In this document: in pieces, positions 1-64,000 of the stretch | How positions within the stretch are numbered: position 1 is the stretch's first letter | Layout of the letters: each line of letters begins with the position of its first letter | Assembly: GCA_025774545.1 (NCBI GenBank) | Contig: JALGVU010000004.1 | Location: forward strand, 2,130-66,129 | DNA length: 64,000 nucleotides | Source: a bacterium | Lineage (GTDB): Bacteria > Joyebacterota > Joyebacteria > Joyebacterales > Joyebacteraceae | Reading direction: 5' to 3' | The notes under the pieces: generated by a model | Told to the model about the DNA's origin: nothing | Seen by the model: only the letters and a program-made list of their open reading frames with translations | Databases searched by the model: none | Translations under genes and position numbers: made by a program

Positions 1-118
1 CGTCGCTGATGACGACCGCCACCTCCACGTCGATCTCGCCGGCGAGTGAACGATCGATGATCGCCTGGAGGTTCGAACCTCCGCCGGACGCGAGGACGCC
101 CACCTTGAGTTTCGCCAT
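1..118 (-). CDS. purN: phosphoribosylglycinamide formyltransferase PurN, N-terminal 39 codons only (gene runs off left edge)
   Basis: Reverse strand translates MAKLKVGVLASGGGSNLQAIIDRSLAGEIDVEVAVVISD, the classic PurN N-terminus with the GSNLQAI motif; GAGGAGGAG RBS 6 nt upstream of the ATG at 118. Confidence 0.7.
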   Translation of the reverse strand, partial: MAKLKVGVLASGGGSNLQAIIDRSLAGEIDVEVAVVISD

Positions 119-140
119 GTCGCTCCTCCTCAGAGCGGAT

Positions 141-1190
141 TCACCTCGGCCCGTGCGCGTCCTTCCCTGCCCGTCGTCGGCGGGACCCGAGGCTGCCTCG
201 ATATATCTCCTTCAGTGTCGCACGATCCGGAGCGGGCAGGAAGGCGGAAGTCGCGCCCGCGATCACGAGGCGATCGATCGCTTCGGGGCCGAGGTCGAGG
301 ACCTCGGCCGCGAGGTCGTACTCGCGAGAGATCGTCGTGTTCGAGAAGAAGCGGTTGTCGGTGGCGAGCGTTGCCGGGACGCCCGCCTCGATGAGCGCGG
401 GGAGCGGGTGCTCGTCGATCCGAGCGACGGCGCCCGTGTGCACGTTGCTCGTGAGGCAGACCTCGACGGCGACGTCGCGCTCGCGCAGGAGGGCCATCAC
501 GTCCGGGTCGTCGGCGGCCGACGTGCCGTGCCCGATCCGCTCGGCGCCGAGAACGGTGACGGCGTCGCGGACGTGGGACGGGTCGTGCCCCTCGCCCGCG
601 TGGACCGTCACGTGGAGCCCCGCGTCGCGCGCGGCGCGGAATGGGCGCTCGTAGCGTCGCGCGTCGAAGAGCGCCTCGTTTCCCGCCAGGCCGACGCCGG
701 CGACGCCGGAGCCGCGATGACGCGCCGCGAGAGAGACGAGCTCGTGAGCCTCGTCCGCGTCCATCCCCTCGATCACCGCGATCACGACGACCGCGCTCAC
801 CCAGTCGTCGGGGACCCGTGCGTGCACCCGCGTCACCCCGTCCTCGATGCCCCGGAGGACCGATTCGACGACGGCATCCGCGGCGAGCCCGCGCCGCGTG
901 TGGAGCACCGGGCACAGCCGGATCTCAGCGTGGCGAACGCCGTCCAGGTAGCAATCCCAGACGAGCTCGGCGGCGGCCCGTGTGAGCGCGCCCTCCGTCT
1001 GGAGGAGGCCGATCGTCGTCCCGAACCTGGCGAGGCACGACGGGAGCGTCATGCCTGGGTGGAACCGGAGCCGCTCGGCGAGGTCGTCGCCTCCTCCCGC
1101 GGGGCAGACGCCCTCGATGGATGCAAGCTCGACGAGGGTCTCTGTCCGAAGCGAACCGTCGAGGTGAACGTGCAGATCGGAGGCGAGCAT
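141..1190 (-). CDS. add: adenosine deaminase (ORF extends to 1268; conserved core starts at MLASDLHVHLDGS)
   Basis: HVHLDGS metal-binding motif, TSNxxT and 'VTVHAGE' motifs of the adenosine/AMP deaminase family; start chosen at the Met preceding the conserved N-terminus. Confidence 0.8.
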   Translation of the reverse strand: MLASDLHVHLDGSLRTETLVELASIEGVCPAGGGDDLAERLRFHPGMTLPSCLARFGTTIGLLQTEGALTRAAAELVWDCYLDGVRHAEIRLCPVLHTRRGLAADAVVESVLRGIEDGVTRVHARVPDDWVSAVVVIAVIEGMDADEAHELVSLAARHRGSGVAGVGLAGNEALFDARRYERPFRAARDAGLHVTVHAGEGHDPSHVRDAVTVLGAERIGHGTSAADDPDVMALLRERDVAVEVCLTSNVHTGAVARIDEHPLPALIEAGVPATLATDNRFFSNTTISREYDLAAEVLDLGPEAIDRLVIAGATSAFLPAPDRATLKEIYRGSLGSRRRRAGKDAHGPR

Positions 1191-1382
1191 GCGGCGATCC
1201 GGGGACGGGGGCCCGTGGTTGCTGTCATCTGGAGCCGTCTTCCGGGAACTCGATGCTTGACGGCCCATCGCATCGGAGCATAAGTTGGGTGGGGTCCCGC
1301 GTCAAGCCCGGCCGGGTGGCAGCCCGGCGCGACGGGGCCCGATCGCTTCTGACGGCCGCGTCCCTCAAGATCCGGAGACTCG

Positions 1383-2636
1383 ATGGCGACTGCTCAAGCT
1401 CCCACCCACGCTGTTCTCGACAACGGCCTCGTCGTGTTGGCCGCGCCCGTGCGGGGCTCGTCGCTCGTGGCCACCACGCTCCTCTACCGCGTCGGTTCGT
1501 ACCACGAGGTCCCGGGCAAGACCGGCCTCGCGCACCTCATGGAGCACATGATGTTCCGCGGAACGGAGCGATACCCGCGAGGCGCCATCGACGCGGCGAC
1601 GGGAGCGCGCGGCGGGGTGAACAACGCGCTGACGACCGCCGACTACACCGCCTACTACTTTGTTCTCCCCGCGGAACACTGGCGCGTCCCGCTCGAGCTC
1701 GAGGCCGATCGCATGTTCGGCTGCACGCTCGACCGTGCGTCCTTCGAGGTCGAGAAGCGGGTCGCGATCGAGGAGCGCAAGATGTTCGACGACGATCCCG
1801 AGGCCGCGCTCGACGAGGCGGTCGATTCGATCGCGCTCACGCGTCATCCCTACCGCCATCCCGTCGTCGGTCTTCGGGAGGACCTTCCCGGGCTCGGGCA
1901 CGACGACCTCCGGAGCTTCTACCGGGCGCACTACGGACCGAACAACGCCGTCCTGGCGGTCGCGGGCGACGTGGACCCGGAGCGGGTCATCGACGCCGCG
2001 CGCGAGCACTTCGGAGATCTTCCCAGGGTGCGGCTGTCGAGCGCGTCCCCAATCGCCGAGCCCCCGCAGACGACCCCGCGCCGCGTCGTGATCGAGCGCG
2101 AGGACGCGGCCGCCCCGCAGGCCGTCGTCGTCTACCGATGTCCGTCGGCGACCGACGAGAACGCGCCGGCCGTTGAGGTCCTCGCGGCGATTCTCGGGAC
2201 GGGCAGGGGGTCGCTCCTCCACCGGAGGTTCGTGGTGGGTGACGCCATCGCGGCGGAGGTCTCCGCGATGAGGCTCCTCCAGCGCGATCCGGGGCTCTTC
2301 TACGTCGCCGCGCAGCTCCACCCGGACGTCGAACCGGAGACGTTCGAGGACGGCGCCCTCTCGATCATCGAGGAGCTTCGCGGCAGCGGCGTCACCGAGG
2401 AGGACGTCGAGCGCGCGAAGAACGTGATTCGTCTCGATCTTCTCCTCGGCCGCGAGACGTGCCTGGGTCTCTCGGGAGCGCTCGGGTTCTGGGAGACGCT
2501 GGGAGGTTGGCGGTTGGGGGACGCGTATGAGGAGCGGCTCGACGCCGTCCGGCCCGACGACGTCGCCGGAGTTCTCGAGATCTACTTCGACCCCGATTCG
2601 AGGAGCAGCGCATGGCTCACGCCTCGCGGCGAGTAG
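1383..2636 (+). CDS. M16 family zinc peptidase, active subunit (insulinase/pitrilysin-like)
   Basis: HLMEH inverted zinc-binding motif (HxxEH) at residues ~51-55, typical M16 fold length (417 aa). Confidence 0.8.
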   Translation: MATAQAPTHAVLDNGLVVLAAPVRGSSLVATTLLYRVGSYHEVPGKTGLAHLMEHMMFRGTERYPRGAIDAATGARGGVNNALTTADYTAYYFVLPAEHWRVPLELEADRMFGCTLDRASFEVEKRVAIEERKMFDDDPEAALDEAVDSIALTRHPYRHPVVGLREDLPGLGHDDLRSFYRAHYGPNNAVLAVAGDVDPERVIDAAREHFGDLPRVRLSSASPIAEPPQTTPRRVVIEREDAAAPQAVVVYRCPSATDENAPAVEVLAAILGTGRGSLLHRRFVVGDAIAAEVSAMRLLQRDPGLFYVAAQLHPDVEPETFEDGALSIIEELRGSGVTEEDVERAKNVIRLDLLLGRETCLGLSGALGFWETLGGWRLGDAYEERLDAVRPDDVAGVLEIYFDPDSRSSAWLTPRGE

Positions 2637-3967
2637 CGCGGTCAGTCTTGGACAGCGGCCTGGTCGTGCTGGTCGACGAGCCGGATTCCCTCCCGGTCGT
2701 GAACCTGCTTCTGTCGCTCGATGCGGGCGCACGGCGGGACGCCGACGGGCTCCTCGGCCTCGCGTCGATCGTCGGGAGCCTCACGGCGGACGGTGCGGCC
2801 GACGTCTCCCCCGATGATCCGGCCATCCTGCTCGAGGCGGAGGGGGCGAGCCTCGACGTCGTGACGGGATACGAGCGAACGTCGATCTCGGTGACGGGGC
2901 TCTCGGCTCGGTTCGACGAGATCGTGGAGCTTCTCACGCAGCTCGTGCGGACGCCGCGGGCGACGGCCGACGACCTCGAGGCGGCGCAGCGCTCCCAGCT
3001 CACGGAGATCGCCGAGGAGGAGAGCGAGCCCTACCTGATCTGTCGGCGCGAGTTCTTCCGCGAGGTATACGGAGAGCATCCCCGCGGCCGTCAGGTCGCG
3101 GGATCGCGGGAGTCCGTCGAGCGGATAACGCGGGGCGACGTTCTGGAGTTCCGTCGCCGTCACTTCGTACCCGGCGGGGCGGTGCTCGCGGTGGCGGGCG
3201 ACGTCGACGCCGCGACGGCCGGGAGAACGATCGAACGGGCCTTCGCTGGTTGGACCGGGTCCGTTCCACCGGAGCCGCGCCCTCCGCTGCCTCCCCGCTT
3301 GAGCGAGAGCGTGACGCGCCGCATCCCGATGGCGCGGGAGCAGGTCCACGTGTCGCTCGGCGGTCTCGGGCTCGCCCGTTCGGATCCCGCCTACTACGCC
3401 GCGGCGGTTCTGGACGTCGTGCTGGGAGACAGCGCGGGGTTCGGATCGCGCCTGGCGACCCGTCTGCGCGAGGAGGCGGGGCTCGCCTACGTCGTCGAGA
3501 GCGACACGTGCGCGACCGCCGGGATCGATCCCGGCGTCTTCTGGGCGTACACGGCCACGTCGCCCGAGCACGTCGAGAGCGCGATCGACGGGATCCTCGA
3601 CGAGATGAGGCGCGTGCGCCGCGAGCCGCTGACGTCGGGCGAGCTCGAGTCCGCCATCGCCTACCTCCACGGGCGACACGAGCTCGAGCGCGAAACGGGC
3701 GAGTCGCGCGTCGTGCGTCTCGTGAGGGCTGAGCGATACGGTCTCGGCCTCGACTACGACGATCGCTACCGCTCGTTGGTCGAGTCGGTGACCGCCGACG
3801 ACGTGCTGGCGGTCGCGCGGCGGGTCGTCGATCCGGACCGGAGCGCGATCGTCGTGGTCGGCCCCGAAAGCGAGTCCGAAACCGAGGCCGGACGCGGTCC
3901 GGGAAGCGCGCCGGAACCGGGAAGCGCCCCGCGGCCCGACGTCGCGCCCGAGACCGGCCGGCCCTGA
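2612..3967 (+). CDS. M16 family peptidase-like protein, non-catalytic partner subunit
   Basis: Same domain architecture and N-terminal 'LDNGLVVL'-like region as the upstream gene but lacks HxxEH; 25-nt overlap with the upstream gene suggests a heterodimeric pair; low-complexity Pro/Glu/Ser tail. Confidence 0.65.
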   Translation: MAHASRRVARSVLDSGLVVLVDEPDSLPVVNLLLSLDAGARRDADGLLGLASIVGSLTADGAADVSPDDPAILLEAEGASLDVVTGYERTSISVTGLSARFDEIVELLTQLVRTPRATADDLEAAQRSQLTEIAEEESEPYLICRREFFREVYGEHPRGRQVAGSRESVERITRGDVLEFRRRHFVPGGAVLAVAGDVDAATAGRTIERAFAGWTGSVPPEPRPPLPPRLSESVTRRIPMAREQVHVSLGGLGLARSDPAYYAAAVLDVVLGDSAGFGSRLATRLREEAGLAYVVESDTCATAGIDPGVFWAYTATSPEHVESAIDGILDEMRRVRREPLTSGELESAIAYLHGRHELERETGESRVVRLVRAERYGLGLDYDDRYRSLVESVTADDVLAVARRVVDPDRSAIVVVGPESESETEAGRGPGSAPEPGSAPRPDVAPETGRP

Positions 3968-6432
3968 GCCCCGAGAGCCAGCCTCCGTCCGCTCGCCCAT
4001 CCCTCGACGATCGTTCCCGAACCGAGAACCCGCACCAGCACCGCGCCGTCCAGGTCGGTCCGGAAGACCGACGCGCCGCTCGACTCGAGCCGCTCGACGA
4101 CGCGCCGGTGAGGGTGGCCGTGCCGGCTCCGCAGCCCCACCGAGATGACCGCGACCGTGGGCCGGGCCTCCCGGAGGAACGGCCCGGTCGACGAGGTCGC
4201 CGATCCGTGGTGGGCCACCTTCAGGACGTCGGCGGGTGGGACGCCGGCGCTCGAGACGAGCGCGAACTCCGCGTCCCGCTCGATGTCCCCCGTGAGGAGC
4301 AGCGTCGGTCCGACGTCGACCGAGACGACGAGCGAGCGGTCGTTCTCGGAGAGCGATTCGAGACTGCGGTCGCCGTCGGGCCAGAGGACGACGAGCGCGT
4401 GCGGGCCTGACGCGAGGATCGTGTCGCCCCGCGCCACTTCGACGACCGGCACGCCGGCCCGCTCGGCCGCGGCCGCGACCTTGGAGAGCGCTGGACGGTC
4501 CCGGCCTCCGGGCGGAAGGACCAGCCTCCCGACGCGCACGTTGGCGAGGACGGCGGCCGCTCCCCCGGCGTGATCGGCGTGGCCGTGCGTGACGACGATC
4601 GCCTCGAGCCGCCTGATCCCGTTTCTCGCGAGATACGGAAGGACGACGTCGCGTCCCGCGTCCCGTCGGCTCCAGGCCTCGCCGCCGGGCCCCGCATCGA
4701 TCAGCACGTGGCGACCGCGGGGGACCGACACGAGCGCGGCGTCGCCGTCACCCACGTCGAAGAAGATCACCTGCGGGTAGCTGCTTCCCGGTCCCGTCGC
4801 GGCGAGCGCGACGGCCATGGTGACGGTAGCCGCGAGCACACAGACCGAGACGCGGCGCGCGCCCGTTGAGCGCCGACCCCTGGTCGCCGCGACCAGCGCG
4901 ACGACGACCCCGAGCGCCACGGGCCAGAATCGCCCGGCGACGGCCACCGACGCCCAGCGCGGCGCCGCCGCGAGGGCCGCGGCGGCGCTCATGCCCCGCA
5001 CGGAGAGCCACACGGTCGAAGCGAAGATCGACGACAGCCACGGCGCGACCGGGCCGCTGGCGAGCATCGCGATGCCCGATCCGACCGTGAGCCCCGCGAG
5101 AGGAACCACAACGAGGTTCGCCAGCGGGGCGATGAGCGAGATCTCGCCGATGTGCGCGATCATGACCGGCGCGACACCGAGCTGCGCGCCGAGCGAGATC
5201 GAGAGCGGACCGGCGAGCCGCTCCGCGACGGCGCGGGCCCGCGGGGTCTGCTTCGACGCGGTGGCGTCCCGCGGCCGGAGCCGGCCCACGAGCGCGCCGC
5301 GGATGGGGCCCGCGAGCAGGAGAATGCCGAGCGTCGCCGCGAAGGAGAGCTGGAAGCCGAGGTCGAACAGGGACCCGGGGCGGACGAGAAGAAGCGCGAG
5401 CGCAGCCACCCCGACGGTGTTGAGCGACGGGCACCGCCGCTCGAGCGAGCCCGAGAGTATGAGCGCGGTCGCCATCGTCACGGCCCGGACGACCGAGGGA
5501 CGCGGGCCGACGACGCACGCGAAGGCGACGAGGAAGGGAACGACGGCGAGCCTGGCCGCTCGCGGCGGCACGCGCGCGCTGCGGAGCAGGGCGTAGACGA
5601 TGAGGCCGATGAGGCCGACGTGGAGGCCCGAGACCGCGAGGACGTGGACGACTCCCGAACGCCGGAACGCGTCGAGAAGCAGGTCGGGCAGGTCGGAGCG
5701 GCGCCCGAGCAGGAGACCCGTGGTCACGGCTGCCGTGTGTGGATCGAGCCGGCGGGCGATCGAACGTTCGACCCAGGCCGCGGCCCCTCCCGAACCACCG
5801 CCGCCGGTGAGGAGCGTCGAACGGTCGACGTCGAAGGTCGCGTGGATCGAGCGGTTCGAGAGGTACGACGCGAAGTCGAACCCACCGGGGTTGCGGGCGC
5901 CGCGCGGAGGCTCGATCGTTCCCGCAAGACTCAGAAGGTCGCCGCGGGTAGGCGTCGGTGCGCCGCGAGGGAGCGAGGCCCACGCGAGGCCCGACGCCGG
6001 AACGGGGGCGCCGCCCCGGGCCGAGTCGCGCGCGGCGATCGCCCGGGCGACGATCCGGGGGCGATCGGTCGATCCTCCCCGAACCTCGAGAACGCGCGCG
6101 TCGATCTCGATGCGCGCGGCGGTCGCGACGAGGGACACGTCGTCTCTGGCCACCCGCTCGTGGCGCACCTCGTGCCAGAGGGCCCCGGCCGGGAGGAGCG
6201 CTGCCAGAAGCGCCACGTCGGCGAGAACGGCCCGCGCGGCGCCGCCGCGACTCGGCCGCGACCCTCCCCTTCCGACAACGATGTTGACACCCGTTGGGAG
6301 CGCGAGGAGGAGCGCCAAGGCCGCCGGCACGGCCGGCGGTCCGATGCCGAGCGCCCCGGAGAGCGCGATTCCGGCCGCGACGGAGACGGCGCAGAGCGCC
6401 GCGGGGATCCTGGCGTGGCAGATCGGCCGCAC
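3766..6432 (-). CDS. comEC: DNA internalization-related competence protein ComEC/Rec2 (DUF4131 + competence membrane domain + metallo-beta-lactamase domain)
   Basis: Polytopic membrane core, C-terminal MBL motif VVTHGHADHAGG and LKVAHHGS; 888 aa. Confidence 0.8.
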   Translation of the reverse strand: MRPICHARIPAALCAVSVAAGIALSGALGIGPPAVPAALALLLALPTGVNIVVGRGGSRPSRGGAARAVLADVALLAALLPAGALWHEVRHERVARDDVSLVATAARIEIDARVLEVRGGSTDRPRIVARAIAARDSARGGAPVPASGLAWASLPRGAPTPTRGDLLSLAGTIEPPRGARNPGGFDFASYLSNRSIHATFDVDRSTLLTGGGGSGGAAAWVERSIARRLDPHTAAVTTGLLLGRRSDLPDLLLDAFRRSGVVHVLAVSGLHVGLIGLIVYALLRSARVPPRAARLAVVPFLVAFACVVGPRPSVVRAVTMATALILSGSLERRCPSLNTVGVAALALLLVRPGSLFDLGFQLSFAATLGILLLAGPIRGALVGRLRPRDATASKQTPRARAVAERLAGPLSISLGAQLGVAPVMIAHIGEISLIAPLANLVVVPLAGLTVGSGIAMLASGPVAPWLSSIFASTVWLSVRGMSAAAALAAAPRWASVAVAGRFWPVALGVVVALVAATRGRRSTGARRVSVCVLAATVTMAVALAATGPGSSYPQVIFFDVGDGDAALVSVPRGRHVLIDAGPGGEAWSRRDAGRDVVLPYLARNGIRRLEAIVVTHGHADHAGGAAAVLANVRVGRLVLPPGGRDRPALSKVAAAAERAGVPVVEVARGDTILASGPHALVVLWPDGDRSLESLSENDRSLVVSVDVGPTLLLTGDIERDAEFALVSSAGVPPADVLKVAHHGSATSSTGPFLREARPTVAVISVGLRSRHGHPHRRVVERLESSGASVFRTDLDGAVLVRVLGSGTIVEGWASGRRLALGAQGRPVSGATSGRGALPGSGALPGPRPASVSDSLSGPTTTIALRSGSTTRRATASTSSAVTDSTNER

Positions 6433-6556
6433 GAGCGAGAGGCTCCTGGGGACGAACGGGGTCCATCCAAACGGAGCATCATCCGTACCTGAATGCAGGC
6501 GGTGTCGGTCGTGCTCGAAGTCGCTTGGTGTCGGCCGTACTCGAAAGCAGGTGGGA

Positions 6557-7918
6557 TCACCCTTCCGGGCCGAGTCGTCGGACCACGACGACCGTCATGT
6601 CGTCGGACGCCGTGCCCGGGCCGGCGAAGGAGTCCGCCTCCGTGATGAGCACCGACGCCATCACGCGCGCCGGCGCGCCGCGGGTTCTCGAGGCGGTCTC
6701 GATGATCCTCGCCTCGCCGAACGGCTCGTCTCCGTGCATCGCATCCGTGAGGCCGTCGGTGTAGATGATCAGGTAGTCGTTCGGCTCGATGTGAGTCCTT
6801 CCCTCGACGTACGTGATCCCCTCGAAGGTCCCGACGACCGTGCCGCCCTCCATCAGCCGCTCCACCTCGCCGGTCGCTCGCATGAGGAGAGGGGGATTGT
6901 GACCCGCGTTGACGTACGTGAGGGGCCCCTCGGGATCGAGCACGCCGTAGAAGAGGGTGGCGAAGTTCTCGGGCTCGGTGCTGCGGCACAGCGAGGTGTT
7001 CGCGCGCGCGATGATGGCGGCGATCGAGTAGATGTTCTCCACGTGCGATCTGAGCGTGCCCTGCAGCGACGCCGCGAGGAGGGCAGCCGGGACGCCCTTG
7101 CCGGACACGTCCGCGACCGCCACGCCGAGGTGGCGGTCCGGCAGCTCGAGGTAATCGAAGAAGTCCCCGCTGATCGTCTGGGTCGGGAGGTTCATCCCGG
7201 TGATCTCGTAACCCGGGACCTCCGGATCGGCGTCGGGGAGCAGACGCTCCTGAATCGTCCGGCCGAGATCGAGCTCGCGCTCGAGGCGGCGGCGGCTGGC
7301 GGCCTCCTCCTTGGCCCGGATGGCGTTCGCGTGGTTGCGCGCGTTGATGATCGCGACGCTCGCGACGCTCGCGAGCGCGGAGAGGAAGTCGCGGTCCCTC
7401 TCGCTGAACGCGTCGAGCTTCGGGCTCTGAACGTCGAAGACGCCGACCACCTTGCCCCGGAACACGAGGGGAACGACGAGCTCCGACTTCGCGCCGATGA
7501 GCCCGACCAGGTAGCGCTCCTCCCTCGAGACATCAGGCACGATCAGCGCCTCGCCGGTCTCCGCCACCCGCCCCGTCACGCCCTTGCCCACCGCCAGCTC
7601 GATCTCCTGAACCATACTCGGCGGATACCCGTACCGAGCGGCCACCCTGAGCCGCTGCTTGTCCCGGTCGATCAGGAGAATCGTGCAATACTCGAACCCC
7701 AGGAATCGGTGCGTGAGATAGAGCAGACGTTCGAGCACAGTCTCGAGGTCGAGCGTCGACACGATCGTGCGGACCGCTTCGAGCAGCGTCTCGTGCTCGA
7801 TACGGAGGCCCGCGTCGCCGTCTCTCTCTCGCGCGTGGTCGGGCGGTCCCCCGCCGCTGTGCTCGTCGTTCACGTCGCCGTCCTTTCGAGGCGCCTTCCG
7901 TTGCCTCCGACATGCCAA
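6557..7918 (-). CDS. GAF-domain sensor fused to PP2C/SpoIIE-type serine phosphatase (RsbU-like)
   Basis: N-terminal GAF-like region; C-terminal PP2C motifs (ISGDFFDY ... GVAVADVSGKG ... IIYTDGLTDA ... DDMTVVVV). Confidence 0.7.
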   Translation of the reverse strand: MACRRQRKAPRKDGDVNDEHSGGGPPDHARERDGDAGLRIEHETLLEAVRTIVSTLDLETVLERLLYLTHRFLGFEYCTILLIDRDKQRLRVAARYGYPPSMVQEIELAVGKGVTGRVAETGEALIVPDVSREERYLVGLIGAKSELVVPLVFRGKVVGVFDVQSPKLDAFSERDRDFLSALASVASVAIINARNHANAIRAKEEAASRRRLERELDLGRTIQERLLPDADPEVPGYEITGMNLPTQTISGDFFDYLELPDRHLGVAVADVSGKGVPAALLAASLQGTLRSHVENIYSIAAIIARANTSLCRSTEPENFATLFYGVLDPEGPLTYVNAGHNPPLLMRATGEVERLMEGGTVVGTFEGITYVEGRTHIEPNDYLIIYTDGLTDAMHGDEPFGEARIIETASRTRGAPARVMASVLITEADSFAGPGTASDDMTVVVVRRLGPEG

Positions 7919-8013
7919 GTCCCCAGAATCTAGCAGCTGCGCGCGCCGCCCACAAGATCTAAGCCCGGGAGCGCACGACCTGGTACAATCGTCGGGACGA
8001 GAACGGAGGGAAC

Positions 8014-8898
8014 TTGCGTCTTCAGGCGAAGGAGCTCCGCGACAGGGCGAGTCGGCTCGACCGGCTGGGTGATCCCTGCCGGTTGTGTCCGCGTGCCTGC
8101 GGCTCGCGGAGGGGCGCCGGTGAGCTGGGGGCGTGCGGGGCGACGCTCGAGGTCGAGGTGGCGAGCTACGGACCGCACCACGGCGAGGAGAGCGTGCTCG
8201 TCGGCCGCCGAGGATCCGGGACGATCTTCTTCTCCCACTGCAACCTCAGGTGCATCTTCTGCCAGAACTACGACATCAGCCATCTCGGACGAGGCCGCCC
8301 GACCACGCCGGACGATCTCGCCGGCATGATGCTCGAACTCGCTTCCCTCGGGTGCGCCAACATCAACCTCGTGACGCCGACGCACTACGCGGCGGGCATC
8401 GTGGCGGCCCTCGCCCTGGCCGCCGACCGGGATCTCGCGCTCCCCATCGTCTACAACTGCGGCGGGTACGAGTCGGTCGAGGTGCTGCGCCTGCTCGACG
8501 GGGTCGTCGACGTCTACATGCCCGATGCGAAGTTCGCCGATCCGGTCGCGGCCGCGCGCTTGAGCGGCGCACCCGACTATCCCGAGGTGATGCTGGCGGC
8601 GCTCCGTGAGATGCAGCGCCAGGTCGGCGACCTCGCCGTGGGCGACGACGGGCTGGCGACGTCGGGACTCCTCGTGCGCCACCTGGTCATGCCGGGGAAC
8701 CTCGCCGCGAGCGACGCCGTGCTCGAGCGGCTGGCGAGCCAGGTGTCGTCCAGGCTCTCCGTCAACGTCATGTCCCAGTATCGTCCCTGTTTCCGGGCCG
8801 TCGGCGCCGAGGGGCCCGTCGGGAGGGCCGTCACGAGGCAGGAGCACAGGGAGGCGGTTCGGCTGGCCAGGGAGCTCGGCCTGCGGATCGTGCCTTAG
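8014..8898 (+). CDS. radical SAM enzyme, PflX / pyruvate formate-lyase activating enzyme-like family
   Basis: CNLRCIFCQN (CxxxCxxC) radical-SAM cluster motif, ~290 aa, PflX-like spacing; TTG start in ORF track. Confidence 0.7.
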   Translation: MRLQAKELRDRASRLDRLGDPCRLCPRACGSRRGAGELGACGATLEVEVASYGPHHGEESVLVGRRGSGTIFFSHCNLRCIFCQNYDISHLGRGRPTTPDDLAGMMLELASLGCANINLVTPTHYAAGIVAALALAADRDLALPIVYNCGGYESVEVLRLLDGVVDVYMPDAKFADPVAAARLSGAPDYPEVMLAALREMQRQVGDLAVGDDGLATSGLLVRHLVMPGNLAASDAVLERLASQVSSRLSVNVMSQYRPCFRAVGAEGPVGRAVTRQEHREAVRLARELGLRIVP

Positions 8899-8932
8899 GT
8901 CCGACCGTGCCCTCGGCCCGGCCGATCTCGCG

Positions 8933-9021
8933 CCCCAGGCCAGTCCGATCCTGGTGCTGGTGCCCCAGGCCAGCCCAATCCAGGTGCTGGTGCCCAGGCG
9001 CGAGCCCAATCCTGGTGATGG
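8933..9021. repeat. 3 x ~30-nt imperfect tandem direct repeat (CCCCAGGCCAGyCCrATCCwGGTGCTGGTG)
   Basis: Read directly: three contiguous copies immediately downstream of the radical SAM stop; no spacers, so not CRISPR. Confidence 0.6.
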
Positions 9022-9084
9022 AGCCTCAGGACCTTAGTGTGTCGCGCCTGGCAGATGCGTCGGTGAATGCTCGTCAGACCGATA

Positions 9085-9119
9085 CTTGACATGTTGTTTG
9101 ATATGTGGTACTCTTGAGT
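9085..9119 (+). promoter_or_regulatory. sigma70-like promoter: TTGACA (9085-9090), 17-nt spacer, TACTCT (-10)
   Basis: Perfect -35 hexamer and TAxxxT -10 in a locally AT-richer stretch ~95 nt upstream of a small ORF with a strong RBS. Confidence 0.4.
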
Positions 9120-9211
9120 TGAGTCGAGGAACTGCCCCGAGACCCGGGGAAGCTCGGAACGTTGGACACCCGGGCCGGCCGACAAAAAGCACCCGCAAGG
9201 AGCGAGCAAAC

Positions 9212-9400
9212 GTGAGCGCCACCGCGAAAACACTTGGGATCGTCGTTCCCGTCCTGATCGCGACCACGTTCTGCCTGACCGTGCCGTTCATCATTATCGT
9301 GGCGGACGCGGCGGTGCTCCTCGCTGCGATTCTGATGTTCGTCGCGGAGCGCATGGAAGCCGCTCGCGTCGTCGACGAGGGTTACGACACCATCGAGTAG
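9212..9400 (+). CDS. small hydrophobic membrane protein (62 aa), GTG start
   Basis: AAGGAG RBS 9 nt upstream of GTG; product MSATAKTLGIVVPVLIATTFCLTVPFIIIVADAAVLLAAILMFVAERMEAARVVDEGYDTIE has two predicted TM helices. Confidence 0.45.
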   Translation: MSATAKTLGIVVPVLIATTFCLTVPFIIIVADAAVLLAAILMFVAERMEAARVVDEGYDTIE

Positions 9401-9576
9401 ACCACGCGCTCCATCGAGGCTCAACATGAACGGCGCTCGGACCGGTCGTGACCGGCTCGGGCGCCGCTTCTCGTGTTCGTCCGCTCGGCGGCCCTTGGCG
9501 CTCGAGGTTCGTCCTCGATCGCCCGCGACCACCGTCCGTCTCGTCCGACCCGCCGCCGGCCCGTCGGGGTGAGCGC

Positions 9577-9879
9577 CTACCTCCCTCTCCTCTTCCGCAC
9601 CGCACCGAGCTTGCCGGCCATCGTGAGCTCCTTGTCCCGACGATCGTCGATGACGACCGTCGTCAGGACTCTCACGACGTGCTCCCCGAAGGTGGACTCG
9701 TGCATGCGCGCGATCGCCTCGAGGATCTCCCTGAGATCTCCTTCAATCGCGGTTCCCATCGGATTGAGCTCGAAGCGGAGCCCCGTCGACTCCAGCACGT
9801 CCAGGCAGTGGGCGACGTGCTCGCTGATGCTCGCGCTCGACGTTCCTACCGGAACCACGCTCACCTGAACAACAGCCAT
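9577..9879 (-). CDS. MTH1187/YkoF family protein (DUF77; thiamine/ligand-binding ferredoxin-like fold)
   Basis: N-terminus MAVVQVSVVPVGTSSASISEHVAHCLDVLESTGLRFELNPMGTAIEG matches the MTH1187 family signature; 100 aa. Confidence 0.55.
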   Translation of the reverse strand: MAVVQVSVVPVGTSSASISEHVAHCLDVLESTGLRFELNPMGTAIEGDLREILEAIARMHESTFGEHVVRVLTTVVIDDRRDKELTMAGKLGAVRKRRGR

Positions 9880-9958
9880 GACCGTTTCCTCCCGCGCGTT
9901 CCACGGACGGAGCCGGAGAGGGCGCCGACACGGTGGTCCGGCGCGCGCCGCGGAGCCG

Positions 9959-10204
9959 TCAGTGTCCCTCCTCCTTGTCCACGACGAGGTTGGTCACCGT
10001 TCCCGTGACTCCCTCGATCGTGCGAAGCTGGTTCAACGTGAGATCGAGAAGCTCGTCGAAGGTCTCCGCCTCCACGAGGGCGATGATGTCCTGGTCGCCG
10101 CTCGTGAGATCGGCGGTCTTGACCTCGCGGCGTTCCAGGAGGGTGTCCCTCACCTCCCGCTCCTTCCCGGCGGCGACGTTGATCTTCACGTATGCTCGTG
10201 CCAC
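9959..10204 (-). CDS. stand-alone Lrp/AsnC C-terminal (RAM) ligand-binding domain protein, ~81 aa (GTG start)
   Basis: ARAYVKINVAAGKEREVRDTLLERREVKTADLTSGDQDIIALVEAETFDELLD resembles the AsnC-type effector domain; AAGGAGG RBS 5 nt before GTG at 10204. The ORF-track ORF extends further upstream to 10318. Confidence 0.5.
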   Translation of the reverse strand: MARAYVKINVAAGKEREVRDTLLERREVKTADLTSGDQDIIALVEAETFDELLDLTLNQLRTIEGVTGTVTNLVVDKEEGH

Positions 10205-10338
10205 TTGTGCCTCCTTGAACTCCGTCACAGGCGTCGTTTTCACCGTTCCGGTTTCGGGGCAGCCGATGCGCCCGTCTCGTGCCGCGGACCGCGGGCCCGC
10301 GGGAACAACGCCGAGCATCTACCAAAAGCGAGTCTCTG

Positions 10339-11163
10339 TCAACCTCGCGCCCGCTTGACGAATTCAAAACGTTCCGCGCGTATGTCGGTCACGAGTACCC
10401 TGTCGACGAGTTCGCCGGTCTCGGAGAGGATCGCCATCGCGATCTCGAACGCGGCATCCCTCGATTCCGACGGCACCTTGTTCAGAATCGGGCGGACGGT
10501 CGCCCCGGCCGGCACGCGCTTCATGCCCCCATCTGGTGCGGCCACGACGCGCGCCACGAGGTCCGGAGTCACCCGATCCCCCTCGGCGTAGGCGCGAAGG
10601 AGCTCTGGCCGGTGGACGGTGCCGTCGTCGATCCGGCGACCCAGGACGTCGAGCCCCACCATCGGGCAGACGATGGTCGCCCCTCCGGGAATCACGGGCT
10701 CGTGCTCGGCCGGCGCCTTGAGCGACCGCTGGCGCGAGCCGTCGGCTTCGACCAGGGTCGCGTCGGGCCCAACGGCCGCGGCGAGGGCCTCGAGGGCCGC
10801 GGGGGCGACGCCGACGAACTTCCCATCGGAGCCAAGCGCACTCGCCACGAAGAGGCTCCGATGCACGGCGAGATCCCGGCTGACGCGCGCGGTGCAGGCG
10901 CTTCCCACCGTTCTCGGCAGCGGGGGGACGTTCGCCACTCCGTCCGGCGGCCGGCAGGACGGACACAGGGCGACCGGCATGGCCTCCGCAACGCTCTGCC
11001 CGACCTTCGTCGTCGTCGACGCGAGCACTCTCCAGCCCACGCCGGCGAGTTCCTCGACGAGCCTCAGAAGCGCGGTCGTCTTCCCCCCTCCACCGACGAG
11101 CGCGACCACGTCGCCGCGGCCGACGCCGATCGCCTCGGAGAGGAGCGCGACTCGCGTCACTCT
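10339..11163 (-). CDS. YqeC-like protein (TIGR03172-type, probable selenium-dependent hydroxylase accessory protein family), GTG start overlapping upstream stop
   Basis: GDVVALVGGGGKTTALLRL and VLASTTTKVG motifs typical of YqeC. The ORF-track ORF 10339..11865 is an artefactual in-frame extension into the GGDEF gene. Real start is GTG at 11163 in a GTGA start/stop overlap with the upstream gene. Confidence 0.5.
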   Translation of the reverse strand, partial: RVTRVALLSEAIGVGRGDVVALVGGGGKTTALLRLVEELAGVGWRVLASTTTKVGQSVAEAMPVALCPSCRPPDGVANVPPLPRTVGSACTARVSRDLAVHRSLFVASALGSDGKFVGVAPAALEALAAAVGPDATLVEADGSRQRSLKAPAEHEPVIPGGATIVCPMVGLDVLGRRIDDGTVHRPELLRAYAEGDRVTPDLVARVVAAPDGGMKRVPAGATVRPILNKVPSESRDAAFEIAMAILSETGELVDRVLVTDIRAERFEFVKRARG

Positions 11164-12515
11164 TGCCGGATGTCCTTCCAGAAGACGGTCCTGTTCTTGC
11201 CGGTCCGCTTCGCCTCGAAGAGGGCAATGCGGTCGGCCTTGTCGATGAGGTCGCTCCTCGACTTCGCATCGAGCGGATAGAGCGCCCCACCGATACTGAT
11301 CGTGACGTCGCGCGTCGGGTCGTCGGACAGGCCGGTAACGAACCGCTGGGTCTCCACGTTGCTCCGGACACGCTCGGCTACCATCCTCGCGGTCTCGCGC
11401 GTCACGTCGGGGAGCACGAGCACGAACTCCTCCCCGCCGTAGCGCGCCACGATGTCGACCTGTCGAGCGTTCTCGGTCAGGATGCGTGCGACCTGCCTGA
11501 GGACGCTGTCGCCCGCCGCGTGGCCGAGCGTGTCGTTGATCTGCTTGAAGTCGTCGAGGTCCATGACCAGGAGCGCCAGCGCGTTTCCCGACCGCTTGCA
11601 GCGCTCGATCTCCCGCGTCAGCTGCTCGTCGAAGTACCGTCGGTTGTGGATCTCGCTCATGTGGTCGACGAAGATCAGCTCCTCGACCTCGAGTCTCCGC
11701 TTGATCAGGCCGCCCGCGAACTCGGCGATGAACTCGATGATGAACAGGTCCTCCGGCCCGTACGCTTCCGGACGCTCGGTCCACAGCTCCAGCACGCCGT
11801 AGACGTAGGCCTCGGCCTTGAGCGGAGCGACGACGAGCGAGCCGCCCACGCCGTGGGGGAAGCACCTCGCGTGGCGCTCGTCGGCCTGGACGTCGGGGAC
11901 GTGGAGCGAGCGCCCGCTCTCCTCCACCTCGGCCTTGAGGGGATCGGGGGTGATCCGCTCCTCATCCGGCCAGCGGTACACGTCGTCCAGCTCGCTCAGG
12001 GTCCGCGCCGACGAGTTCGACAGGCCTCGCGACATGAACACGGCGATGCGATCGTAACCGACTGCTTCGTGCAGCAGATCGTACAGACGATCGAGGGCGC
12101 CCACGAGATCGCTCCGGCGGCTCGAAGCGGCGACGGCGTCGAGGAGGGCCAGCGGAAGCGCGGGTGGCGCGCTGGGTGCGAGAGGCTTGGCGGCGGCCGA
12201 GGGCTCGCCCGCGGGCGGCTCCGGCACGGACGGCTCGGTCTGCTCCACCTGCGCCAGGGTGATCGAGATCGTGTCGAGCGAGGCGAGATCGCGGTAGCTG
12301 AGCCGAACGCGGCCGTCGGCCTCCTCTCGTCCGACGCGTTCGATCCGTCCCATCTCGCACAGACGCTCGAGCAGCCTCACTGCGCCCTCGCGAACCGCGC
12401 GTTCGTCGGCCTCGGCGAGGAGCGCGCGATAGAGATCGAGGCCCTCACGATCGAGCGCCCCCACCGGAATCAGCCGCTCGAGAAGCTCGAAGGATGTCAG
12501 CCTTCTTTTCCTCAT
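11157..12515 (-). CDS. GAF-GGDEF diguanylate cyclase (ORF extends to 12584)
   Basis: C-terminal GGDEF domain with RYGGEEF active site, D-x-LGH and KQINDT motifs; N-terminal GAF-like region. Confidence 0.8.
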   Translation of the reverse strand: MRKRRLTSFELLERLIPVGALDREGLDLYRALLAEADERAVREGAVRLLERLCEMGRIERVGREEADGRVRLSYRDLASLDTISITLAQVEQTEPSVPEPPAGEPSAAAKPLAPSAPPALPLALLDAVAASSRRSDLVGALDRLYDLLHEAVGYDRIAVFMSRGLSNSSARTLSELDDVYRWPDEERITPDPLKAEVEESGRSLHVPDVQADERHARCFPHGVGGSLVVAPLKAEAYVYGVLELWTERPEAYGPEDLFIIEFIAEFAGGLIKRRLEVEELIFVDHMSEIHNRRYFDEQLTREIERCKRSGNALALLVMDLDDFKQINDTLGHAAGDSVLRQVARILTENARQVDIVARYGGEEFVLVLPDVTRETARMVAERVRSNVETQRFVTGLSDDPTRDVTISIGGALYPLDAKSRSDLIDKADRIALFEAKRTGKNRTVFWKDIRQE

Positions 12516-12661
12516 TTCGTCCGTCCCAGTGCCGTGTCGTGGCCCCGGCTGCAATGCAATCCGGCACGTTTCTTTCAACAACAATCATAGACCATCGTCA
12601 AGAATCAGTCAAAGGGGCGGTCGCTCGAACGCCTCGTTTTCCTCTTGCGCGGAGGGCCCCG

Positions 12662-14224
12662 ATGGGGATAATGTCGTCTATCGTGAAACACGCAGGGCTG
12701 CTGCTCGCACTCATTGGGCTCGTGAGTCTTGCCGGCTGCAGTGGTACCGGCTCCACGGTGTCCCGGACACGAAGCTCGGACGTCACTGACACGTCCGAGA
12801 GGACCACCGTGGGAGACTCCCTCGACGCGGCCGACCGGCTCTACCGGGAGGCCCTCGCCCACTACGTCACCGATGCCTGGGACGAGGCCGCGCCTCTCCT
12901 CGAACGCGCCCTCGTGCTCCTCGACGGCGCGATTCCCGAGACCGAGGAGGGCGAGTCCGCCAGGGCCTCTCTCCAATCGCGCGTCTGCTACTTCCTCGAG
13001 ATCGTCTCCGATCACTGCGACGCCGTCCCCGATGCCGAAGGTGGCGCGGCCGGCGCCGACGCGCCCGTCGTGTCGGTCTCGCGCCGGAGCCGCGAGAGGA
13101 CGGAACGGACGAACTCGATCACGATCGTCCGGAACGACCGAGTCGAGTCGTGGATCAAGTACTTCCGGACGAGGGGCAAGAACGACATGACCCGGTGGCT
13201 CGGGCGGACGACACGCTACCGTCCAATGATCGACGAGGTTCTCGAGGAGTACGGCCTTCCTCACGAGCTCTTCTACCTTGCGATGATCGAGAGCGGGCTC
13301 AACCCGAACGCCTACTCGTCCGCGCACGCGGCGGGGATGTGGCAGTTCATCTCGAGCCGCGCGCGCATGTACGAGCTCCGGGTCGACTGGTGGGTCGACG
13401 AGCGGCGTGATCCCGAGAAAGCAACGCGGGCCGCGGCCGCCTATCTGAGCGATCTCTACGACATGTTCGGGTGCTGGGAACTCGCGCTCGCGGGATACAA
13501 CTCGGGAGAGGGACGCGTCATCCGCGCCCGGAAGAAGCACCCGTCGTGTCCGGACTACTGGTGCCTCGACCTTCCCCGGGAGACCGAGAACTTCGTCCCG
13601 AAGTTCATGGCGGCCGTCGTGATCGGCTCCGACCCCGAGGCGTACGGGTTCTCGGGGTGGAAGGAGGAACGGCCGCTCGAGTACGAGCCCATCGAGGTCA
13701 GGAGCGCCTTCGACCTCGACGTGATCGCGGAGGCCGCGGGCACGAACCGCGACGCCATCAAGCAGCTGAACCCAGCGCTTCGGCGTTGGTGCACCCCGAG
13801 CGACGCAGCGTGCACCGTCTACGTGCCTGCTGGGCGGGGCCCTCAGTGCCTCGCAGAGCTTGCCAAGGTCCCGGCCAGCGAGCGTGTGGCGTATCAGCGG
13901 CATCGCATCGGCCGGGGCGAGACGCTCTCTGACATCGCGGACGCCTACGGCACCAGCATCAAGGCGATCGCCTCGTTCAACGGTATCAGCAATCCCCACC
14001 GCATCCGGGCGGGCGAGCACGTCGTCATCCCCACGGGGGCGACCGGGAGCGGCGACGTCTACGCGGGGCTCGACGAGTCGCGGAGCTACAGGGTTCGCCG
14101 CGGCGACACGGTGTCATCGATCGCGAGGAAGTTCGGCAAGCGCACGAACAGCTTGCTTCGCGCGAACGGGCTCGGGTGGAGATCCAGGATCTACCCGGGC
14201 GACACACTCAAGATTCCGATGTAG
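12662..14224 (+). CDS. mltD: membrane-bound lytic murein transglycosylase D-like lipoprotein (SLT domain + 2 LysM)
   Basis: Lipobox LVSLAGCSG after the MGIMSSIVKHAGLLLALIG signal; SLT catalytic motif ESGLNPNAYSSAHAAGMWQF; two C-terminal LysM repeats (GETLSDIA..., GDTVSSIA...). Confidence 0.8.
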   Translation: MGIMSSIVKHAGLLLALIGLVSLAGCSGTGSTVSRTRSSDVTDTSERTTVGDSLDAADRLYREALAHYVTDAWDEAAPLLERALVLLDGAIPETEEGESARASLQSRVCYFLEIVSDHCDAVPDAEGGAAGADAPVVSVSRRSRERTERTNSITIVRNDRVESWIKYFRTRGKNDMTRWLGRTTRYRPMIDEVLEEYGLPHELFYLAMIESGLNPNAYSSAHAAGMWQFISSRARMYELRVDWWVDERRDPEKATRAAAAYLSDLYDMFGCWELALAGYNSGEGRVIRARKKHPSCPDYWCLDLPRETENFVPKFMAAVVIGSDPEAYGFSGWKEERPLEYEPIEVRSAFDLDVIAEAAGTNRDAIKQLNPALRRWCTPSDAACTVYVPAGRGPQCLAELAKVPASERVAYQRHRIGRGETLSDIADAYGTSIKAIASFNGISNPHRIRAGEHVVIPTGATGSGDVYAGLDESRSYRVRRGDTVSSIARKFGKRTNSLLRANGLGWRSRIYPGDTLKIPM

Positions 14225-14250
14225 CGGTGGCCGAGTGGGACGGCCGGCGC

Positions 14251-14346
14251 GTGACCGCGTTCGCCGACGGGCCCCCCACGAGTGACCGCGTTCGCCGACG
14301 GGCCCACCACGAAGTGACCGCGTTTGCCGACGAGGCCAGGCACAAA
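14251..14346. repeat. 3 x ~32-nt tandem direct repeat (GTGACCGCGTTCGCCGACGGGCCCmCCACGA)
   Basis: Read directly in the convergent intergenic region between mltD and the downstream lipoprotein gene; the third copy is degenerate. Confidence 0.6.
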
Positions 14347-14452
14347 GCGCAGCCCCGGATCCTCAGTGAGGGTCCGGGGCTTCCTCTTTGGCTCTCGGAA
14401 TGCCGCGAGTTCGAGGCTCAGCGCAGCGGCCTGGCCACCCCTCCGCGTCTTC

Positions 14453-15784
14453 CTAGTGCTCGGCGGTCTGACGGACCGGCCTCAGGACGGCCGTCCGCTT
14501 CAACTCGCCCGCCGGGACGTCGGAGACGATGGCGCGGATCATCGCGTCGTGGTTCTCGATCGGCTCCCAGAGCGACCAGTTGTTCCTGTAGCTCTTGAAG
14601 TCGATCGGGTACGTGTCGTCGAGTCCGATCACGGGGTTGCTTCGATGCAGCCACTCCATCCCAACGAAGAACTGCTTGTCGGGGAAGTGCGTGTCGTTGG
14701 AGATGTTCACCGCGTTCGGGATCACCAGCTCGAGCCACGCCTCCTCAGGGTAGAGCTCGCCGGGGTTCAGTCCCTCGTTGGCCTCGACGCCGGGGAGTAT
14801 GTCCTGGTTGGGACGCCAGACCAGCGCCCGGAACGGCTTCGTGCTGGGCGCCTCGGGGTCGTTCGGGTTGTCCACGTTGTCGTTCATGATGAAGAAGTGG
14901 ATCCCGATCACGTAGTTCGCCCAGGTCGGGGCCTGGAAGAGCGTGGCGAGCTTCATCCCGCGCTGCCCGGTCGTCTGGTTGTCGATCGAGCCGAACGAAC
15001 CGTCGTCCCACGTGAGCGTGGTGTCCTTGCCCTCGGCCACCCAGTCGATGCTGACCTGCTCGGACGAGACGTTCCCCGCGTAGTCGAAGGCCTCGACGTA
15101 GTACCGGATGAGCGAGTCAGGGTTGTTCACGGTCAGTGGCGGTGTTGTCAGCGGCACCCAGAACCGCACCGCATCCGGCCCCGGCGGGGCCTCGAAGGTG
15201 TCGTAGACCGTCGGCAGGAACTCGTTGATGCCGCCGTAGCGGACCCTCGTCCCGTCTGCCGTCGTGTTCGTTATCCCGACGAGCGTCAGTGCCGGGAGAC
15301 CCGTCGACCAGTTGCCCGATATCGGATCGAGCTCGGCGCCCTCGATCGGCGGCTCGAAGGCGACCGGAGGCGCCGTCATGTCGAGGAGGATGTCGATCTC
15401 CACGTTCTCGCTCGCCCGGTTGCCGTAGAGGTCGGTCACAGCAGCCGAGATCGTCTTGGCCCCCTCATCGCCGAGGTGGACACCGACGACCGTGAAACGC
15501 CCCAGCCCGCCGTCGTCGGGGACCGCCGGTGACGCCAGGGCGGTGCCCTTCGACTCACCGTTCACCATGATCTCGACCGTCGCACCGACCTCGGCGCGGC
15601 CGCGGACATTGATCGTTTGGCTGCTCAGGCTCGCACCGTCCTCCGGATTCGTGATCATCGTTCCGGTCGGCGGATCGTTGTCCGAACTCACGCCGGTCTT
15701 GCTGCAGCCAGCCGCGAGGACGAGCCCCACCGCCGCCGCGGTGATCGCGAGCATCGCGAGCCACCTTGTTCGTCCGTCTCTCAT
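14453..15784 (-). CDS. hypothetical secreted lipoprotein (443 aa)
   Basis: Signal peptide + lipobox LAAGCS; Thr/Asn/Asp-rich beta-rich sequence without recognisable catalytic motif; real gene on the strand opposite to the spurious ORF 14324..15532. Confidence 0.5.
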   Translation of the reverse strand: MRDGRTRWLAMLAITAAAVGLVLAAGCSKTGVSSDNDPPTGTMITNPEDGASLSSQTINVRGRAEVGATVEIMVNGESKGTALASPAVPDDGGLGRFTVVGVHLGDEGAKTISAAVTDLYGNRASENVEIDILLDMTAPPVAFEPPIEGAELDPISGNWSTGLPALTLVGITNTTADGTRVRYGGINEFLPTVYDTFEAPPGPDAVRFWVPLTTPPLTVNNPDSLIRYYVEAFDYAGNVSSEQVSIDWVAEGKDTTLTWDDGSFGSIDNQTTGQRGMKLATLFQAPTWANYVIGIHFFIMNDNVDNPNDPEAPSTKPFRALVWRPNQDILPGVEANEGLNPGELYPEEAWLELVIPNAVNISNDTHFPDKQFFVGMEWLHRSNPVIGLDDTYPIDFKSYRNNWSLWEPIENHDAMIRAIVSDVPAGELKRTAVLRPVRQTAEH

Positions 15785-15889
15785 CGACTCCGTCTCCTTC
15801 CGCAGGGAGAGCCTATCGTTGGACGATGCGCCGCCCCCTCAAGGCGCGAATCCGGCCGGTCCGGGCGGCCGTGAGCCCCGTGACGTCGG

Positions 15890-16984
15890 CTAGAAGCTGT
15901 AGGACGCCGACACCCTGTGACTCGAGTCCAGATACTCGTGTTTGCCGAACGCGTAGTTTATCGTGAAACCGCGATAGCCCACACCCGCTCCCGCGGTCAA
16001 CTGACCCATCGCAAGTCCCGCGCGGACGCTCACGTGATCCCCGTGTCCGTAGGTGAACTCCACGCCGTAGTGCGTGTCGGCCGAGATCGGGCCGACGTGG
16101 TACTCGTCGGCGGTGAGACGATTCTCGAAGCGGAAGTCCGCGTCGGCGGCGAGGATGATCCTCGCGTCCATCGTCTCGATCGGGCGCTCGTACGCGATCC
16201 CGAGTTTCGCCGTGGGCATGATCGACTCGCGCTCCTTCGTGTTCCACACGAGGAACGTGGTCGTCACGTCCTGGAGATTGGCTCCGAGCGTCGTCCCCTC
16301 CCAGAGCTCGTACTTGGCTCCGAGATCGAAGCCCACGCCGTAGCACGAGAAGCTGCCGACGCTCTTCCGCACGATCTTGAGGTTCCCGCCGAGCCGCAGC
16401 CTGTCCGATGTTCTCCTGCCGTAGCTCACCAGGAGGGCCATCTCGGCGTCGCTCTCCCAGTTGATCCGCGTCGGGTCGTAGATGATCCGCTCCCCGTCCT
16501 CCTCGAAGTCGGTGAACGGGATGTCGTCGACCGAAAGCCTGACCACGGTCACGGCGATGGCCGAGTCGTCGGACAGCGGGTGCACGTACGCCCCCGTGTC
16601 GTAGTCGACGACACTGCCGAAGGTCTCCGAGTGCATGAGTTGCACCGACCGGGTCGGGACGTCGGTCACGCCCGCCGGGTTCCAGTATCCAGTGGTGACG
16701 TCGTCGGAAACGGCGACGAAGGCGCTCCCCATGCCGAGCGCGCGGGCCCCGACTCCGTGCGTCAGGAACTCCCCCGCGTACTTGTTCGCTGCCGCGCCGG
16801 GAAGCGCAGAGGCGAGAAGCACGGCGGCGACGAGAATGAGCGGAATCGTAGGTCGGGCCGCCCGCCGGACAAGCCCGCGAACAGGCCTCTCTCGTTCTCT
16901 CGAGATCATCAGATCCCCTTCTAGCATGCTCGCATCCGGTTGTAAAGTCGAAAGGGAGCCCCGCCCGCGTGCGCGGGCCATCAT
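15890..16984 (-). CDS. PorV/FadL-like outer-membrane beta-barrel protein
   Basis: GARALGMGSAFVAVSDDVTTGYWNPAGV N-terminal motif shared by PorV (LptO) and FadL families; C-terminal aromatic residue (F); ATGA start/stop overlap with upstream small ORF; alternative internal starts at 16927/16909. Confidence 0.55.
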   Translation of the reverse strand: MMARARGRGSLSTLQPDASMLEGDLMISRERERPVRGLVRRAARPTIPLILVAAVLLASALPGAAANKYAGEFLTHGVGARALGMGSAFVAVSDDVTTGYWNPAGVTDVPTRSVQLMHSETFGSVVDYDTGAYVHPLSDDSAIAVTVVRLSVDDIPFTDFEEDGERIIYDPTRINWESDAEMALLVSYGRRTSDRLRLGGNLKIVRKSVGSFSCYGVGFDLGAKYELWEGTTLGANLQDVTTTFLVWNTKERESIMPTAKLGIAYERPIETMDARIILAADADFRFENRLTADEYHVGPISADTHYGVEFTYGHGDHVSVRAGLAMGQLTAGAGVGYRGFTINYAFGKHEYLDSSHRVSASYSF

Positions 16985-17277
16985 CGCTCGAGCTCCCGCC
17001 TCAAGAGCTCCGCCCGCACCCGCTCGTTCCTTCTGCCGGTCCGGACGATGTTCCTCCTCACCCTGTTCAGACGGGTCGTGAGTCTCATCGCTTCAAAGAG
17101 GTCGTGCTCTTCGTCCGAAAGGAACTTGAGGTTGCCCCGGTGCCACCGGAGCCTCTCCTCGAGGGCCGCGCCGTACTCGTGCATGTAGACCAGGGTCGAC
17201 GCCGAGACCCGCGCCAGCCGCGCGTCCTCCTCGTCCAGTCTGACCTCGGCCTGGGGAGCCTCGAACACGATTCCCAA
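16981..17277 (-). CDS. small hypothetical protein (98 aa) between the C25 peptidase and the PorV-like gene
   Basis: ORF in operon context with 4-nt overlap to the downstream gene; no recognisable domain. Confidence 0.35.
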   Translation of the reverse strand: MGIVFEAPQAEVRLDEEDARLARVSASTLVYMHEYGAALEERLRWHRGNLKFLSDEEHDLFEAMRLTTRLNRVRRNIVRTGRRNERVRAELLRRELER

Positions 17278-17290
17278 CGATCCCTCCCAC

Positions 17291-20200
17291 CTACCGGACG
17301 AGGATCATCTTGCGCGTCTCCTCGTGTTCGCCGACCGTGAGCCGGTAGAGATAGACGCCCGCTGCGACGTCGACGCCCAGCTCGTCCGTGCCCTCCCACG
17401 TCACGCTGTGCTCGCCGGCCCGCACGGGACCCCGCACGAGGGTCCGGATGAGGCGTCCCTGGACATTGTAGATCGCTAAGCTCGCCTCGGCCTCCCCGCG
17501 CATCGAGAACGTGATCGAGGTCGACGGGCTGAACGGATTCGGGCAGTTCTGGTGCAGGAGGGCCATCTCGCCGACCTCCTCCTCGCCGCCCGCGACACCG
17601 GTCCCCGACGGGGCCACGGCCGTCCCGACCGCGACGTCGTCGATGTAGACCCCCTCCTCGACGTCCGCGCCGTCGCTCGTGAAGCGGAACCTGACCTTGA
17701 GCGCGTCGCCGTTCATGTCTGGCACCAGGTAGCGGTACTCGAGCCAGTCGTTCCCGATCGATCCCAACATGTCGAGGGCGCCCCCGCTCCCGATGAAGTC
17801 GAGGGTGTCGACCGGGTCGCTTCCCGAGAGGAGTTCGACGAAGAAGCCGTCCTCGTGGTAGATCGGGAACTCGTACCAGCACCAGAACGACAGCTCCATG
17901 TTCGGGCCCGCGGTGAATTCGGGCGAGTCCAGATGGCAGTTCATGTCGTCGGCGTACTCCCACGTGTCGGTCGAGCCGCAGTACCAACTCGTCGCTCCCG
18001 AATGCGCTCTGTGCGACGTCAGGGTCCAGAGGTCCGACTCGCCTCCGTGATTCCATCCGGCCGCCCCGTCCTCGAAATCGTACGCCCGACCGACGTCGCC
18101 GACCGCGATGACGAGCGTGTCGCTGCTCGTTTCTCCCTCCGCCGTCTCGGTCGCGAACGACAGCTCCGGGAAGTGCGGCACCGGAATCCCGTGGGCGAGC
18201 TGGATCTCGAAGACCGCCTGGGCGAGCCCACCGCTCGGGATCCGCCCGAGTGAGGCGCTCCCGCCGGTCACGAACACGTCGGGATCGAGGCTCGCCAGGG
18301 TCGCCTCCGCCGCCGACGCGTCGGCCAGGCCGCCGTTCGTGACCTCGACCATGAGCTTGAGAATCTCGCCGGGTTCGGGCACACCGTTGCCGTTGCCGCC
18401 CCACGCATCGTCGACGTCGTAACCGCCGGTCGACAGGACGGCCGCCGCGACGGTGAGCGCGATCGTGCCCCCCCACGAGCCGCGGCCGCCGGCCGACACG
18501 ATGTCGACGTCGAGGTCGACGACGTGGCCGTCGGCGCAGCCCTCGACGATGCTGATCGAGAAGGCCGGCTCGCCCACGGCCGTCTCTCCGCCCGGAATGT
18601 CCGGATAGGCCGACTCGCCGGCGAGCACCTGCGCCCAGGGGTCGTCGGTCGTGATCGTCACGTCGACGCCGGTGGCTTCTTCCGTTCCGAAGTTCCTGAC
18701 CGTGAGGGAGAGGTCGACGGTCTCGCCGGGGCCGGCGAGTCCGTCGCCGTTGCCCGACGCGTCATCGATCGCGAGTCCCTCCCCCCTCAGGTAGACGCCC
18801 GACATGGCGACGGGCACCGTCGTTTCGTAGGGACGGCAGTCGGCCGCCGTGACCGTGAGCTCGAGGGTCTCCGGGACGGCCGTCTCGACGGCCATCGTCA
18901 CGGTTCCGTCGGAGCCGGTGTGCCCCCTTCCGTAGAGGTCGACGCCGTTGCGGAGACAGACGAGGGCGTCGGCCACGGGTCCTGTCGACGTCCGGACGGT
19001 CGCGTCGAAGATGAAGGTCCCCGCCACGACCGAGTGTGGGTGTTCGACGCTCAGAAGCGCCGGCTCGCGCGTCCAGATGGGCATCTCCGGGTCGCCCAGG
19101 AGATTCAGCTCATACTGGTGCCAGCGGTAGACGTTCTCTGACTGCGAGAACGGTATCAGGACGGCCTTGGCAGCCGCGAGGACGGCCCCCGCGTGGCGCA
19201 CCTCCTCGACAAAGAGGAAGCGGTAGAACTCCTGCATGAAGCGCTCGGAGTATCCGAAGCCCGGGTTGCCGGGGGACGCCCATCCGTAGCGGTCGTTCCC
19301 GATGAAGGCGACCGCGCCGCCTCCGGGGTTCCTGAGGAAGTGCTCCGCGATGCAGCTCTCCTCGAGGTCGAACGCGGCCGGCCAGCAGCCGATCGAATAG
19401 ACGACCGGCAGTCCCATCGCGTTCGTGAGGGCGTCGGCGTGCGAGCGGTTCATGTAGCCCTCGCCGCAGCCCATCACGGTGTACCAGGCGTGGCCGCTGT
19501 GCAGGAAGTGTCCCTTCCCGGCGTTGATTGCCTCGACGACGCTCGTGACGGACTCGTTTCCGAGCGTCTCGTAGAGCTTGGTGATCGGGTCGAATCGAGG
19601 CGGCACGGAGTCCCGGTCGATCCGGTTCAGGGCGATCCCCGAGTCCGTGAAGGGATCGTCCCACAGGATCTCGGCCGCCATGAGCATGTCCAGCTCGACG
19701 CCCGACGCCGAGGCCCTCTCGTAGTCGAGCACCTTCCCGACGAAGACCTCGGCCTCCTCGACGCTCGTGACCGGCGCGCGGCCGACGAAGACCTCCGGGT
19801 AGAGATCGACGTCGTCGTCGGTCTCACCGTACGTGTCGTCGCCGTCGAGGTTCCAGTCGCCGTCGAGGTCGGCGTAGTAGAGGTCGGCGGCGAGGTCGTC
19901 ATCCAACGCGTGGCCTCCGGCCTCGCAGGTCATGGCGTACGCGTGGCGCGCGGGCACCCAATCGGTGTCGCCTCCCAGGAGGATCCAGACCGAGCCCCAC
20001 GTCTCGTACGCGTCGGCGATGAAGGCCCTGATTCGCTCCTGGGTGTCGTCACCCGCGTACGTCGCGTCGATCCACTGCACAGTCACGATCGTCGCGGGCA
20101 CGCCCTTCTGCGACTTCCAGTCGGCGAGCGGAGCGAACGCCGCGGCATGGGCATCGTCGGCGATGATGACGTACTCGATGTCGTCGGGATCGAGGAGGGT

Positions 20201-20905
20201 CTCCTCGAGATCGAGCGAGGCCCTGGCCGGTCCGAGGCCCGAGACGTCGGTGAGAACAGCCCTGGCGAACCGGCCGGATTCGTGTTTCGCCGCGAGTCCC
20301 GGCGCCGCGGGGCCGTCCTCGTATCGGAGCCTCAGCACGACGCGGCTGAAGAACCGCAGGCGTCCGGTGTCTGGCAGGAACTGGAGCGGGTAGACGGAGA
20401 CGCCGACCGTCTGGCTCGCGCCGACTCTGGTGATCGATGACACCTCGGCGACGGCCGCCGGATACGCGGCGTGCCCTCCGTAGATCGTCTGATTCGGACG
20501 CGCGAACCGCCAGGACGGAAGGTCGATCCCCGGAATCGGGAGAATCCGAGGGCGTTGGGCCGGCCACGGCGTGACCCGTTGGAGTCGCTCGCGGCTCTCG
20601 GCGCTCGTGATCTCGAGGGTGACGAACGAGGCGCCGGGCGGGAGAGCGATCGTCACGGCCCTGACCGGAAGCTGCGGGCTTCCTACCTCACGCGTCAGGT
20701 CGCATGCGGCGAGCGTCACGACGTCGTAGCCGTTCCGACGGGACGTCTGGATGTCCTGCTCTCGGAACGCGACCGCGTGCTCGATGACGCCTGCGGACGC
20801 CACGCCCGGAAGCGCGACCGCGATGAGCACCGCCGTCAGGAAGCCGTATCGTCTCAACTGACTCGTCACGTCGGACACCTCCTCGGCGCCGGAACGCCTG
20901 GGCAC
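17291..20905 (-). CDS. gingipain-like C25 family cysteine peptidase with multiple Ig/CARDB-like domains and a T9SS-type (FlgD-Ig/Por secretion tail-like) C-terminal sorting domain
   Basis: Signal peptide; C25 catalytic-region similarity (HFLHSGHAWY His region, VVYSIGCWPAAFD Cys region); C-terminal LHQNCPNPFSPSTSITF...GVYLYRL motif characteristic of T9SS C-terminal domains. Confidence 0.7.
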   Translation of the reverse strand: MPRRSGAEEVSDVTSQLRRYGFLTAVLIAVALPGVASAGVIEHAVAFREQDIQTSRRNGYDVVTLAACDLTREVGSPQLPVRAVTIALPPGASFVTLEITSAESRERLQRVTPWPAQRPRILPIPGIDLPSWRFARPNQTIYGGHAAYPAAVAEVSSITRVGASQTVGVSVYPLQFLPDTGRLRFFSRVVLRLRYEDGPAAPGLAAKHESGRFARAVLTDVSGLGPARASLDLEETLLDPDDIEYVIIADDAHAAAFAPLADWKSQKGVPATIVTVQWIDATYAGDDTQERIRAFIADAYETWGSVWILLGGDTDWVPARHAYAMTCEAGGHALDDDLAADLYYADLDGDWNLDGDDTYGETDDDVDLYPEVFVGRAPVTSVEEAEVFVGKVLDYERASASGVELDMLMAAEILWDDPFTDSGIALNRIDRDSVPPRFDPITKLYETLGNESVTSVVEAINAGKGHFLHSGHAWYTVMGCGEGYMNRSHADALTNAMGLPVVYSIGCWPAAFDLEESCIAEHFLRNPGGGAVAFIGNDRYGWASPGNPGFGYSERFMQEFYRFLFVEEVRHAGAVLAAAKAVLIPFSQSENVYRWHQYELNLLGDPEMPIWTREPALLSVEHPHSVVAGTFIFDATVRTSTGPVADALVCLRNGVDLYGRGHTGSDGTVTMAVETAVPETLELTVTAADCRPYETTVPVAMSGVYLRGEGLAIDDASGNGDGLAGPGETVDLSLTVRNFGTEEATGVDVTITTDDPWAQVLAGESAYPDIPGGETAVGEPAFSISIVEGCADGHVVDLDVDIVSAGGRGSWGGTIALTVAAAVLSTGGYDVDDAWGGNGNGVPEPGEILKLMVEVTNGGLADASAAEATLASLDPDVFVTGGSASLGRIPSGGLAQAVFEIQLAHGIPVPHFPELSFATETAEGETSSDTLVIAVGDVGRAYDFEDGAAGWNHGGESDLWTLTSHRAHSGATSWYCGSTDTWEYADDMNCHLDSPEFTAGPNMELSFWCWYEFPIYHEDGFFVELLSGSDPVDTLDFIGSGGALDMLGSIGNDWLEYRYLVPDMNGDALKVRFRFTSDGADVEEGVYIDDVAVGTAVAPSGTGVAGGEEEVGEMALLHQNCPNPFSPSTSITFSMRGEAEASLAIYNVQGRLIRTLVRGPVRAGEHSVTWEGTDELGVDVAAGVYLYRLTVGEHEETRKMILVR

Positions 20906-21076
20906 AACAAACTAAGCCGCTCGACAGCCTGCGACGGTCGAATCGCGCCGCCCAGGACTGCTGTCGTCGGCAGGGGGTTCTCTCCTGATTCAGCCTTCAA
21001 TCACAGCTTGGACTCTCACGGGGCACGTGTCAAGCGGGGAACGGTCCCGATTCGCTGCTTTAGTGGCTAGCAGGCG

Positions 21077-21772
21077 TTATACCGGCGAATCCTCCCCTTC
21101 TCTCTCCTGTTCGGAGCCCCTGAGGTCTCGCTCGAGCGGACAGGATTCGCAGCGGGGCGTGGGGCGGCAGTGCTCCTTCCCGAGTCGGACGAGGAGCGCG
21201 TGATACTCGCCGTAGAGCGGCGCGTCGGGCGGGAGCGCGCGTTCGAAGAGACGCTGGACGTCGTCGTACGAGGCGCCCGGCTGGGTGAGCCGGTGTCGCT
21301 CGACGAAGCGGCGAGTGTAGGCGTCGACCACGAAGCGCGGGTGTCGCTTGGCGTAGAGCAGGATCGCGTCCGCGGTCTCGGGTCCCACACCCGTGATCGT
21401 GAGGAGCCAGGCTCGCAGTCGCTCGCCGTCGATCGCGAGCAGCCCGTCGAGCCCGTCGTCAAATCGAGCGATCACTGCGAGGATGTTCAGAAGGGTGCGC
21501 GCCTTCTGGCGGTAGAAGCCGGACGGGCGCACGAGCTCTTCGAGTCTTCCGCGGCCGAGCGCCGCCATCCCCTCGGTGGTCAGAGCCCCGTGCGTCCTGA
21601 GCGCTGCGATCGCGCGCTCCGCGTTCCTCCAGGCGGTGTTCTGCGTGAGCACGGCGCCGACGATGGTCTCGAAGGAGGATTCGGACGGCCACCAGCCCTG
21701 GGGTCCGTACGCTTCGAGGAGCGCCGCGTAGGCCTCGAGGAGTCGAGGGCCGGGGGTCCGTTCCTTCCGCAT
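21077..21772 (-). CDS. endonuclease III-like HhH-GPD DNA glycosylase with [4Fe-4S] cluster loop
   Basis: HhH-GPD region (LLTITGVGPETADAILLYA) and C-terminal Cys cluster CRPTPRCESCPL. Confidence 0.75.
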   Translation of the reverse strand: MRKERTPGPRLLEAYAALLEAYGPQGWWPSESSFETIVGAVLTQNTAWRNAERAIAALRTHGALTTEGMAALGRGRLEELVRPSGFYRQKARTLLNILAVIARFDDGLDGLLAIDGERLRAWLLTITGVGPETADAILLYAKRHPRFVVDAYTRRFVERHRLTQPGASYDDVQRLFERALPPDAPLYGEYHALLVRLGKEHCRPTPRCESCPLERDLRGSEQEREGEDSPV

Positions 21773-21841
21773 GAACGCTCCCTCAAAGACCGACAGGGCT
21801 CACCGCGAGCCCTGTCTCTTCGTTCCTGGCGCTGGATTCAG

Positions 21842-21930
21842 TGGTGCCCGGAGCGAGACTCGAACTCGCACAGGCATACGCCCACCACCCCCTCAAGATG
21901 GCGTGTCTACCAGTTCCACCATCCGGGCAC
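21842..21930 (-). tRNA. tRNA-Leu (anticodon GAG), 89 nt including CCA
   Basis: Reverse complement folds as a cloverleaf: acceptor GTGCCCG/CGGGCAC, Leu-type D-arm GGTGGAACTGGTAGAC, anticodon stem CCATC/GGTGG with loop TTGAGGG (U33, GAG 34-36), long variable arm, T-arm GAGTTCGAGTCTC, terminal CCA. Confidence 0.85.
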
Positions 21931-21999
21931 GCCTCACTGCTGTCGCCTCGGGCCGGTTCCCAGCGCGATGCGGGCCGTCAGCGTCGGACGATACTACGT

Positions 22000-22503
22000 C
22001 TACTCGCCTTCAGGTTCAATCGGATTCGGCTCCGGCGCCGTCTCGCCCTCGGCCGGCGGCGATGTCCCCTCCGGAAGCCCGCCCTCGGAATCGGGCGGTC
22101 CCTCCGTGGGCGCCTCGGGCAGCCCCTCGGTGGGCGCCTCGGGCAGCCCCTCGGTGGGCGTCTCGGGCAGCCCCTGCGGGATCCCCTCCTCGGTGACCAC
22201 GTCACCGACGGCGCTCACCGGCGTCGCCTGACGATTCTCGAGTCCGCCGGCGACGGTCCCTCCGCCGATCCGGCCGCGCACCACGAGTGCCATGGTGAGC
22301 GAGGTCAGCATAAACCCGATCGCCAGATAGCGCGTGGCCTTGGTGAGGAACGTCGCGGCCGCCTGTCCTCCGAACACGGCGCCCACGCCACCGCTCCCGC
22401 CGAAGGCTCCGGCAAGCCCTCCGCCCTTCCCCGATTGAAGCAGGACCACCACGATCAACCCAAGCGAGATCAGGACGTGGACCCCCAGAATGGCTCCGTA
22501 CAT
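22000..22503 (-). CDS. secG: preprotein translocase subunit SecG with repetitive Pro/Glu-rich C-terminal extension
   Basis: LLQSGKGGGLAGAFGG SecG signature; C-terminal 3x GLPEAPTE repeat (24-nt tandem repeat at ~22090-22170). Confidence 0.8.
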   Translation of the reverse strand: MYGAILGVHVLISLGLIVVVLLQSGKGGGLAGAFGGSGGVGAVFGGQAAATFLTKATRYLAIGFMLTSLTMALVVRGRIGGGTVAGGLENRQATPVSAVGDVVTEEGIPQGLPETPTEGLPEAPTEGLPEAPTEGPPDSEGGLPEGTSPPAEGETAPEPNPIEPEGE

Positions 22504-22545
22504 GTCTTCCTCCGAACGCTCTCCGATCGGACCCGGCCGATCGAA

Positions 22546-23307
22546 TCAGGGAGCGGAGCGCACGATCTCCGTGAAGCTCTCCGCGTCGAGGCTGGCGCCG
22601 CCCACCAGGACCCCATCGATGTCGGTCTCTGCCATGAGGCTGGCGGCATTCTCCGCCTTCACGCTGCCGCCGTAGAGGATGCTGATCCCGTCGGCGGAAC
22701 GTCCCCCAAACATATCAACAAGACGGCCACGAATCAAGCGGTGAACCTCATTCGCCATCTCGGGCGTCGCGGTCCGTCCCGTCCCGATCGCCCAGACGGG
22801 CTCGTAGGCGAGCACCAGCCGGTGGGCGTGGTCCGGAGCGACCTCCGAAAGCCCGGTCTCGACCTGCCTCCGGACGACCTCCTCCGTTCTGCCCGCCTCC
22901 CTCTCCTCGAGCGACTCGCCCACGCAGACGATCGGCGTGAGGTCTCCCCCGAGCACGGCCTTGAGCTTGCGGTTCACCTCGGCGTCGGTTTCACCGAAGA
23001 TCGAGCGGCGCTCCGAGTGTCCGATGAGCACGAACTCGACCCCGGCCGCCTCGAGCATGGGGACCGACACCTCGCCGGTGAAGGCGCCCCCGGGCTCCCA
23101 GAAGACGTTCTGTGCGCCGATGCCGACGGCGCTCCCCTTTGCCGCGTCGACCGCCGTCTCGATGGCGACCGTGGGAGGACAGACGAGCACCGTGGCTCTC
23201 GTGTCGATCCCGGCGAGGCGGTTCCTGAATAGCTGGATCAGCCGCCGCGTCTCCGCAATCGTCTTGTTCAGTTTCCAGTTCCCGGCGACGATCGTCCTTC
23301 GAGTCAC
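22546..23307 (-). CDS. tpiA: triose-phosphate isomerase
   Basis: VAGNWKLNKT, IGHSERR, AYEPVWAIGTG motifs. Confidence 0.9.
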   Translation of the reverse strand: MTRRTIVAGNWKLNKTIAETRRLIQLFRNRLAGIDTRATVLVCPPTVAIETAVDAAKGSAVGIGAQNVFWEPGGAFTGEVSVPMLEAAGVEFVLIGHSERRSIFGETDAEVNRKLKAVLGGDLTPIVCVGESLEEREAGRTEEVVRRQVETGLSEVAPDHAHRLVLAYEPVWAIGTGRTATPEMANEVHRLIRGRLVDMFGGRSADGISILYGGSVKAENAASLMAETDIDGVLVGGASLDAESFTEIVRSAP

Positions 23308-23332
23308 TGTCTACACTCCGCTCTGGCTCCGG

Positions 23333-24538
23333 TCAGACAGCGTCCGTGAGCGCTTCGACGCCCGGGAGCGGCCTACCCTCGAGGAACATGAGGGACGCGC
23401 CGCCGCCGGTCGAGATGTGCGTCAGCCGGTCGGCGACTCCCGCCTTCGCGATCGCCGCCGCGGAATCCCCTCCCCCGATGATGCTCGTGGCACCCGCGTC
23501 CGTCGACTCGGCAACGGCCTCGGCGATCGCGTTCGTTCCCTCAGCGAAGGGCTCGATCTCGAAGACTCCGAGCGGCCCGTTCCACACGATCGTCTTGGCG
23601 TCACGGACGACGGCGGCGAACGCTTCGATGGTTCGGGGCCCGATGTCGACGCCCTTCCAGCCGGCCGGCACCCCGTCCTCGATCGACACGACCCTGGACG
23701 CGGCGCCCTCCTCGACGTCCTCCGCGGCAACGAGATCGACCGGGAGCGTGATCACCTTCCCCGCGTCGCGCGCCGCCTCGAGGATCGCGCGGGCCGTCTC
23801 GAGCCGGTCCTCCTCGAGGAGCGAGTCGCCCACGGCGAAGCCCTGGGCCTTCAGGAACGTGAAGGCCATGCCGCCGCCGACCAGGAACGTGTCGACCTTG
23901 GGCAAGAGATTCTCGATGACCCCAATCTTGTCTGACACCTTCGCGCCGCCCAGGATCGTGACGTAGGGCGGTTCCGGGGATTCCGTCGCCTGGGCAAGAT
24001 GGCGGAGCTCGTTCTCCATGAGGAAGCCCATCGCCCGTTCCTCGAAGTGGGCCGTCACACCGACGGTCGAGGCGTGTGCGCGATGCGCGGTGCCGAACGC
24101 GTCGTCGACGTAGACGTCGCCCATCCGGGCGAGCCGGAAGGCGAAGTCGGGCTCGTTCTTCGTCTCGCCGCGGTGGAACCTGAGGTTCTCGAGGAGCAGG
24201 ACGTCGCCGTTCCCCATCCGGGCCACCAGCCCCTCGGCCGTGTCGCCCACGCAGTCGGGGGCCATGGTCACGCCGAGTCCGAGGAGTTCGGCCAGGCGTG
24301 CCGCCACGGGCCGGAGCCTCATGGCGTCGACGAGCTCGCCCTTGGGCCTCCCGAGGTGCGACGCGAGGACCGCCTTGCCGCCCGCGTCCACGATGTGCCT
24401 CACGGTCGGGAGCGCGCTCCGGATCCTCGTGTCGTCCGTGATCTCTCCCCTGTCGTTCAGGGGGACGTTGAAGTCGACGCGGGTGAGCACGCGCCTGCCC
24501 TCAACGGCGAGGTCGTTCACGTGCAGCTTCTGCGTCAT
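23333..24538 (-). CDS. pgk: phosphoglycerate kinase
   Basis: Full-length PGK with conserved N-domain (RVDFNVP) and C-terminal GGGAS motif. Confidence 0.9.
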   Translation of the reverse strand: MTQKLHVNDLAVEGRRVLTRVDFNVPLNDRGEITDDTRIRSALPTVRHIVDAGGKAVLASHLGRPKGELVDAMRLRPVAARLAELLGLGVTMAPDCVGDTAEGLVARMGNGDVLLLENLRFHRGETKNEPDFAFRLARMGDVYVDDAFGTAHRAHASTVGVTAHFEERAMGFLMENELRHLAQATESPEPPYVTILGGAKVSDKIGVIENLLPKVDTFLVGGGMAFTFLKAQGFAVGDSLLEEDRLETARAILEAARDAGKVITLPVDLVAAEDVEEGAASRVVSIEDGVPAGWKGVDIGPRTIEAFAAVVRDAKTIVWNGPLGVFEIEPFAEGTNAIAEAVAESTDAGATSIIGGGDSAAAIAKAGVADRLTHISTGGGASLMFLEGRPLPGVEALTDAV

Positions 24539-24548
24539 ACGCCGTTCC

Positions 24549-25553
24549 TCACTTCCGGGCGACCAGCTTCATCATGTCGACCATGCGCGCGGCGTAGCCC
24601 GCCTCGTTGTCGTACCAGCCGAAGATCTTCACGAGGTCTCCGCCCTGGACCTTCGTCAGGAGGCTGTCGAAGATGCAGGAGTGCCGGTCGCCGATGATGT
24701 CGATTGAGACAATGGGTTCGTCGGTGAATCCGAGGTAGCCCTTGAGTGAACCCTCCTTCGACGCCTTCAGGAAGGCGGCGTTGATCTCCTCGGCGGTCGT
24801 CTTCTTCTCGAGCTGGACGGTGAAGTCGACGATCGAGCCGTCCGGCGTCGGGACGCGGATCGCCATCCCGTCGAGCTTGCCCTTGAGCTCAGGCATGACG
24901 ATGGTGATGGCCTTCGCGGCTCCCGTCGTCGTGGGGATCATCGAGACGGCGGCCGCGCGGGCCCGCCTCAGGTCCTTGTGGGGGAAGTCGAGGATCCTCT
25001 GGTCGCTCGTGTAGCCGTGGATCGTCGTCATGAGGCCCCGGACGATGCCAAAGTTGTCCAGAAGGACCTTGACCATCGGCGCCGCGCAGTTCGTCGTGCA
25101 CGAGGCCGTGGAGATGATGTCGTGCTTGTCCTGATCGTAGTCGCCGTCGTTGACGCCCATCACGATCGAGATGTCCGGCTCCTTCGCGGGCGCCGAGATC
25201 ATGACCTTCCCCGCGCCGGCGGTGAGGTGCTTCGAGGCCCCCGCGCGGTCCCTGAACTTGCCGGTCGACTCGATGACGACGTCGACACCGAGCTCCTTCC
25301 ACGGAAGGCCGGCGGGGTCCTTCTCGGAGTAGATCTTGAACCGGTCCCCGTTGACGACGATCTCGTCGCCCTCGACCGTGACGTCGCCGTCGAAGCGCCC
25401 GTGGACCGAGTCGTACTTGAACAGGTGCGCAAGCGTCGCCGCGTCCGTGAGATCGTTCACCGCGACGAGGTTGAAGTCGGGATTGTCCTTGGCGGTCCGG
25501 AGGACGAGCCTGCCGATGCGGCCGAATCCATTGATCGCGTAGTTGAGAGTCAA
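24549..25553 (-). CDS. gap: glyceraldehyde-3-phosphate dehydrogenase
   Basis: INGFGRIGR Rossmann motif and ASCTTNCAAP catalytic Cys motif. Confidence 0.9.
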   Translation of the reverse strand: MTLNYAINGFGRIGRLVLRTAKDNPDFNLVAVNDLTDAATLAHLFKYDSVHGRFDGDVTVEGDEIVVNGDRFKIYSEKDPAGLPWKELGVDVVIESTGKFRDRAGASKHLTAGAGKVMISAPAKEPDISIVMGVNDGDYDQDKHDIISTASCTTNCAAPMVKVLLDNFGIVRGLMTTIHGYTSDQRILDFPHKDLRRARAAAVSMIPTTTGAAKAITIVMPELKGKLDGMAIRVPTPDGSIVDFTVQLEKKTTAEEINAAFLKASKEGSLKGYLGFTDEPIVSIDIIGDRHSCIFDSLLTKVQGGDLVKIFGWYDNEAGYAARMVDMMKLVARK

Positions 25554-25563
25554 CGTGAACCTC

Positions 25564-26487
25564 CTAGATCTTCCCGGTCGACCCGAACAGCTCCATCTTC
25601 GATTTGACCACTTCCTTCATGCCTTCTCGCGCCGCGGCCAGGATCTTCCTTGGATCGAAAACCTCCGGCGTCTCCGCGAGAACCTGCCGGACGCGGGCGG
25701 TGAACGCAAGTCTGAGATCGGTGTCGATGTTGACCTTCGCGATGCCGTGCGCAACGGCCTCCCTGATGCTCTCGGGAGGCACGCCCCTGGCGCCTGGGAG
25801 CACCGCTCCGTAGCGCTGGGCCAGTCCGAGGACGTCGGGCGGCACGGCGGACGCCCCGTGCAGCACGAGAGGCACGGCGACGCGCTCGGCGATCTTCCTC
25901 AGTCTGTCGATCGCGAGCTTGGGCTCAGACTTGAACTTGTAGGCGCCGTGCGAGGTGCCGATGGCGACCGCGAGGGAGTCGCAGCCGGTTCGCTCCACGA
26001 ACTCGCGGGCCTCATCGGGGTCCGTGTAGGTGGCCTCAGACGCCGCGACCGCAATCTCGTCCTCGATGCCCATGAGCCTGCCGAGCTCCGCCTCGACCGA
26101 GACGCCGCGAGGCGCCGCCATCTCGACGACCTCCTTCGTGACACGCACGTTCTCCTCGAACGGCAGGTGAGATCCGTCGATCATGACGGAACTCCACCCG
26201 TGCTCGAGGCAGCTCCGGACCACGTCGAGATCGGTGCCGTGGTCGAGGTGGAGCGCGGCGGGCACGCCGGCGCGCTCCGCGAGATCCTCAACCATGAAGC
26301 GGATCTGCTCGTGGCCGGCGTAGGTGATCGCCGATTGCGACGTCGCCACCATCACGGGCGATCGCATCTCGGAGGCCGCCTCGAAGACGGCCTGCGTGAT
26401 CTCCAGGTTGCTCGTGTTGAACGCGCCCACGGCGTAGCCGTCGGCTCGGGCCGGCGCGAGGATGTCCTTGCCGGTGACGAGCGTCAC
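25564..26487 (-). CDS. fba: class II fructose-/tagatose-bisphosphate aldolase
   Basis: Class II FBA N-terminal GAFN motif, metal-binding His residues (LHLDHG), 307 aa. Confidence 0.8.
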   Translation of the reverse strand: MTLVTGKDILAPARADGYAVGAFNTSNLEITQAVFEAASEMRSPVMVATSQSAITYAGHEQIRFMVEDLAERAGVPAALHLDHGTDLDVVRSCLEHGWSSVMIDGSHLPFEENVRVTKEVVEMAAPRGVSVEAELGRLMGIEDEIAVAASEATYTDPDEAREFVERTGCDSLAVAIGTSHGAYKFKSEPKLAIDRLRKIAERVAVPLVLHGASAVPPDVLGLAQRYGAVLPGARGVPPESIREAVAHGIAKVNIDTDLRLAFTARVRQVLAETPEVFDPRKILAAAREGMKEVVKSKMELFGSTGKI

Positions 26488-26542
26488 GTCCTGTGTCCCC
26501 TCCGCGTTCGGGTTCCTGTGGTGATCCCGGTCGTTCGACGGC

Positions 26543-27592
26543 CTATCCGAAGAACGTCCGCGCGACCTCGTAGAGCTCCGAGTCGACCCGCTTGAGCGAT
26601 TCGGTCGCGTGCGACATCTCGATCGGGATGATCCTGTCGCCGGTGACGCTCGCCATCTTGCCGAAATCGCGTTCCTGGACGAGGTCGGCCGCCAGCACGC
26701 CGAAGCGAGTGCCGAGCACCCGATCGAAGGCCGTGGGCGTGCCGCCCCGCTGGATGTATCCGAGCACGCTCACGCGCGTCTCGTACCCGGTGTCGGCCTC
26801 GATGGCCCTCGCGAGCTCGTTTCCGATGCCGCCCAGCCTCACGTGACCGAACGCGTCGGTCCCGCCCTGCTTCACGACGAGCCCGTGGTTCTCGCCGTCC
26901 TCTCCCTTGACGGGGAACTCAGCGCCCTCGGCGACCACGACGATGCTGAAGTTCTTCCCGCGCCCGTGGCGCTTTCGGATGACGTCGCAGACCTCCTCGA
27001 GCGTGAACGGTATCTCGGGGATCAGGATCAGATCGGCGCCTCCGGCGATCCCCGCCTTGACGGCGATCCAGCCGGTGTGGCGTCCCATGACCTCGACCAC
27101 GACGACGCGGTTGTGCGATTCCGCGGTCGTGTGGAGGCGGTCGATGGCCTCGGTCGCGATGTGGACGGCAGTGTCGAAGCCGAACGTGAAGTCGGTGCCG
27201 CTGATGTCGTTGTCGATCGTCTTGGGCACTCCGACGATCGGCAGCCCTTCCTGGTAGAGCCGGTAGCCGACCCCGAGCGTGTCCTCACCGCCCACGGCGA
27301 TCAGCCCGGCGAGTTCGTCGCTCTCGAACTGCCGCTTGATCGCCTCCGGTCCGCCTTCGGTCTTGTACGGGTTCGTCCTCGACGTCCCCAGAATCGTGCC
27401 TCCGCGCGGGAGGATCCCGGACACCTCGTCCATTCCGAGCGGCAGCGTGTTCCCGTGCATCACACCCGCCCAGCCGTATCGGTACCCCAGGACCTGTCCC
27501 CCGTACTTGCCGATGGTGCGACGCACGATCGCGCGGATCACGGCGTTCAGTCCGGGGCAGTCGCCCCCACCGGTCAGAACTCCGACCTTCAT
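26543..27592 (-). CDS. pfkA: 6-phosphofructokinase (group III, actinobacterial-type; ATP- or PPi-dependent). The ORF extends to 27847 but the conserved start is MKVGVLTGGGDCPGLN
   Basis: GGDCPGLNAVIRA N-terminal motif, GGDGT-like and PFK core; ATG at 27592 chosen to match the conserved N-terminus. Confidence 0.8.
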   Translation of the reverse strand: MKVGVLTGGGDCPGLNAVIRAIVRRTIGKYGGQVLGYRYGWAGVMHGNTLPLGMDEVSGILPRGGTILGTSRTNPYKTEGGPEAIKRQFESDELAGLIAVGGEDTLGVGYRLYQEGLPIVGVPKTIDNDISGTDFTFGFDTAVHIATEAIDRLHTTAESHNRVVVVEVMGRHTGWIAVKAGIAGGADLILIPEIPFTLEEVCDVIRKRHGRGKNFSIVVVAEGAEFPVKGEDGENHGLVVKQGGTDAFGHVRLGGIGNELARAIEADTGYETRVSVLGYIQRGGTPTAFDRVLGTRFGVLAADLVQERDFGKMASVTGDRIIPIEMSHATESLKRVDSELYEVARTFFG

Positions 27593-27678
27593 GTCGTCCT
27601 CCGTGTTCGTGTCGCTGAGCGAGCGGGCTCGCGAGGCCTGCTCAGATCGAAGATGGTAGACTCGTCTCGCTCCGGATG

Positions 27679-28515
27679 TCAACCGCTTTTCCCCGAGCCC
27701 GTGTGCTCTTCGGGCACGCCGCGCCCCGCGGGCAGGCTCGGGCTCCGCGATCGTCTCCCGGCGCCCGAGCGGTGCGCTCCCTCCCCGCCGCTCGAACTCC
27801 CCGTCCGTTCCGGGACCCGGACTCGGCGGGCCGCGACGGCCAGGCACGCGACCGACGAGGCGTCGGCTTCGGCCAGCGCGTCCCGGGCGGCCCGCATCGT
27901 GGCGCCGGTCGTCACGACGTCGTCGAGGAGCAGAAGGCGCCGTCCCCGCGTGAGCGCGCGCACGCCCAGGAAGGCTCCCCGGACGTTGACCTCCCTCTCG
28001 CGCCGGCCGAGGCGAGCCTGACTCCTCGTCGATCGCGCGCGGACGAGAGCGCCCGGGATCACGGGAAGATCAAGGAGTCGCGCGAGGGATAGCGCGATGA
28101 GCTCGGCCTGGTTGAAGCCGCGCTCGCGCCGCCTCGTTCGGTGGAGCGGCACGGGCACGACGGCGTCGATCCCGGACGGGACGGCGACGCGCACGTGAGG
28201 AGCGACGAGGGCCGCGAGATCACCGGCGATCGAGGTGCGGCCGTCGTACTTGAGGGCGCGAATCAGCTCGCGGGCCGGCCCCTCGAAGTCCGCGACGTGC
28301 CACACGACGAGCGGCCCCGCTTCGACCTCGCAGAGCGCGGAGTCCGGGGCAACGAGGAAGGCTCGCGAGCGGGTCGCGATCGCCCGCAGGCAGAGGGCGC
28401 AGAGGTGCTTCTCCGGCGCGTCGAGTTGCCCGCCGCACGCGAGGCAGGAGTCCGGGAAGATGAACCCGAGAATCGCGGCGAGCGCGCGGGACGAGACTCG
28501 TTCGAACGTGGTCAC
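27679..28515 (-). CDS. comFC: ComF family phosphoribosyltransferase-domain protein (ComFC)
   Basis: N-terminal double Zn-ribbon (CLACG...CALC), C-terminal PRTase motif LLLLDDVVTTGATM. Confidence 0.7.
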   Translation of the reverse strand: MTTFERVSSRALAAILGFIFPDSCLACGGQLDAPEKHLCALCLRAIATRSRAFLVAPDSALCEVEAGPLVVWHVADFEGPARELIRALKYDGRTSIAGDLAALVAPHVRVAVPSGIDAVVPVPLHRTRRRERGFNQAELIALSLARLLDLPVIPGALVRARSTRSQARLGRREREVNVRGAFLGVRALTRGRRLLLLDDVVTTGATMRAARDALAEADASSVACLAVAARRVRVPERTGSSSGGEGAHRSGAGRRSRSPSLPAGRGVPEEHTGSGKSG

Positions 28516-28560
28516 GGTGGCGCGTCCCCGGGGCGGGGCGTTGCTCGGTTCTGTGGGGCG

Positions 28561-29355
28561 TTACGATCGCTGCGCGGCGCGCGCCCTCCGGGAGAGATAC
28601 GCCATGAAGCCGGCTGCGATGAGGACGAGCACGATGCCCATCGCCTGGTTGCTCGAGACGTGCCAGCCCTCGCCCTTCCGGACCATCGACATCGGCTCGT
28701 AGTAGCGGATCGGATCGATGAGGAAGCGGTAGACGGACAGGAGGATCACGAAGAGCCACGTCAGGAAGCCCTCGAACGGTTTCCGTCGCTCGACGGCGAG
28801 CAGGACCGCGAGGATGACGAGCGCAGCGATGGTCGCGTAGAGCTGGGTCGGATGGACGGCCACGCCGGGGAACTGGGTGCCGGCGACCGACTCCGGGGGG
28901 AACGTGGCGGCCCACGGGCGTGCGCACGCCTGGCCGAAGCAGCATCCGTTCAGGAAGCAGCCGACCCGCCCGATCGCGATGCCGAGCGCCAGCGAGGGAG
29001 CGACGACGTCGGCGCCCCTCCACGGGTCGATGCCGCGCCTCGCGAAGAAGATGAGCCCGACCAGAAAACCCGCGGCGATGCCGCCGTACTGCGTCAGACC
29101 ACCGTCCCAGATGCGAAACGCCGCCAGGGGATCGAGCTGGAAGTAGGTCCAGTGCACGATCACGTAGGCCGCGCGGGCGCCGGCGATCGAGGCCAGGATG
29201 ACGAAGAAGGCGAAGTCGATGATGACGTCGGGGTCGAGGCCGTTCGCCTTGGCGCGGCGTCGCGCGAGCCAGATTCCGACGGCGAAGGCCAACGCCATCG
29301 CGACGCCGTAACTCCGGATCGGTAGTCGGCCGAGATGGAAGAGGATCGGAATCAC
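28561..29355 (-). CDS. lgt: prolipoprotein diacylglyceryl transferase
   Basis: Lgt signature region (GRVGCFLNGCCFG) and membrane topology. Confidence 0.85.
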   Translation of the reverse strand: MIPILFHLGRLPIRSYGVAMALAFAVGIWLARRRAKANGLDPDVIIDFAFFVILASIAGARAAYVIVHWTYFQLDPLAAFRIWDGGLTQYGGIAAGFLVGLIFFARRGIDPWRGADVVAPSLALGIAIGRVGCFLNGCCFGQACARPWAATFPPESVAGTQFPGVAVHPTQLYATIAALVILAVLLAVERRKPFEGFLTWLFVILLSVYRFLIDPIRYYEPMSMVRKGEGWHVSSNQAMGIVLVLIAAGFMAYLSRRARAAQRS

Positions 29356-30579
29356 CTAGTACTCCATCCTTCGAAGGCCCATGCCCAACACGATTCCGAT
29401 CGACATGAGCGTAACGAGGAGCGACGAGCCGCCGTAGCTCAGGAACGGCAGCGGCATTCCCGTGACCGGCAGGAGCCCGAGGGTCACCCCTATGTTGATC
29501 GCCGACTGGATGAAGAGTGTGCTGGCGATGCCGACGATCACGAGGCTCGCGAACCGGTTACGGACCTGCCCCGCAAGCTGGATCATCCTGAGCACGAGGT
29601 AGAGGTAGAGCGTCAGCACGATCAGGCAACCCAGGAACCCGAACTCCTCGGCAACGACCGAGAAGATGAAGTCGGTGTGCTGCTCCGGGAGGAACGCGAA
29701 GTTCTTCTGCGTTCCCTGCAGGAAGCCCTTCCCCAGGGCGGCCCCGGAGCCGATGGCGATCCGGGACTGGATCAACTGATACCCCGTGCTGAAACGGTAC
29801 TTCTCGGGGTTCAGGAATGCAATGACTCTGTGCTTCTGGTAGTCCTCGAGGGAGTGCCAGAGGAACGGCCCGAGCCGCCCGGTCACGATGCTCGTGATGA
29901 AGATCAGGAGCTTGTCGATGATGAGCATTCGGGACAGATAGAGAAGCCACCCCAGGAGCCCGAGGTAGATCGTCCAGGCGAGCCAGTGGAACGCGAGGAC
30001 CATGCTGATCACGGGCGTCGCGAGGAGCAGCAGGTAGACGGGACGGACCCCCGCCCAGTAGAGCATCGGGATCATGAGCAGAAGGAAGATCACCGAGGTG
30101 CCGAGATCGGGCTCCCGAAGCACGAGCCCCGTCGGGACCAGGACGAGGAGAAGCGGGATCGTCAGGTGGATCGGCCGCTCGACCCTGGTCTTCCGCCTTG
30201 CGAGGTAGCGTGCCAGGATGAGGATCACGGCGTACTTCGCGAGCTCCGAGGGTTGAAGCCGCATCGGTCCGACGTCGAACCAGCGCCGCTCGCCGGTCTT
30301 CCCCACGCCGATGACGAGGACCGCGATGAGGAGAAGCAGGATGACCCCGTAGATGATCGGTGAGAGCGCCTCGAGCGTGTCCTGCGACACGAACATCGCT
30401 GCGAACATGACGATCATACCGATCGCCGCCCAGAGCGCCTGCCTCTTCGCGAGCATCGAGAGCGCCGGGTCGCTCTCGCCGTGCGTCGCGCTGTAGATCA
30501 TCACGATCCCGAGAACGACGAGGAGGAGCGTCGCCGTCAGGATTCCGGTGTCGAAGTCCCTGAGCTGCCTACGGTCCAC
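29356..30579 (-). CDS. rodA: SEDS family peptidoglycan polymerase RodA (FtsW/RodA/SpoVE); ORF extends to 30735, GTG start at 30579 with AAGGAG RBS
   Basis: SEDS polytopic membrane protein immediately downstream of PBP2 in an mreBCD-mrdA-rodA cluster. Confidence 0.8.
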   Translation of the reverse strand: MDRRQLRDFDTGILTATLLLVVLGIVMIYSATHGESDPALSMLAKRQALWAAIGMIVMFAAMFVSQDTLEALSPIIYGVILLLLIAVLVIGVGKTGERRWFDVGPMRLQPSELAKYAVILILARYLARRKTRVERPIHLTIPLLLVLVPTGLVLREPDLGTSVIFLLLMIPMLYWAGVRPVYLLLLATPVISMVLAFHWLAWTIYLGLLGWLLYLSRMLIIDKLLIFITSIVTGRLGPFLWHSLEDYQKHRVIAFLNPEKYRFSTGYQLIQSRIAIGSGAALGKGFLQGTQKNFAFLPEQHTDFIFSVVAEEFGFLGCLIVLTLYLYLVLRMIQLAGQVRNRFASLVIVGIASTLFIQSAINIGVTLGLLPVTGMPLPFLSYGGSSLLVTLMSIGIVLGMGLRRMEY

Positions 30580-32635
30580 GGTCGTCTCCTTGCGTCCCGG
30601 TCCCGCGCGTCGCGTCGCCTTCCGCGCCCTCTGTCGCAGCCTCCGGCCGCCGTGGTTCGCGCGCGGGCCCTCCGCCTCCTTGGTCGCCGTCGCCGGCCCC
30701 GGGCGAGGGCCGCTCCTGAGGCGGCGCGTGTCCATCGTGCGTCCTCACGGACGCCTCACCCGCCGTGGGCTCCGGTGGCTCCCACTCGGTCAGGAGCTCC
30801 GACCGCGCGGGTTCCGTCTCGGGAGGCCGGACGGCCGGCGGCGCGTCCTCGATCCTGAGATACGCCTTCATGACGTCGCGAGCGATCGGCGCCGCGATGG
30901 CGCCTCCCCCGCCGGCATTCTCGACGATGACGGCGATGGCGATCTCCGGATCGTCGGCGGGAGCGAAGGCGATGAACCACGCGTGGTTCTCACCGTGCGG
31001 GTTCTGTGCCGTACCGGTCTTGCCCCCCACCTCGATGCCCGGGATCCTCGCCAGCTTCCCCGTGCCGTTCGGAGCCTCGACCACTCCGAGCATCGCGCGG
31101 CGGAGGAAGTCGATGGTCTCGTCGCTGTACGGGAGCTCGTACGCCGTCGAACGCTTCGGTGTGCCCAGCACGCGTCCCGAGCGGGTCTGCACCTGTTTGA
31201 GCAGGTGCGGCGTCACCGCGACGCCTCCGTTGACGATGGCGGCAGTCAAGCAGGCGGCCTGTATCGGCGTCACCAGGAGCTCGCCCTGCCCGATCGCCAG
31301 GTTGAGAACGACGCCGCGGCTCCACTTCCCGCGGCCGTACCTCCTGTCGTACCACCTGGGCGTCGGCACGTTGCCGGGGACCTCGCCGGCGACGTCGACC
31401 CCCGTGACGCGGCCCAGTCCGCTCCGCTCGGTCCAGCCCATGAGGGTCGGCACGCCGAGCCTCGCGCCGAGTTGATAGAAGAAGACGTCGCATGACTCGA
31501 TGATGCCGTCCAGGAGCCCGACGACCCCGTGACCCTCAGCTCGCCAGCACCTGAACGTCCGAATGCCGTACTTGTACGCGCCCTTGCAGGTCACGTGCTC
31601 GCGCCGCTCCGCGACGATACCGGTCTCGAGGCCCACCGCGGCGGTGACGAGCTTGAACGCACTGGCGGGAGGATACGCTGCCTGGATCGTCCTGTTCAGA
31701 AGCGGGTGCGTCGGCGAGCTGGTGAGCTCCGACCACTCACTCGTCGAGACGCCGTCCGCGAGCGAGTTCGGGTCGGGGCCCGGATGGGACGCGAAGACGA
31801 GCACGTCCCCGTTCGACGGGTCGAGCGCCACGATCGCGCCGGCGGCGAACTCGCCGAGCCTCTCATCCGCGACCCGCTGGGCCACGGCGTCGATGGCGAG
31901 GATGACGTCGTGCCCAGGCTTCGCCTCCCGCGAGTGTCCGCCGAAGGGACGAAGCTCGCGGCCCGACGCGTCGTAGACCCAGTACTCGATGCCGTCCTCT
32001 CCGCGCAGCTGCGGTTCGTATCGGCGCTCCATACCCGCCTTGCCGATCATGTCGCCAGAGCGGTACCCGAGCGACGCCTTCGTCTCGAGCTCGGCCTCCG
32101 ACACCTCGCCCACGTAGCCGAGCGCGTGATTGGCGAGGCGGATCTCCGGGTAGCGCCTGGCGGCGGTGACGTCGACCTTGACGCCCGGGAGCTCGGAGCG
32201 TCGCTCCTCGATGCGCGAGACCTGAGCGAAGGTGGCGTCCTCGACGAGCGTGACGCTTCCGTAGAAGTTCGTGCGCGCCTCCGCGAGGCGGCCGGCCACC
32301 TCGATCTCCTCGAGTTCGAGCAGCAGCGCGAGCTTCTTTGCGAGGTCCACGTCGTCACGCCCGCGTCGGCGGCTCAGGGTGACCGAGTGCGAGACCCGGC
32401 TGTCGGCGAGGACCGTGCCGTGCCTGTCGAGGATGACGCCGCGCGGCGCGCGGACGACGAAGCCCTGGACGTAATTGTCCTCCGAGAGCTCACGATAGAA
32501 GCCGCCGCGGGCAAGCTGATACCACCCAAGCCGCGCGATCGTCAGCGCGAAGAGAGCGACGGCGACCCATCTGAGGCCCCGCGATCTCGATCGTGCGGCC
32601 TCGAGCGCCTCGATGCCGTTACCTGAGGGAGTCAC
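30569..32635 (-). CDS. mrdA: penicillin-binding protein 2 (class B transpeptidase) with a long low-complexity C-terminal tail
   Basis: PBP dimerisation domain, SxxK/SxN/KTG transpeptidase motifs (KTGTAQ), location after mreD. Confidence 0.85.
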   Translation of the reverse strand: MTPSGNGIEALEAARSRSRGLRWVAVALFALTIARLGWYQLARGGFYRELSEDNYVQGFVVRAPRGVILDRHGTVLADSRVSHSVTLSRRRGRDDVDLAKKLALLLELEEIEVAGRLAEARTNFYGSVTLVEDATFAQVSRIEERRSELPGVKVDVTAARRYPEIRLANHALGYVGEVSEAELETKASLGYRSGDMIGKAGMERRYEPQLRGEDGIEYWVYDASGRELRPFGGHSREAKPGHDVILAIDAVAQRVADERLGEFAAGAIVALDPSNGDVLVFASHPGPDPNSLADGVSTSEWSELTSSPTHPLLNRTIQAAYPPASAFKLVTAAVGLETGIVAERREHVTCKGAYKYGIRTFRCWRAEGHGVVGLLDGIIESCDVFFYQLGARLGVPTLMGWTERSGLGRVTGVDVAGEVPGNVPTPRWYDRRYGRGKWSRGVVLNLAIGQGELLVTPIQAACLTAAIVNGGVAVTPHLLKQVQTRSGRVLGTPKRSTAYELPYSDETIDFLRRAMLGVVEAPNGTGKLARIPGIEVGGKTGTAQNPHGENHAWFIAFAPADDPEIAIAVIVENAGGGGAIAAPIARDVMKAYLRIEDAPPAVRPPETEPARSELLTEWEPPEPTAGEASVRTHDGHAPPQERPSPGAGDGDQGGGGPAREPRRPEAATEGAEGDATRGTGTQGDDRGP

Positions 32636-33116
32636 CGGCGATCGCCCTCCAGCCCCACACCCGCGCGAGCACGAAGACCACGATGCCGAGCGCCGCCGTG
32701 TACGCCGCTCCTAGAACGCTGGGAGGGAGGAAGCTGTTACGGAAGATGTCCATCTGGTGGCGGTAGTAGACGACGTAATAGATGAAGTCTCGCAAGAGCG
32801 TCGCGACGAAGAGGACGCCGAACTGCACGAAGACGTTGGCCTTCACGAGATGGTCCCACACCCCGCCCGTCGTGAAGCCGACTATGGTCAGCCCGAGCGA
32901 ACTCAGGCCCAGGTACTCCGGGAACGCCGAGTTCGAGACGAGTCCCATGAGGAATCCGGCGATCGTCACGACGCGCGCGCCCAGGTAGAGCCCGCCGTAC
33001 ACGAGCACGAGCACGAGGAAGTCGGGACGGACGCCGCGGATGTCGAAGACGTGTGCGTACTCGGCATCGAGCACGACGGCGGCGTATGCGAGGAGCGCGA
33101 ACACCCACGGACGCAT
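32619..33116 (-). CDS. mreD: rod shape-determining protein MreD
   Basis: Small polytopic membrane protein between mreC and mrdA; 17-nt overlap with mrdA. Confidence 0.7.
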   Translation of the reverse strand: MRPWVFALLAYAAVVLDAEYAHVFDIRGVRPDFLVLVLVYGGLYLGARVVTIAGFLMGLVSNSAFPEYLGLSSLGLTIVGFTTGGVWDHLVKANVFVQFGVLFVATLLRDFIYYVVYYRHQMDIFRNSFLPPSVLGAAYTAALGIVVFVLARVWGWRAIAGDSLR

Positions 33117-34064
33117 CTAGTCGGTGCCCTCCTCTTCTCCGGTGCGGGGCCCGCTCCCGAGCACGGGCGGCTCCTCGCCCTCCGGGAGCGCGTCGAGCAG
33201 GCCGAGTTCCCTCAGCAGAGACTCCTGCTGCGCGTCGAGCAGGTCGGGGGGCGCGGTGCGAAGGCCGGTTTCCACGAACACCTGGCGGAGCGCGTGGAGC
33301 TCGACCGCGAGCTGAACGCGCACGGAGAGCTCGAGCGGACCCTCCGCGACTGAGGTCACGGTCCCGATCACGAGTCCGGGCGGGTAGATTCCCCCGAGGC
33401 CCGAGGTGACGACCTCGTCCCCGGCGACGACGTCCGAGCCCGACTCCAGGTACTTCATGTTCCATCCGAGGAGCTCCGACGACTGCCCGACGCGAGGCCG
33501 CACGATGCCCATGACCCCGCTTCGATTGATCACAGCGCTCGCTCCCGCGGTCGCGGCCGAGAGCGGTTCGACGTACGCGCGCTCCTGCAGCACGCTGACG
33601 ACCTTGCCGACGACGCCCTCGGGGGCCACGACGGCCTTGCCGGTCACGACCCCGTCCCTCTTGCCCTTGTCGATCTCGATCCGCTCGCTCAGCCGAACGC
33701 CCGGCAGCCGCGTCACGCGTGCGGGGACGACCTCGAGATACCCCTCCTCCGAGGAACTCACGAGGAAACGGACGACCTCGCGGATTCGCGCGACCTCCGC
33801 CCGTTCCCGGTCGAGCGCGCGCAGCTGCTCGCTGCGTGTGATCAGGAGAGACCGAAGCGCCTCGTTCTCCCTGCGGACGCCCGCAAGATCGGCGCCTCCA
33901 CGTTTCATGGCTCGGAACGGGCGGACCATGAGGTCGCACGCCGCGGAGAGCGCGTCCTTCTGCGGCGGTGGCAGGAGCATCAGTGAAAACGAGAGTAGCG
34001 TGCAGACGATGAAGGCGGACAGCTCGCGGTTTTCGCGGAAGAGCCGGGCGAGCAGAGCGAACAT
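33117..34064 (-). CDS. mreC: rod shape-determining protein MreC
   Basis: N-terminal TM + coiled coil, C-terminal beta domains, position directly after mreB. Confidence 0.75.
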   Translation of the reverse strand: MFALLARLFRENRELSAFIVCTLLSFSLMLLPPPQKDALSAACDLMVRPFRAMKRGGADLAGVRRENEALRSLLITRSEQLRALDRERAEVARIREVVRFLVSSSEEGYLEVVPARVTRLPGVRLSERIEIDKGKRDGVVTGKAVVAPEGVVGKVVSVLQERAYVEPLSAATAGASAVINRSGVMGIVRPRVGQSSELLGWNMKYLESGSDVVAGDEVVTSGLGGIYPPGLVIGTVTSVAEGPLELSVRVQLAVELHALRQVFVETGLRTAPPDLLDAQQESLLRELGLLDALPEGEEPPVLGSGPRTGEEEGTD

Positions 34065-34073
34065 CCCGTCTTC

Positions 34074-35129
34074 CTATCTTTTCGCCGGCCTCATCAGGAC
34101 GGGCTCGTAGTGGGAGAGGCTCTCGAGTATCTTGCCCGTTCCGAGAACCACGCACGTGAGCGGGTTCTCGACGACGTTGATCGGGAGCTTCGTCTCCTCT
34201 CGGAGAAGCACGTCGAGTCCCCGCAGGAGCGATCCGCCGCCGGTCATCACGATGCCGCGATCGACCAGGTCGGCCGCCAGCTCCGGAGGCGTCTCCTCGA
34301 GCGAAAGCTTGAGCGCTTCGACGATGGCGGAGATGGGTTCCTGAAGCGCCTCCCTGATCTCCTCCGACGTGATCTTGAGCGTGCGCGGGACGCCTCCGAC
34401 GAGATCGCGTCCCTTGACGTCGACCTCCATCTCCTCCTCGAGTGGGTAGGCCGACCCGATCTGGATCTTGACCTGCTCGGCGGTCTGCTCCCCGATCAGG
34501 AGATTGTAGCTCCGGCGGAGGTGGCTCATGATTGCCTCGTCCATCTCGTCGCCGCCGACGCGGACCGACGTGTGATTGACGATGCCGGAGAGGGCGATCA
34601 CGGCGATCTCGGTCGTGCCGCCGCCGATGTCGACGACCATGTTCCCCGCGGGTTTCTCGACCGGAAGGCCGACGCCGATGGCGGCCGCAATGGGCTCCGC
34701 GACGAGGAAGACCTCGCGGGCCCCCGCGTGCTCGGCGGAGTCCTGCACGGCGCGCCGCTCGACCTCCGTGATGCCGGAGGGCACGCAGATGACCATGCGC
34801 GGTCGCACGAGGAGCCGCCGTCTTTGGACCTGCAGGATGAACTCCCGAAGGAGATCCTCGGTTCCCTCGAAGTCGGCGATGACGCCGTCCTTCATCGGGC
34901 GCACGGCACTGATGCCGTCGGGCGTCCGCCCGAGCATCTCCTTGGCCTTGCTGCCGACCGCCACCACGTTCCCGGTGGCCTTCTCGATCGCGATGACCGA
35001 CGGCTCGTTCAGGACGACGCCCCTGCCTTTGACGTAGATGAGCGTGTTGGCGGTGCCGAGATCGATCGCGACGTCGTTCACGAGTCCGAGGATGGAGTCG
35101 AAGAGCATGATCGTCTTTCCGTTTCTCAT
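34074..35129 (-). CDS. mreB: rod shape-determining actin homologue MreB (start may be the internal Met at 35108)
   Basis: [11 protein letters not shown] phosphate-1 motif and full actin-like ATPase fold. Confidence 0.9.
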
Positions 35130-35154
35130 GGGAGGCCCGCCGGCGCTCCCGCGG

Positions 35155-35865
35155 CTACATGTGCCCGAGTTCCTTCAGGCTGACGAAGCCCTGACTTGCG
35201 ATGACGACGTGATCCAACACCTCGATGCCGAGGATCCTGCCCGCCTCGACGAGCCGTTCCGTCACCAGGAGGTCCTCCTGGCTCGGTTCGGGAAGACCCG
35301 ACGGGTGGTTGTGTAGAAGAACAATCGCCTGCGCGCTCTCCGAAACGGCGGCCTTGAACACCTCCCTCGCGTGGACGATCGACGCGTTCAAGGAGCCGAC
35401 CGAGATCGTCCTGACACCAAGGATACGGTTCTTGGTGTTGAGGAGGATCGCGCGGAAGTGCTCGCGGTCGAGCGCCGACATCTCGCGCATGAACATATCG
35501 GCGACATCCTCGGGCCCCGTCAGGTAGACCTTCGGCGCCCGACCCTCGTGCGCCCGGAGCCTCCTCGCGAGTTCGCGCGCGGCCTTGAGCCGCGCCGCGA
35601 TGCTCCTCCCGACTCCCCTGACCTCCGTCAGGCTCGAGGGCGGCTCTCTCAGCACGGCGCCGAGAGTTCCGAAGCGCCCGATGAGAGCCCTGCCCACGTC
35701 CACGACCGGGAGCGATCCCGTGCTCCCCGAAATGAGAACGCACAGAAGCTCCAGGTCGGACAGCCCTACCGGTGGCAGGTCGCTCTCTGATGCGAGCCGC
35801 CACGTGTGACCGGAATCCTTGCTTCCCCGCACGTCACCCCGCCCAAGTCCCGGCAACGCTAGCAC
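35155..35865 (-). CDS. radC: RadC-family JAB-domain protein (UPF0758)
   Basis: HhH N-terminus and C-terminal JAMM-like HNHPSG motif. Confidence 0.8.
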
Positions 35866-35881
35866 AAGCTTGTGAAAATCA

Positions 35882-37237
35882 TCAAGCGGTTTCTAACGGC
35901 TCGGGGCGCTCGCCCTCGAGCGCGACCGGCTTCGCCACGAGATCGAAACCGCTGACCTTCTCGATCGCCACGCGCACGAACGTCCCCGGACGAAGCGAGA
36001 ACGCAGAGGGTCGCTCGATCAACACCGTTCCGTCCATCTCCCACGCTTGACCGGCCGTGCGGGCCGTCGCGTGCTCGTCGACGTCGTCGATCAGGACGAT
36101 CACCTCGGAGCCGAGCGCCCGGCGCCCTCTCGCCTCCGCGATCTCCTCCATCGCGTCCACGATGAGGCGCGCGCGTGCCGCGGCCACCTCTCCGGGAACC
36201 TGCCCCTCCAGATGAAACGCCGGCGTCCCGGCCTCGGCTGAGAACTCGAAGACGCCGAGGTAGTCGATGTTCCCTTCCTCCACGAACGCCAGGAGTTCCT
36301 CGAACTCCTCCTCGTCCTCACCGGGAAACCCGATCATCACCGAGCTCCGGACGGTCACGCCGGGAACGGCGTTCCGCAGCCGCCCGATGAGAGACCGGAC
36401 GCCGGCGCCGTCGATTCCCCTGCCCATGCCCGCGAGGACGCGGTCGGAGACGTGCTGAATAGGAACATCGAGGTAAGGCACGACCCCCCGTTCCGATGCC
36501 ATCGCTCCGAGGAGTTCCTCGGTGACGTGGGCAGGATGCGTATAGAGCACGCGGATCCACGGAACGCCGAGCTCGGAGAGGTCGCCGATGAGCTCCGGCA
36601 GGAGACTTCCAGAAGCAATGTCCGTGCCGTAAGCGGTCGTGTCCTGGGCGATGAGGTTGATTTCCTTGACGCCCGCATCGAGGAGCCCCCGGACTTCCTC
36701 GATGACCGAGGAAGGCGTCCGGCTCCGAAGGGCCCCCCGGATCGAGGGGATCGTGCAGTAGTGGCAGTGGTTGTCGCACCCCTCGGCGATCTTGACATAC
36801 GCGAGATGCGGTGGTGTGGCGAGGATCCGGGGCGCCGTGTGATCGACGAGCGCGGCGCCGTCGCCCACCCGGTAGACGCGCGCGGACGAGGCGAGCGTCG
36901 CGAGGACGTCCTCGATCTCGTGAAACGACGAGCACCCGACAACGGCGTCCACACCGGGGAAGATCTCGAACGTCTCCTCGAGGAAGCGCTGCGGCAGGCA
37001 CCCGGCGACGATGACGCTCCCGACCACGCCCTCACGCTTGGCCGCCAGACACTCTTCAACGATCGCTCTCGATTCCGCGATGGCGGCCGAGATGAACGAG
37101 CAGGTGTTCACGATGACGACGTCGGCGCCCCGCACGTCGCCCACGAGCGCGTGGCCGGCCTCGTCGATGAGGCCGAGCATGACCTCGGCGTCGACGAGGT
37201 TCTTGGGGCACCCAAGGGTGATGAGAGCGACCTTCAT
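35882..37237 (-). CDS. rimO: ribosomal protein S12 methylthiotransferase RimO
   Basis: MKVALITLGCPKN N-terminus, radical-SAM CDNHCHYC motif, C-terminal TRAM domain. Confidence 0.85.
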   Translation of the reverse strand: MKVALITLGCPKNLVDAEVMLGLIDEAGHALVGDVRGADVVIVNTCSFISAAIAESRAIVEECLAAKREGVVGSVIVAGCLPQRFLEETFEIFPGVDAVVGCSSFHEIEDVLATLASSARVYRVGDGAALVDHTAPRILATPPHLAYVKIAEGCDNHCHYCTIPSIRGALRSRTPSSVIEEVRGLLDAGVKEINLIAQDTTAYGTDIASGSLLPELIGDLSELGVPWIRVLYTHPAHVTEELLGAMASERGVVPYLDVPIQHVSDRVLAGMGRGIDGAGVRSLIGRLRNAVPGVTVRSSVMIGFPGEDEEEFEELLAFVEEGNIDYLGVFEFSAEAGTPAFHLEGQVPGEVAAARARLIVDAMEEIAEARGRRALGSEVIVLIDDVDEHATARTAGQAWEMDGTVLIERPSAFSLRPGTFVRVAIEKVSGFDLVAKPVALEGERPEPLETA

Positions 37238-37379
37238 GAATGGAGTCTCTGAGTGATCGAAGGCTCACGCGGCTCGCGGGGAGGTCGATCGCAAAGGCGG
37301 CCGTCGCGTCGGGCGTTCGGCGCCCCCGCGCTTCTCCTCGGCGCCGCGCCGCCGGTCAGGCTCGTGCTCGAGCCGGTTG

Positions 37380-38192
37380 TCAGCGTGACCCGTACGGCGA
37401 GCCCGTGATCAGCTCGGTCCCCTCGGGCCTTCGCAACACGAACTCCCCCGCCGGGACCGTCACGTCGTAGCTCGACGCGTGCATCGTGTAGGTCGTCCGA
37501 TCGCCGGTGCTGGCGAAGGCGACGATCCGTGTGACCGACCGCGCGTTGGTGTCGATCGACACCTCGACGCGGACCGGCTCGCTGAAGGCGGTCGACGGCT
37601 TGAGGATCAACGTCGTGATCGAGCCCCGGGGCTCAGCCGCGAAGGGCGCGGTCCTGTCAGGCTCGAACTGCCTGAGCAGACGGGCCGGGTCGAGCGCGAC
37701 GTCGGCGGAATCGACCGCCGCGACGAAGAACTGGCTCGTGGCCGGCGAGTAGACCCACAGGCTGTCTTGAGCGACGACGATCCTTCCGCCGTCGGCATAG
37801 CGTATCGAGATGTTTCCCGGACGTTCGAGCAGAAGCACGCCCGACACCGACATCGTGGAGTCGGCGAGCGCCCAGTAGCTGTCCTGGGTGAATCCGATCC
37901 GGTACGAACGAGCGTCGTCGTATCGCTCGATCACGCGCGCGATCAGCTCGCGCGCCCGGGCGACGTCCGGCGACGTCTCGGCGCTCGTCGCGGTCACGGA
38001 GGGAGCGTCTGCGATCAGAAGGGCGGCCGTCGCCGCGGCGTTCCCGGGCGCCGCGCCTGCGCTCGTCGCGGCCGCGGTGAGCAGAAGCAAGAAGGCGGCC
38101 GCTGCCAATCCGGCCGCCGCAAGTGCCTTTCGCGCGGACCGCCACCCGGGCGCTCCGCACCATGTGCTATCGCTCTTCGTCCTCGTCAGCAT
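37380..38192 (-). CDS. lolA: LolA-like outer-membrane lipoprotein carrier protein. The ORF-track N-terminus (to 38390) is an out-of-register read through the ftsK acidic tail; real start is ATG 38192
   Basis: Signal peptide MLTRTK...LLLLTAAATSAGA followed by a LolA-like beta-rich domain; conserved ftsK-lolA synteny; start overlaps ftsK 3' end by 26 nt. Confidence 0.55.
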   Translation of the reverse strand: MLTRTKSDSTWCGAPGWRSARKALAAAGLAAAAFLLLLTAAATSAGAAPGNAAATAALLIADAPSVTATSAETSPDVARARELIARVIERYDDARSYRIGFTQDSYWALADSTMSVSGVLLLERPGNISIRYADGGRIVVAQDSLWVYSPATSQFFVAAVDSADVALDPARLLRQFEPDRTAPFAAEPRGSITTLILKPSTAFSEPVRVEVSIDTNARSVTRIVAFASTGDRTTYTMHASSYDVTVPAGEFVLRRPEGTELITGSPYGSR

Positions 38193-40695
38193 CGCCGTCC
38201 TCTTCCTCTTCTTCCTCCTCGCCGTCCTCGTGCTCTTCTTCTTCTTCCTCCTCCTCCGCTTCTTCCTCCTCGACGTCTTCCTCATCGAGGTCTTGTTCTT
38301 CCGCTGCTTCCTCACCCTCCTCTTCTGCCTCTTCCGCCTCCCACTCCTCCCCATCACCGTATTCGTCGCTCGAATCCTCTTCGCCTTCAACGGTCGCCGG
38401 CGGTTCGGCGACGGCCGTCGCGACCCGGACCGGACCGAAGTCCTCGAGATACTCCGGACCGACGAGGACGTCCCTCGCCTTGCTTCCCTTGAACGGGCCG
38501 ACGATGCCGTTCGCCTCGAGGAGGTCCATGAGGCGCCCGGCGCGCGCGTAGCCGACCGAGAGCCGCCGCTGGAGAAGCGACGTCGAGCCCACCTGCGTGC
38601 CGACGACCACCTCGATGGCCTGATCGTAGAGGTCGTCCTTCTGCACGGCGGCGAGCTTCGCCATGCCGCTCTTGTCCTCGAGGTCGAACAGGTACTCCGG
38701 CGGCCCCTGACGCCTCAGGTGCGACACGATCCTGGCGGTCTCCTCCGGGGAGATGTACGCCCCGTGGAGGCGGATGGGATCGGGCTTTCCGGTCGGCAGG
38801 AAGAGCATGTCCCCGCTGCCGAGGAGCGTCTCCGCTCCGTTGCGATCGAGAACCGTCCTGGAGTCGGTCATCGAGATGACGCGGAACGCGATCCGCGAGG
38901 CGAAGTTCGCCTTGATGACGCCCGTGATGACGTCGACCGACGGGCGCTGGGTGGCGAAGACGAGGTGAATCCCGACGGCTCTCGCCATCTGGGCCAGCCT
39001 CTGGACCGGCGCCTCGACCTCGCGGGGCGCCCGAACCATGAGATCGGCGAACTCGTCGACGATGACGACGATGTGCGGGAGCTTGTGCTGGTCGTCCGGA
39101 GGAAGCGCCTCGATCCCGTCGCCCTCCGCGATGCGTCGGTTGAACCCGTAGATGTCGCGAACGGTGAGGGTCGACAGAACGTCGTACCGGCGGTCCATCT
39201 CCCCGACGAGCCACTGGAGGGCCATCGCGGCCTGCTTCGCGTCCGTGACGATCGGGGCGATGAGGTGGGGGATCCCCGAGTACCTGGGAAGCTCCAACCT
39301 CTTGGGGTCGATCATCAGGAACCGAACATCCTCAGGCGTCGAGCGAAAGACCAGTCCCGTCAGGAGCGCGTTCAGGCAGATGCTCTTCCCCGCGCCGGTC
39401 GCGCCCGCGACGAGCAGGTGCGGCATCTTGGCGAGGTCGGAGCAGTAGACGCGGCCCGTCGTGTCCTTCCCCAGCGCGAGCGGGATCTCGGACCGCACCT
39501 CGTGGAACGCCTCGGCGGCGAGGATGTCCTTGAGATAGACGAAGGCCGGATGTTCGTTCGGGATCTCGATCCCGACGGCGCCGCGCCCCGGGATCGGGGC
39601 GATGATCCTGATCGCCGTCGCCTTCATGGCGAGCGCGAGGTCGTCCTGGAGGTTCGCGATCTGGCTGACCTTCACGCCGCGCGCCGGCTCGAGCTCGAAG
39701 CGGGTGATGATCGGGCCCGGGTGGACCTGAACGACGGCCGCGTCGACCCCGAAGTCGGCGAGCCTGTCCTCGAGAAGCTGCGATCGAGCGAGGAGCTCCT
39801 CGCGGGAGACCTCCCGGTGCGCGTTGTCGGGCGGGTCGTCGAGGAGCGAGAGGGGCGGCGGCCGGTACTCGCCCGCAGGGCGGCGCTGCTTGGCCCGCAC
39901 CCGCTGGCGCGACGCGGCCTTCGCCTGGACGATGCGAGGCGGCTTCGGTTTCGCGCGCCTCGGGACTCCCACGGGCGGAGGAGCTTTCTCCTCCTGCTTC
40001 GCCTTCGCGCGTCCCTCGCGCTTCGCACGCGCCGGCGCTGCCTTCTCCGTCGCTCTGCGCTCCGCCCTCTCGGGGCGGGAGCGTTCGGCCTTCGATGCGC
40101 GCTTCGGGCGGTCGCGCGCGGGACGGTCGGACGTCGTCTGCGAGACCGTCCAGTTCCACACCGACGTTGCCGCCGTAGCGACCCACTCTCCGAACCGGAC
40201 GAAGGGGGCCGCGGCGACCTCGAGATCGAACTCGGTCGTCAGGAGAGCGATTCCGAAGATCCCGCCGAGCCCCACGAGGAAGGTCCCGATCTCCCCGATG
40301 TGCCGGGTCCCGAAGTCGGCGAGAAACGCCCCGACGACGCCGGACACGCCGAGCGCGCGATCGCCGGCCAGGAGGTAGGCGAGCGAGACGGCGATCATCG
40401 AGACGGCGAAGATGAAGACGCTCCGGAGGGCCAGAACCTCGGGGTCCGTGTCGGCAATCCTGTTCCATCCCCACAGGATGAGCAGGAGAGGGACCAGCCA
40501 CGCCGTGAGTCCGAGGAGGTTGAACATCCAATCGGAGATCTGGCGGTTCTGCACGCCGAGCTGTGTGGTCCAGATCTCAGAGCCGAGATCGCCGGACGCC
40601 GCGAAGTACGTGTGCGTGCCGAGGCTGACCGCGAGGAGGAGGCCCATGACGAGGAGCAGGACTCCGACGAACTGCCGTCTCTTCTCGTCGGTCAT
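38167..40695 (-). CDS. ftsK: DNA translocase FtsK (ORF track over-extends to 41412; real start MTDEKRRQFVGVLLLV at 40695)
   Basis: N-terminal 4-TM domain, Pro/Ala/Lys-rich linker, motor domain Walker A GATGAGKS, C-terminal gamma (winged-helix) domain, poly-Glu acidic tail. Confidence 0.9.
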   Translation of the reverse strand: MTDEKRRQFVGVLLLVMGLLLAVSLGTHTYFAASGDLGSEIWTTQLGVQNRQISDWMFNLLGLTAWLVPLLLILWGWNRIADTDPEVLALRSVFIFAVSMIAVSLAYLLAGDRALGVSGVVGAFLADFGTRHIGEIGTFLVGLGGIFGIALLTTEFDLEVAAAPFVRFGEWVATAATSVWNWTVSQTTSDRPARDRPKRASKAERSRPERAERRATEKAAPARAKREGRAKAKQEEKAPPPVGVPRRAKPKPPRIVQAKAASRQRVRAKQRRPAGEYRPPPLSLLDDPPDNAHREVSREELLARSQLLEDRLADFGVDAAVVQVHPGPIITRFELEPARGVKVSQIANLQDDLALAMKATAIRIIAPIPGRGAVGIEIPNEHPAFVYLKDILAAEAFHEVRSEIPLALGKDTTGRVYCSDLAKMPHLLVAGATGAGKSICLNALLTGLVFRSTPEDVRFLMIDPKRLELPRYSGIPHLIAPIVTDAKQAAMALQWLVGEMDRRYDVLSTLTVRDIYGFNRRIAEGDGIEALPPDDQHKLPHIVVIVDEFADLMVRAPREVEAPVQRLAQMARAVGIHLVFATQRPSVDVITGVIKANFASRIAFRVISMTDSRTVLDRNGAETLLGSGDMLFLPTGKPDPIRLHGAYISPEETARIVSHLRRQGPPEYLFDLEDKSGMAKLAAVQKDDLYDQAIEVVVGTQVGSTSLLQRRLSVGYARAGRLMDLLEANGIVGPFKGSKARDVLVGPEYLEDFGPVRVATAVAEPPATVEGEEDSSDEYGDGEEWEAEEAEEEGEEAAEEQDLDEEDVEEEEAEEEEEEEEHEDGEEEEEEEDGDADEDEER

Positions 40696-40784
40696 GTGAT
40701 CGAAGAGCGCCACGTGGCGAGCCTCCGGTCGAGCGGGCCACGGCGTCACCGCGGGAGGACTCGAGGAGCAAGGGCGCGATGTGC

Positions 40785-41522
40785 CTACCGGCGATTCGAG
40801 CCCTGCGTGCTGATCCTGCCGTCGGCGACGATCGGGACGGTGTCGTACTTGTCGATCTTCGAGCAGAACTCCAGGTCGTCGGCGAACCCGAGCTCGGCCA
40901 GCACCTGGCCGTGCGATGAGATCCTGACGACGCCGCCGACGTCGTCCATCGACTCCGCGAGCGCGCTGGCGGCGACCGCAGCGTCGTTCAGCGTGAGCTT
41001 GCCGCGGAAGCTCTCCTCGAGCTTCCGCACCATCAGCCCGCCGCAGACGAAGTCCTCGAGGGAGAGCTGTCGGAGATTGCCGGAACACAGGATGGCGACC
41101 TTCTTCGGGCGGGCCGCGAGGACGTGCTTCACGACTGCGCTGACATTCAGGAAGCAGCCGATCACGATCTCGTCGGCGGGCGAGCTCTGGGCGATCGCGA
41201 CGGTCCCGTTGGAGGTCGAGAAGATCAGTGTCTTCCCCTTGACGACATTCCGGGCGTACTCGATGGGCGAGTTGCCGAGGTCGAACCCCTCGATCTTCTT
41301 GCCCTCGCGCTCCCCGCCCAGGAGCGTCTTCTTGCGGTCGAGCGTCGGAATCAGCTTCGTCGCGTCCTCGACTTGTGCGACGGGGATGATCCTCTCGACC
41401 CCGTTCTCGCACGCGTGAACGATGGTGCTCGACGCCCGCAGCACGTCGATGATCACGACGTGCTTGCCCTTGGCGTGGGCTTCCGAGAAGCCGTTCGGCT
41501 CGCTGTGGAGGTTCAGTTCCAT
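40785..41522 (-). CDS. 2-phosphosulfolactate phosphatase (ComB) family protein
   Basis: VIIDVLRASST motif and overall 245-aa ComB family similarity. Confidence 0.7.
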   Translation of the reverse strand: MELNLHSEPNGFSEAHAKGKHVVIIDVLRASSTIVHACENGVERIIPVAQVEDATKLIPTLDRKKTLLGGEREGKKIEGFDLGNSPIEYARNVVKGKTLIFSTSNGTVAIAQSSPADEIVIGCFLNVSAVVKHVLAARPKKVAILCSGNLRQLSLEDFVCGGLMVRKLEESFRGKLTLNDAAVAASALAESMDDVGGVVRISSHGQVLAELGFADDLEFCSKIDKYDTVPIVADGRISTQGSNRR

Positions 41523-41523
41523 G

Positions 41524-42894
41524 CTATTGAGCTACCGCCAGTTCCTTCTCAGCCTTTTTTTTTCGTTCCAGGGTGCCCGTGTCGAAGGCGCCCGCGACGA
41601 AGTCGGGGTCGTTCATCATCTTCACGTGGAACGGGATCGTCGTGGCCACGCCCTCGATGACGAACTCCTCGAGCGCCCTCCGCATGCGCGCGATCGCCTC
41701 CGCGCGCGTGTTTCCGTAGGCCAGGAGCTTTGCGATCATGGAGTCGTAGTGCGGGGGGATGAAGTAGCCGCTGTAGACGTGCGTGTCGACTCGTATCCCC
41801 GGTCCGCCGGGCACGTAAAACTCGGCCACGTGGCCCGGCCGCGGCGCGAAGTCCTTGTCGGGATCCTCCGCGTTGATCCGGCACTCGATCGCGTGGCCCC
41901 TCAGGATCACACCGGACTGATCGAACGGCAGAGGCTCCCCCGCCGCGATCCTGATCTGCTCCTTGACCAGATCGATGCCGGTCACGAGCTCCGAGACAGG
42001 ATGCTCGACCTGGATGCGCGTGTTCATCTCCATGAAGTAGAAGTCGCCCCGCGAATCGAGCAGGAACTCGATCGTCCCGGCACTCTTGTAGGCGATCTCG
42101 CTCGCGCCCCGCACGGCCGCTTCCCCCATGCGCGCGCGCAATTCGGGCGTCACCGCGGGCGACGGTGACTCCTCGATGAGCTTCTGGTGTCGTCGCTGGA
42201 TGGAGCAGTCCCTCTCGCCCAGATGGACGACGTGGCCGTGGCGATCCCCGAGAATCTGGAACTCGATGTGGCGCGGCTCGACCACGAGCTTCTCGATGTA
42301 GAGGTCGCCGTTGCCGAACGCGGCCTCCGCCTCGCCGCGGGCCACCGCGATGTTCCGAACGAGCTCCTCGGGATCGGCGGCGGCGCGCATGCCCTTTCCG
42401 CCTCCGCCGGCCGAGGCCTTCACCATCACTGGGTAGCCGATCTCGTCAGCGATGGACAGGGCCTCATCGTCGCTCGTGACGATCCCCTCGCTTCCAGGGA
42501 TGATCGGCACGCCCGCGCGCGCCATCATCTTCCGCGCCTGAGCCTTGTCTCCCATGAGCCGCATCATGTCGCCGGTCGGCCCGATGAACGTTATCTCGTG
42601 CGCCTCGCAGATCTCCGCGAAGCCGGCGTTCTCGGCGAGGAAGCCGTAGCCTGGATGGAGGGCGTCGGCCCCCGTCACCTCGGCCGCCGATAGGATCGCC
42701 TGCACGTTCAGATAGCTCTCGGCCCCGGGAGCGGGCCCGACGCAGACGGCCTCGTCGGCGAACTTCACGTGTAGCGAGTCGACGTCGGCCTCCGAGTGGA
42801 TCGCGACCGTCGGGATGCCGAGCTCGTGACACGCGCGCATCACCCGGAGGGCGATCTCTCCCCTGTTGGCGACCAGGATCTTCTCGAGCATCAC
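41524..42894 (-). CDS. accC: acetyl-CoA carboxylase biotin carboxylase subunit
   Basis: [18 protein letters not shown]-terminus, ATP-grasp motifs. Confidence 0.9.
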
Positions 42895-42934
42895 ACTCTC
42901 CGCGCCCCCGTTCGTCTGGGGACCTCTGCTCCGC

Positions 42935-43420
<486 letters not shown>

Positions 43421-43452
43421 CTCGCCTCCAGAACGAGGCCGGAAACGGGCGG

Positions 43453-44010
43453 TCAGGCCCGCGAGACGTACGCCCCCGAGCGGGTGTCGATCTTCACGAT
43501 CTGGCCCTCCTGGAGGAAAAGCGGGACCTGCACCACGGCTCCGGTCTCGAGCGTCGCGGGTTTCGAACCCCCAGAGACGGTGTCTCCCTTGACACCGGGG
43601 TCGGTCCGGACGATCTCGAGCTCGACGAAGTTCGGCATCTCGACGACGATGGGCTCAGCTCCGTCGAAGAGCATCTCGACCTCGAGACCCTCCTTCATGA
43701 ACTGCGCCTTGTCCTCGCCCACGGCCTCGGGTGTCAACGCCAACTGCTCGTAGTTGTCGAGTTTCATGAAGTGCAACAGGTCGTCGCGATAGAGGAACTG
43801 GGCCTTCTGCCGTTCGAGTCGGACGTCGTTGATCTTCTCGCCTGCACGCCAGGTGATCTCCAGCACTCGGCCGGTTCTGACCTCCTTGAGCTTGCTGCGC
43901 ACGAATGCGCCGCCCTTTCCCGGCTTGACGTGGAGGAACTCAACGACGGTGAAGAGCTTGCCGTCCTTGCGGATGACCATACCGTTGCGGAAGTCGTTGC
44001 TCGTGGCCAT
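43453..44010 (-). CDS. efp: elongation factor P (ORF extends to 44211)
   Basis: MATSNDFRNGMVI N-terminus and KPGKGGAF lysine loop (the lysine that is beta-lysylated/rhamnosylated in other species). Confidence 0.9.
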   Translation of the reverse strand: MATSNDFRNGMVIRKDGKLFTVVEFLHVKPGKGGAFVRSKLKEVRTGRVLEITWRAGEKINDVRLERQKAQFLYRDDLLHFMKLDNYEQLALTPEAVGEDKAQFMKEGLEVEMLFDGAEPIVVEMPNFVELEIVRTDPGVKGDTVSGGSKPATLETGAVVQVPLFLQEGQIVKIDTRSGAYVSRA

Positions 44011-44285
44011 GTGTCCCTCGGTTGTGTACCTCGTTCCCCGGTCCAACAATGGGTGCAGAATACACCGCACTCCCCCCTTCGTCAACCGGTATGTTCCCGC
44101 CCGGACGCCGCTCCCCACAGCAAAGAAACCCGGCAACCGACGGCGTGAAGCCGGATTGCCGGGACGCCGAACCGCGCTGGTTCCGGGAAGCCCGGGGCTC
44201 GCGACCTTCACGGCCGCGTCCAGAGAGTCTCGGTCGGACCGGGGCGAGCGCAGCGAGGTCGCTCAGTCCGGCGCCACGGCCCCGC

Positions 44286-45188
44286 CTACTCGACGGCCGC
44301 GAGGCTCTGCCGGTACTCCTCGAGCTTCGTTCTTGCCTGAAGGTCGTCCGTGTTGCGCTCGAGGATCGCCTCGCAGATCTCGATGGCGCGGGTGAAGAGC
44401 CCCTGGCGGGCGTAGATCTCAGCGAGCGTGAGCGTGGCGATGCCGGAGAGCTCGTCTTCCCGCGTGCCGGCCTCCTCGGGGTCGACCGGCGCGGCGAAGA
44501 GATCGGCCAGATGGGCCAGCTCAAGCGACAGGCTGCCCACCTCCCGCTCCCGGGCGGCCGGCTGGATCATCGGACGATCCTCGCTCGACGGGATGATGAG
44601 CGGAGGCCGGTCGGCCGCGGGCTCGGCGTCCGGAGGCCGGTCGGCCGCGGGCTCATCGCGCGGAGGTTGGTCGGCTGGGGGCTCGTCGTGCGAAGGCCGG
44701 TCGGCCGCGGGCTCATCGCGCGGAGGTTGGTCGGCCGGGGGTTCGTCGTGCGGAGGCCGGTCGGCCGCGGGCTCATCGCGCGGAGGTTGGTCGGCTGGGG
44801 GCTCGTCGTGCGAAGGCCGGTCGTCGGCCGGAGACGGCGGGGTCAACGCGGCGTCCGGCGCTTCCGCCCGGGCGCGGGTCTCACAGTCGTCCAAGTAGGC
44901 GCGGGCCTCGATGTTGTCGGGATCGCCGGCGAGCACCACGCGGAAGGCGGCTTCGGCTTCGTCGCTCCTGTCGAGGGCCAGTGCCCTCGCGAGAACGACG
45001 CGGATCGACAGGTGGTCCGGGAATTCCCCGAGGGCATCCCTCGCGAGCGCGACGGCCTCATCGACTCTGCCCTGGAGTCGGTAGGCTTCCGCGAGCGGGG
45101 CGAGGACGCGGGGTGACCTCCGCTCGGAGAGCCTCTCTTCAAGGGCGCGGATGGCGCCGTCCAGAGCGTCTCGGTCCGGAGCCTTCAA
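44286..45188 (-). CDS. TPR-repeat protein with internal 20-aa tandem repeats (RPxHDEPPADQPPRDEPAAD)
   Basis: TPR-like helices at both ends; 60-nt tandem repeat x ~3.8 at 44606-44836. Confidence 0.6.
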   Translation of the reverse strand: MKAPDRDALDGAIRALEERLSERRSPRVLAPLAEAYRLQGRVDEAVALARDALGEFPDHLSIRVVLARALALDRSDEAEAAFRVVLAGDPDNIEARAYLDDCETRARAEAPDAALTPPSPADDRPSHDEPPADQPPRDEPAADRPPHDEPPADQPPRDEPAADRPSHDEPPADQPPRDEPAADRPPDAEPAADRPPLIIPSSEDRPMIQPAAREREVGSLSLELAHLADLFAAPVDPEEAGTREDELSGIATLTLAEIYARQGLFTRAIEICEAILERNTDDLQARTKLEEYRQSLAAVE

Positions 45189-45248
45189 CGGCGTGTTCCT
45201 GTGGGTTTCGGGTCGCGGAGGCGACGGTCAGAGGTCCTGACCGGCTGA

Positions 45249-45277
45249 ACGCTAGCAGAGGCTCTACCAGGTGTCAA
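45249..45277 (-). promoter_or_regulatory. candidate sigma70-like promoter (TTGACA-17-TAGCGT) upstream of the TPR/efp genes
   Basis: Minus-strand TTGACA at 45277-45272, 17-nt spacer, TAGCGT at 45254-45249. Confidence 0.25.
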
Positions 45278-45319
45278 GACGAAAGCCCGCGCCTCGGCGG
45301 TGAAGCTGCGGCACCACGG

Positions 45320-46327
45320 CTACGGCCGCGGCGCGTGGACCGCGAACGTTCGCGCGAAGGCGTCGAGGTTTCTCATGAGCGACGTCTTGTCGAGGGCCGG
45401 AGCGAAGAGCGACGCGTCGACCATGTAGATGCGTCGCCGGGACGGCTCGTGGAAGCAGTACGTGCGGAACGGTCCGCCTCCCACCAGCTCCCTGTTTCCC
45501 CACCAGCCGGAGACGCGAAGGGCCTCGTGGCCGGCAAACTCCACGCTCTCGATCTCGAACGGCCGCCTTCGCTCGATCACGTCGCCATCGTAGTACTGTC
45601 CCGTGAGCTCCTCGCGTTTCGCCACGACGAAGTCGCCGGTGAGTTGGACTCCCTCGGCGTCGAACCACGAGATGAAGATGTTCCTGTCCGGACGTGTGCG
45701 ACGGAAGAAGACAAACCCCCGGTCGGCGTGCGTGGTGAAGAACTCGTACCCCGTGGGAGGCGCGATCGACCACCCGAACCGGTCGGCGAGGGCCGCTTCG
45801 ACGCCCTCTCTCCGTCCATCGCTCCGGAGCTTGTCGACGGCGCGTTCGACCGCAGCGTTCTCGTACGCGACGACGAGATCGCGCCCCCCGCGCCCGAGGA
45901 ACGCCAGGAGCTCGGCCTCGTCCCGGGCCATGATGGTGCCCACGAACTGGCCCTTGGCCCAGACGTCTCGGTCCACGTGGAGACGTGGAGGTCCGCCGGG
46001 CTCGAGTCCCGGCATGCGCCTTCTCACGACGCGCTCCACTTCCCCGCCCGTCCAGGTCCCGATGAGGAGGATCTGCCGGCGGTTCGCGAGATCGCGGGCC
46101 TCCGAGGGGGTCGTGAGCGTCGTGCTGAACGCCGGCTCTCCGAGCAGCCAGGACACCTCGCTCTCCATGAGGGCGACGGCCGCCGCGGCCGCGCGATCGG
46201 TCGCCCGGCCGTCGTGCATCACGATCAGATCGTTGCTCTCGCCCACCGCCGTGACCACGGGCCCCGAGCACGAGAGGCACGAGAGGATCATGACGGTCGC
46301 GAGAAGCGCAGTCCTGAGTCTCATCAT
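45320..46327 (-). CDS. hypothetical lipoprotein (DUF4837-like), 335 aa; the ORF-track ORF 45320..46903 is over-extended
   Basis: MMRLRTALLATVMILSCLSCSG signal/lipobox; start ATG overlaps stop of upstream gene (ATGATGA). Confidence 0.45.
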   Translation of the reverse strand: MMRLRTALLATVMILSCLSCSGPVVTAVGESNDLIVMHDGRATDRAAAAAVALMESEVSWLLGEPAFSTTLTTPSEARDLANRRQILLIGTWTGGEVERVVRRRMPGLEPGGPPRLHVDRDVWAKGQFVGTIMARDEAELLAFLGRGGRDLVVAYENAAVERAVDKLRSDGRREGVEAALADRFGWSIAPPTGYEFFTTHADRGFVFFRRTRPDRNIFISWFDAEGVQLTGDFVVAKREELTGQYYDGDVIERRRPFEIESVEFAGHEALRVSGWWGNRELVGGGPFRTYCFHEPSRRRIYMVDASLFAPALDKTSLMRNLDAFARTFAVHAPRP

Positions 46328-47142
46328 CAGTTCCCCCACGAGAGGAGATCTTCCCAATCGAGGACCCTCACACCCGGCGGAATCTCCAGGGCGAAGTCCT
46401 CCCTGCGAACGGGATCGCTCGTCTTCAGGGACTCGAAGCGGAGCTTGACCTTCATCTCGCGGCTCGTGCGCTCGAACGCCGTCATCTCGATCGTTCTCGG
46501 CGCCGCGAGTCCCGCCTTCCAGCCGTGGTCGCCGTAGACGATCGTCACACGCTCGTCCTCGTCGGCGCGCCCGATGTCGATCCTCCTCACGGTCGACAGG
46601 ACCGGGTCGATCTCGACCGAGACGGGCCGGTCGGCGAGCGAACCCCTCACGACGATGAGCTCCTCGTCCCAGAGAGCGGTGGCGTCCTCGAGCCGCGCGA
46701 GGAAGCGAGCGTCCGGGAGGCCAACGAGAAAGGCCGCCGGGTCCTCCGTCCGGACTCCTCCGAACACGTCCTCGAAGCAGCCCTCGACGAGGGTGAGCCT
46801 GGCTGGGAAGTAGGCGCGGGCACAATCGTCCTCGATGGTCGCGAGCGCCGTGAGTGATGTTCCCATGATGCCGAGCTCCGGGCGGAGGTCCGCGCGAAGC
46901 CACGCCGGGCGGCTGTAGACGAGGGCGAACACGAACTTGAGCCTGCGGCCCCCCATGACCACCTCGCCCTTCCCGGAGCCTCGGAGCGCCGAGCCGTCGG
47001 CGAGATGCGAGTCGAGAGACGCGGCCAGGTCGGTAAGCTCGGCCCGCGAGATCGGATCACCGGCGGGAGGCACGCGCGCACAGCCCGCGCAGATCAGAAG
47101 CGCGAGAACGAACAGACGCGCGGATCGGGTGAATCGTGTCAC
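46327..47142 (-). CDS. LolB/DUF4292-like outer-membrane lipoprotein
   Basis: Lipobox LLICAGCA; beta-rich LolB-like pattern; 4-nt overlap with upstream TPR gene. Confidence 0.45.
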   Translation of the reverse strand: MTRFTRSARLFVLALLICAGCARVPPAGDPISRAELTDLAASLDSHLADGSALRGSGKGEVVMGGRRLKFVFALVYSRPAWLRADLRPELGIMGTSLTALATIEDDCARAYFPARLTLVEGCFEDVFGGVRTEDPAAFLVGLPDARFLARLEDATALWDEELIVVRGSLADRPVSVEIDPVLSTVRRIDIGRADEDERVTIVYGDHGWKAGLAAPRTIEMTAFERTSREMKVKLRFESLKTSDPVRREDFALEIPPGVRVLDWEDLLSWGN

Positions 47143-48467
47143 GGTTCCTCCTCGGCTGCTTCTTCCTCCAGCTTGGAGGCCTTCTCGATTCTCTCCCGGA
47201 GTGTCGCGCTGTCCGGCTCGACCGCGAGGCCCCGCGCCCAGGCGGCGATCGCCTCGTTCGTTCGTCCGAGAGCGTAGAGCGCGTCCCCCAGGTGCTCGAG
47301 GACGACCGCGTCGTCTCCGCTCTGATCGGCGGCGAGCGTCAGCTCACGCCGGGCGTCCTCGAGTCGGCCAAGACGGAAGAGGGTCCATCCGAGCGTGTCC
47401 CGAACGAAGCCGTTGCCGGGCCGAAGCTCGACAGCGCGCTCGGCGTAGTCGAGGGCCCGGTCGAGATCGCGGCCCTCCTCGGCCAGCGCGTAGGCGATGA
47501 AGTTCAGCGCTTCGACCGACGCAGGCCGGATCGCCAGCGCCTCCTCGTAGGCCTCGAGCGCAAGATCGAGCTCGCCCGCGTCGTACCTGACCGAGCCCAA
47601 CGCGCCGAGGAGCTCGGGCGTCCGACCGTGCGCCGTGATGGCGCGGTCGAGGAGACCGAGCGCGCGATCGGTCGCTCCGAACGACGAGTATCCTTTCGCG
47701 AGCGCCGCCGCCTCCGTCGGCGTCGGGGTCGTGCCCGCGACCAGCTCCGTGAGTTCGGCGACGCCCTCCTCGGTCCGGCCCAGATCGATCAGGAGCCTCG
47801 CGAGCACCGACCCGAAGGCGCGGTTGTCGGGCTCGAGCCGTCTCGCGCGCTTGAGCTCGATCACCGCCTCCTCGGTCCTCTCCTGGAGGAGCAGGACGCT
47901 CGCATAGAGGAACGCGATCCGCGGGGAGAGTGAGTCCACCATCGAGCGCTCGCGGTAGAGCTCGCCGGCGTCGTCGGTCCGACCCTGTTCGACGAGCGCC
48001 TGTCCGAGCAGCGCGACGAGCAGGCTCGGAGCGCCCGGAGCGGTCGCGTGCTCGCGCACCGCGGCATCGGCCTCTTCGGGCTCCCCAGCGGCGAGCAGGA
48101 GCTCCGTGTGGACCGCGACGGCCTCGAGGTTCGTCGGACACAGATCGCGTACCTCCTCGATGCGGGGACGCGCGTCCTCGAGACGGCCGAGCGCGAGCTG
48201 GACCCGCGCGGTCGCCGTGATGATCTCGCAATGACCGGGGTCGAACGAACCGGCCCGGCGATACTGGACCAGCGCCTCGGACAGGAGCCCCTCGACCTCC
48301 ATGAGCCGTCCGAGGCTGTAGTGCAGGTAGGCCTGCGCCGCCAGTCCCGGGCGGGGGCCCGAAGCGGCGGAGGGGATCGCCCCGGCTCCGGGAAGGCCGA
48401 GCGCGCACGCGGCCACGAGGATGACGAGAGCCGCACGGGCGGCGGTTGCTGTGCTGCGATGCTTCAA
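47139..48467 (-). CDS. secreted multi-TPR repeat protein
   Basis: Signal peptide then ~9 TPR-like repeats. Confidence 0.6.
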   Translation of the reverse strand: MKHRSTATAARAALVILVAACALGLPGAGAIPSAASGPRPGLAAQAYLHYSLGRLMEVEGLLSEALVQYRRAGSFDPGHCEIITATARVQLALGRLEDARPRIEEVRDLCPTNLEAVAVHTELLLAAGEPEEADAAVREHATAPGAPSLLVALLGQALVEQGRTDDAGELYRERSMVDSLSPRIAFLYASVLLLQERTEEAVIELKRARRLEPDNRAFGSVLARLLIDLGRTEEGVAELTELVAGTTPTPTEAAALAKGYSSFGATDRALGLLDRAITAHGRTPELLGALGSVRYDAGELDLALEAYEEALAIRPASVEALNFIAYALAEEGRDLDRALDYAERAVELRPGNGFVRDTLGWTLFRLGRLEDARRELTLAADQSGDDAVVLEHLGDALYALGRTNEAIAAWARGLAVEPDSATLRERIEKASKLEEEAAEEEP

Positions 48468-48827
48468 CGTGTGAGCCTCCGTTCACGGGACGCGGCGAGT
48501 GTAGCACGCGCTGATCAGGCGCCTCAAGGACGATGCCGGCCGCCGAACGTCGGCATGCCCTCAAGGGGCGCCTCAAGGACTGAGGCGCGGCCGGCCACCG
48601 TCGCATTCAAGGGAGCGGCGGCGCGAAGGGTCCCGATTCTCCCGCCTCCGCGCCTTTGACTCGCACGGGGCCGTGTGGTAGGCTGAATCCTGAGGCGGCC
48701 GTGGACGTCGAACACCCCGAGGGACGCGGTCGTGCGTCCCCACGGTCGCGCGAGGCGCCGCTTCGATCCGGCTCGAGCGGCGGCCACGACCGAGCCGATC
48801 ACACACTACGCTGGAGAGGGGGCGGGC

Positions 48828-49358
48828 ATGATGAGAAGGCCACCGGCGCTCCTCGGAGCCCTGCTTCTCCTGACGCTCATCGTCACGGCGGGCTGCTACA
48901 CGGTCCTCAGGCATCCGACGGGGACCGACGTGGTTCAGGAGGACAGCTACTACAGGAGTTGCGCCGACTGTCACGCGGACGCGCAGTTCTACCATGCGTA
49001 CTCCCATCCCTACTACCGCTACGGACGCTCGCACTACCGGTGGAACGGCTACTACGGTTCGCCCTGGTGGTACGACTACTGGTGGTACGAGGACTACGAG
49101 GATGGCGACTCGCCCGACGTCGAGCGCGGCTCGCGGCACCTCTGGCACAAGGGAGGATGGGCCTCGGACGGCTGGGGCCTGAAGGGCTCCACGTCGACGT
49201 CGACGCCGCCTCCGGCGGCCGCGCCCGCGTCTCCGCCGTCCCAGCCACAGAATGAGGGCGGAAAGCGCACCGAGGAGAAGAAGCACGAGGAGAAGAAGGA
49301 GAAGGAGAGCGAGAAGAGCTCACGGCAGCTTTGGAGACCCAGGAAGAAGGGGTCCTAG
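48828..49358 (+). CDS. Tyr/Trp/His-rich small lipoprotein with Lys/Glu-rich tail (ORF starts 48732; real start at the MMRRPPALLG signal)
   Basis: GGAGAGGGGG RBS; lipobox LIVTAGC; aromatic-rich segment CADCHADAQFYHAYSHPYYRYGRSHYRWNGYYGSPWWYDYWWYEDYEDGD. Confidence 0.45.
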   Translation: MMRRPPALLGALLLLTLIVTAGCYTVLRHPTGTDVVQEDSYYRSCADCHADAQFYHAYSHPYYRYGRSHYRWNGYYGSPWWYDYWWYEDYEDGDSPDVERGSRHLWHKGGWASDGWGLKGSTSTSTPPPAAAPASPPSQPQNEGGKRTEEKKHEEKKEKESEKSSRQLWRPRKKGS

Positions 49359-49378
49359 AGACGAGGAGGAGTGAAGCG

Positions 49379-50683
49379 ATGAGAATCGACGGGCCAAGGG
49401 CCCTTCTTCACCTGGCCGCCTTCGCCGCCGTTCTAGCCTTCGGGACCACGGCCGCGGCGTACGACGGATTCATCGCCCCCCTGGACGAGATCCCGCTCAC
49501 GTCTTCCTCGCTCGTCGGGGCGCGCGCCATGGGCATGGGCGGAGTGGCCTTTGCGGTCGCAGACGACGCGTCCGCCATCTCCACGAACCCGGCCGCCCTG
49601 GCACGCCTGAGAAGGGTGGAGATATCGGGCGGGCTTTCGAGAACGAGCGACGAGATGACGGGCGAGGCCTTCGGGGAGGAGTTCGACTCCACGCTCTCCC
49701 GCACGAGGTTCTCGTCGTTCCGGTTTGCCTACCCCTTCCCGACCTTCCGCGGGAGCCTCGTCGTGGGACTCGCGACCGATCTGGCCTACGACTTCGACGA
49801 CGACTTCCTGGCGTTCTACGAGGACGACTTCACGGGCAGCGGGGGGCAGGCCATCCCGCAGGCCGAGAGCTTCATCGCCGAGGGCTCGATTCAGGCGTGG
49901 CGGCTGGGGGCGGCGATCGAGGCGTCGGAAAAAGTGTCGCTCGGCGCCACGGTCTCGTACTTCTCCGGCGACTACGAGCAGAACTTCGTCTGGGACGTGC
50001 GCGTCGACGACGGCGACCTGCCGGTCGGGTACGACGCATTCACGCAGTACCAGTTCCGAACGAGCTCAGACGTCAGGGACGCCTGGCGGGCGTCCCTGGG
50101 CGGGCTCTTCTACGCCGCCGACAACCTCGCCGTGGCGCTCGTGCTCGACTCCCCGGTCACACTCACGTTCGACGGGGTCATCTCGGAGGCGGCCAGGCTG
50201 CCCGGGGAGGATCTCGAGTCTGCCGAACCCCTGCTCTTCACCGACAAGATCACCCTCCCCTTCGGGTTCGGCGGAGGGCTCGCCTTCAATCCGACCGACC
50301 ACATCATGATCGGCGCGGACGTCTACTACACCGACTGGTCCGAGATCCGCTACGAGACGCCGGACGACATCATCGATCCTGTGACGCGCCGCCTGCCGTA
50401 CGAGGCGACGACCGAGTACCGCGTCGGCGTCGAGGTGACGCTGCCCGCGTGGCCGATCAGACTACGGGGCGGGTACGCGTCCAGGCCGGTCCCGTACCAG
50501 GTGTTGAACGTCGAGGAGGATCGCTCGTACTTCACGTTTGGCGCCGGCCTCCTCATCGACACGGTCTTCACCGTCGACGCGGCGGTCGTCCTGGGTGGCT
50601 ACGAGCGGGCGGGCGACGGGTACGACTACACCGAGACGGTCGACGACACGCGCTTTCTTCTGGAGGCGACGTACCGGTTCTGA
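49379..50683 (+). CDS. PorV/FadL-like outer-membrane beta-barrel protein (second copy)
   Basis: AGGAGGA RBS; signal peptide; GARAMGMGGVAFAVADDASAISTNPAAL motif; C-terminal YRF. Confidence 0.55.
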   Translation: MRIDGPRALLHLAAFAAVLAFGTTAAAYDGFIAPLDEIPLTSSSLVGARAMGMGGVAFAVADDASAISTNPAALARLRRVEISGGLSRTSDEMTGEAFGEEFDSTLSRTRFSSFRFAYPFPTFRGSLVVGLATDLAYDFDDDFLAFYEDDFTGSGGQAIPQAESFIAEGSIQAWRLGAAIEASEKVSLGATVSYFSGDYEQNFVWDVRVDDGDLPVGYDAFTQYQFRTSSDVRDAWRASLGGLFYAADNLAVALVLDSPVTLTFDGVISEAARLPGEDLESAEPLLFTDKITLPFGFGGGLAFNPTDHIMIGADVYYTDWSEIRYETPDDIIDPVTRRLPYEATTEYRVGVEVTLPAWPIRLRGGYASRPVPYQVLNVEEDRSYFTFGAGLLIDTVFTVDAAVVLGGYERAGDGYDYTETVDDTRFLLEATYRF

Positions 50684-50731
50684 TCGGCCCACCGCGCAGG
50701 CCAGCGCGTTCGTCCCCGCGGAGAAAAGAGA

Positions 50732-50770
50732 GAGGCTCGGCAGTCGGTCTGCCGAGCCTCGTCGTTTTCG
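50732..50770. terminator. bidirectional Rho-independent terminator (12-bp GC stem GAGGCTCGGCAG/CTGCCGAGCCTC, 5-nt loop, T-tracts on both sides)
   Basis: Perfect inverted repeat read directly, followed by GTCGTTTTCG on + and TCTCTTTTCTCC on the minus strand; lies between convergent genes. Confidence 0.55.
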
Positions 50771-50887
50771 TGGCGGATCGATTCCGTGCTGGCCCCTGGA
50801 ACCCGCGTCGTCTCGCGTCCCATCCCGCGCCCGCGATGCACGCGAGCGTGTCACACCCTCAGCGACGTCCAGCGGCGAGCGCGCCCC

Positions 50888-51289
50888 CTACTCGACAGGA
50901 ACGTGCTGCTTGACGTAGTCCTCGAGGGTGGCGCGAGTGGCCGGGTCCATGCCCGTGAAGAAGCACGCGATCCGGTAGCCGCCCGACTCCCCGCCGGCCG
51001 GCTGGCACCTCACCACGACGCCGTGCGTCTTCACCACTTCGTTCTTGGTCTGCCCCCTGCGGTTTCTCACGGGGAGCACCATCGCTATCTGGAGCTTCGT
51101 GAGGGGCGCGATGAAGTGCACGACGTGGCAGTAGACGCCCTCCGCGCCGACGTTGATGCTCTCGGTCGTGATCGACTCGGCTGGGAACGTCTCGTCGGCG
51201 CTCGACAGCTGCAGGGCGATCTGCGCGTCGACACGATGCGACTTCCGGCGGTCGCTCCCGGACCAGTCTTCCCTCTTCTTGTCGCTCAT
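50888..51289 (-). CDS. PilZ-domain c-di-GMP binding protein (putative)
   Basis: RRKSHR (RxxxR) motif near the N-terminus followed ~25 residues later by a degenerate D/NxSxxG-like ESINVGAEG segment; 133 aa. Confidence 0.45.
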   Translation of the reverse strand: MSDKKREDWSGSDRRKSHRVDAQIALQLSSADETFPAESITTESINVGAEGVYCHVVHFIAPLTKLQIAMVLPVRNRRGQTKNEVVKTHGVVVRCQPAGGESGGYRIACFFTGMDPATRATLEDYVKQHVPVE

Positions 51290-51346
51290 TCGTCCTCCGG
51301 AAGCTCCCCTGGGACGACCTGGAGCTTCAACCCGGCGCTCCGAACG

Positions 51347-51898
51347 CTACGGGGCAACGAGCCTCGTACCGGCTGACGTCAGGAACTCCGATCCTCCGAG
51401 GTGATGCAATGTGTGGAAAGGCCTCCTCAGCCGCAGGCGACCGTCGAACGCCTCTCTCTCGACGGCGGCCGACACGACCTCTCCGACAAAGAGCGTGTGA
51501 TCTCCCACCGACGGCGCCTTCACCACGCGGCACTCGATGTGCGCGAAGCACTCCGCGACCCGAGGCGCGTCGACGATCGCTGACGCAGAACGCGTGAGTC
51601 GGGCCCCCTGAAACTTGTCGCCGTTCCGTCCCGACCTCGTCCCACAGTACCAGACGGCGGAAAGGAGCCCGGAGGCGGGCACGTTGATCACGTACGCGCG
51701 CGACCTCGCGATCAGCTCGTGGGAGTAACGCCCGGGAGCAATCGCGATCGCCACCATCGGCGGGTCGATGCTCACGGGCGTCGTCCAGGCCAGGGTGATG
51801 AGATTGTCGCGCTCTCTGTGTCGGGAAGACACGAGCACGGTCGGCCCATGATTCAGGAGCCGCGCCGTTTGCGAAGGCTTGACCGTCCTCTTCGGCAT
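51347..51898 (-). CDS. flavin reductase-like FMN-binding domain protein
   Basis: Flavin_Reduct family pattern (LITLAWTTPVSIDPPMVAIAI ... HTLFVGEVV). Confidence 0.7.
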   Translation of the reverse strand: MPKRTVKPSQTARLLNHGPTVLVSSRHRERDNLITLAWTTPVSIDPPMVAIAIAPGRYSHELIARSRAYVINVPASGLLSAVWYCGTRSGRNGDKFQGARLTRSASAIVDAPRVAECFAHIECRVVKAPSVGDHTLFVGEVVSAAVEREAFDGRLRLRRPFHTLHHLGGSEFLTSAGTRLVAP

Positions 51899-51913
51899 CG
51901 AGCGACCTCTCCC

Positions 51914-52009
51914 CTAGCGTCCCTTCTTCTTGTGCCTGTCCTTCCTGCGGCGCTTCTTCAGCTTGTGCTTCGCCATCTTCCTGCGGCGCTTCTTCTTCAG
52001 GCTGGCCAT
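51914..52009 (-). CDS. 31-aa highly basic small protein, bS22 (mycobacterial ribosomal protein)-like. Not in the supplied ORF track
   Basis: Minus-strand ATG at 52009 preceded by GAGGGGG RBS; translates MASLKKKRRRKMAKHKLKKRRRKDRHKKKGR, closely resembling bS22 MGSxxKKRRKRMxKKKHRKLL. Confidence 0.45.
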   Translation of the reverse strand: MASLKKKRRRKMAKHKLKKRRRKDRHKKKGR

Positions 52010-52017
52010 GTTCCCCC

Positions 52018-52353
52018 TCAGGTTTGGCGCTCGGTGGTCTGCGGATCGACCGCGGTCTCTCGGCCTCCGCCATCGGACCAGTTGACGCGCTCCTTCAGAA
52101 ACTTGCTCGGCTTGAATACTGGGACCATCTTCTCAGGCACGACGACCTTCTGCGAACGGTCCCTCGGGTTGTACTTCATGCTGGCTTTGCGCCTCTTCAC
52201 CTTGAACGTCCCAAACTCCCGGATCTCGATGTGCTTGTGCCGCGCGAGCGAATCCTTGATCGCTTCGAGCAGGGCCTCGATCACCGCGGCGACGTCGCGC
52301 TTCGTCAACCCCGTCGTGGCGGCTACCCGGTCGACAAGATCGGCTTTCGTCAT
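52018..52353 (-). CDS. HU/IHF family DNA-binding protein (ORF extends to 52488)
   Basis: MTKADLVDRVAATTGLTKRDVAAVIEALLEAI ... FGTFKV ... NPRD arm motif; GGAGG RBS before ATG 52353. Confidence 0.8.
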   Translation of the reverse strand: MTKADLVDRVAATTGLTKRDVAAVIEALLEAIKDSLARHKHIEIREFGTFKVKRRKASMKYNPRDRSQKVVVPEKMVPVFKPSKFLKERVNWSDGGGRETAVDPQTTERQT

Positions 52354-52539
52354 GGCGCACAACCTCCGTGGTGGAGTCGACACCCGCCGTCGGGGTCGCC
52401 ACCTCCGCGCCGTCCCGCGGTCCATCCTGGTTCTGGTGCGGCGGGGTGGCGCAGGACAGGGGCACCTCGCCCATCCGGCGGCACACACAAATCACATCCT
52501 AGCAACCGGTCGGAGGTCTGTCAAATGCTTTCGTAGAGG

Positions 52540-53433
52540 TCACTTGCCGGGCCTGTAGAGGTACTGCGCCCCCAGGTTCGACGCAGGACGCTCGAGGGCT
52601 CGGCTCGCTGCGCCCGCCAGCATGTCCCAGAGCGTCAACTGCCTACGCCTGACCGGCTCCTGCACCCGGGGGGCTCCCTCGATCCCCCCCATTCTCCCCG
52701 CCACGGCGATCGCGTCCTCGAGCGTGCCGAGGCCGTCGACCAGCCCGGCCGCGAGCGCCTGGCGCCCCGACATGATGCGTCCGTCGGCGACGGCTCGGAC
52801 TTCGTCGATCGACATGTCGCGCTCGAGCGCGACCGTCTCGACGAACTGATCGTGGATGTCGTCGATCGTCGTCTGGAGGAGCTCACGCTCCTTCTCGGTG
52901 AGGGTCCTGCTCCAGGTCCCGGTGTCCTTGAACTCGCCGCTCTTGATCGTCTCGAAGCTCAGGCCGATCTTCTCGAAGAGCTCCTCCATGATCGTGAACG
53001 ACATGATCACACCGATGCTCCCGGTGAGCGTCCCCGGGTTTGCGAGCACGCTGTCTGCCGGGCAGGCCACGTAGTATGCTCCGGAAGCGGCCACGGATCC
53101 CATGGAGGCTACGACGGGCAGTCCCCCGTCCCGTATCTCGACGAGCTTCTCGTACATCTCCTGTGACGCGGCAACGCCTCCTCCCGGGCTGTCGAGCCGG
53201 AGCACGATCGCGCGGATTCCGGGATCGTCCGCCATGGTATCGAGATCGTCGACGACGACCCTGGCGTCAGCGATCAGCCCCTCGATCCTCACGAGCCCGA
53301 CCCGCGCCCCGTACGACGGCAACGAGATCCTCTGGCCGAGGAGCGATTCGATGGTGATGAGCGTGATGAGGAAGATGACGAGAATCGCGACGATCCCCGC
53401 AAGCCAGCCCCAGATGCATCCCTTCCGTGTCAT
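52540..53433 (-). CDS. sppA: signal peptide peptidase SppA (S49 family, 36K type)
   Basis: N-terminal TM, S49 catalytic Ser region (GSVAASGAYY) and Lys dyad context. Confidence 0.8.
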   Translation of the reverse strand: MTRKGCIWGWLAGIVAILVIFLITLITIESLLGQRISLPSYGARVGLVRIEGLIADARVVVDDLDTMADDPGIRAIVLRLDSPGGGVAASQEMYEKLVEIRDGGLPVVASMGSVAASGAYYVACPADSVLANPGTLTGSIGVIMSFTIMEELFEKIGLSFETIKSGEFKDTGTWSRTLTEKERELLQTTIDDIHDQFVETVALERDMSIDEVRAVADGRIMSGRQALAAGLVDGLGTLEDAIAVAGRMGGIEGAPRVQEPVRRRQLTLWDMLAGAASRALERPASNLGAQYLYRPGK

Positions 53434-53472
53434 GTGGTAGACCTCGTTCCGGATTGAGGGGGTCGGGGGCGG

Positions 53473-54348
53473 CTACCCCTTTCCCAGTGCCTTCTGAACC
53501 TCTCTGATCACCGCCTGCACGATCGCTTCGTCCGGCGACCCTTGACCGCTGGTCCGCGGTGGAGCCGCCGGCCCGGCTCCCGCCGTCGATGGGGTCTCCT
53601 GGTCGGCCGTCGTCCGAGCGGGCGGCGACGTTCGAGCCTGGCTCTCCTTCTCCTCGCTGTCTGAGGTGTCGCAGGCTCCGCAGGAGAAACAGCTTGCAGC
53701 TCCGTCGGCGAGACCGAGCTTCTCACGCACGTCGAGGAGCTTCCTGACCTCATCCCGCGTCAGAGGAGACGCGCCGCCGAGTATCCTGGCCGAGAGAGTG
53801 ATCTCGGCGAAGTGCTCCACGGTCTCGAGGCGGAAGTACGCCCGGTCGATGTCCGCACCGAGCGTCAGGACGCCGTGGTTCCGGAGCAGCAGCGCGTTGT
53901 AGTTCCCGATGAAGGCGTCGATCGACTCGGGGACCTCGGGCGTCGAGGGCGTCGCGTAGTCCGTGAGCGGCACCTGCCCGAGCGTCAGGATCACCTCGGG
54001 GAGCACGCACTGGGCGAGCGGTACTCCGGCCACGGCGAAGCCGGTGGCGCGCGGCGGGTGCGCGTGGACGATCGCGTCGACGTCTCGCCGTCGCTCGTAG
54101 ACGAAGAGGTGCATCGGGAGCTCCGAGGACGGCGCGCGCGCGCCCGAGATCTGCCGGCCCCGGGCGTTCACGATCGCGAGCTCCTCCAGACGAAGGAAGC
54201 CCTTCGAGACACCGGTCGGCGTCACCAGAATCCTGTCGTCGGACAATCTGACGCTCAGGTTGCCGTCGTTGGCGGCGACGTAACCCCGCTGCCAGATGCG
54301 GCGGCCGATCTCGACGATCTGGCGCCTGGCCTCGAACTCGGACGGCAC
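53473..54348 (-). CDS. class II aldolase/adducin family protein (fuculose-/rhamnulose-1-phosphate aldolase-like) with C-terminal linker + amphipathic helix (putative BMC encapsulation peptide)
   Basis: Class II aldolase Zn-binding His pattern (HAHP ... H); C-terminal Ser/Thr/Pro/Ala-rich linker followed by terminal helix DEAIVQAVIREVQKAL. Confidence 0.8.
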   Translation of the reverse strand: MPSEFEARRQIVEIGRRIWQRGYVAANDGNLSVRLSDDRILVTPTGVSKGFLRLEELAIVNARGRQISGARAPSSELPMHLFVYERRRDVDAIVHAHPPRATGFAVAGVPLAQCVLPEVILTLGQVPLTDYATPSTPEVPESIDAFIGNYNALLLRNHGVLTLGADIDRAYFRLETVEHFAEITLSARILGGASPLTRDEVRKLLDVREKLGLADGAASCFSCGACDTSDSEEKESQARTSPPARTTADQETPSTAGAGPAAPPRTSGQGSPDEAIVQAVIREVQKALGKG

Positions 54349-54445
54349 GGGATCGCTCCTCAGGGGTCGCCGGCGGCACGCGGCCGGCGGCGGTGACGTT
54401 TCCTGTCGGCTGGGCCGGCCGAGCGCCGGCCCCCCGGCGGCGGGA

Positions 54446-54718
54446 CTACTCCTCGACGTCGATGCTGTCGATGACGCCGACGATGACGGTGCGAATGGGC
54501 GGGTTGTCGAGTCCGGTCACGAGGGCGGCCGAGCCTCCCTCGTCGACCACGAGCACGGTGTCTCCCCTTCCCGCCTGGACCGAGTCGACGGCGAGGATCG
54601 TCTCGTCGAGACTCGTGCCGTCGGGATCGAGCCTCTCGACGATGAGGAGTTTCCGGCCGTTCATCGCGTCGTGATGAACCGTCGAGACGACCTCGCCGAT
54701 GACCCGTCCGATGAACAC
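54446..54718 (-). CDS. BMC vertex protein, EutN/CcmL/PduN family (BMC-P #3), GTG start
   Basis: VFIGRVIGEVVSTVHHDAMNGRKLLIVERL matches Pfam03319 N-terminus; AAGGAG RBS; the ORF-track ORF 54446..55078 is over-extended. Confidence 0.8.
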   Translation of the reverse strand: MFIGRVIGEVVSTVHHDAMNGRKLLIVERLDPDGTSLDETILAVDSVQAGRGDTVLVVDEGGSAALVTGLDNPPIRTVIVGVIDSIDVEE

Positions 54719-54723
54719 GCCGC

Positions 54724-55014
54724 TCACTCCTTGGGGAAGATCGATTCGCCTCCGACGGTCACGTGATCGACGATGCCGACGATCGCCGCGTCCGCGGGAT
54801 TGAACGTGGGACTCAGGGCCTTCGCGGCCTCGCGCGACTTGACGAAGTAGACGAGCTGGCCGGGCGCGGCGCTCACGGTGTCGACCGCGACGAGAGGCGT
54901 CCCCCGCTCCTCGAGGAGGTGCGTGAGGGGCTGGACGACCAACATGCGTTTCCCCGTCAGCGAATCCACCTTCGCGGTCGCCCACACGGTTCCGATCACC
55001 CTCGCCAGGTGCAA
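54724..55014 (-). CDS. BMC vertex protein, EutN/CcmL/PduN family (BMC-P #2)
   Basis: MHLARVIGTVWATAKVDSLTGKRMLVVQPL N-terminus. Confidence 0.8.
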   Translation of the reverse strand: MHLARVIGTVWATAKVDSLTGKRMLVVQPLTHLLEERGTPLVAVDTVSAAPGQLVYFVKSREAAKALSPTFNPADAAIVGIVDHVTVGGESIFPKE

Positions 55015-55028
55015 GGCTGCCTCCGCGC

Positions 55029-55577
55029 CTAGAAGACCTTCGGCCCGAGATCCTCGTGCGGTCTCGGGATGACGACACTCCGGACGAGGTTGCCCCCGCG
55101 CTTCGCGACCGCGAGAGCGGCCTCGGTGGCCGCCTCGACGTCGTAGATCTCGCCGGTCATCGTGAAGAACGCCTTTCCCCCGAGTCCCTTCGCGAGGCGG
55201 ATCTCGATGAGCTTGACCGGCGCGGCCTTCGCGGCCGCGTCGGCCGCGAGGATGCTCGATGCCACCGTGAACGTCTCAACGACGCCGAGCGCGCCGAGGG
55301 CGGACACCTCCGTCGCGCCCAGGATCGCCGGGAAGACGTCAGGGTGGACGTGCGGGATGAAGAGGGTGTCGGCGACGACGTCGCCGCCGACGGCGGCGCC
55401 CCTCTCGAGCGACGCCTCGACCGACGACACGTCACCCGCGACGAGCACCATGAACTTGCCGGGGCAGATCGCGGTTGCCTCCAGGATCTCGACGTCGGCC
55501 GTCTTGGCCATCTCGTCGGTGACCGCGATCCCGATCGCGATGCTGATCGTCTCGACGAGTCCGATGGCTTCCTTCAC
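55029..55577 (-). CDS. tandem-domain BMC shell protein (BMC-T, PduT-like)
   Basis: Two PF00936-like domains (GLVET...VTDEMAKTADVEIL and GVVETFTVASSILAADAAAKAAPVKLIEI); 182 aa. Confidence 0.75.
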   Translation of the reverse strand: MKEAIGLVETISIAIGIAVTDEMAKTADVEILEATAICPGKFMVLVAGDVSSVEASLERGAAVGGDVVADTLFIPHVHPDVFPAILGATEVSALGALGVVETFTVASSILAADAAAKAAPVKLIEIRLAKGLGGKAFFTMTGEIYDVEAATEAALAVAKRGGNLVRSVVIPRPHEDLGPKVF

Positions 55578-55646
55578 GAAGCACTGCCTCCCTCAGGCGC
55601 GATCCCCGTTGGGTCGCGCTCTTCCGCTCCACCGCGCCGTCCCGGC

Positions 55647-56975
55647 TCACGCGGCGATGACGATCTCCTCCGCGGTGATCGATTCGATCGTACCCGCGAT
55701 GCTCGCGTGCACGCGGGCGCCGAGCTTGCCATCGGGGATCTCGCCAACGACGTCCCCTTCGAGCACGCGGTCTCCCTCGGCGACCACCGGCCGCGCGGCG
55801 GCGCCGATGTGCTGGGTCGTTCTGAGGAAGACGCGCGCGGGCTCGAGCCGGCGTTCGTCGAGAGGAGCCGGCCCATCGTACTCCGAGAGCCCCAGTCGCT
55901 GCACGAGCCTCGCTGACGGTATCTGCCGGTACTCGCGCACGTCGTCGGGCTTGAGGTCGGCCCGGCGGTGCGGATTCACCACGCCTCGGCGCGTGAGTTC
56001 GGCCTTGAGGTCCGCGAGGATCCGCCGCGGGCGAATCCCGAGGGGGCACGCGAAGAGCTCGCACATGCCGCACTCGCAGCAGAGGAACGCCGACGTGACG
56101 TGCTCGTGATCCTCGGGCAACGTGTCGTACTGCACGGCCCGCACCGTGCGGTGCGGCTTCAGGTCGTGTCCCAGGAGCGCGCGCGGACAGAGCTCCGTGC
56201 AGGCGAGGCACTGACAGCAGGCCGCCCGCGCGATCCGGAGCATCTGCGCCCGCGACTCGGTCCGCGCGGTCACCATGGTGTGATCCGGCGGAAGCACGAT
56301 GAGCCCGCCGACCGTCTTCGTCAGCGGCACCGCGTGGCTCGACGCGATCGTCCCCATCATCGGACCGCCGACGATCACGGCCGCGTCGTCGACCGTCACG
56401 CCGCCCGCGCGGTCGATGATCTCGCCGATCGGCGTTCCGATCGGCACGGTCAGGGTCGCCGCGGCTGCGACCTCTCCCTGGACGGTCACCATCCTCGAGG
56501 TCACGGGCCGTCCCTCGACCGCGTCTGCGATCTGCGCGAGGGTCGTGACGTTGTTCACGACCACGCCCACGTCGAGCGGGATCCCGCCCTCGGGGACGAC
56601 GCGCCCCGTGACGTCGAAGACCAGCAGGAACTCATCGCCCGCGGGATAGACGTTCTCGAGGAGCTTGAGCTCGATCGCGGAATCGGCCGGCAGAACGCGC
56701 TCGATCGCCTCGCCCGCCCGCCTGTTCTTCCTCTTGACGGCGAGGACCACACGGCTCGCTCCGACCGATTCGGCGAGAAGCTCGAGACCGCGTACGACCC
56801 GATCGGGCCGCGAGACGAGAAGCTCGGTGTCCGACCGGATCAGCGGCTCGCACTCGGCGCCGTTCGCGAGGAGCACGTCCACGTCGGCCCTCGCCTTGAC
56901 GTGCGTCGGGAACCCGCCCCCGCCCGCACCGACGACGCCCGCCTTCTCGATCGCTGTGGCCACCTGATTGTCCAC
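55647..56975 (-). CDS. PduS/RnfC-like NADH-binding flavoprotein with two [4Fe-4S] ferredoxin motifs
   Basis: N-terminal GVVGAGGGGFPTHVKA (RnfC/PduS nucleotide-binding), CCQCLACTELCP and CCECGMCELFACP cluster motifs; C-terminal barrel-like GDRVLEGDVVGEIPDGKLGARVHASIAGTIESI segment. Confidence 0.7.
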   Translation of the reverse strand: MDNQVATAIEKAGVVGAGGGGFPTHVKARADVDVLLANGAECEPLIRSDTELLVSRPDRVVRGLELLAESVGASRVVLAVKRKNRRAGEAIERVLPADSAIELKLLENVYPAGDEFLLVFDVTGRVVPEGGIPLDVGVVVNNVTTLAQIADAVEGRPVTSRMVTVQGEVAAAATLTVPIGTPIGEIIDRAGGVTVDDAAVIVGGPMMGTIASSHAVPLTKTVGGLIVLPPDHTMVTARTESRAQMLRIARAACCQCLACTELCPRALLGHDLKPHRTVRAVQYDTLPEDHEHVTSAFLCCECGMCELFACPLGIRPRRILADLKAELTRRGVVNPHRRADLKPDDVREYRQIPSARLVQRLGLSEYDGPAPLDERRLEPARVFLRTTQHIGAAARPVVAEGDRVLEGDVVGEIPDGKLGARVHASIAGTIESITAEEIVIAA

Positions 56976-57050
56976 GGTTCGTTGCGTCTCCAGGCGCTTC
57001 TGCCGCGTGCCCGCGCGTCCTCGGGGAGCTCGGTCCTCGGGGACGGCGCG

Positions 57051-58484
57051 CTACACGATGCGGAAGTGGTCGACGAGCGTACACCGCCGCTCGCGCGTGA
57101 AGGTGCGCGCGGACGTGAGTCCCTCGCCGGTCGGGCTCGCGATGGTGAACGACGTGAAGCCCTCGCCGCCAAAGCTGAGCCCGGCGAACGACGGCCCGTT
57201 CTTCACGAAGATCGAGACGTCCATGACGCGGGCCATCCGAGAGAGAACATCGATGTTCTTGGAATGGGCCACCGCAGTATGTCCGTAGCCCCGCTCCACC
57301 TCGCGCGCGAAGTCGATCGCCTCGGCGGCCGTCTCGACGGTCACGAGGGGGATGATCGGCATCATCTGCTCCGTCCACACGAGCGGATGGGAGCGATCGG
57401 CGTCGAAGAACGCGATCCTCGCGTCGGAGCGGCACGGGAGGCCCGCCGCATCGAGGATGACGGACACGTTCTTCCCGACGAAGTCCCGCGCGACGGGCGA
57501 GCTCCTCCCCGGTCCCAGGTTCTCCGTCAGGACGAGATCGGTGACACGGTCGACCACGGGCCCCCTGAGCTCGACCGCCCCGGCCTGTCTGAGGGCGTCC
57601 TTCAGGGCGTCCGCGATGGCGCGAACCGCGACGATCTCCTTCTCCGCGATGCACACGATGTTGTTGTCGAGGCTCGCGCCGGCGATGATGTCGCGGGCGG
57701 CCTTCGGCAGATCGGCCGTCTCGTCGACCACGACGGGGGGGTTCCCGGGACCCGCGGCGATCACCTTCTTGCCCGACTGCATGGCGGCCTTGACGACGCC
57801 GGGGCCGCCGGTCACCACGAGAAGCCGGATTCCGGGATGGGACATGACGGCCTGCGCGGTCTCGATCGAGGGCTCGTTCACGGTGTGGAGAAGCGCCCTC
57901 GGTCCCCCGGCCTCCGAGATGGCGCGGTTCAGAATGTCGATCGTCGTCAGAGAGACGACGCGAGCCGACGGATGGGGATTGAAGACGACGGCGTTGCCGC
58001 CGGCGACCATCCCGATGGCGTTGCAGATGATCGTCTCGGACGGGTTCGTCGAGGGGGTGACGGAGCCGATCACGCCGTAGGGCGCATGTTCGACGAGGGT
58101 CAGGCCGTGGTCGCCCGAGTAGGCCGTGGGCGCGAGGTCCTCGAGGCCGGGCGTCTTCGTGATCGCGAGGGTGTTCTTGCGGATCTTGTCCTCGTAGCGC
58201 CCGAGTCCGGTCTCGTCGACGGCGAGCCTCGACAGCCGCTCGACGTTCTCGAGGGCGGCCCGGCGCATCGCATCGATCATGGCGCGGCGTCGCTCGAGCG
58301 GGACGTCGCGGTATTCGAGGAAGCTCGTGCGGGCGGCGGCCGCGGCCGCGTCGACGCTCCCGAGGATACCGCGTCCGTCGAACGGAGGCGGCGCCTGCGG
58401 CGTCTCGAGCGCCTGTCCGCGCGCCGTCAGCTCGTCGAGCACCTTGCCGACGATCGTCTCGATTGAGGGGGCGTCTCTCTCCAC
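57051..58484 (-). CDS. CoA-acylating aldehyde dehydrogenase (EutE/PduP family) with N-terminal amphipathic helix (putative encapsulation peptide)
   Basis: ALDH fold with catalytic Cys (NNIVCIAEKE) and EutE/PduP-like spacing; N-terminal SIETIVGKVLDELTARG helix + Pro-rich linker. Confidence 0.85.
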   Translation of the reverse strand: MERDAPSIETIVGKVLDELTARGQALETPQAPPPFDGRGILGSVDAAAAAARTSFLEYRDVPLERRRAMIDAMRRAALENVERLSRLAVDETGLGRYEDKIRKNTLAITKTPGLEDLAPTAYSGDHGLTLVEHAPYGVIGSVTPSTNPSETIICNAIGMVAGGNAVVFNPHPSARVVSLTTIDILNRAISEAGGPRALLHTVNEPSIETAQAVMSHPGIRLLVVTGGPGVVKAAMQSGKKVIAAGPGNPPVVVDETADLPKAARDIIAGASLDNNIVCIAEKEIVAVRAIADALKDALRQAGAVELRGPVVDRVTDLVLTENLGPGRSSPVARDFVGKNVSVILDAAGLPCRSDARIAFFDADRSHPLVWTEQMMPIIPLVTVETAAEAIDFAREVERGYGHTAVAHSKNIDVLSRMARVMDVSIFVKNGPSFAGLSFGGEGFTSFTIASPTGEGLTSARTFTRERRCTLVDHFRIV

Positions 58485-58587
58485 GTGTGAACGATCCTCG
58501 ATGAGGAACGGCGATCCCGAGAGGGGCGAGCCTCACGGACCCGCGTCGCGGCCCGTCGGCCCTTGCTCCCCGCCTGGGATCGCCGTC

Positions 58588-58878
58588 CTAGGACTTGTTA
58601 TAGACGATGCTCCCGTCGACCTCGACCGAGTCGACGATGGCCATGATCACGGCATCGGCGGGGCGGTCCTGCGTGATCTCCGTCTGACGAGCCGAGCTGC
58701 CGCTGGCGTAGAGCACGACCTCCCCGGGACCCGCCCCGACGGCGTCGATCGCGACGACGAACGCGCCGGTCTCGCCGCCCTCCAGATCGATCTGCTTGAC
58801 GATCTGGAGCTTCGTCCCGACCAGCTTCTCGTTCTTGACGGTCGAGACGACCGTCCCCACGACCTTCCCGAGATTCAT
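58588..58878 (-). CDS. BMC vertex protein, EutN/CcmL/PduN family (BMC-P #1)
   Basis: [31 protein letters not shown]-terminus. Confidence 0.8.
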
Positions 58879-58972
58879 GCCGCTTCTCCCGCATCGCGCG
58901 ACTCTCCCGCCCCGGGGTCGTGCTGTCCACGCACGGGGAGCGAGTACTCGGCGCGCCTCGTCGGTGTCCTGG

Positions 58973-59269
58973 CTACTTCGATCTGACGTTCGCGGTCTTC
59001 CCTATCGGCAGCACGTCCTCGAGGCTCGCGTGCGGCTTCGGGATCACGTGCGTCGTGAGAAGCTCGCCGACCTTGCTGGCCGCCGCCATGCCCGCGTCGA
59101 CCGCGGCGCGCACTGCCGCCACGTCCCCACGGACGACGGCCGTGACGTATCCCCCGCCGACCTTCTCGTACCCCACCAACGTCACCTTCGCCGCCTTGAC
59201 CATGGCGTCGGACGCCTCCACCATGCCGATGAAACCTCTCGTCTCGATCATGCCGAGGGCCTCGCCCAT
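58973..59269 (-). CDS. BMC hexamer shell protein (BMC-H, PF00936); ORF extends to 59323
   Basis: [57 protein letters not shown] canonical BMC-H. Confidence 0.85.
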
Positions 59270-59344
59270 CGCAACCTCCTCGAGCGAATCCTGGATCTTC
59301 GTATCGCCTGCGCGTCTGCCCACGCGGCCGCCGTCGGCGCGCCG

Positions 59345-59617
59345 TCAGGTGAGCAGAATGTCCTCGAGCATCTCATGCGGCGCGGGGATCACGTGGTACG
59401 AGACGAGCTCGCCGACCTTCGACGCGGCCTCGGCGCCGGCCGCCACCGCCGCCTTCACCGCCCCCACGTCTCCCCGAACCAGCGACGTGACGTATCCCCC
59501 GCCGATCTTCTCGTACTTCGTCAGGGTGACGTTCGCCGTCTTGACCATCGCGTCGGTCGCCTCGATGAGGCCGATGACGCCCTTGGTCTCTACCATTCCT
59601 AGAGCAAGACCGGGCAA
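59345..59617 (-). CDS. BMC hexamer shell protein (BMC-H, PF00936)
   Basis: [58 protein letters not shown]. Confidence 0.85.
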
Positions 59618-59657
59618 ATGGACCCCCTCCGTCGGTAGCTGACGTACATCCCCGAGC

Positions 59658-60305
59658 CTACCGGAGTATCTCGATCGTCATCGGCGACCGAACGTCGGCC
59701 GCGTTGCCGTCGTCCGTGTCGACGTGAAGCTCGAGGGCCGCCGTCTTCCCAACTCGGATGAGCACGCTCTCGAGGACGAGCGCCCTCACGCCCGCGAACC
59801 GCACCCGGACCAGATCGCCGTCCTTCACACGGCGGATCGTCGCGTCGCGCTCGGTCATGTGGATGTGACGCGTGGCCCGTATGGCCCCTTCCCTGAGCGC
59901 CACGGTTCCGGCCGGGCCGACGAGCGTGAGAGGCTCGCTGCCCGCGAGGTCGCCGGAGCGCCGAACGGGCGGGTCGATCCCCAGCCGGATTGCGTCGGTC
60001 CTCGAAAGCTCCACCTGGGTGTAGTTCCTCGTCGGTCCGAGGATCCTCACCCCCTCGATCGCGCGCATGGAGCGCCCGACGATCGTCACCCTCTGCTCCG
60101 AGGCAAACTCACCAGGCTGGCCGAGGTCCCGGAGCTTCGTGAGGGCGAACCCGTCGCCGTAGAGCGCGTCGAGGCCGCCCCGGGAGATGTGCGCGTGCCG
60201 GGCAGACACGTTGACCGGAATCCCGGTGGCGTCGGATCGGCGTGCCGGCTCGTCTCCCTGGAGCCTCCGGAGGACCTCCGATGCTATCCTCTCGACGTCC
60301 TCCAT
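59658..60305 (-). CDS. pduL: phosphate acyltransferase PduL (PTAC) with N-terminal amphipathic helix. ORF extends to 60527; ATG at 60305 with GGAGGG RBS
   Basis: Duplicated PduL motifs with catalytic His (VSARHAHIS ... ATRHIHMT); N-terminal [14 protein letters not shown] helix. Confidence 0.8.
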
Positions 60306-60393
60306 CCCTCGACCCTCCGCTGCGCGCACCTGCGGGAGACAAACCTCCCCGCTGCGGGCGCGGAAGTCCACTCTCGGCCCTGAGTTGAGCGCG

Positions 60394-60422
60394 AGTCTAG
60401 CAGAGGGTCCTGAGACTGTCAA
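60394..60422 (-). promoter_or_regulatory. candidate sigma70-like promoter for the BMC operon (TTGACA-17-TAGACT), ~90 nt upstream of pduL
   Basis: Minus strand: TTGACA at 60422-60417, 17-nt spacer, TAGACT at 60399-60394. Confidence 0.3.
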
Positions 60423-60500
60423 CGGAAACGGACGGGAGGAGGGACGCCGTGATGAGTCGACGGGAAGGACCCGTCTCGGGCGCGGTGCGCACCGTCGGGC

Positions 60501-60550
60501 GCCAACGAAGAAACCCCCGGCTGACACCTTGTGGGAGGACCAGCCGGGGG
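60501..60550 (-). terminator. Rho-independent terminator-like hairpin (10-bp stem CCCCCGGCTG/CAGCCGGGGG, 17-nt loop) followed on the minus strand by TTTCTTCGTT
   Basis: Perfect inverted repeat 60514-60523 / 60541-60550; U-rich tail on the minus strand only; lies between the glycosyltransferase genes and the BMC operon. Confidence 0.4.
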
Positions 60551-60910
60551 CTCTTCAGTTCAGACGCGTTCCCCGCGTGTGCCGTGCAACAGGTACGGTA
60601 CGACTCATTCTCTGGATGGGGATCAGCCCACGACCTGGTGAATGCTCACGAGCATGGCAGGGAACGCATCATGCCCCTTGGTATCTGGAGCATCTAACGA
60701 AGCAGGATCCGTGCCATCATGAGGAAGCGGTGCGAGGGGCGGGCTCCGCCGTTCAGGCCCAAAGGCTGGGCCGTTTCGGGCGGGTGGCCGATGTTGCAGC
60801 GCCCGCTGTGGGCGCTATGAAGCCCTCGTTTCTGCAACGGGCGGCGACGTAGGAGCGGTCTCCCGACGGCGAGGCGGCAGCGGTCAGTCGGTGGTGAGGT
60901 AGAGGAACGA

Positions 60911-61867
60911 TCAGCGTGCCCTGCGCTCAAGCGCCGCCGCGAGTCCGCGGCGGTACGCCCCCGCGATGAGACAGAGAACCGCGGGACGCGAGAGCGGCCC
61001 CAAGTGAACGCTACGCGCCACGGCTCTCACGAGCGCGCTCACGGGGCGGTTCGTGACGAAGCGGAGCACGAGCTTCCTCGCGGCAAGGGGGAACGGGTCG
61101 CCGGGCGCGGGAGGAAGGAGCCCGGCGACCGAGAGCTCGCCCGCGCGGCCGGGATGCCGCTCGAGAAGTGCTAAGAGAGGCTCGGCCGTCTCGAAGCGCT
61201 TGTCGAGGACTTGGTCGAGGGTCTGCCGGTGGACGTGGTGCGAGATTGCCTCGGCACAGTACCAGAACTTGAGGCCGGCGTCGTTCTCGAGGCGGAAGGC
61301 GATCTCGGTGTCCTCGAAGCCGTAGTTCTTGAAGCTCTCGTCGAAGAGCCCGACCGCGAGGAGATCGGCGCGGGCGACCGAGGAGTTGTTGGTGACGAAA
61401 TAGCGCGCCGGGGAACGCCCGCCCGGCGCGAGCTTGCGGACCCCCGTGCCGTCCAGATACGTGTAGATCGTGGACCGCCCCAGTTCGGGAGCCTGGGTCG
61501 CGTCTCCGATCGCGACGGCCCGGTCGTGGGTCTCGTGAAACGCCACGTGCGCCTCGATGAGTCCCTCGTCGCAGCGCATGTCGTCGTCGACGAAGACGAC
61601 GAGGTCGTTTCCGGCGGCCCGGATGGCCGTGTTCCGGGCGGCGGCCCTCCCCCGGTTCTCCTCGTGTCTCACCGCGACGAGCTTGAAGGGCGGCTCGAGC
61701 GCCTCGAGGAACGCGGGGGTGTCGTCGGCGGAGCAATCATCGACGACGACGACCTCGATGAGGTCCATCGGATACGTCTGCCGGGAGAGCGACGCGAGCG
61801 TCTCGGCGAGGTTCTCCAGCTTTCCGTACGTCGGCATGACGACGCTCACGGTGCTACGGGGCGGCAT
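60911..61867 (-). CDS. family 2 glycosyltransferase
   Basis: VVMPTYGKLENLAETLASLSRQTYP ... VVDDCSADDT (GT-A DxD region). Confidence 0.75.
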   Translation of the reverse strand: MPPRSTVSVVMPTYGKLENLAETLASLSRQTYPMDLIEVVVVDDCSADDTPAFLEALEPPFKLVAVRHEENRGRAAARNTAIRAAGNDLVVFVDDDMRCDEGLIEAHVAFHETHDRAVAIGDATQAPELGRSTIYTYLDGTGVRKLAPGGRSPARYFVTNNSSVARADLLAVGLFDESFKNYGFEDTEIAFRLENDAGLKFWYCAEAISHHVHRQTLDQVLDKRFETAEPLLALLERHPGRAGELSVAGLLPPAPGDPFPLAARKLVLRFVTNRPVSALVRAVARSVHLGPLSRPAVLCLIAGAYRRGLAAALERRAR

Positions 61868-61870
61868 CCC

Positions 61871-62965
61871 TCAACGCCTCCAGTTCCGGACGAGCTCCTC
61901 GCAGAGCTCCTCCATCCTCGCCATGTGCGCGCCGTGGTCGGCGTCGGTCTGGACCTTCGCGGCGGCCGCCGCGGCGATCGACTCGCGCAGCTCCCCCGAA
62001 TCGATCAGACGCAGGATCGCGTTCTCGAGCGCCTCCTGGTCGCGCGGGGCGACGACGAGACCCGTCGTCCCGTCCTCCACCCACTCGAGCGCGGACGCGA
62101 GGCTCGACACCACGGGTGGCGACCCGCAGGCCATGGCCTCGAGGAGCGAGACCGGCGTGGCGTCGACCGACGGCACCGTCAGGAAGGCGTCCGAGATCAC
62201 GAGGTAGGCCGGGAGCTCCCCGTGTGGGATCCTCCCCACGAAGTGCGCGCGCTCGTCGATCCCGAGGCCGCAGGCTAACGCCCGGAGCTCGCTGTCGTCC
62301 CCCTCGTTGCCCGCGATGATGAAGTGCGTCGTCGGGCGCGCCTCGAGGACCCGCGGGATCGCGCGAACGATCACGTCGATGTTGTAGTAGGCCTGCGTGA
62401 AGCTCCTGATGCTGATCACGACCGGGGCGTCTGAGGGAATGCCGAGACGCTCGCGGACGTCGGACGGGGCGTCGGGTCTGAAGTTCGCGAGATCGACGCC
62501 CCACTGGACGACGCGACAGGCGTCCCTGCTCGCGCCCATCCGGACGGCGTGCTCGAGGATGTCCTCGGAGTCTCCGGTCACGAGGTCGGCACTCCGGAGG
62601 ACGTGGCGGGCGAGCCGCCCCTTCATGAACGACGTGTGGGGTGTGAGATAGACGTCGTCGCCCCAGACGGTCATGATGAACGGATGGAAACCCGAGAAGG
62701 CGCCCCAGTAGCCGTAACCCGTCAGGAAGTGCGTGTGCAGAAGATCGGGCTCGATCGCGGCGAGGATCCTCCGCACCTTGCGGAGAGCGACCGCGTAGTG
62801 GAGCGGCTTCCAGGGAATGCCGGTTCGGATGTCGTAGACCTTGACGCCAGCGATCGGCGAGGGCTGGACCGTCATGAGGTGGACGTCGTGGCCGCGCTCG
62901 ACGAAGTGCGAGAGCCACCGCTCGGTGTGGATGTGTCCGCCGATTGACAGGTACGCGATCCTCAT
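61871..62965 (-). CDS. family 4 (GT-B) glycosyltransferase, 364 aa; the ORF-track ORF 61871..63976 is over-extended
   Basis: MRIAYLSIGGHIHTERW N-terminus and C-terminal EAMACGSPPVVS...DGTTGLVV GT4 motif; stop overlaps the GT2 start region. Confidence 0.75.
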   Translation of the reverse strand: MRIAYLSIGGHIHTERWLSHFVERGHDVHLMTVQPSPIAGVKVYDIRTGIPWKPLHYAVALRKVRRILAAIEPDLLHTHFLTGYGYWGAFSGFHPFIMTVWGDDVYLTPHTSFMKGRLARHVLRSADLVTGDSEDILEHAVRMGASRDACRVVQWGVDLANFRPDAPSDVRERLGIPSDAPVVISIRSFTQAYYNIDVIVRAIPRVLEARPTTHFIIAGNEGDDSELRALACGLGIDERAHFVGRIPHGELPAYLVISDAFLTVPSVDATPVSLLEAMACGSPPVVSSLASALEWVEDGTTGLVVAPRDQEALENAILRLIDSGELRESIAAAAAAKVQTDADHGAHMARMEELCEELVRNWRR

Positions 62966-63003
62966 GCTGCCCCGATCGTGAGAGGTCGGTCCCAGGCGTA
63001 CGG

Positions 63004-64000
63004 TCAGAGCGTGACCGAGAGCCCGGTCCGGGGGACTCCCTCCATCCTCCTGGCGTGGTTCCTGAGGTACCCCGCGGCGACCCACACGAAGAGCCACACG
63101 AGCGGCACGACCTTGAAGGAGTGGTTCAGAACGTGCTGGAACGCGGTCCACCGCGCCTCGGGGTTGTCTCCGGGCACGTCGTAGAGGATGAAGAGCGTGG
63201 GCGCGGCCGCGAGGGCGTAGATCACCCAGAGCACGCGCGCCCGCGTCTTCGCGTAGTAGAGGACGAACAGCGGAAGCAGGAGCACGTAGTGGTACTCCCA
63301 CACCTCCCTGAACACGAAGAAGTAGACCATCGTCCAGAGGCCGAGCGACTCGAGGAAGTCGAACGGCTTCTTTCTGAAGGTGACCCAGAGGCTCGTGACG
63401 ACCGGCGCGAGCATCGTGAGGAAGACGAGCCCGCGGGTGACCGAGAGCTTGAGCGGCCCGATGTAGGCGGCGATCTCGGACGCCTGCGGGAAGAACCTCA
63501 TCTTGAGGGTCATGAGAAGCGCCAGGACCCCCAAGTTGCCGGAGTACGGGTAGAGCGTGAGCGAGAAGTTGTCGTGCGCGAAGCTCCCCACGCCCGTTTG
63601 ACGGAAGGCGAGATACGGGATCGTCGTGACGATCAGGAGCGCGGCCGCGATCGCGATCGTCCGGTAGCGGCGGAGCTTGAAGAGGATCGGGACGTAGAGG
63701 ATCGTGAGGTGCTTGATGAGCACGCTCGCGATCCAGTTCCACTCGAACGCGCGCATCCTCCCCCGCGAGTACCCGAGCGCCGTGAAGAAGACGAGGACGG
63801 CCATCGGGAAGGTCAGCTGTCCCATGTACTGCTCGATGTAGAAGGGCGTGTACATGAGCCACATCGAGGCGAGGTAAGCGAAGAGCGAACGGTCTATCAC
63901 CATCCGCCAGGTCCCCCAGAGCGCGGCCAGGAGCACGAGCTCGATCAGGACCACCCAGAGCCAGTAGGCGGCCCACGGCCCGAGCGCGTTCAGCGGCACG
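63004..64000 (-). CDS. polytopic membrane protein, probable GT-C-type glycosyltransferase (DUF2029-like); N-terminus beyond window edge
   Basis: ≥8 hydrophobic helices, Tyr/Trp-rich loops; location in a glycosyltransferase cluster. Confidence 0.45.
   Translation of the reverse strand, partial: VPLNALGPWAAYWLWVVLIELVLLAALWGTWRMVIDRSLFAYLASMWLMYTPFYIEQYMGQLTFPMAVLVFFTALGYSRGRMRAFEWNWIASVLIKHLTILYVPILFKLRRYRTIAIAAALLIVTTIPYLAFRQTGVGSFAHDNFSLTLYPYSGNLGVLALLMTLKMRFFPQASEIAAYIGPLKLSVTRGLVFLTMLAPVVTSLWVTFRKKPFDFLESLGLWTMVYFFVFREVWEYHYVLLLPLFVLYYAKTRARVLWVIYALAAAPTLFILYDVPGDNPEARWTAFQHVLNHSFKVVPLVWLFVWVAAGYLRNHARRMEGVPRTGLSVTL

Follow-up and report, generated by a model that had tools for sequence, protein, structure and literature searches.

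A 'BMC-P triplet', in which each locus carries three distinct BMC-P, two always adjacent and co-occurring and the third with BMC-H and AldDH, has been described in more than 20 BMC types (Sutter, Melnicki, Schulz, Woyke & Kerfeld 2021, Nat Commun 12:3809, PMC8217296). Supplementary Data 2 of that catalog lists it for ACI, FRAG1-8, HO, MIC3, MIC4, MIC7, MUF2 and all SPU subtypes, and MIC7, with six catalogued loci, was found in Ca. Latescibacteria and Ca. Eisenbacteria (PMC8217296). The reason for the triplet has been termed unknown in the field (PMC11585597). BMC-P pores are ~4 Å wide and GS-lined, with G49, D54 and E79 as hexamer contacts (Kalnins 2020, PMC6971018), and co-expression of CsoS4A and CsoS4B has been found experimentally to yield heteropentamers (PMC11606499). 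Here we describe three BMC-P genes, P1, P2 and P3, in a 64-kb stretch of DNA (the window, taken at its full length). Nothing essential distinguishes them from the catalogued triplet, although the grey and orange labels of P2 and P3 are our own assignment. The original prediction had regarded triple BMC-P as characteristic of only a few locus types, which the 2021 catalog contradicts. The window locus is another example of a triplet already catalogued, also for the Eisenbacteria group, and because the three-pentamer arrangement was on record in 2021 with this lineage included, the finding matters little as such.

All three genes are on the minus strand between 54446 and 58878, as predicted, with P2 and P3 adjacent and P1 beside a pair of BMC-H genes. 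P1 (58588..58878, 96 aa, ATG start) is a canonical BMC-P, and P2 (54724..55014, 96 aa, TTG start) and P3 (54446..54718, 90 aa, GTG start) are the first and second members of the adjacent pair. Each covers model positions 1-83 of 83 of PF03319 (EutN_CcmL), with scores of 100.8 bits (E 6.1e-29), 92.8 bits (E 1.9e-26) and 87.4 bits (E 9e-25), respectively, against a gathering score of 25 bits. In a six-frame HMM scan of the 64-kb window these were the only BMC-P, and the PF00936 genes numbered three. The TTG start of P2 at 55014 has a GGAGG ribosome-binding site in front. The mechanical 210-aa ORF containing P3 reaches 55078, beyond the real start, which is the GTG at 54718, with an AAGGAG ribosome-binding site 8 nt and the stop codon of P2 5 nt ahead of it; the N-termini quoted in the original prediction are correct, the V of P3 being this GTG. 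Exact public matches for P1 and P3 were found in JGI metagenome 3300033143 and in MAG assembly GCA_025774165.1; an exact-match search of contigs with the AldDH gave no hit. That P3 might be a pseudogene or an ORF artefact was considered and rejected on the evidence of synteny, dN/dS, the ribosome-binding site and a public gene call identical to it (90 aa).

The anticipated divergence of the paralogs is borne out by pairwise identities of 36% (P1/P2), 37% (P1/P3) and 32% (P2/P3), and the PF03319 fold is retained by all three, so that the outcome named in the original prediction as refuting it, an ORF that does not fold as this domain, was not seen. P1 is 60% identical to the H. ochraceum pentamer of PDB 5v74, its best PDB match (E 6.9e-29), so that the Haliangium-type likeness noticed at the outset is real. 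AlphaFold2 models were obtained for P2 (pLDDT 76.8; Foldseek TM at most 0.81 against PDB BMC-P) and P3 (pLDDT 89.1; TM 0.80-0.83 to GrpN, CcmL and EutN), both with five strands and a helix at residues 60-68, as in the five-stranded BMC-P beta-barrel with its short helix between beta5 and beta6; the top 47 Foldseek PDB matches of the two models are all BMC-P, with best TM of 0.73-0.83. Estimates of dN/dS were 0.12-0.22 for P1, 0.11-0.32 for P2 and 0.15-0.41 for P3, rough figures since dS is near saturation (0.6-1.9). P1, P2 and P3 each encode an intact PF03319 protein, evolve under purifying selection and share one orientation within a single operon-like block, and they are almost certainly real genes and members of a BMC-P triplet.

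The block is an operon of 10 genes spanning ~7 kb of the minus strand in the order PduL, BMC-H, BMC-H, P1, AldDH, PduS-like, PduT-like BMC-T, P2, P3 and class II aldolase, P1 lying directly downstream of both BMC-H genes and upstream of AldDH. It opens with a PduL-type phosphotransacylase of 215 aa from MEDVER (59658..60305; PF06130, E 6.6e-66), the length also given by the metagenome gene call for an identical locus (L001); its mechanical ORF reaches 60527. The two hexamer shell proteins follow, BMC-H paralog 1 (59345..59617; PF00936, E 8.1e-29), for which the same metagenome call begins 7 codons later and gives 83 aa, and BMC-H paralog 2 (58973..59269; PF00936, E 1.2e-29), of 98 aa here and in the metagenome call, with a mechanical ORF reaching 59323. 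Downstream of P1, the AldDH (57051..58484; PF00171, E 8e-36) carries an N-terminal EP-like helix and is 70-79% identical to Ca. Eisenbacteria MAG orthologs. It is followed by a PduS-like flavoprotein/Fe-S oxidoreductase (55647..56975) with PF01512, PF13375, PF13534 and PF10531, the first, second and fourth of which define the catalog's HMMPduS (Sutter 2021, PMC8217296). Next is a 182-aa BMC-T(s) (55029..55577; two PF00936 domains, E 2.2e-42), a tandem-domain trimer of PduT type, which has a single Cys at position 38 and aligns at full length to the PduT structures 3n79 and 3pac, with (I/V)CPGK aligned. The class II aldolase after P3 (53473..54348, 291 aa; PF00596, E 1.8e-47 over residues 9-185) has a long low-complexity linker and a C-terminal helix resembling an encapsulation peptide, and is likely the signature enzyme.

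A sigma-70-like promoter match lies upstream of PduL (60394..60422, minus strand; TTGACA-17-TAGACT, 10 of 12 matches with TG), a match to the consensus only, with one such match found in the locus and 0.3 expected. No riboswitch or other RNA was found in the operon leader at the Rfam gathering score, no acetate kinase is present among 39 Pfam-scanned ORFs covering most long coding frames of the window, and the Pfam scans of the window likewise showed no alcohol dehydrogenase, no sugar kinase or isomerase and no regulator. With its class II aldolase, AldDH, PduL and PduS/PduT pair, the operon probably encodes an aldehyde-processing metabolosome. The host genome appears from sequence similarity to be Candidatus Eisenbacteria-like, as most of the closest AldDH loci (66-79% identity) carry the label of Ca. 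Eisenbacteria MAGs; homologs of P2 and P3 are likewise named Ca. Eisenbacteria.

We compared the locus with 80 related loci from many phyla, among which the common gene order is H, P1, AldDH, (PduS), T, P2, P3, (aldolase). In an NJ tree, 225 BMC-P fall into three clades that match the three gene positions, with mean identities of 0.45-0.58 within and 0.33-0.36 between clades, and bootstrap values of only 27-49% for the three exact clades on the 90-column alignment. The clades are common to Eisenbacteria, Spirochaetes, Chloroflexi, Acidobacteria, Planctomycetes, Verrucomicrobia, Bdellovibrionota and Myxococcota. By this sequence comparison, P1, P2 and P3 represent three ancient orthologous groups that hold fixed locus positions across many phyla, and since the same three genes recur syntenically in dozens of related loci, the triplet is not due to chance. 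The phylogeny suggested by the original prediction yielded three clades, with P1 grouped with Hoch_5814, while the placement of P2 and P3 in the catalogued grey and orange families is our proposal. All three BMC-P are present in 62 of 79 loci; at least 11 of the 17 loci without a full triplet are cut by a contig end, and another (L063) is a length-filter artefact, its P3 lying inside a long ORF. P2 comes ahead of P3 in every case (63 of 63 loci), the gap having a median of -4 nt, so that the 5-nt gap of the window stands against a usual 4-nt overlap in its relatives.

The clades also differ in their motifs. P1 keeps VGAGxGE, GSSARQT and DAVIMAIVD. The P2 clade has R-E-A in place of S-S-A in the GS pore motif, followed by a 3-residue deletion, and the P2 of the window reads KSREAAKAL and SAAPGQ; in the latter, the GAGxGE motif for hexamer contact has lost its two glycines and its acidic residue. 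This loss is specific to the Eisenbacteria lineage, as the wider P2 clade mostly has (R/A)AGPGE. The P3 clade is distinguished by EG.SA, and by P.R in place of P.DA. Across the pore-motif region P1 reads GSSAR, P2 SREAA and P3 EGGSAA; the (I/V)(V/I)D motif is kept in all three.

Taken overall, the reading of the three genes as the conserved BMC-P triplet of a metabolosome is likely to be right. That P1 and P2/P3 divide the labour is a more tentative proposal, which we hold with somewhat less than even confidence. P1 would be the main vertex cap, because it is the ortholog of the H. ochraceum vertex pentamer and because its motifs for shell contact (VGAGxGE, IVD) and for the pore (GS) are canonical. 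P2 and P3 would be the catalog's grey/orange pair, made together from adjacent genes, and would probably still fit the five-fold position since both keep (I/V)(V/I)D and the GAGxGE motif is kept in degraded form. Their pore and helix region appears altered, in P2 by the Arg-Glu and in P3 by an inserted acidic E-G, and they would most likely be low-abundance alternative pentamers on a subset of vertices, possibly mixed P2/P3 pentamers after the example of CsoS4A/CsoS4B. Such pentamers would be more than mere copies of P1 and would modify the properties of the vertex, and specialised vertices, as originally suggested, would be a reasonable explanation of the divergence between the paralogs.

The ordered and usually overlapping P2-P3 pair could further encode an obligate mixed pentamer or other hetero-oligomer, its pore lined by the P2 Arg-Glu and the P3 E-G, which we regard as rather doubtful. 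In a mirror-tree analysis, by partial correlation of distance matrices with AldDH controlled, P2-P3 gave the highest value (0.47, against 0.01-0.36 for other pairs), only a hint because tight linkage alone could produce such a signal. Two loci (L022 and L041) have P1 and P2 and no P3 within 7.5 kb, which speaks against P2 and P3 being strictly obligate partners in a complex, unless these loci have a P3 encoded elsewhere. The window copies of P2 and P3 have net charges of 0 and -10; charge complementarity was considered as a sign of heteromer formation and rejected, as the clade averages are both acidic and give no consistent signal.

Other accounts of the three genes are conceivable. They could be redundant, interchangeable caps, recent duplicates kept for dosage and functionally alike: all three retain the PF03319 fold and (I/V)(V/I)D, and 12 pentamers per shell suffice, so that any single paralog could do in principle. 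However, identities of only 32-37%, deep cross-phylum clades at fixed gene positions, and conserved residues particular to each clade, with purifying selection on all three, make this very improbable; redundant genes would not be expected to persist over long times as three distinct lineages. It is less improbable, though still unlikely, that P2 and/or P3 have no role as vertex caps, the BMC-P fold having been reused for an assembly factor, a lumenal adaptor for cargo or cofactor, or a non-pentameric oligomer. The degraded GAGxGE motif of the window P2 would fit such a role, as would the observation that the only HO BMC-P sequence found in the PDB set searched is of P1 type (5v74), but the motif loss is confined to the Eisenbacteria lineage against a wider P2 clade with mostly (R/A)AGPGE. 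The predicted monomers also superpose on vertex pentamer subunits with TM ~0.8 and have no added domains, and across the 80 loci the P2/P3 pair has no conserved partner beside it except the BMC-T upstream and sometimes the aldolase.

Gated pentamers, whose pores would open and close to control metabolite flow, had been offered as an alternative to specialised vertices in the original prediction. The pore-motif region does differ among P1, P2 and P3, but the differences are fixed, clade-specific substitutions; neither a mobile element nor a ligand site is apparent, and they do not resemble a gate. BMC-P pores are moreover ~4 Å wide and GS-lined (PMC6971018), anions prefer hexamer pores in simulations of a carboxysome shell (PMC11551347), and gating is described in the BMC literature consulted for BMC-T(dp) trimers and not for BMC-P, the six-frame HMM scan having found no BMC-T(dp) in the window. 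We consequently give gating hardly any credence, and return to the reading of a conserved triplet with a possible division of labour.

The value of the locus is as a compact test case for why so many BMCs retain three old pentamer lineages although a shell is closed by 12 pentamers, with all three BMC-P in one ~7-kb operon together with a complete, putatively EP-tagged enzyme set. The comparison across phyla offers experimental handles in the unvarying order of P2 before P3 and the overlap of their stop and start codons, in the P2 Arg-Glu, and in the restriction of canonical motifs to P1. A mixed P2/P3 pentamer, if real, would give the shell a few 'special' vertices of distinct chemistry, serving for instance as a conduit or attachment point without counterpart in P1 vertices, and the same would hold for every triplet-bearing microcompartment, beyond this one locus.

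Among known systems, the CsoS4A/CsoS4B pair of alpha-carboxysomes, also adjacent and always co-occurring, is the best precedent for P2 and P3 acting together, although it is a pair rather than a triplet and belongs to an anabolic organelle; P2 and P3 have a weak match to CsoS4A or none (E 1e-4 or worse). The HO shell likewise has a triplet and shares the core order H, P, AldDH, T. Its non-adjacent BMC-P, Hoch_5814 (PDB 5v74), is the 60%-identical relative that groups with P1 in the NJ tree, inside the P1 clade. HO loci, mostly from Myxococcota, differ in having one BMC-H, two BMC-T(dp) and one BMC-T(s), whereas the window has two BMC-H and no BMC-T(dp), and in HO type I the other two BMC-P are in a satellite locus while here all three are in one operon. 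PDB 6owf_C was considered as a second Haliangium BMC-P and rejected, being CcmL from a synthetic shell of the beta-carboxysome.

MIC4 agrees largely in enzyme content, with a main locus comprising AldDh, PTAC, a pfam00596 aldolase and a pfam00871 acetate kinase, of which only the acetate kinase was not found among the scanned ORFs of the window; it shares the PduS/PduT pair with pore Cys and the triplet (green/grey/orange in the catalog, the colours of the window copies being assigned by us), but has been reported from Actinobacteria, Bacteroidetes, Calditrichaeota, KSB1, Firmicutes and Ignavibacteria and not from Eisenbacteria. MIC7 occurs in the lineage to which the closest relatives belong, and has in common with the operon an N-terminal EP-like helix on the AldDH, BMC-H of two kinds, which in MIC7 are a standard and a specialised one, and the triplet (again green/grey/orange in the catalog, with the colours of the window copies of our assignment). 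The 182-aa PduT-like BMC-T(s) with its pore Cys beside a PduS homolog is as in two of the six catalogued MIC7 loci, and a satellite BMC-T(dp) is absent from the 64-kb window. AldDH is the sole enzyme of MIC7, whereas the operon described here also encodes PduL, a PduS-like protein and a class II aldolase. PduL is found in the operon's 19 closest relatives as well, and the class II aldolase too where the contig reaches, extending the described content of Eisenbacteria (MIC7-like) loci by PduL and the aldolase.

Three BMC-P genes (PF03319, EutN_CcmL; here P1, P2 and P3), the number given in the original prediction, lie in a run of ten co-oriented minus strand genes from 53473 to ~60305, spaced by 5 to 103 nt and all assigned by Pfam matches far above gathering thresholds. 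From the PduL end, they encode a PduL-type phosphotransacylase (59658-60305), two BMC-H proteins (59345-59617 and 58973-59269), P1 (58588-58878), an aldehyde dehydrogenase (AldDH; 57051-58484), a PduS-like Nuo51/RnfC/Fe-S flavoprotein (55647-56975), a tandem-domain BMC-T (55029-55577), P2 (54724-55014), P3 (54446-54718) and a class II aldolase (53473-54348). PF03319 is matched over 83 of 83 model positions in each BMC-P, with E-values of 6e-29 (P1), 2e-26 (P2) and 9e-25 (P3). P2 starts with TTG, with GGAGG ahead of it, and P3 is nested in a mechanical ORF of 210 aa, its true start being a GTG at 54718 with AAGGAG 8 nt and the P2 stop codon 5 nt before it. Public gene calls agree on the length of P1 (96 aa) and of P3 (90 aa), and a six-frame HMM scan of the 64-kb window found no additional gene for a BMC-P or BMC-domain protein. 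The predicted count of three is therefore correct. A single sigma-70-like promoter match (60394-60422, minus strand; TTGACA-17-TAGACT with TG) precedes the start of PduL by ~90 nt, and the intervening leader contains a weak terminator-like hairpin (60347-60365, minus strand). Just upstream of this promoter-like site is a weak match to 6S RNA (RF00013; 60566-60666, minus strand) which is probably due to chance (25.3 bits against a gathering threshold of 46.4, E 0.048).

The flanks (1-53433 and 60911-63999) are ordinary chromosome, and nothing around the operon suggests a mobile element. They encode adenosine deaminase, M16 peptidase, GAF-SpoIIE phosphatase, SLT-LysM transglycosylase, a C25 peptidase with FlgD-Ig domain (1206-aa ORF), pfk, tpi (by eye with likely gap and pgk upstream), secG, lgt, PBP2-mreC-mreB, radC, radical-SAM methylthiotransferase, ComB-like phosphatase, biotin carboxylase, a likely efp (by eye), TPR proteins, DUF4837, a FadL-like outer-membrane protein, PilZ, flavin reductase, HU, SppA, and GT2 and GT4 glycosyltransferases. 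One TPR protein (44286-45188, minus strand) carries a mid-protein tandem proline/acidic repeat, DEPPADQPPRDEPAADRP..., that gives rise to long artefactual ORFs on the other strand.

P1, P2 and P3 share only 32 to 37% pairwise identity. Against eight Eisenbacteria-like orthologous loci, dN/dS was 0.12 to 0.22 for P1, 0.11 to 0.32 for P2 and 0.15 to 0.41 for P3, similar to AldDH and BMC-T of the same operon, all values being rough as dS is near saturation. AlphaFold2 models of P2 and P3, built on alignments of public homologs (pLDDT 76.8 and 89.1, respectively), have five strands and a short helix after β5. In Foldseek searches of the PDB, the top 47 matches to each model were all BMC-P, including GrpN, EutN, CcmL, the Haliangium pentamer, CsoS4A/B and MSM0273 (best TM-scores 0.73 to 0.83), and matches beyond these had E > 0.1. 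P1 and the pentamer in the solved Haliangium ochraceum shell (5v74) share 60% identity. Given the fold matches of P2 and P3 and this identity of P1, all three hold as PF03319 folds.

Scanning one genome per species with the window AldDH yielded 80 loci, onto all of which we mapped the ten window proteins. The closest loci by AldDH (66 to 79% identity) are mostly from MAGs labelled Candidatus Eisenbacteria; the 19 closest, Eisenbacteria-type relatives (L002-L020), encode PduL, PduS and, on contigs that reach far enough, class II aldolase. A core order of BMC-H, P1, AldDH, (PduS), BMC-T, P2, P3, (aldolase) is conserved, going by record titles, in Eisenbacteria, Spirochaetes, Chloroflexi/Anaerolineae, Acidobacteria/Thermoanaerobaculia, Planctomycetes/Phycisphaerae, Verrucomicrobia, Bdellovibrionota, Myxococcota and Hydrogenedentota, among others. 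When 225 BMC-P proteins are placed in a neighbour-joining tree, they fall into three groups corresponding to the three locus positions: P1, beside BMC-H (84 sequences, including the 5v74 pentamer), P2, the first gene of the pair (71 sequences), and P3, the second (66 sequences). Mean identity is 0.45 to 0.58 within and 0.33 to 0.36 between groups, with tree resolution limited by the short alignment (bootstrap 27 to 49% for the exact groups). Four Bdellovibrionota proteins have P2 as best BLAST match, yet the tree places them with P3, matching their position. Of 79 loci, 62 carry all three groups; at least 11 of the remaining 17 are truncated at a contig edge and one, L063, is a length-filter artefact, leaving five to six true exceptions. 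In L063, the P3-type domain lies at the N-terminal end of a 358-aa stop-to-stop ORF (9698-10771), which could be a BMC-P with a fused extra C-terminal region or reflect a missed stop or assembly artefact. Six Spirochaete-type loci (L023, L024, L027, L042, L043 and L077) have two tandem P1-clade genes plus P2 and P3, giving four BMC-P, and most of these also have two BMC-H copies.

The pore of a typical BMC-P is ~4 Å wide with a GS motif at its rim, followed by a small helix between β5 and β6, and hexamers are contacted through a glycine-rich loop (G49, D54) and E79/K80 (Kalnins et al., 2020; PMC6971018). The P1 clade retains VGAGxGE (at 80% or more) and GSSARQT, and keeps DAVIMAIVD as in Hoch_5814 (the 5v74 pentamer), CcmL and GrpN. 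In the P2 clade the loop is mostly (R/A)AGPGE, or SAAPGQ in the Eisenbacteria subgroup, and a conserved R-E-A replaces S-S-A ahead of a three-residue deletion (KSREAAKAL in the window). The P3 clade has a conserved E-G ahead of the motif, a one-residue insertion, and P.R versus P.DA in the others; the window copy has QAGRGD in the loop and a net charge of -10. The (I/V)(V/I)D motif is kept in all three. Judged from these motifs, the divergence is old, clade-specific and centred on the pore/helix region and shell-contact loop. It fits specialisation of some kind, as had been proposed from the divergent N-termini, and nothing points to the gated pentamers offered as the other possibility.

The locus has three intact genes of three ancient orthologous lineages in one operon-like block. 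The reason for BMC-P paralogs "remains unknown" as of 2024 (PMC11585597). We propose that P1 would be the principal vertex cap, and that P2 and P3 would be made together and act jointly as minor alternative, possibly mixed, pentamers at some vertices. Joint action is suggested by their invariant order (P2 before P3 in 63 of 63 loci) and usual gene overlap (median gap -4 nt, with stop and start codons overlapping), and by the partial correlation of their evolutionary distances with AldDH controlled, which is higher than for any other pair (0.47, all others ≤0.36) but which linkage alone could explain. The adjacent pair CsoS4A/CsoS4B, shown experimentally to form heteropentamers (PMC11606499), provides a precedent. 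P2 and P3 showed no charge complementarity across clades. A caveat to the partnership is that two Eisenbacteria-like loci, L022 (13440-13721) and L041 (13365-13646), break the otherwise constant P2-P3 pairing: they have P1 and P2, and the 7.5 kb downstream contain no gene of the P3 type; their P3 may be encoded elsewhere in those genomes.

On family knowledge, the aldolase would yield an aldehyde which AldDH would turn into acyl-CoA, with PduL recycling CoA. Helices noted by eye at the N-termini of AldDH (SIETIVGKVLDELTARG, followed by a Pro-rich linker) and PduL, and at the aldolase's C-terminal end (DEAIVQAVIREVQKALGKG, after a ~60-residue low-complexity Pro/Ser/Thr/Ala-rich linker), look like encapsulation peptides. 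The window lacks an alcohol dehydrogenase. BMC-T can be aligned over its entire length with the PduT structures 3n79 and 3pac, its sole cysteine (Cys38 in AICPGKF) falls at the PduT Fe-S ligand position, (I/V)CPGK, and its gene is directly downstream of that for the PduS-like protein, suggesting that this pair may recycle cofactors by passing electrons across the shell, instead of an alcohol dehydrogenase doing so. The window contains no kinase, isomerase, regulator or riboswitch from which to name the substrate.

The three genes are the "BMC-P triplet" catalogued by Sutter et al. (2021; PMC8217296), which a specialist would recognise at once. The premise that triple BMC-P occurs in only a few locus types was wrong, since this catalog reports the triplet in ACI, FRAG1-8, HO, MIC3, MIC4, MIC7, MUF2 and all SPU subtypes; the suggested resemblance to Haliangium is real, but not special. 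P1 groups with the non-adjacent pentamer of Haliangium, from which we infer that it is the "third" (green-type) member; P2 and P3 would be the grey/orange pair. The triplet itself being known, the value of the locus is as a tidy single-operon system for testing why it exists, and the cross-phylum regularities seen here make specific experiments possible. MIC7, from Candidatus Latescibacteria and Candidatus Eisenbacteria, combines a green/grey/orange triplet with two kinds of BMC-H; two MIC7 loci have pore-cysteine BMC-T(s) adjoining a PduS homolog, and an Eisenbacteria MIC7 BMC-T in the catalog tree has the same length as the window BMC-T, 182 aa (PMC8217296). MIC7 is described with AldDh only, whereas the window locus adds PduL, PduS and aldolase; its enzyme content equals that of MIC4 except for acetate kinase, of which there is no match among 39 Pfam-scanned ORFs covering most long coding frames in the 64-kb window. 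We therefore file the locus as a fuller MIC7-like/MIC4-like member and not as a new type.

Follow-up and report, generated by a model that had tools for sequence, protein, structure and literature searches.

The gene at 55647..56975 of the window (the whole 64,000-nucleotide stretch of DNA that was analyzed) encodes a protein that, judged from its sequence, is an ordinary member of the PduS family, which Sutter et al. (2024, PNAS 121:e2414220121) renamed MNdh in a study that characterized the Clostridium botulinum enzyme. Together with BMC-T(SE), the PduT-type shell protein encoded beside it, MNdh probably regenerates NAD+ within a bacterial microcompartment (BMC) by exporting electrons through the shell. 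The mechanism, the circular permutation of the protein relative to RnfC and the recycling of NAD+ without an alcohol dehydrogenase (ADH) were all published in 2024, and the finding is not new. Its discovery value is small, electrochemical NAD+ recycling in an ADH-free metabolosome being already on record in PNAS 2024; this MNdh/BMC-T(SE) model has already been reused, for example for archaeal compartments (2025 preprint). The locus provides a clean natural example of the MNdh model in a compact ten-gene operon of an uncultivated high-GC lineage, probably Candidatus Eisenbacteria. The gene is also a case of systematic misannotation: proteins of the MNdh family pass the NCBIfam rnfC cutoff and are widely labeled 'RnfC'.

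Architecture of MNdh

The gene and the domains of its product are as follows.

55647..56975, minus strand: MNdh, PduS-type metabolosome NADH dehydrogenase, 442 aa (ORF list, Pfam, Salmonella PduS homology)
56526..56951, minus strand: Complex1_51K domain (NuoF-type, FMN/NADH-binding), residues 9–150 (Pfam E 4e-41)
56352..56492, minus strand: SLBB beta-grasp domain, residues 162–208 (Pfam E 4.5e-9; 36.4 bits, cutoff 27)
56034..56222, minus strand: two-[4Fe-4S] ferredoxin-like domain, residues 252–314 (Pfam Fer4_17, E 1.7e-12)
55665..55844, minus strand: C-terminal RnfC_N barrel-sandwich hybrid domain, residues 378–437 (Pfam E 1.1e-13)

The reading frame opens with a GTG codon, has a GC3 of 0.89 and lies at exactly the coordinates given above; the JGI version of the gene (P0001, 438 aa) is 100% identical and four residues shorter. 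All four domains exceed their Pfam gathering scores, in the order pfam01512, pfam10531, 4Fe-4S dicluster and pfam13375, and the RnfC_N match, at 51.5 bits, exceeds its own gathering score of 25.6. The Gly-rich loop GAGGGGFPTHVK occupies residues 16–27 (nucleotides 56895–56930) within the Complex1_51K domain, and G16, A17, G18, G19, F22, P23 and K27 are invariant across 36 homologs, as are the eight cluster-ligand cysteines. These cysteines form a CxxCxxCxxxCP motif (C253, C256, C259 and C263, then proline) and a CxxCxxCxxxxCP motif (C299, C302, C305 and C310, then proline). The initial annotation had described a PduS-like protein with a nucleotide site and two CxxCxxCxxxCP clusters; the family, the GAGGGGFPTHVK loop and the first motif agree with that description, but the second motif is one residue longer. 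An AF2 model of the full-length protein has a pLDDT of 93 and a pTM of 0.91.

Domain order relative to RnfC and PduS

The last ~60 residues had been thought to resemble the RnfC N-terminal domain, with domain annotation and structure comparison set as tests, and both relate this segment to RnfC_N. In addition to the Pfam match (E 1.1e-13), a structure search with the isolated barrel returned RnfC subunits first (TM 0.75–0.78, 32–34% identity), followed by NqrA and then by biotinyl/lipoyl domains. The C-terminal 77 residues, modeled alone, gave a pLDDT of 95, and the stretch GDRVLEGDVVGEIPDGKLGARVHASIAGTIESI (residues 401–433) lies in this barrel region. RnfC subunits are likewise the best solved-structure matches of the full-length model. 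Aligned by phmmer to the RnfC chain 7zc6_C, MNdh splits into two pieces in swapped order, residues 371–434 matching RnfC 23–84 and residues 4–313 matching RnfC 122–417.

MNdh shares homologous FMN/NADH, SLBB, two-[4Fe-4S] and barrel-sandwich hybrid domains with RnfC (PDB 7zc6_C, 9eri_C and 8ahx_C), at about 31–34% identity and TM values of about 0.65 for the core and 0.75–0.78 for the barrel. The barrel, however, is N-terminal in RnfC and C-terminal in MNdh, a circular permutation of pfam13375 that Sutter et al. (2024; PMC11626177, PMC11275729) stated explicitly. The two proteins differ further in the second cysteine motif, where the extra residue of MNdh leaves a gap in the alignment, and in their partners, which are Rnf membrane subunits for RnfC and a shell protein for MNdh.

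A single collinear tblastn alignment (query 22–440, 45.6% identity, E 3e-103) connects MNdh to the Salmonella gene annotated 'cobalamin reductase PduS'. The Salmonella protein has the same four-domain order, with RnfC_N at residues 381–447 in a Pfam scan, and the same Gly-rich FMN/NADH loop and pair of cysteine motifs (3- and 4-residue spacing); the N terminus of MNdh is 12 residues shorter. We compared MNdh with 82 relatives from many phyla for which flanking sequence was fetched, and the match runs through the C-terminal domain in every one. Sequence comparison therefore identifies the permuted order as the standard architecture of the PduS/MNdh family rather than an event in this protein. 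The domain rearrangement proposed in the initial annotation holds in that the barrel is C-terminal and the phmmer pieces are swapped; its implied novelty does not, the arrangement being the same in Salmonella PduS and in 82 of 82 relatives.

Gene context is also widely kept. The gene for Salmonella PduS, like that for MNdh, has the gene of a Cys38-bearing PduT-type BMC-T immediately downstream and shares its operon with a CoA-acylating aldehyde dehydrogenase (AldDH). A BMC-T gene starts no more than 400 nt downstream of the MNdh homolog in 70 of the 82 relatives, and the pore cysteine is kept in all 70 of these shell proteins, nine of which carry it in ICSGK, VCSGK or ACPGH, outside the pattern C[PA]G[KR]. 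An AldDH is encoded in the flanks of 60 of the 82, and Sutter et al. (2024) found that the family co-occurs with AldDH almost always.

A ten-gene operon with an adjacent PduT-type shell protein

MNdh is the sixth gene of an operon that comprises, in order, PduL, two BMC-H, one BMC-P, AldDH, MNdh, BMC-T, two further BMC-P and a class II aldolase, tightly spaced with gaps of 2–103 nt. The other nine genes are listed in that order.

59658..60305, minus strand: PduL phosphotransacylase, 215 aa, ATG at 60305 (PTAC E 6.6e-66; NF011652, 229.8 bits, cutoff 209)
59345..59617, minus strand: BMC-H shell protein 1 (Pfam BMC E 8e-29)
58973..59269, minus strand: BMC-H shell protein 2, 98 aa, ATG at 59269 (Pfam BMC E 1e-29)
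58588..58878, minus strand: BMC-P pentamer protein 1 (EutN_CcmL E 6e-29)
57051..58484, minus strand: CoA-acylating aldehyde dehydrogenase, PduP/EutE type (Pfam Aldedh; NF011927, 644 bits, cutoff 403)
55029..55577, minus strand: BMC-T(SE), PduT-type tandem-BMC shell protein, 182 aa (two BMC domains)
54724..55014, minus strand: BMC-P pentamer protein 2 (EutN_CcmL E 1.9e-26)
54446..54718, minus strand: BMC-P pentamer protein 3, 90 aa, GTG start (CcmL/EutN matches)
53473..54348, minus strand: class II aldolase (pfam00596), probable signature enzyme (Aldolase_II E 1.8e-47)

Two syntenic relatives, L001 and L003, encode counterparts of BMC-H 2 (also 98 aa) and 90-aa orthologs of BMC-P 3, a gene that was missing from the ORF list because it lies inside a longer spurious ORF. 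AldDH is directly upstream of MNdh, with a 75-nt gap. EP-like helices are found at the N terminus of AldDH (IETIVGKVLDEL, followed by a Pro-rich linker), at the N terminus of PduL and at the aldolase's C terminus (AIVQAVIREVQKAL, preceded by a Pro/Ser/Thr-rich linker), and MNdh itself has none. The aldolase matches no NCBIfam equivalog at or above cutoff. A flavin reductase (PF01613) encoded three genes downstream was considered as the external electron acceptor and rejected; it is conserved only in the syntenic Eisenbacteria clade and is unlinked to MNdh in other phyla.

The BMC-T gene lies 69 nt downstream of MNdh. Its product is 40% identical to Salmonella PduT and aligns with it at the pore cysteine, Cys38 (nucleotides 55464–55466), which sits in an invariant ICPGK motif with C38-P-G-K unchanged between the two proteins. 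Its best NCBIfam match is eut_PduT, at 112.6 bits and under the model cutoff of 250.3. The expectation that the shell protein encoded next to MNdh is of a type able to bind an Fe–S cluster is thus borne out by its PduT-type character and the retained ligand cysteine.

No member of the alcohol-dehydrogenase Pfam families was found among the 50 window ORFs scanned. Beyond the window edge, we read about 10 kb of flanking sequence in L001 and L003 (proteins P0008 and P0039), which holds polysaccharide-biosynthesis genes and no ADH detectable with an Fe-ADH probe, itself blind to Zn-ADH and SDR enzymes. These two results agree with the earlier claim that the locus has no ADH; outside the 64-kb window, another part of the genome could encode an ADH that carries an encapsulation peptide. 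The same probe, with the same blind spots, picked out a PduQ-like Fe-ADH in just 12 of the 82 relatives, within the flanking sequence fetched.

Proposed route of NAD+ recycling

The class II aldolase would release an aldehyde, which the encapsulated CoA-acylating AldDH would oxidize with reduction of NAD+ to NADH. MNdh would dock to the lumenal side of the PduT-type BMC-T(SE) and re-oxidize this NADH at its NuoF-type FMN site; the RnfC_N barrel, as the permuted equivalent of the RnfC N-terminal barrel, is predicted to pack beside the FMN/NAD pocket. Electrons would then pass through the two [4Fe-4S] clusters of MNdh to a [4Fe-4S] cluster that Cys38 would hold in the BMC-T pore, and from there to an acceptor outside the shell. 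Because NAD+ would be regenerated without an ADH, all of the aldehyde could be converted to acyl-CoA, from which PduL would make acyl-phosphate.

Sutter et al. (2024) proposed that MNdh and PduT-type BMC-T(SE) regenerate NAD+ by electron export, especially in ADH-free loci, from 2172 loci of which 361 are without AlcDH. The published biochemistry of MNdh is that of the C. botulinum homolog only, which oxidizes NADH with a kcat of about 20 per second in an in vitro assay that used O2 as acceptor and which was further studied by EPR, voltammetry and X-ray footprinting. For the present locus, we take from this literature or infer that MNdh oxidizes NADH and forms a complex with BMC-T, which way the electrons flow, and that the enzymes are encapsulated. 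The initial suggestion that the protein could move reducing equivalents across the shell is consistent with the adjacent PduT-type BMC-T bearing Cys38 and with the missing ADH, and electron export is the function that these features best support.

Alternative functions

The Salmonella annotation raises the question of whether MNdh is instead a cobalamin (corrin) reductase, which would reduce cob(III)alamin or cob(II)alamin and so regenerate adenosylcobalamin for a lumenal B12 enzyme. Salmonella PduS was originally given this role, in earlier work that Axen 2014 cites, and MNdh shares 45.6% identity and its architecture with that protein. We consider the assignment very improbable here: the 50 scanned window ORFs include no diol dehydratase, ethanolamine ammonia-lyase or other B12-dependent enzyme, no reactivase and no adenosyltransferase (types PduO, EutT and CobA), and the signature enzyme at the locus is a metal-dependent class II aldolase. 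Sutter et al. (2024) argue, moreover, that the fold has little room for a corrin and that B12-independent BMC types commonly have the enzyme. Less probable still is the label under which many homologs appear in JGI, that of the RnfC subunit of a membrane Rnf complex (ferredoxin:NAD+ oxidoreductase). MNdh scores 260.2 bits against the NCBIfam TIGR01945 rnfC cutoff of 245.95, in two stretches, which accounts for the 'RnfC' names in databases, and its best solved structural matches are RnfC. The TIGR01945 model, however, is blind to domain order, and the barrel at residues 378–437 of 442 makes the order permuted with respect to every solved RnfC, whereas the protein is collinear with Salmonella PduS. 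Because, in addition, no rnfA, B, D, E or G family is present in the 50 window ORFs or in the L001 and L003 flanks, and the gene lies inside a BMC operon upstream of a PduT-type shell protein, an arrangement kept in 70 of 82 relatives, we give a role in an Rnf complex hardly any credence.

A different use of the same module, in which it imports electrons into the lumen for cofactor reduction or enzyme repair, or works on the cytosolic face of the shell, is unlikely, albeit less so than either of these assignments. Electron direction is unreadable from sequence, Axen 2014 considered that PduS might accept electrons from PduT for catalytic purposes, and in half of the AlphaFold complex solutions published by Sutter et al. 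(2024) MNdh sits against the outer face of BMC-T. The operon, however, has AldDH as a source of NADH and no NAD+ recycler apart from MNdh, and contains no enzyme that needs a lumenal reductant, neither a glycyl-radical activase nor a B12 enzyme. The near-constant company of AldDH across the family (Sutter et al. 2024) and in 60 of the 82 fetched flanks also speaks for electron export as the function of MNdh and BMC-T(SE).

Comparison with known microcompartments

Relative to the Salmonella pdu operon, the present operon is without a B12-dependent enzyme and without an alcohol dehydrogenase (PduQ). Equivalent enzyme sets are already catalogued, in the BMC types MIC4, MUF2, MUF3 and MIC7 (Sutter et al. 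2021); we judged likeness to these types from the descriptions in Supplementary Data 2 of that study. With MIC4 as described there, the locus shares an AldDh with an N-terminal EP, a PTAC, the pfam00596 aldolase, three BMC-P and a PduS encoded beside a PduT-type BMC-T that has the pore cysteine. MIC4 is further characterized in the catalogue by an AldDh that clusters with those of MUF2 and MUF3 and by the clades of its shell proteins. MIC4 and MUF3 differ in having acetate kinase (pfam00871 in the MIC4 main locus), which is found in none of the present window ORFs. The SPU type was rejected, there being no DERA (pfam01791) or RpiB (pfam02502) in the window.

The experimentally characterized PVM type (fucose/rhamnose; lactaldehyde) shares the aldolase, AldDH, PduL, three BMC-P and two BMC-H. 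In PVM loci, MNdh and BMC-T are usually found in satellite loci (18 of 20; Sutter et al. 2024), whereas here they are part of the main operon, and the PVM ancillary genes for a DeoR regulator, acetate kinase and a lactate/malate-dehydrogenase-like protein are found in none of the window ORFs. Position 77 is Tyr or Phe in the majority of PVM PduLs (PMC4784909), unlike in the PduL of this operon and its relatives, in which the residue placed there is Glu (QPG-E; QPG-Q in Salmonella); the placement is inferred because it is anchored on the RHxH Zn ligands.

MIC7 is described from Ca. Eisenbacteria or Latescibacteria, with standard and specialized BMC-H, a BMC-P triplet and one or more BMC-T, some loci having PduS next to a Cys-bearing T. 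The present locus has this shell set, and the named relatives nearest to it are MAGs of Ca. Eisenbacteria that are syntenic with it across the flanks, in keeping with the MIC7 taxon. It departs from MIC7 in that PduL and the class II aldolase are part of one tightly spaced operon. We tentatively raise the possibility, which we consider less likely than not, that the operon is a BMC subtype outside the catalogue, which would combine the taxon and shell set of MIC7 with MIC4- or PVM-like enzymes and rely on MNdh and BMC-T(SE) in the main locus as its only NAD+ recycling route. Given the Glu at position 77 of PduL and an aldolase without an equivalog, such a subtype would sequester an aldehyde other than the lactaldehyde of PVM compartments, derived from a substrate new to metabolosomes.

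Domain organization of MNdh

The gene for the PduS-type metabolosome NADH dehydrogenase (MNdh) was found where it was initially annotated, at 55647–56975 on the minus strand, and encodes 442 residues from a GTG start; its third-position GC content of 0.89 in a window of 68% GC supports this frame as coding. Pfam assigns four domains, the same four that Sutter et al. 2024 list for MNdh, the name they gave to PduS (bioRxiv PMC11275729; PNAS PMC11626177).

Pfam domains of MNdh
residues 9–150: Complex1_51K, E 4e-41, above gathering score
residues 162–208: SLBB, above gathering score
residues 252–314: Fer4_17, above gathering score
residues 378–437: RnfC_N, E 1.1e-13, 51.5 bits (cutoff 25.6)

The nucleotide-site and C-terminal barrel motifs quoted in the initial annotation lie at residues 16–27 and 401–433. 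It also described two CxxCxxCxxxCP clusters; the first reads as described, and the second is CxxCxxCxxxxCP (residues 299–311; window 56043–56081, minus strand), with a four-residue spacer ahead of the last cysteine of this [4Fe-4S] motif. RnfC has the usual three-residue spacer here, which leaves an alignment gap. All eight cluster cysteines are invariant among 36 homologues, and the longer motif recurs by regular-expression match in Salmonella PduS (pdu locus L004, 8902–10257) and in 53 of 84 relatives. The four-residue spacer could be a hallmark of the family, close to the cluster facing the shell protein.

The C-terminal barrel is a displaced RnfC_N

The suggestion that the final ~60 residues correspond to the N-terminal barrel of RnfC is borne out by the RnfC_N assignment, by alignment and by structure. 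Against Clostridium tetanomorphum RnfC (7zc6_C; phmmer, PDB sequences), MNdh aligns in two pieces of swapped order, residues 371–434 with RnfC 23–84 and residues 4–313 with RnfC 122–417. An AlphaFold2 model that drew on 36 homologues has high confidence along its whole length (mean pLDDT 93, pTM 0.91; 94–98 over the last 65 residues), and its best solved matches are five RnfC entries (TM ~0.65 over ~335 columns), the partial coverage being expected when a sequential aligner meets a permuted protein. Modeled alone, residues 366–442 (pLDDT 95) find RnfC subunits as their top five PDB matches (TM 0.75–0.78, 32–34% identity); NqrA ranks next, ahead of biotinyl/lipoyl domains. HMM search and structure prediction thus both speak against a C-terminal segment unrelated to RnfC_N. 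Superposed separately, the barrel and the remainder fit to 0.9 Å and 1.2 Å, respectively, in the published comparison (Sutter et al. 2024; PMC11275729, PMC11626177). The same authors describe the rearrangement as a circular permutation. Their sentence on it in the preprint (PMC11275729) has the termini swapped, placing pfam13375 C-terminally in RnfC and N-terminally in MNdh; the PNAS version (PMC11626177) agrees with our data in assigning it to the C-terminus of MNdh and the N-terminus of RnfC.

The rearrangement is not peculiar to this protein. Salmonella genes annotated ‘pduS: cobalamin reductase PduS’ align with MNdh residues 22–440 in one collinear piece at 45.6% identity (tblastn, plasmid records), and the matched gene belongs to a canonical pdu operon, with pduT next in line. 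Salmonella PduS has the same Pfam order (Complex1_51K 21–160, SLBB 175–219, Fer4_17 264–324 and RnfC_N 381–447, E 1.6e-13), as do homologues named Anaerolineae and Candidatus Hodarchaeota. Among the 120 matches listed in a large protein database, all carry PF01512, PF10531 or PF13534, nearly all also carry PF13375, and length is ~440 residues. In all 82 related loci fetched from named genomes of many phyla, the match reaches at least query residue 430. The protein is a new, uncharacterized member of the PduS/MNdh family.

MNdh/BMC-T modules also occur in metagenome-assembled genomes (MAGs) labeled archaeal, namely P0088 from a named Candidatus Hodarchaeota archaeon (49% identity) and L062, an AldDH–MNdh–BMC-T locus in a Thermoplasmatota MAG that could reflect horizontal transfer or a binning artefact. 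A 2025 preprint on archaeal microcompartments deals with the Hodarchaeales case.

MNdh in its operon

The genes of the bacterial microcompartment (BMC) operon are separated by gaps of 2–103 nt and share one strand.

BMC operon in gene order
59658–60305, minus: PduL, first in the operon
between PduL and AldDH, minus: two BMC-H, then BMC-P
57051–58484, minus: CoA-acylating aldehyde dehydrogenase (AldDH; NF011927, 644 bits)
55647–56975, minus: MNdh, between AldDH and BMC-T
55029–55577, minus: BMC-T
after BMC-T, minus: two further BMC-P, the last at 54446–54718
53473–54348, minus: class II aldolase, last in the operon

The third BMC-P (90 residues, GTG start) completes the triplet typical of such metabolosomes; a plain ORF list misses it because it is buried in a longer, spurious 210-residue ORF (54446–55078). 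BMC-T adjoins MNdh, as had been noted, shares 40% identity with Salmonella PduT and keeps the pore Cys38 in an invariant ICPGK motif. AldDH and PduL each have an N-terminal helix resembling an encapsulation peptide (EP); MNdh has none, which fits docking through BMC-T, and we infer that it is recruited in this way rather than by an EP. The aldolase bears an ~85-residue extension with a C-terminal EP-like helix and scores below every NCBIfam equivalog cutoff; the highest-scoring match is 3-oxo-tetronate 4-phosphate decarboxylase (132 bits, cutoff 250), with ribulose-1-phosphate aldolase (118 bits, cutoff 300) and fuculose-phosphate aldolases (~108–114 bits, cutoffs 250–308) below it.

Elsewhere in the window, a contiguous minus-strand glycolytic cluster (22546–28069; triosephosphate isomerase, phosphoglycerate kinase, GAPDH, class II fructose-bisphosphate aldolase and phosphofructokinase) lies ~25 kb from the operon. 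Four minus-strand ORFs of 331–461 residues have no Pfam match (14453–15838, 15890–17092, 61854–62918 and 63004–63999); positional counterparts of the 61854–63999 pair in relatives belong to a polysaccharide-biosynthesis cluster and are a GT87-like or unknown-function gene and an acetyltransferase.

Electron transfer and alternative functions

The 50 GC3-supported ORFs covering the window include no member of the Fe-ADH, Zn-ADH, SDR or lactate/malate dehydrogenase families. The window ends ~3.5 kb upstream of PduL; past that edge, two syntenic relatives (a metagenome contig of 478 kb and a MAG from Candidatus Eisenbacteria; MNdh identity 72% and 67%) encode glycosyltransferases, an acetyltransferase, a DegT aminotransferase and an epimerase, and no alcohol dehydrogenase was found in the region examined. 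As initially proposed, the locus has no alcohol dehydrogenase in the regions covered; one may be encoded elsewhere in the genome. In 70 of the 82 related loci, a BMC-T begins at most 400 nt downstream of MNdh, with the pore cysteine kept in every case; AldDH flanks 60, and a PduQ-like Fe-ADH occurs in only 12 (8 of the 46 with full 10-kb flanks). A Planctomycetota MAG (L035) repeats the stretch H, P, AldDH, MNdh, T, P, P, aldolase, and Anaerolineae share its MNdh, T, P, P, aldolase portion.

This arrangement matches a published model in which MNdh and the PduT-type Fe-S shell protein BMC-T(SE) are proposed to export electrons, regenerating NAD+ for the aldehyde dehydrogenase; the model is supported by activity assays, EPR, voltammetry and X-ray footprinting, and the pair occurs in 2172 loci, 361 without an alcohol dehydrogenase (Sutter et al. 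2024; PMC11275729, PMC11626177). PduS–PduT electron shuttling was discussed earlier by Axen et al. 2014, who describe a Latescibacteria locus with AldDH, PduL, PduS and class II aldolase and no alcohol dehydrogenase, and a 2025 preprint applied the MNdh model to archaeal compartments. Both halves of the initial interpretation, rearrangement and electron transfer, are correct and already published, as ordinary properties of the PduS/MNdh family.

Electron flow in the reverse direction, or MNdh action on the outer face of the shell, is compatible with the sequence but improbable, as the operon encodes no lumenal electron consumer. Still less likely is a cobalamin reductase, the function named in Salmonella annotations, with B12-dependent enzymes and adenosyltransferases absent from the 50 ORFs. 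That MNdh is an Rnf subunit is scarcely credible: TIGR01945 (rnfC) does score above its curated cutoff (260.2 versus 245.95 bits) and JGI labels many homologues RnfC (P0003, P0007, P0008 and others), but the domain order is wrong, the same ORFs include no Rnf membrane subunits, and the gene lies within a BMC operon. The Rnf naming of this family is a systematic mis-annotation.

We also considered a flavin reductase (PF01613; 51347–51898, minus strand) as external electron acceptor for MNdh. It lies three genes downstream of the operon, near an S49 peptidase (52540–53433), HU (52018–52488) and PilZ (50888–51289), a position kept in syntenic loci L001 and L003. We rejected it as unsupported, because the whole neighborhood is syntenic in the lineage and the flavin reductase gene does not travel with MNdh in other phyla.

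Comparison with known BMC types

The BMC type could be the only place where modest novelty remains. SPU is ruled out by the absence of DERA and RpiB from the window. Strict assignment to PVM is opposed by the lack of a DeoR regulator and acetate kinase at the locus and by PduL, in which Glu directly follows the conserved QPG (QPGEFAS; placed at rPduL position 77 by anchoring on the RHxH Zn ligands), as it does in L001 (6713–7360) and L003 (6615–7352). Most PVM PduLs, which act on lactyl-CoA, have Tyr or Phe at this position, and acetyl-/propionyl-CoA types have Gln or Glu (Erbilgin et al. 2016); judging from this residue, the acyl-CoA may not be lactyl-CoA, despite the class II aldolase.

In the 2021 catalogue (Sutter et al. 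2021, Supplementary Data 2), MIC4 combines an AldDh with N-terminal EP, PTAC, a pfam00596 aldolase, acetate kinase, a BMC-P triplet and PduS beside a Cys-bearing PduT-type BMC-T. MUF2 and MUF3 have MIC4 enzymes, with EP placements identical to those found here. MIC7, from Candidatus Latescibacteria and Eisenbacteria, has two BMC-H together with a BMC-P triplet, with Cys-bearing BMC-T beside PduS in two loci. By catalogue description, our locus probably shares its taxon, and has its shell set in common, with MIC7 and carries a MIC4-like enzyme set minus acetate kinase.
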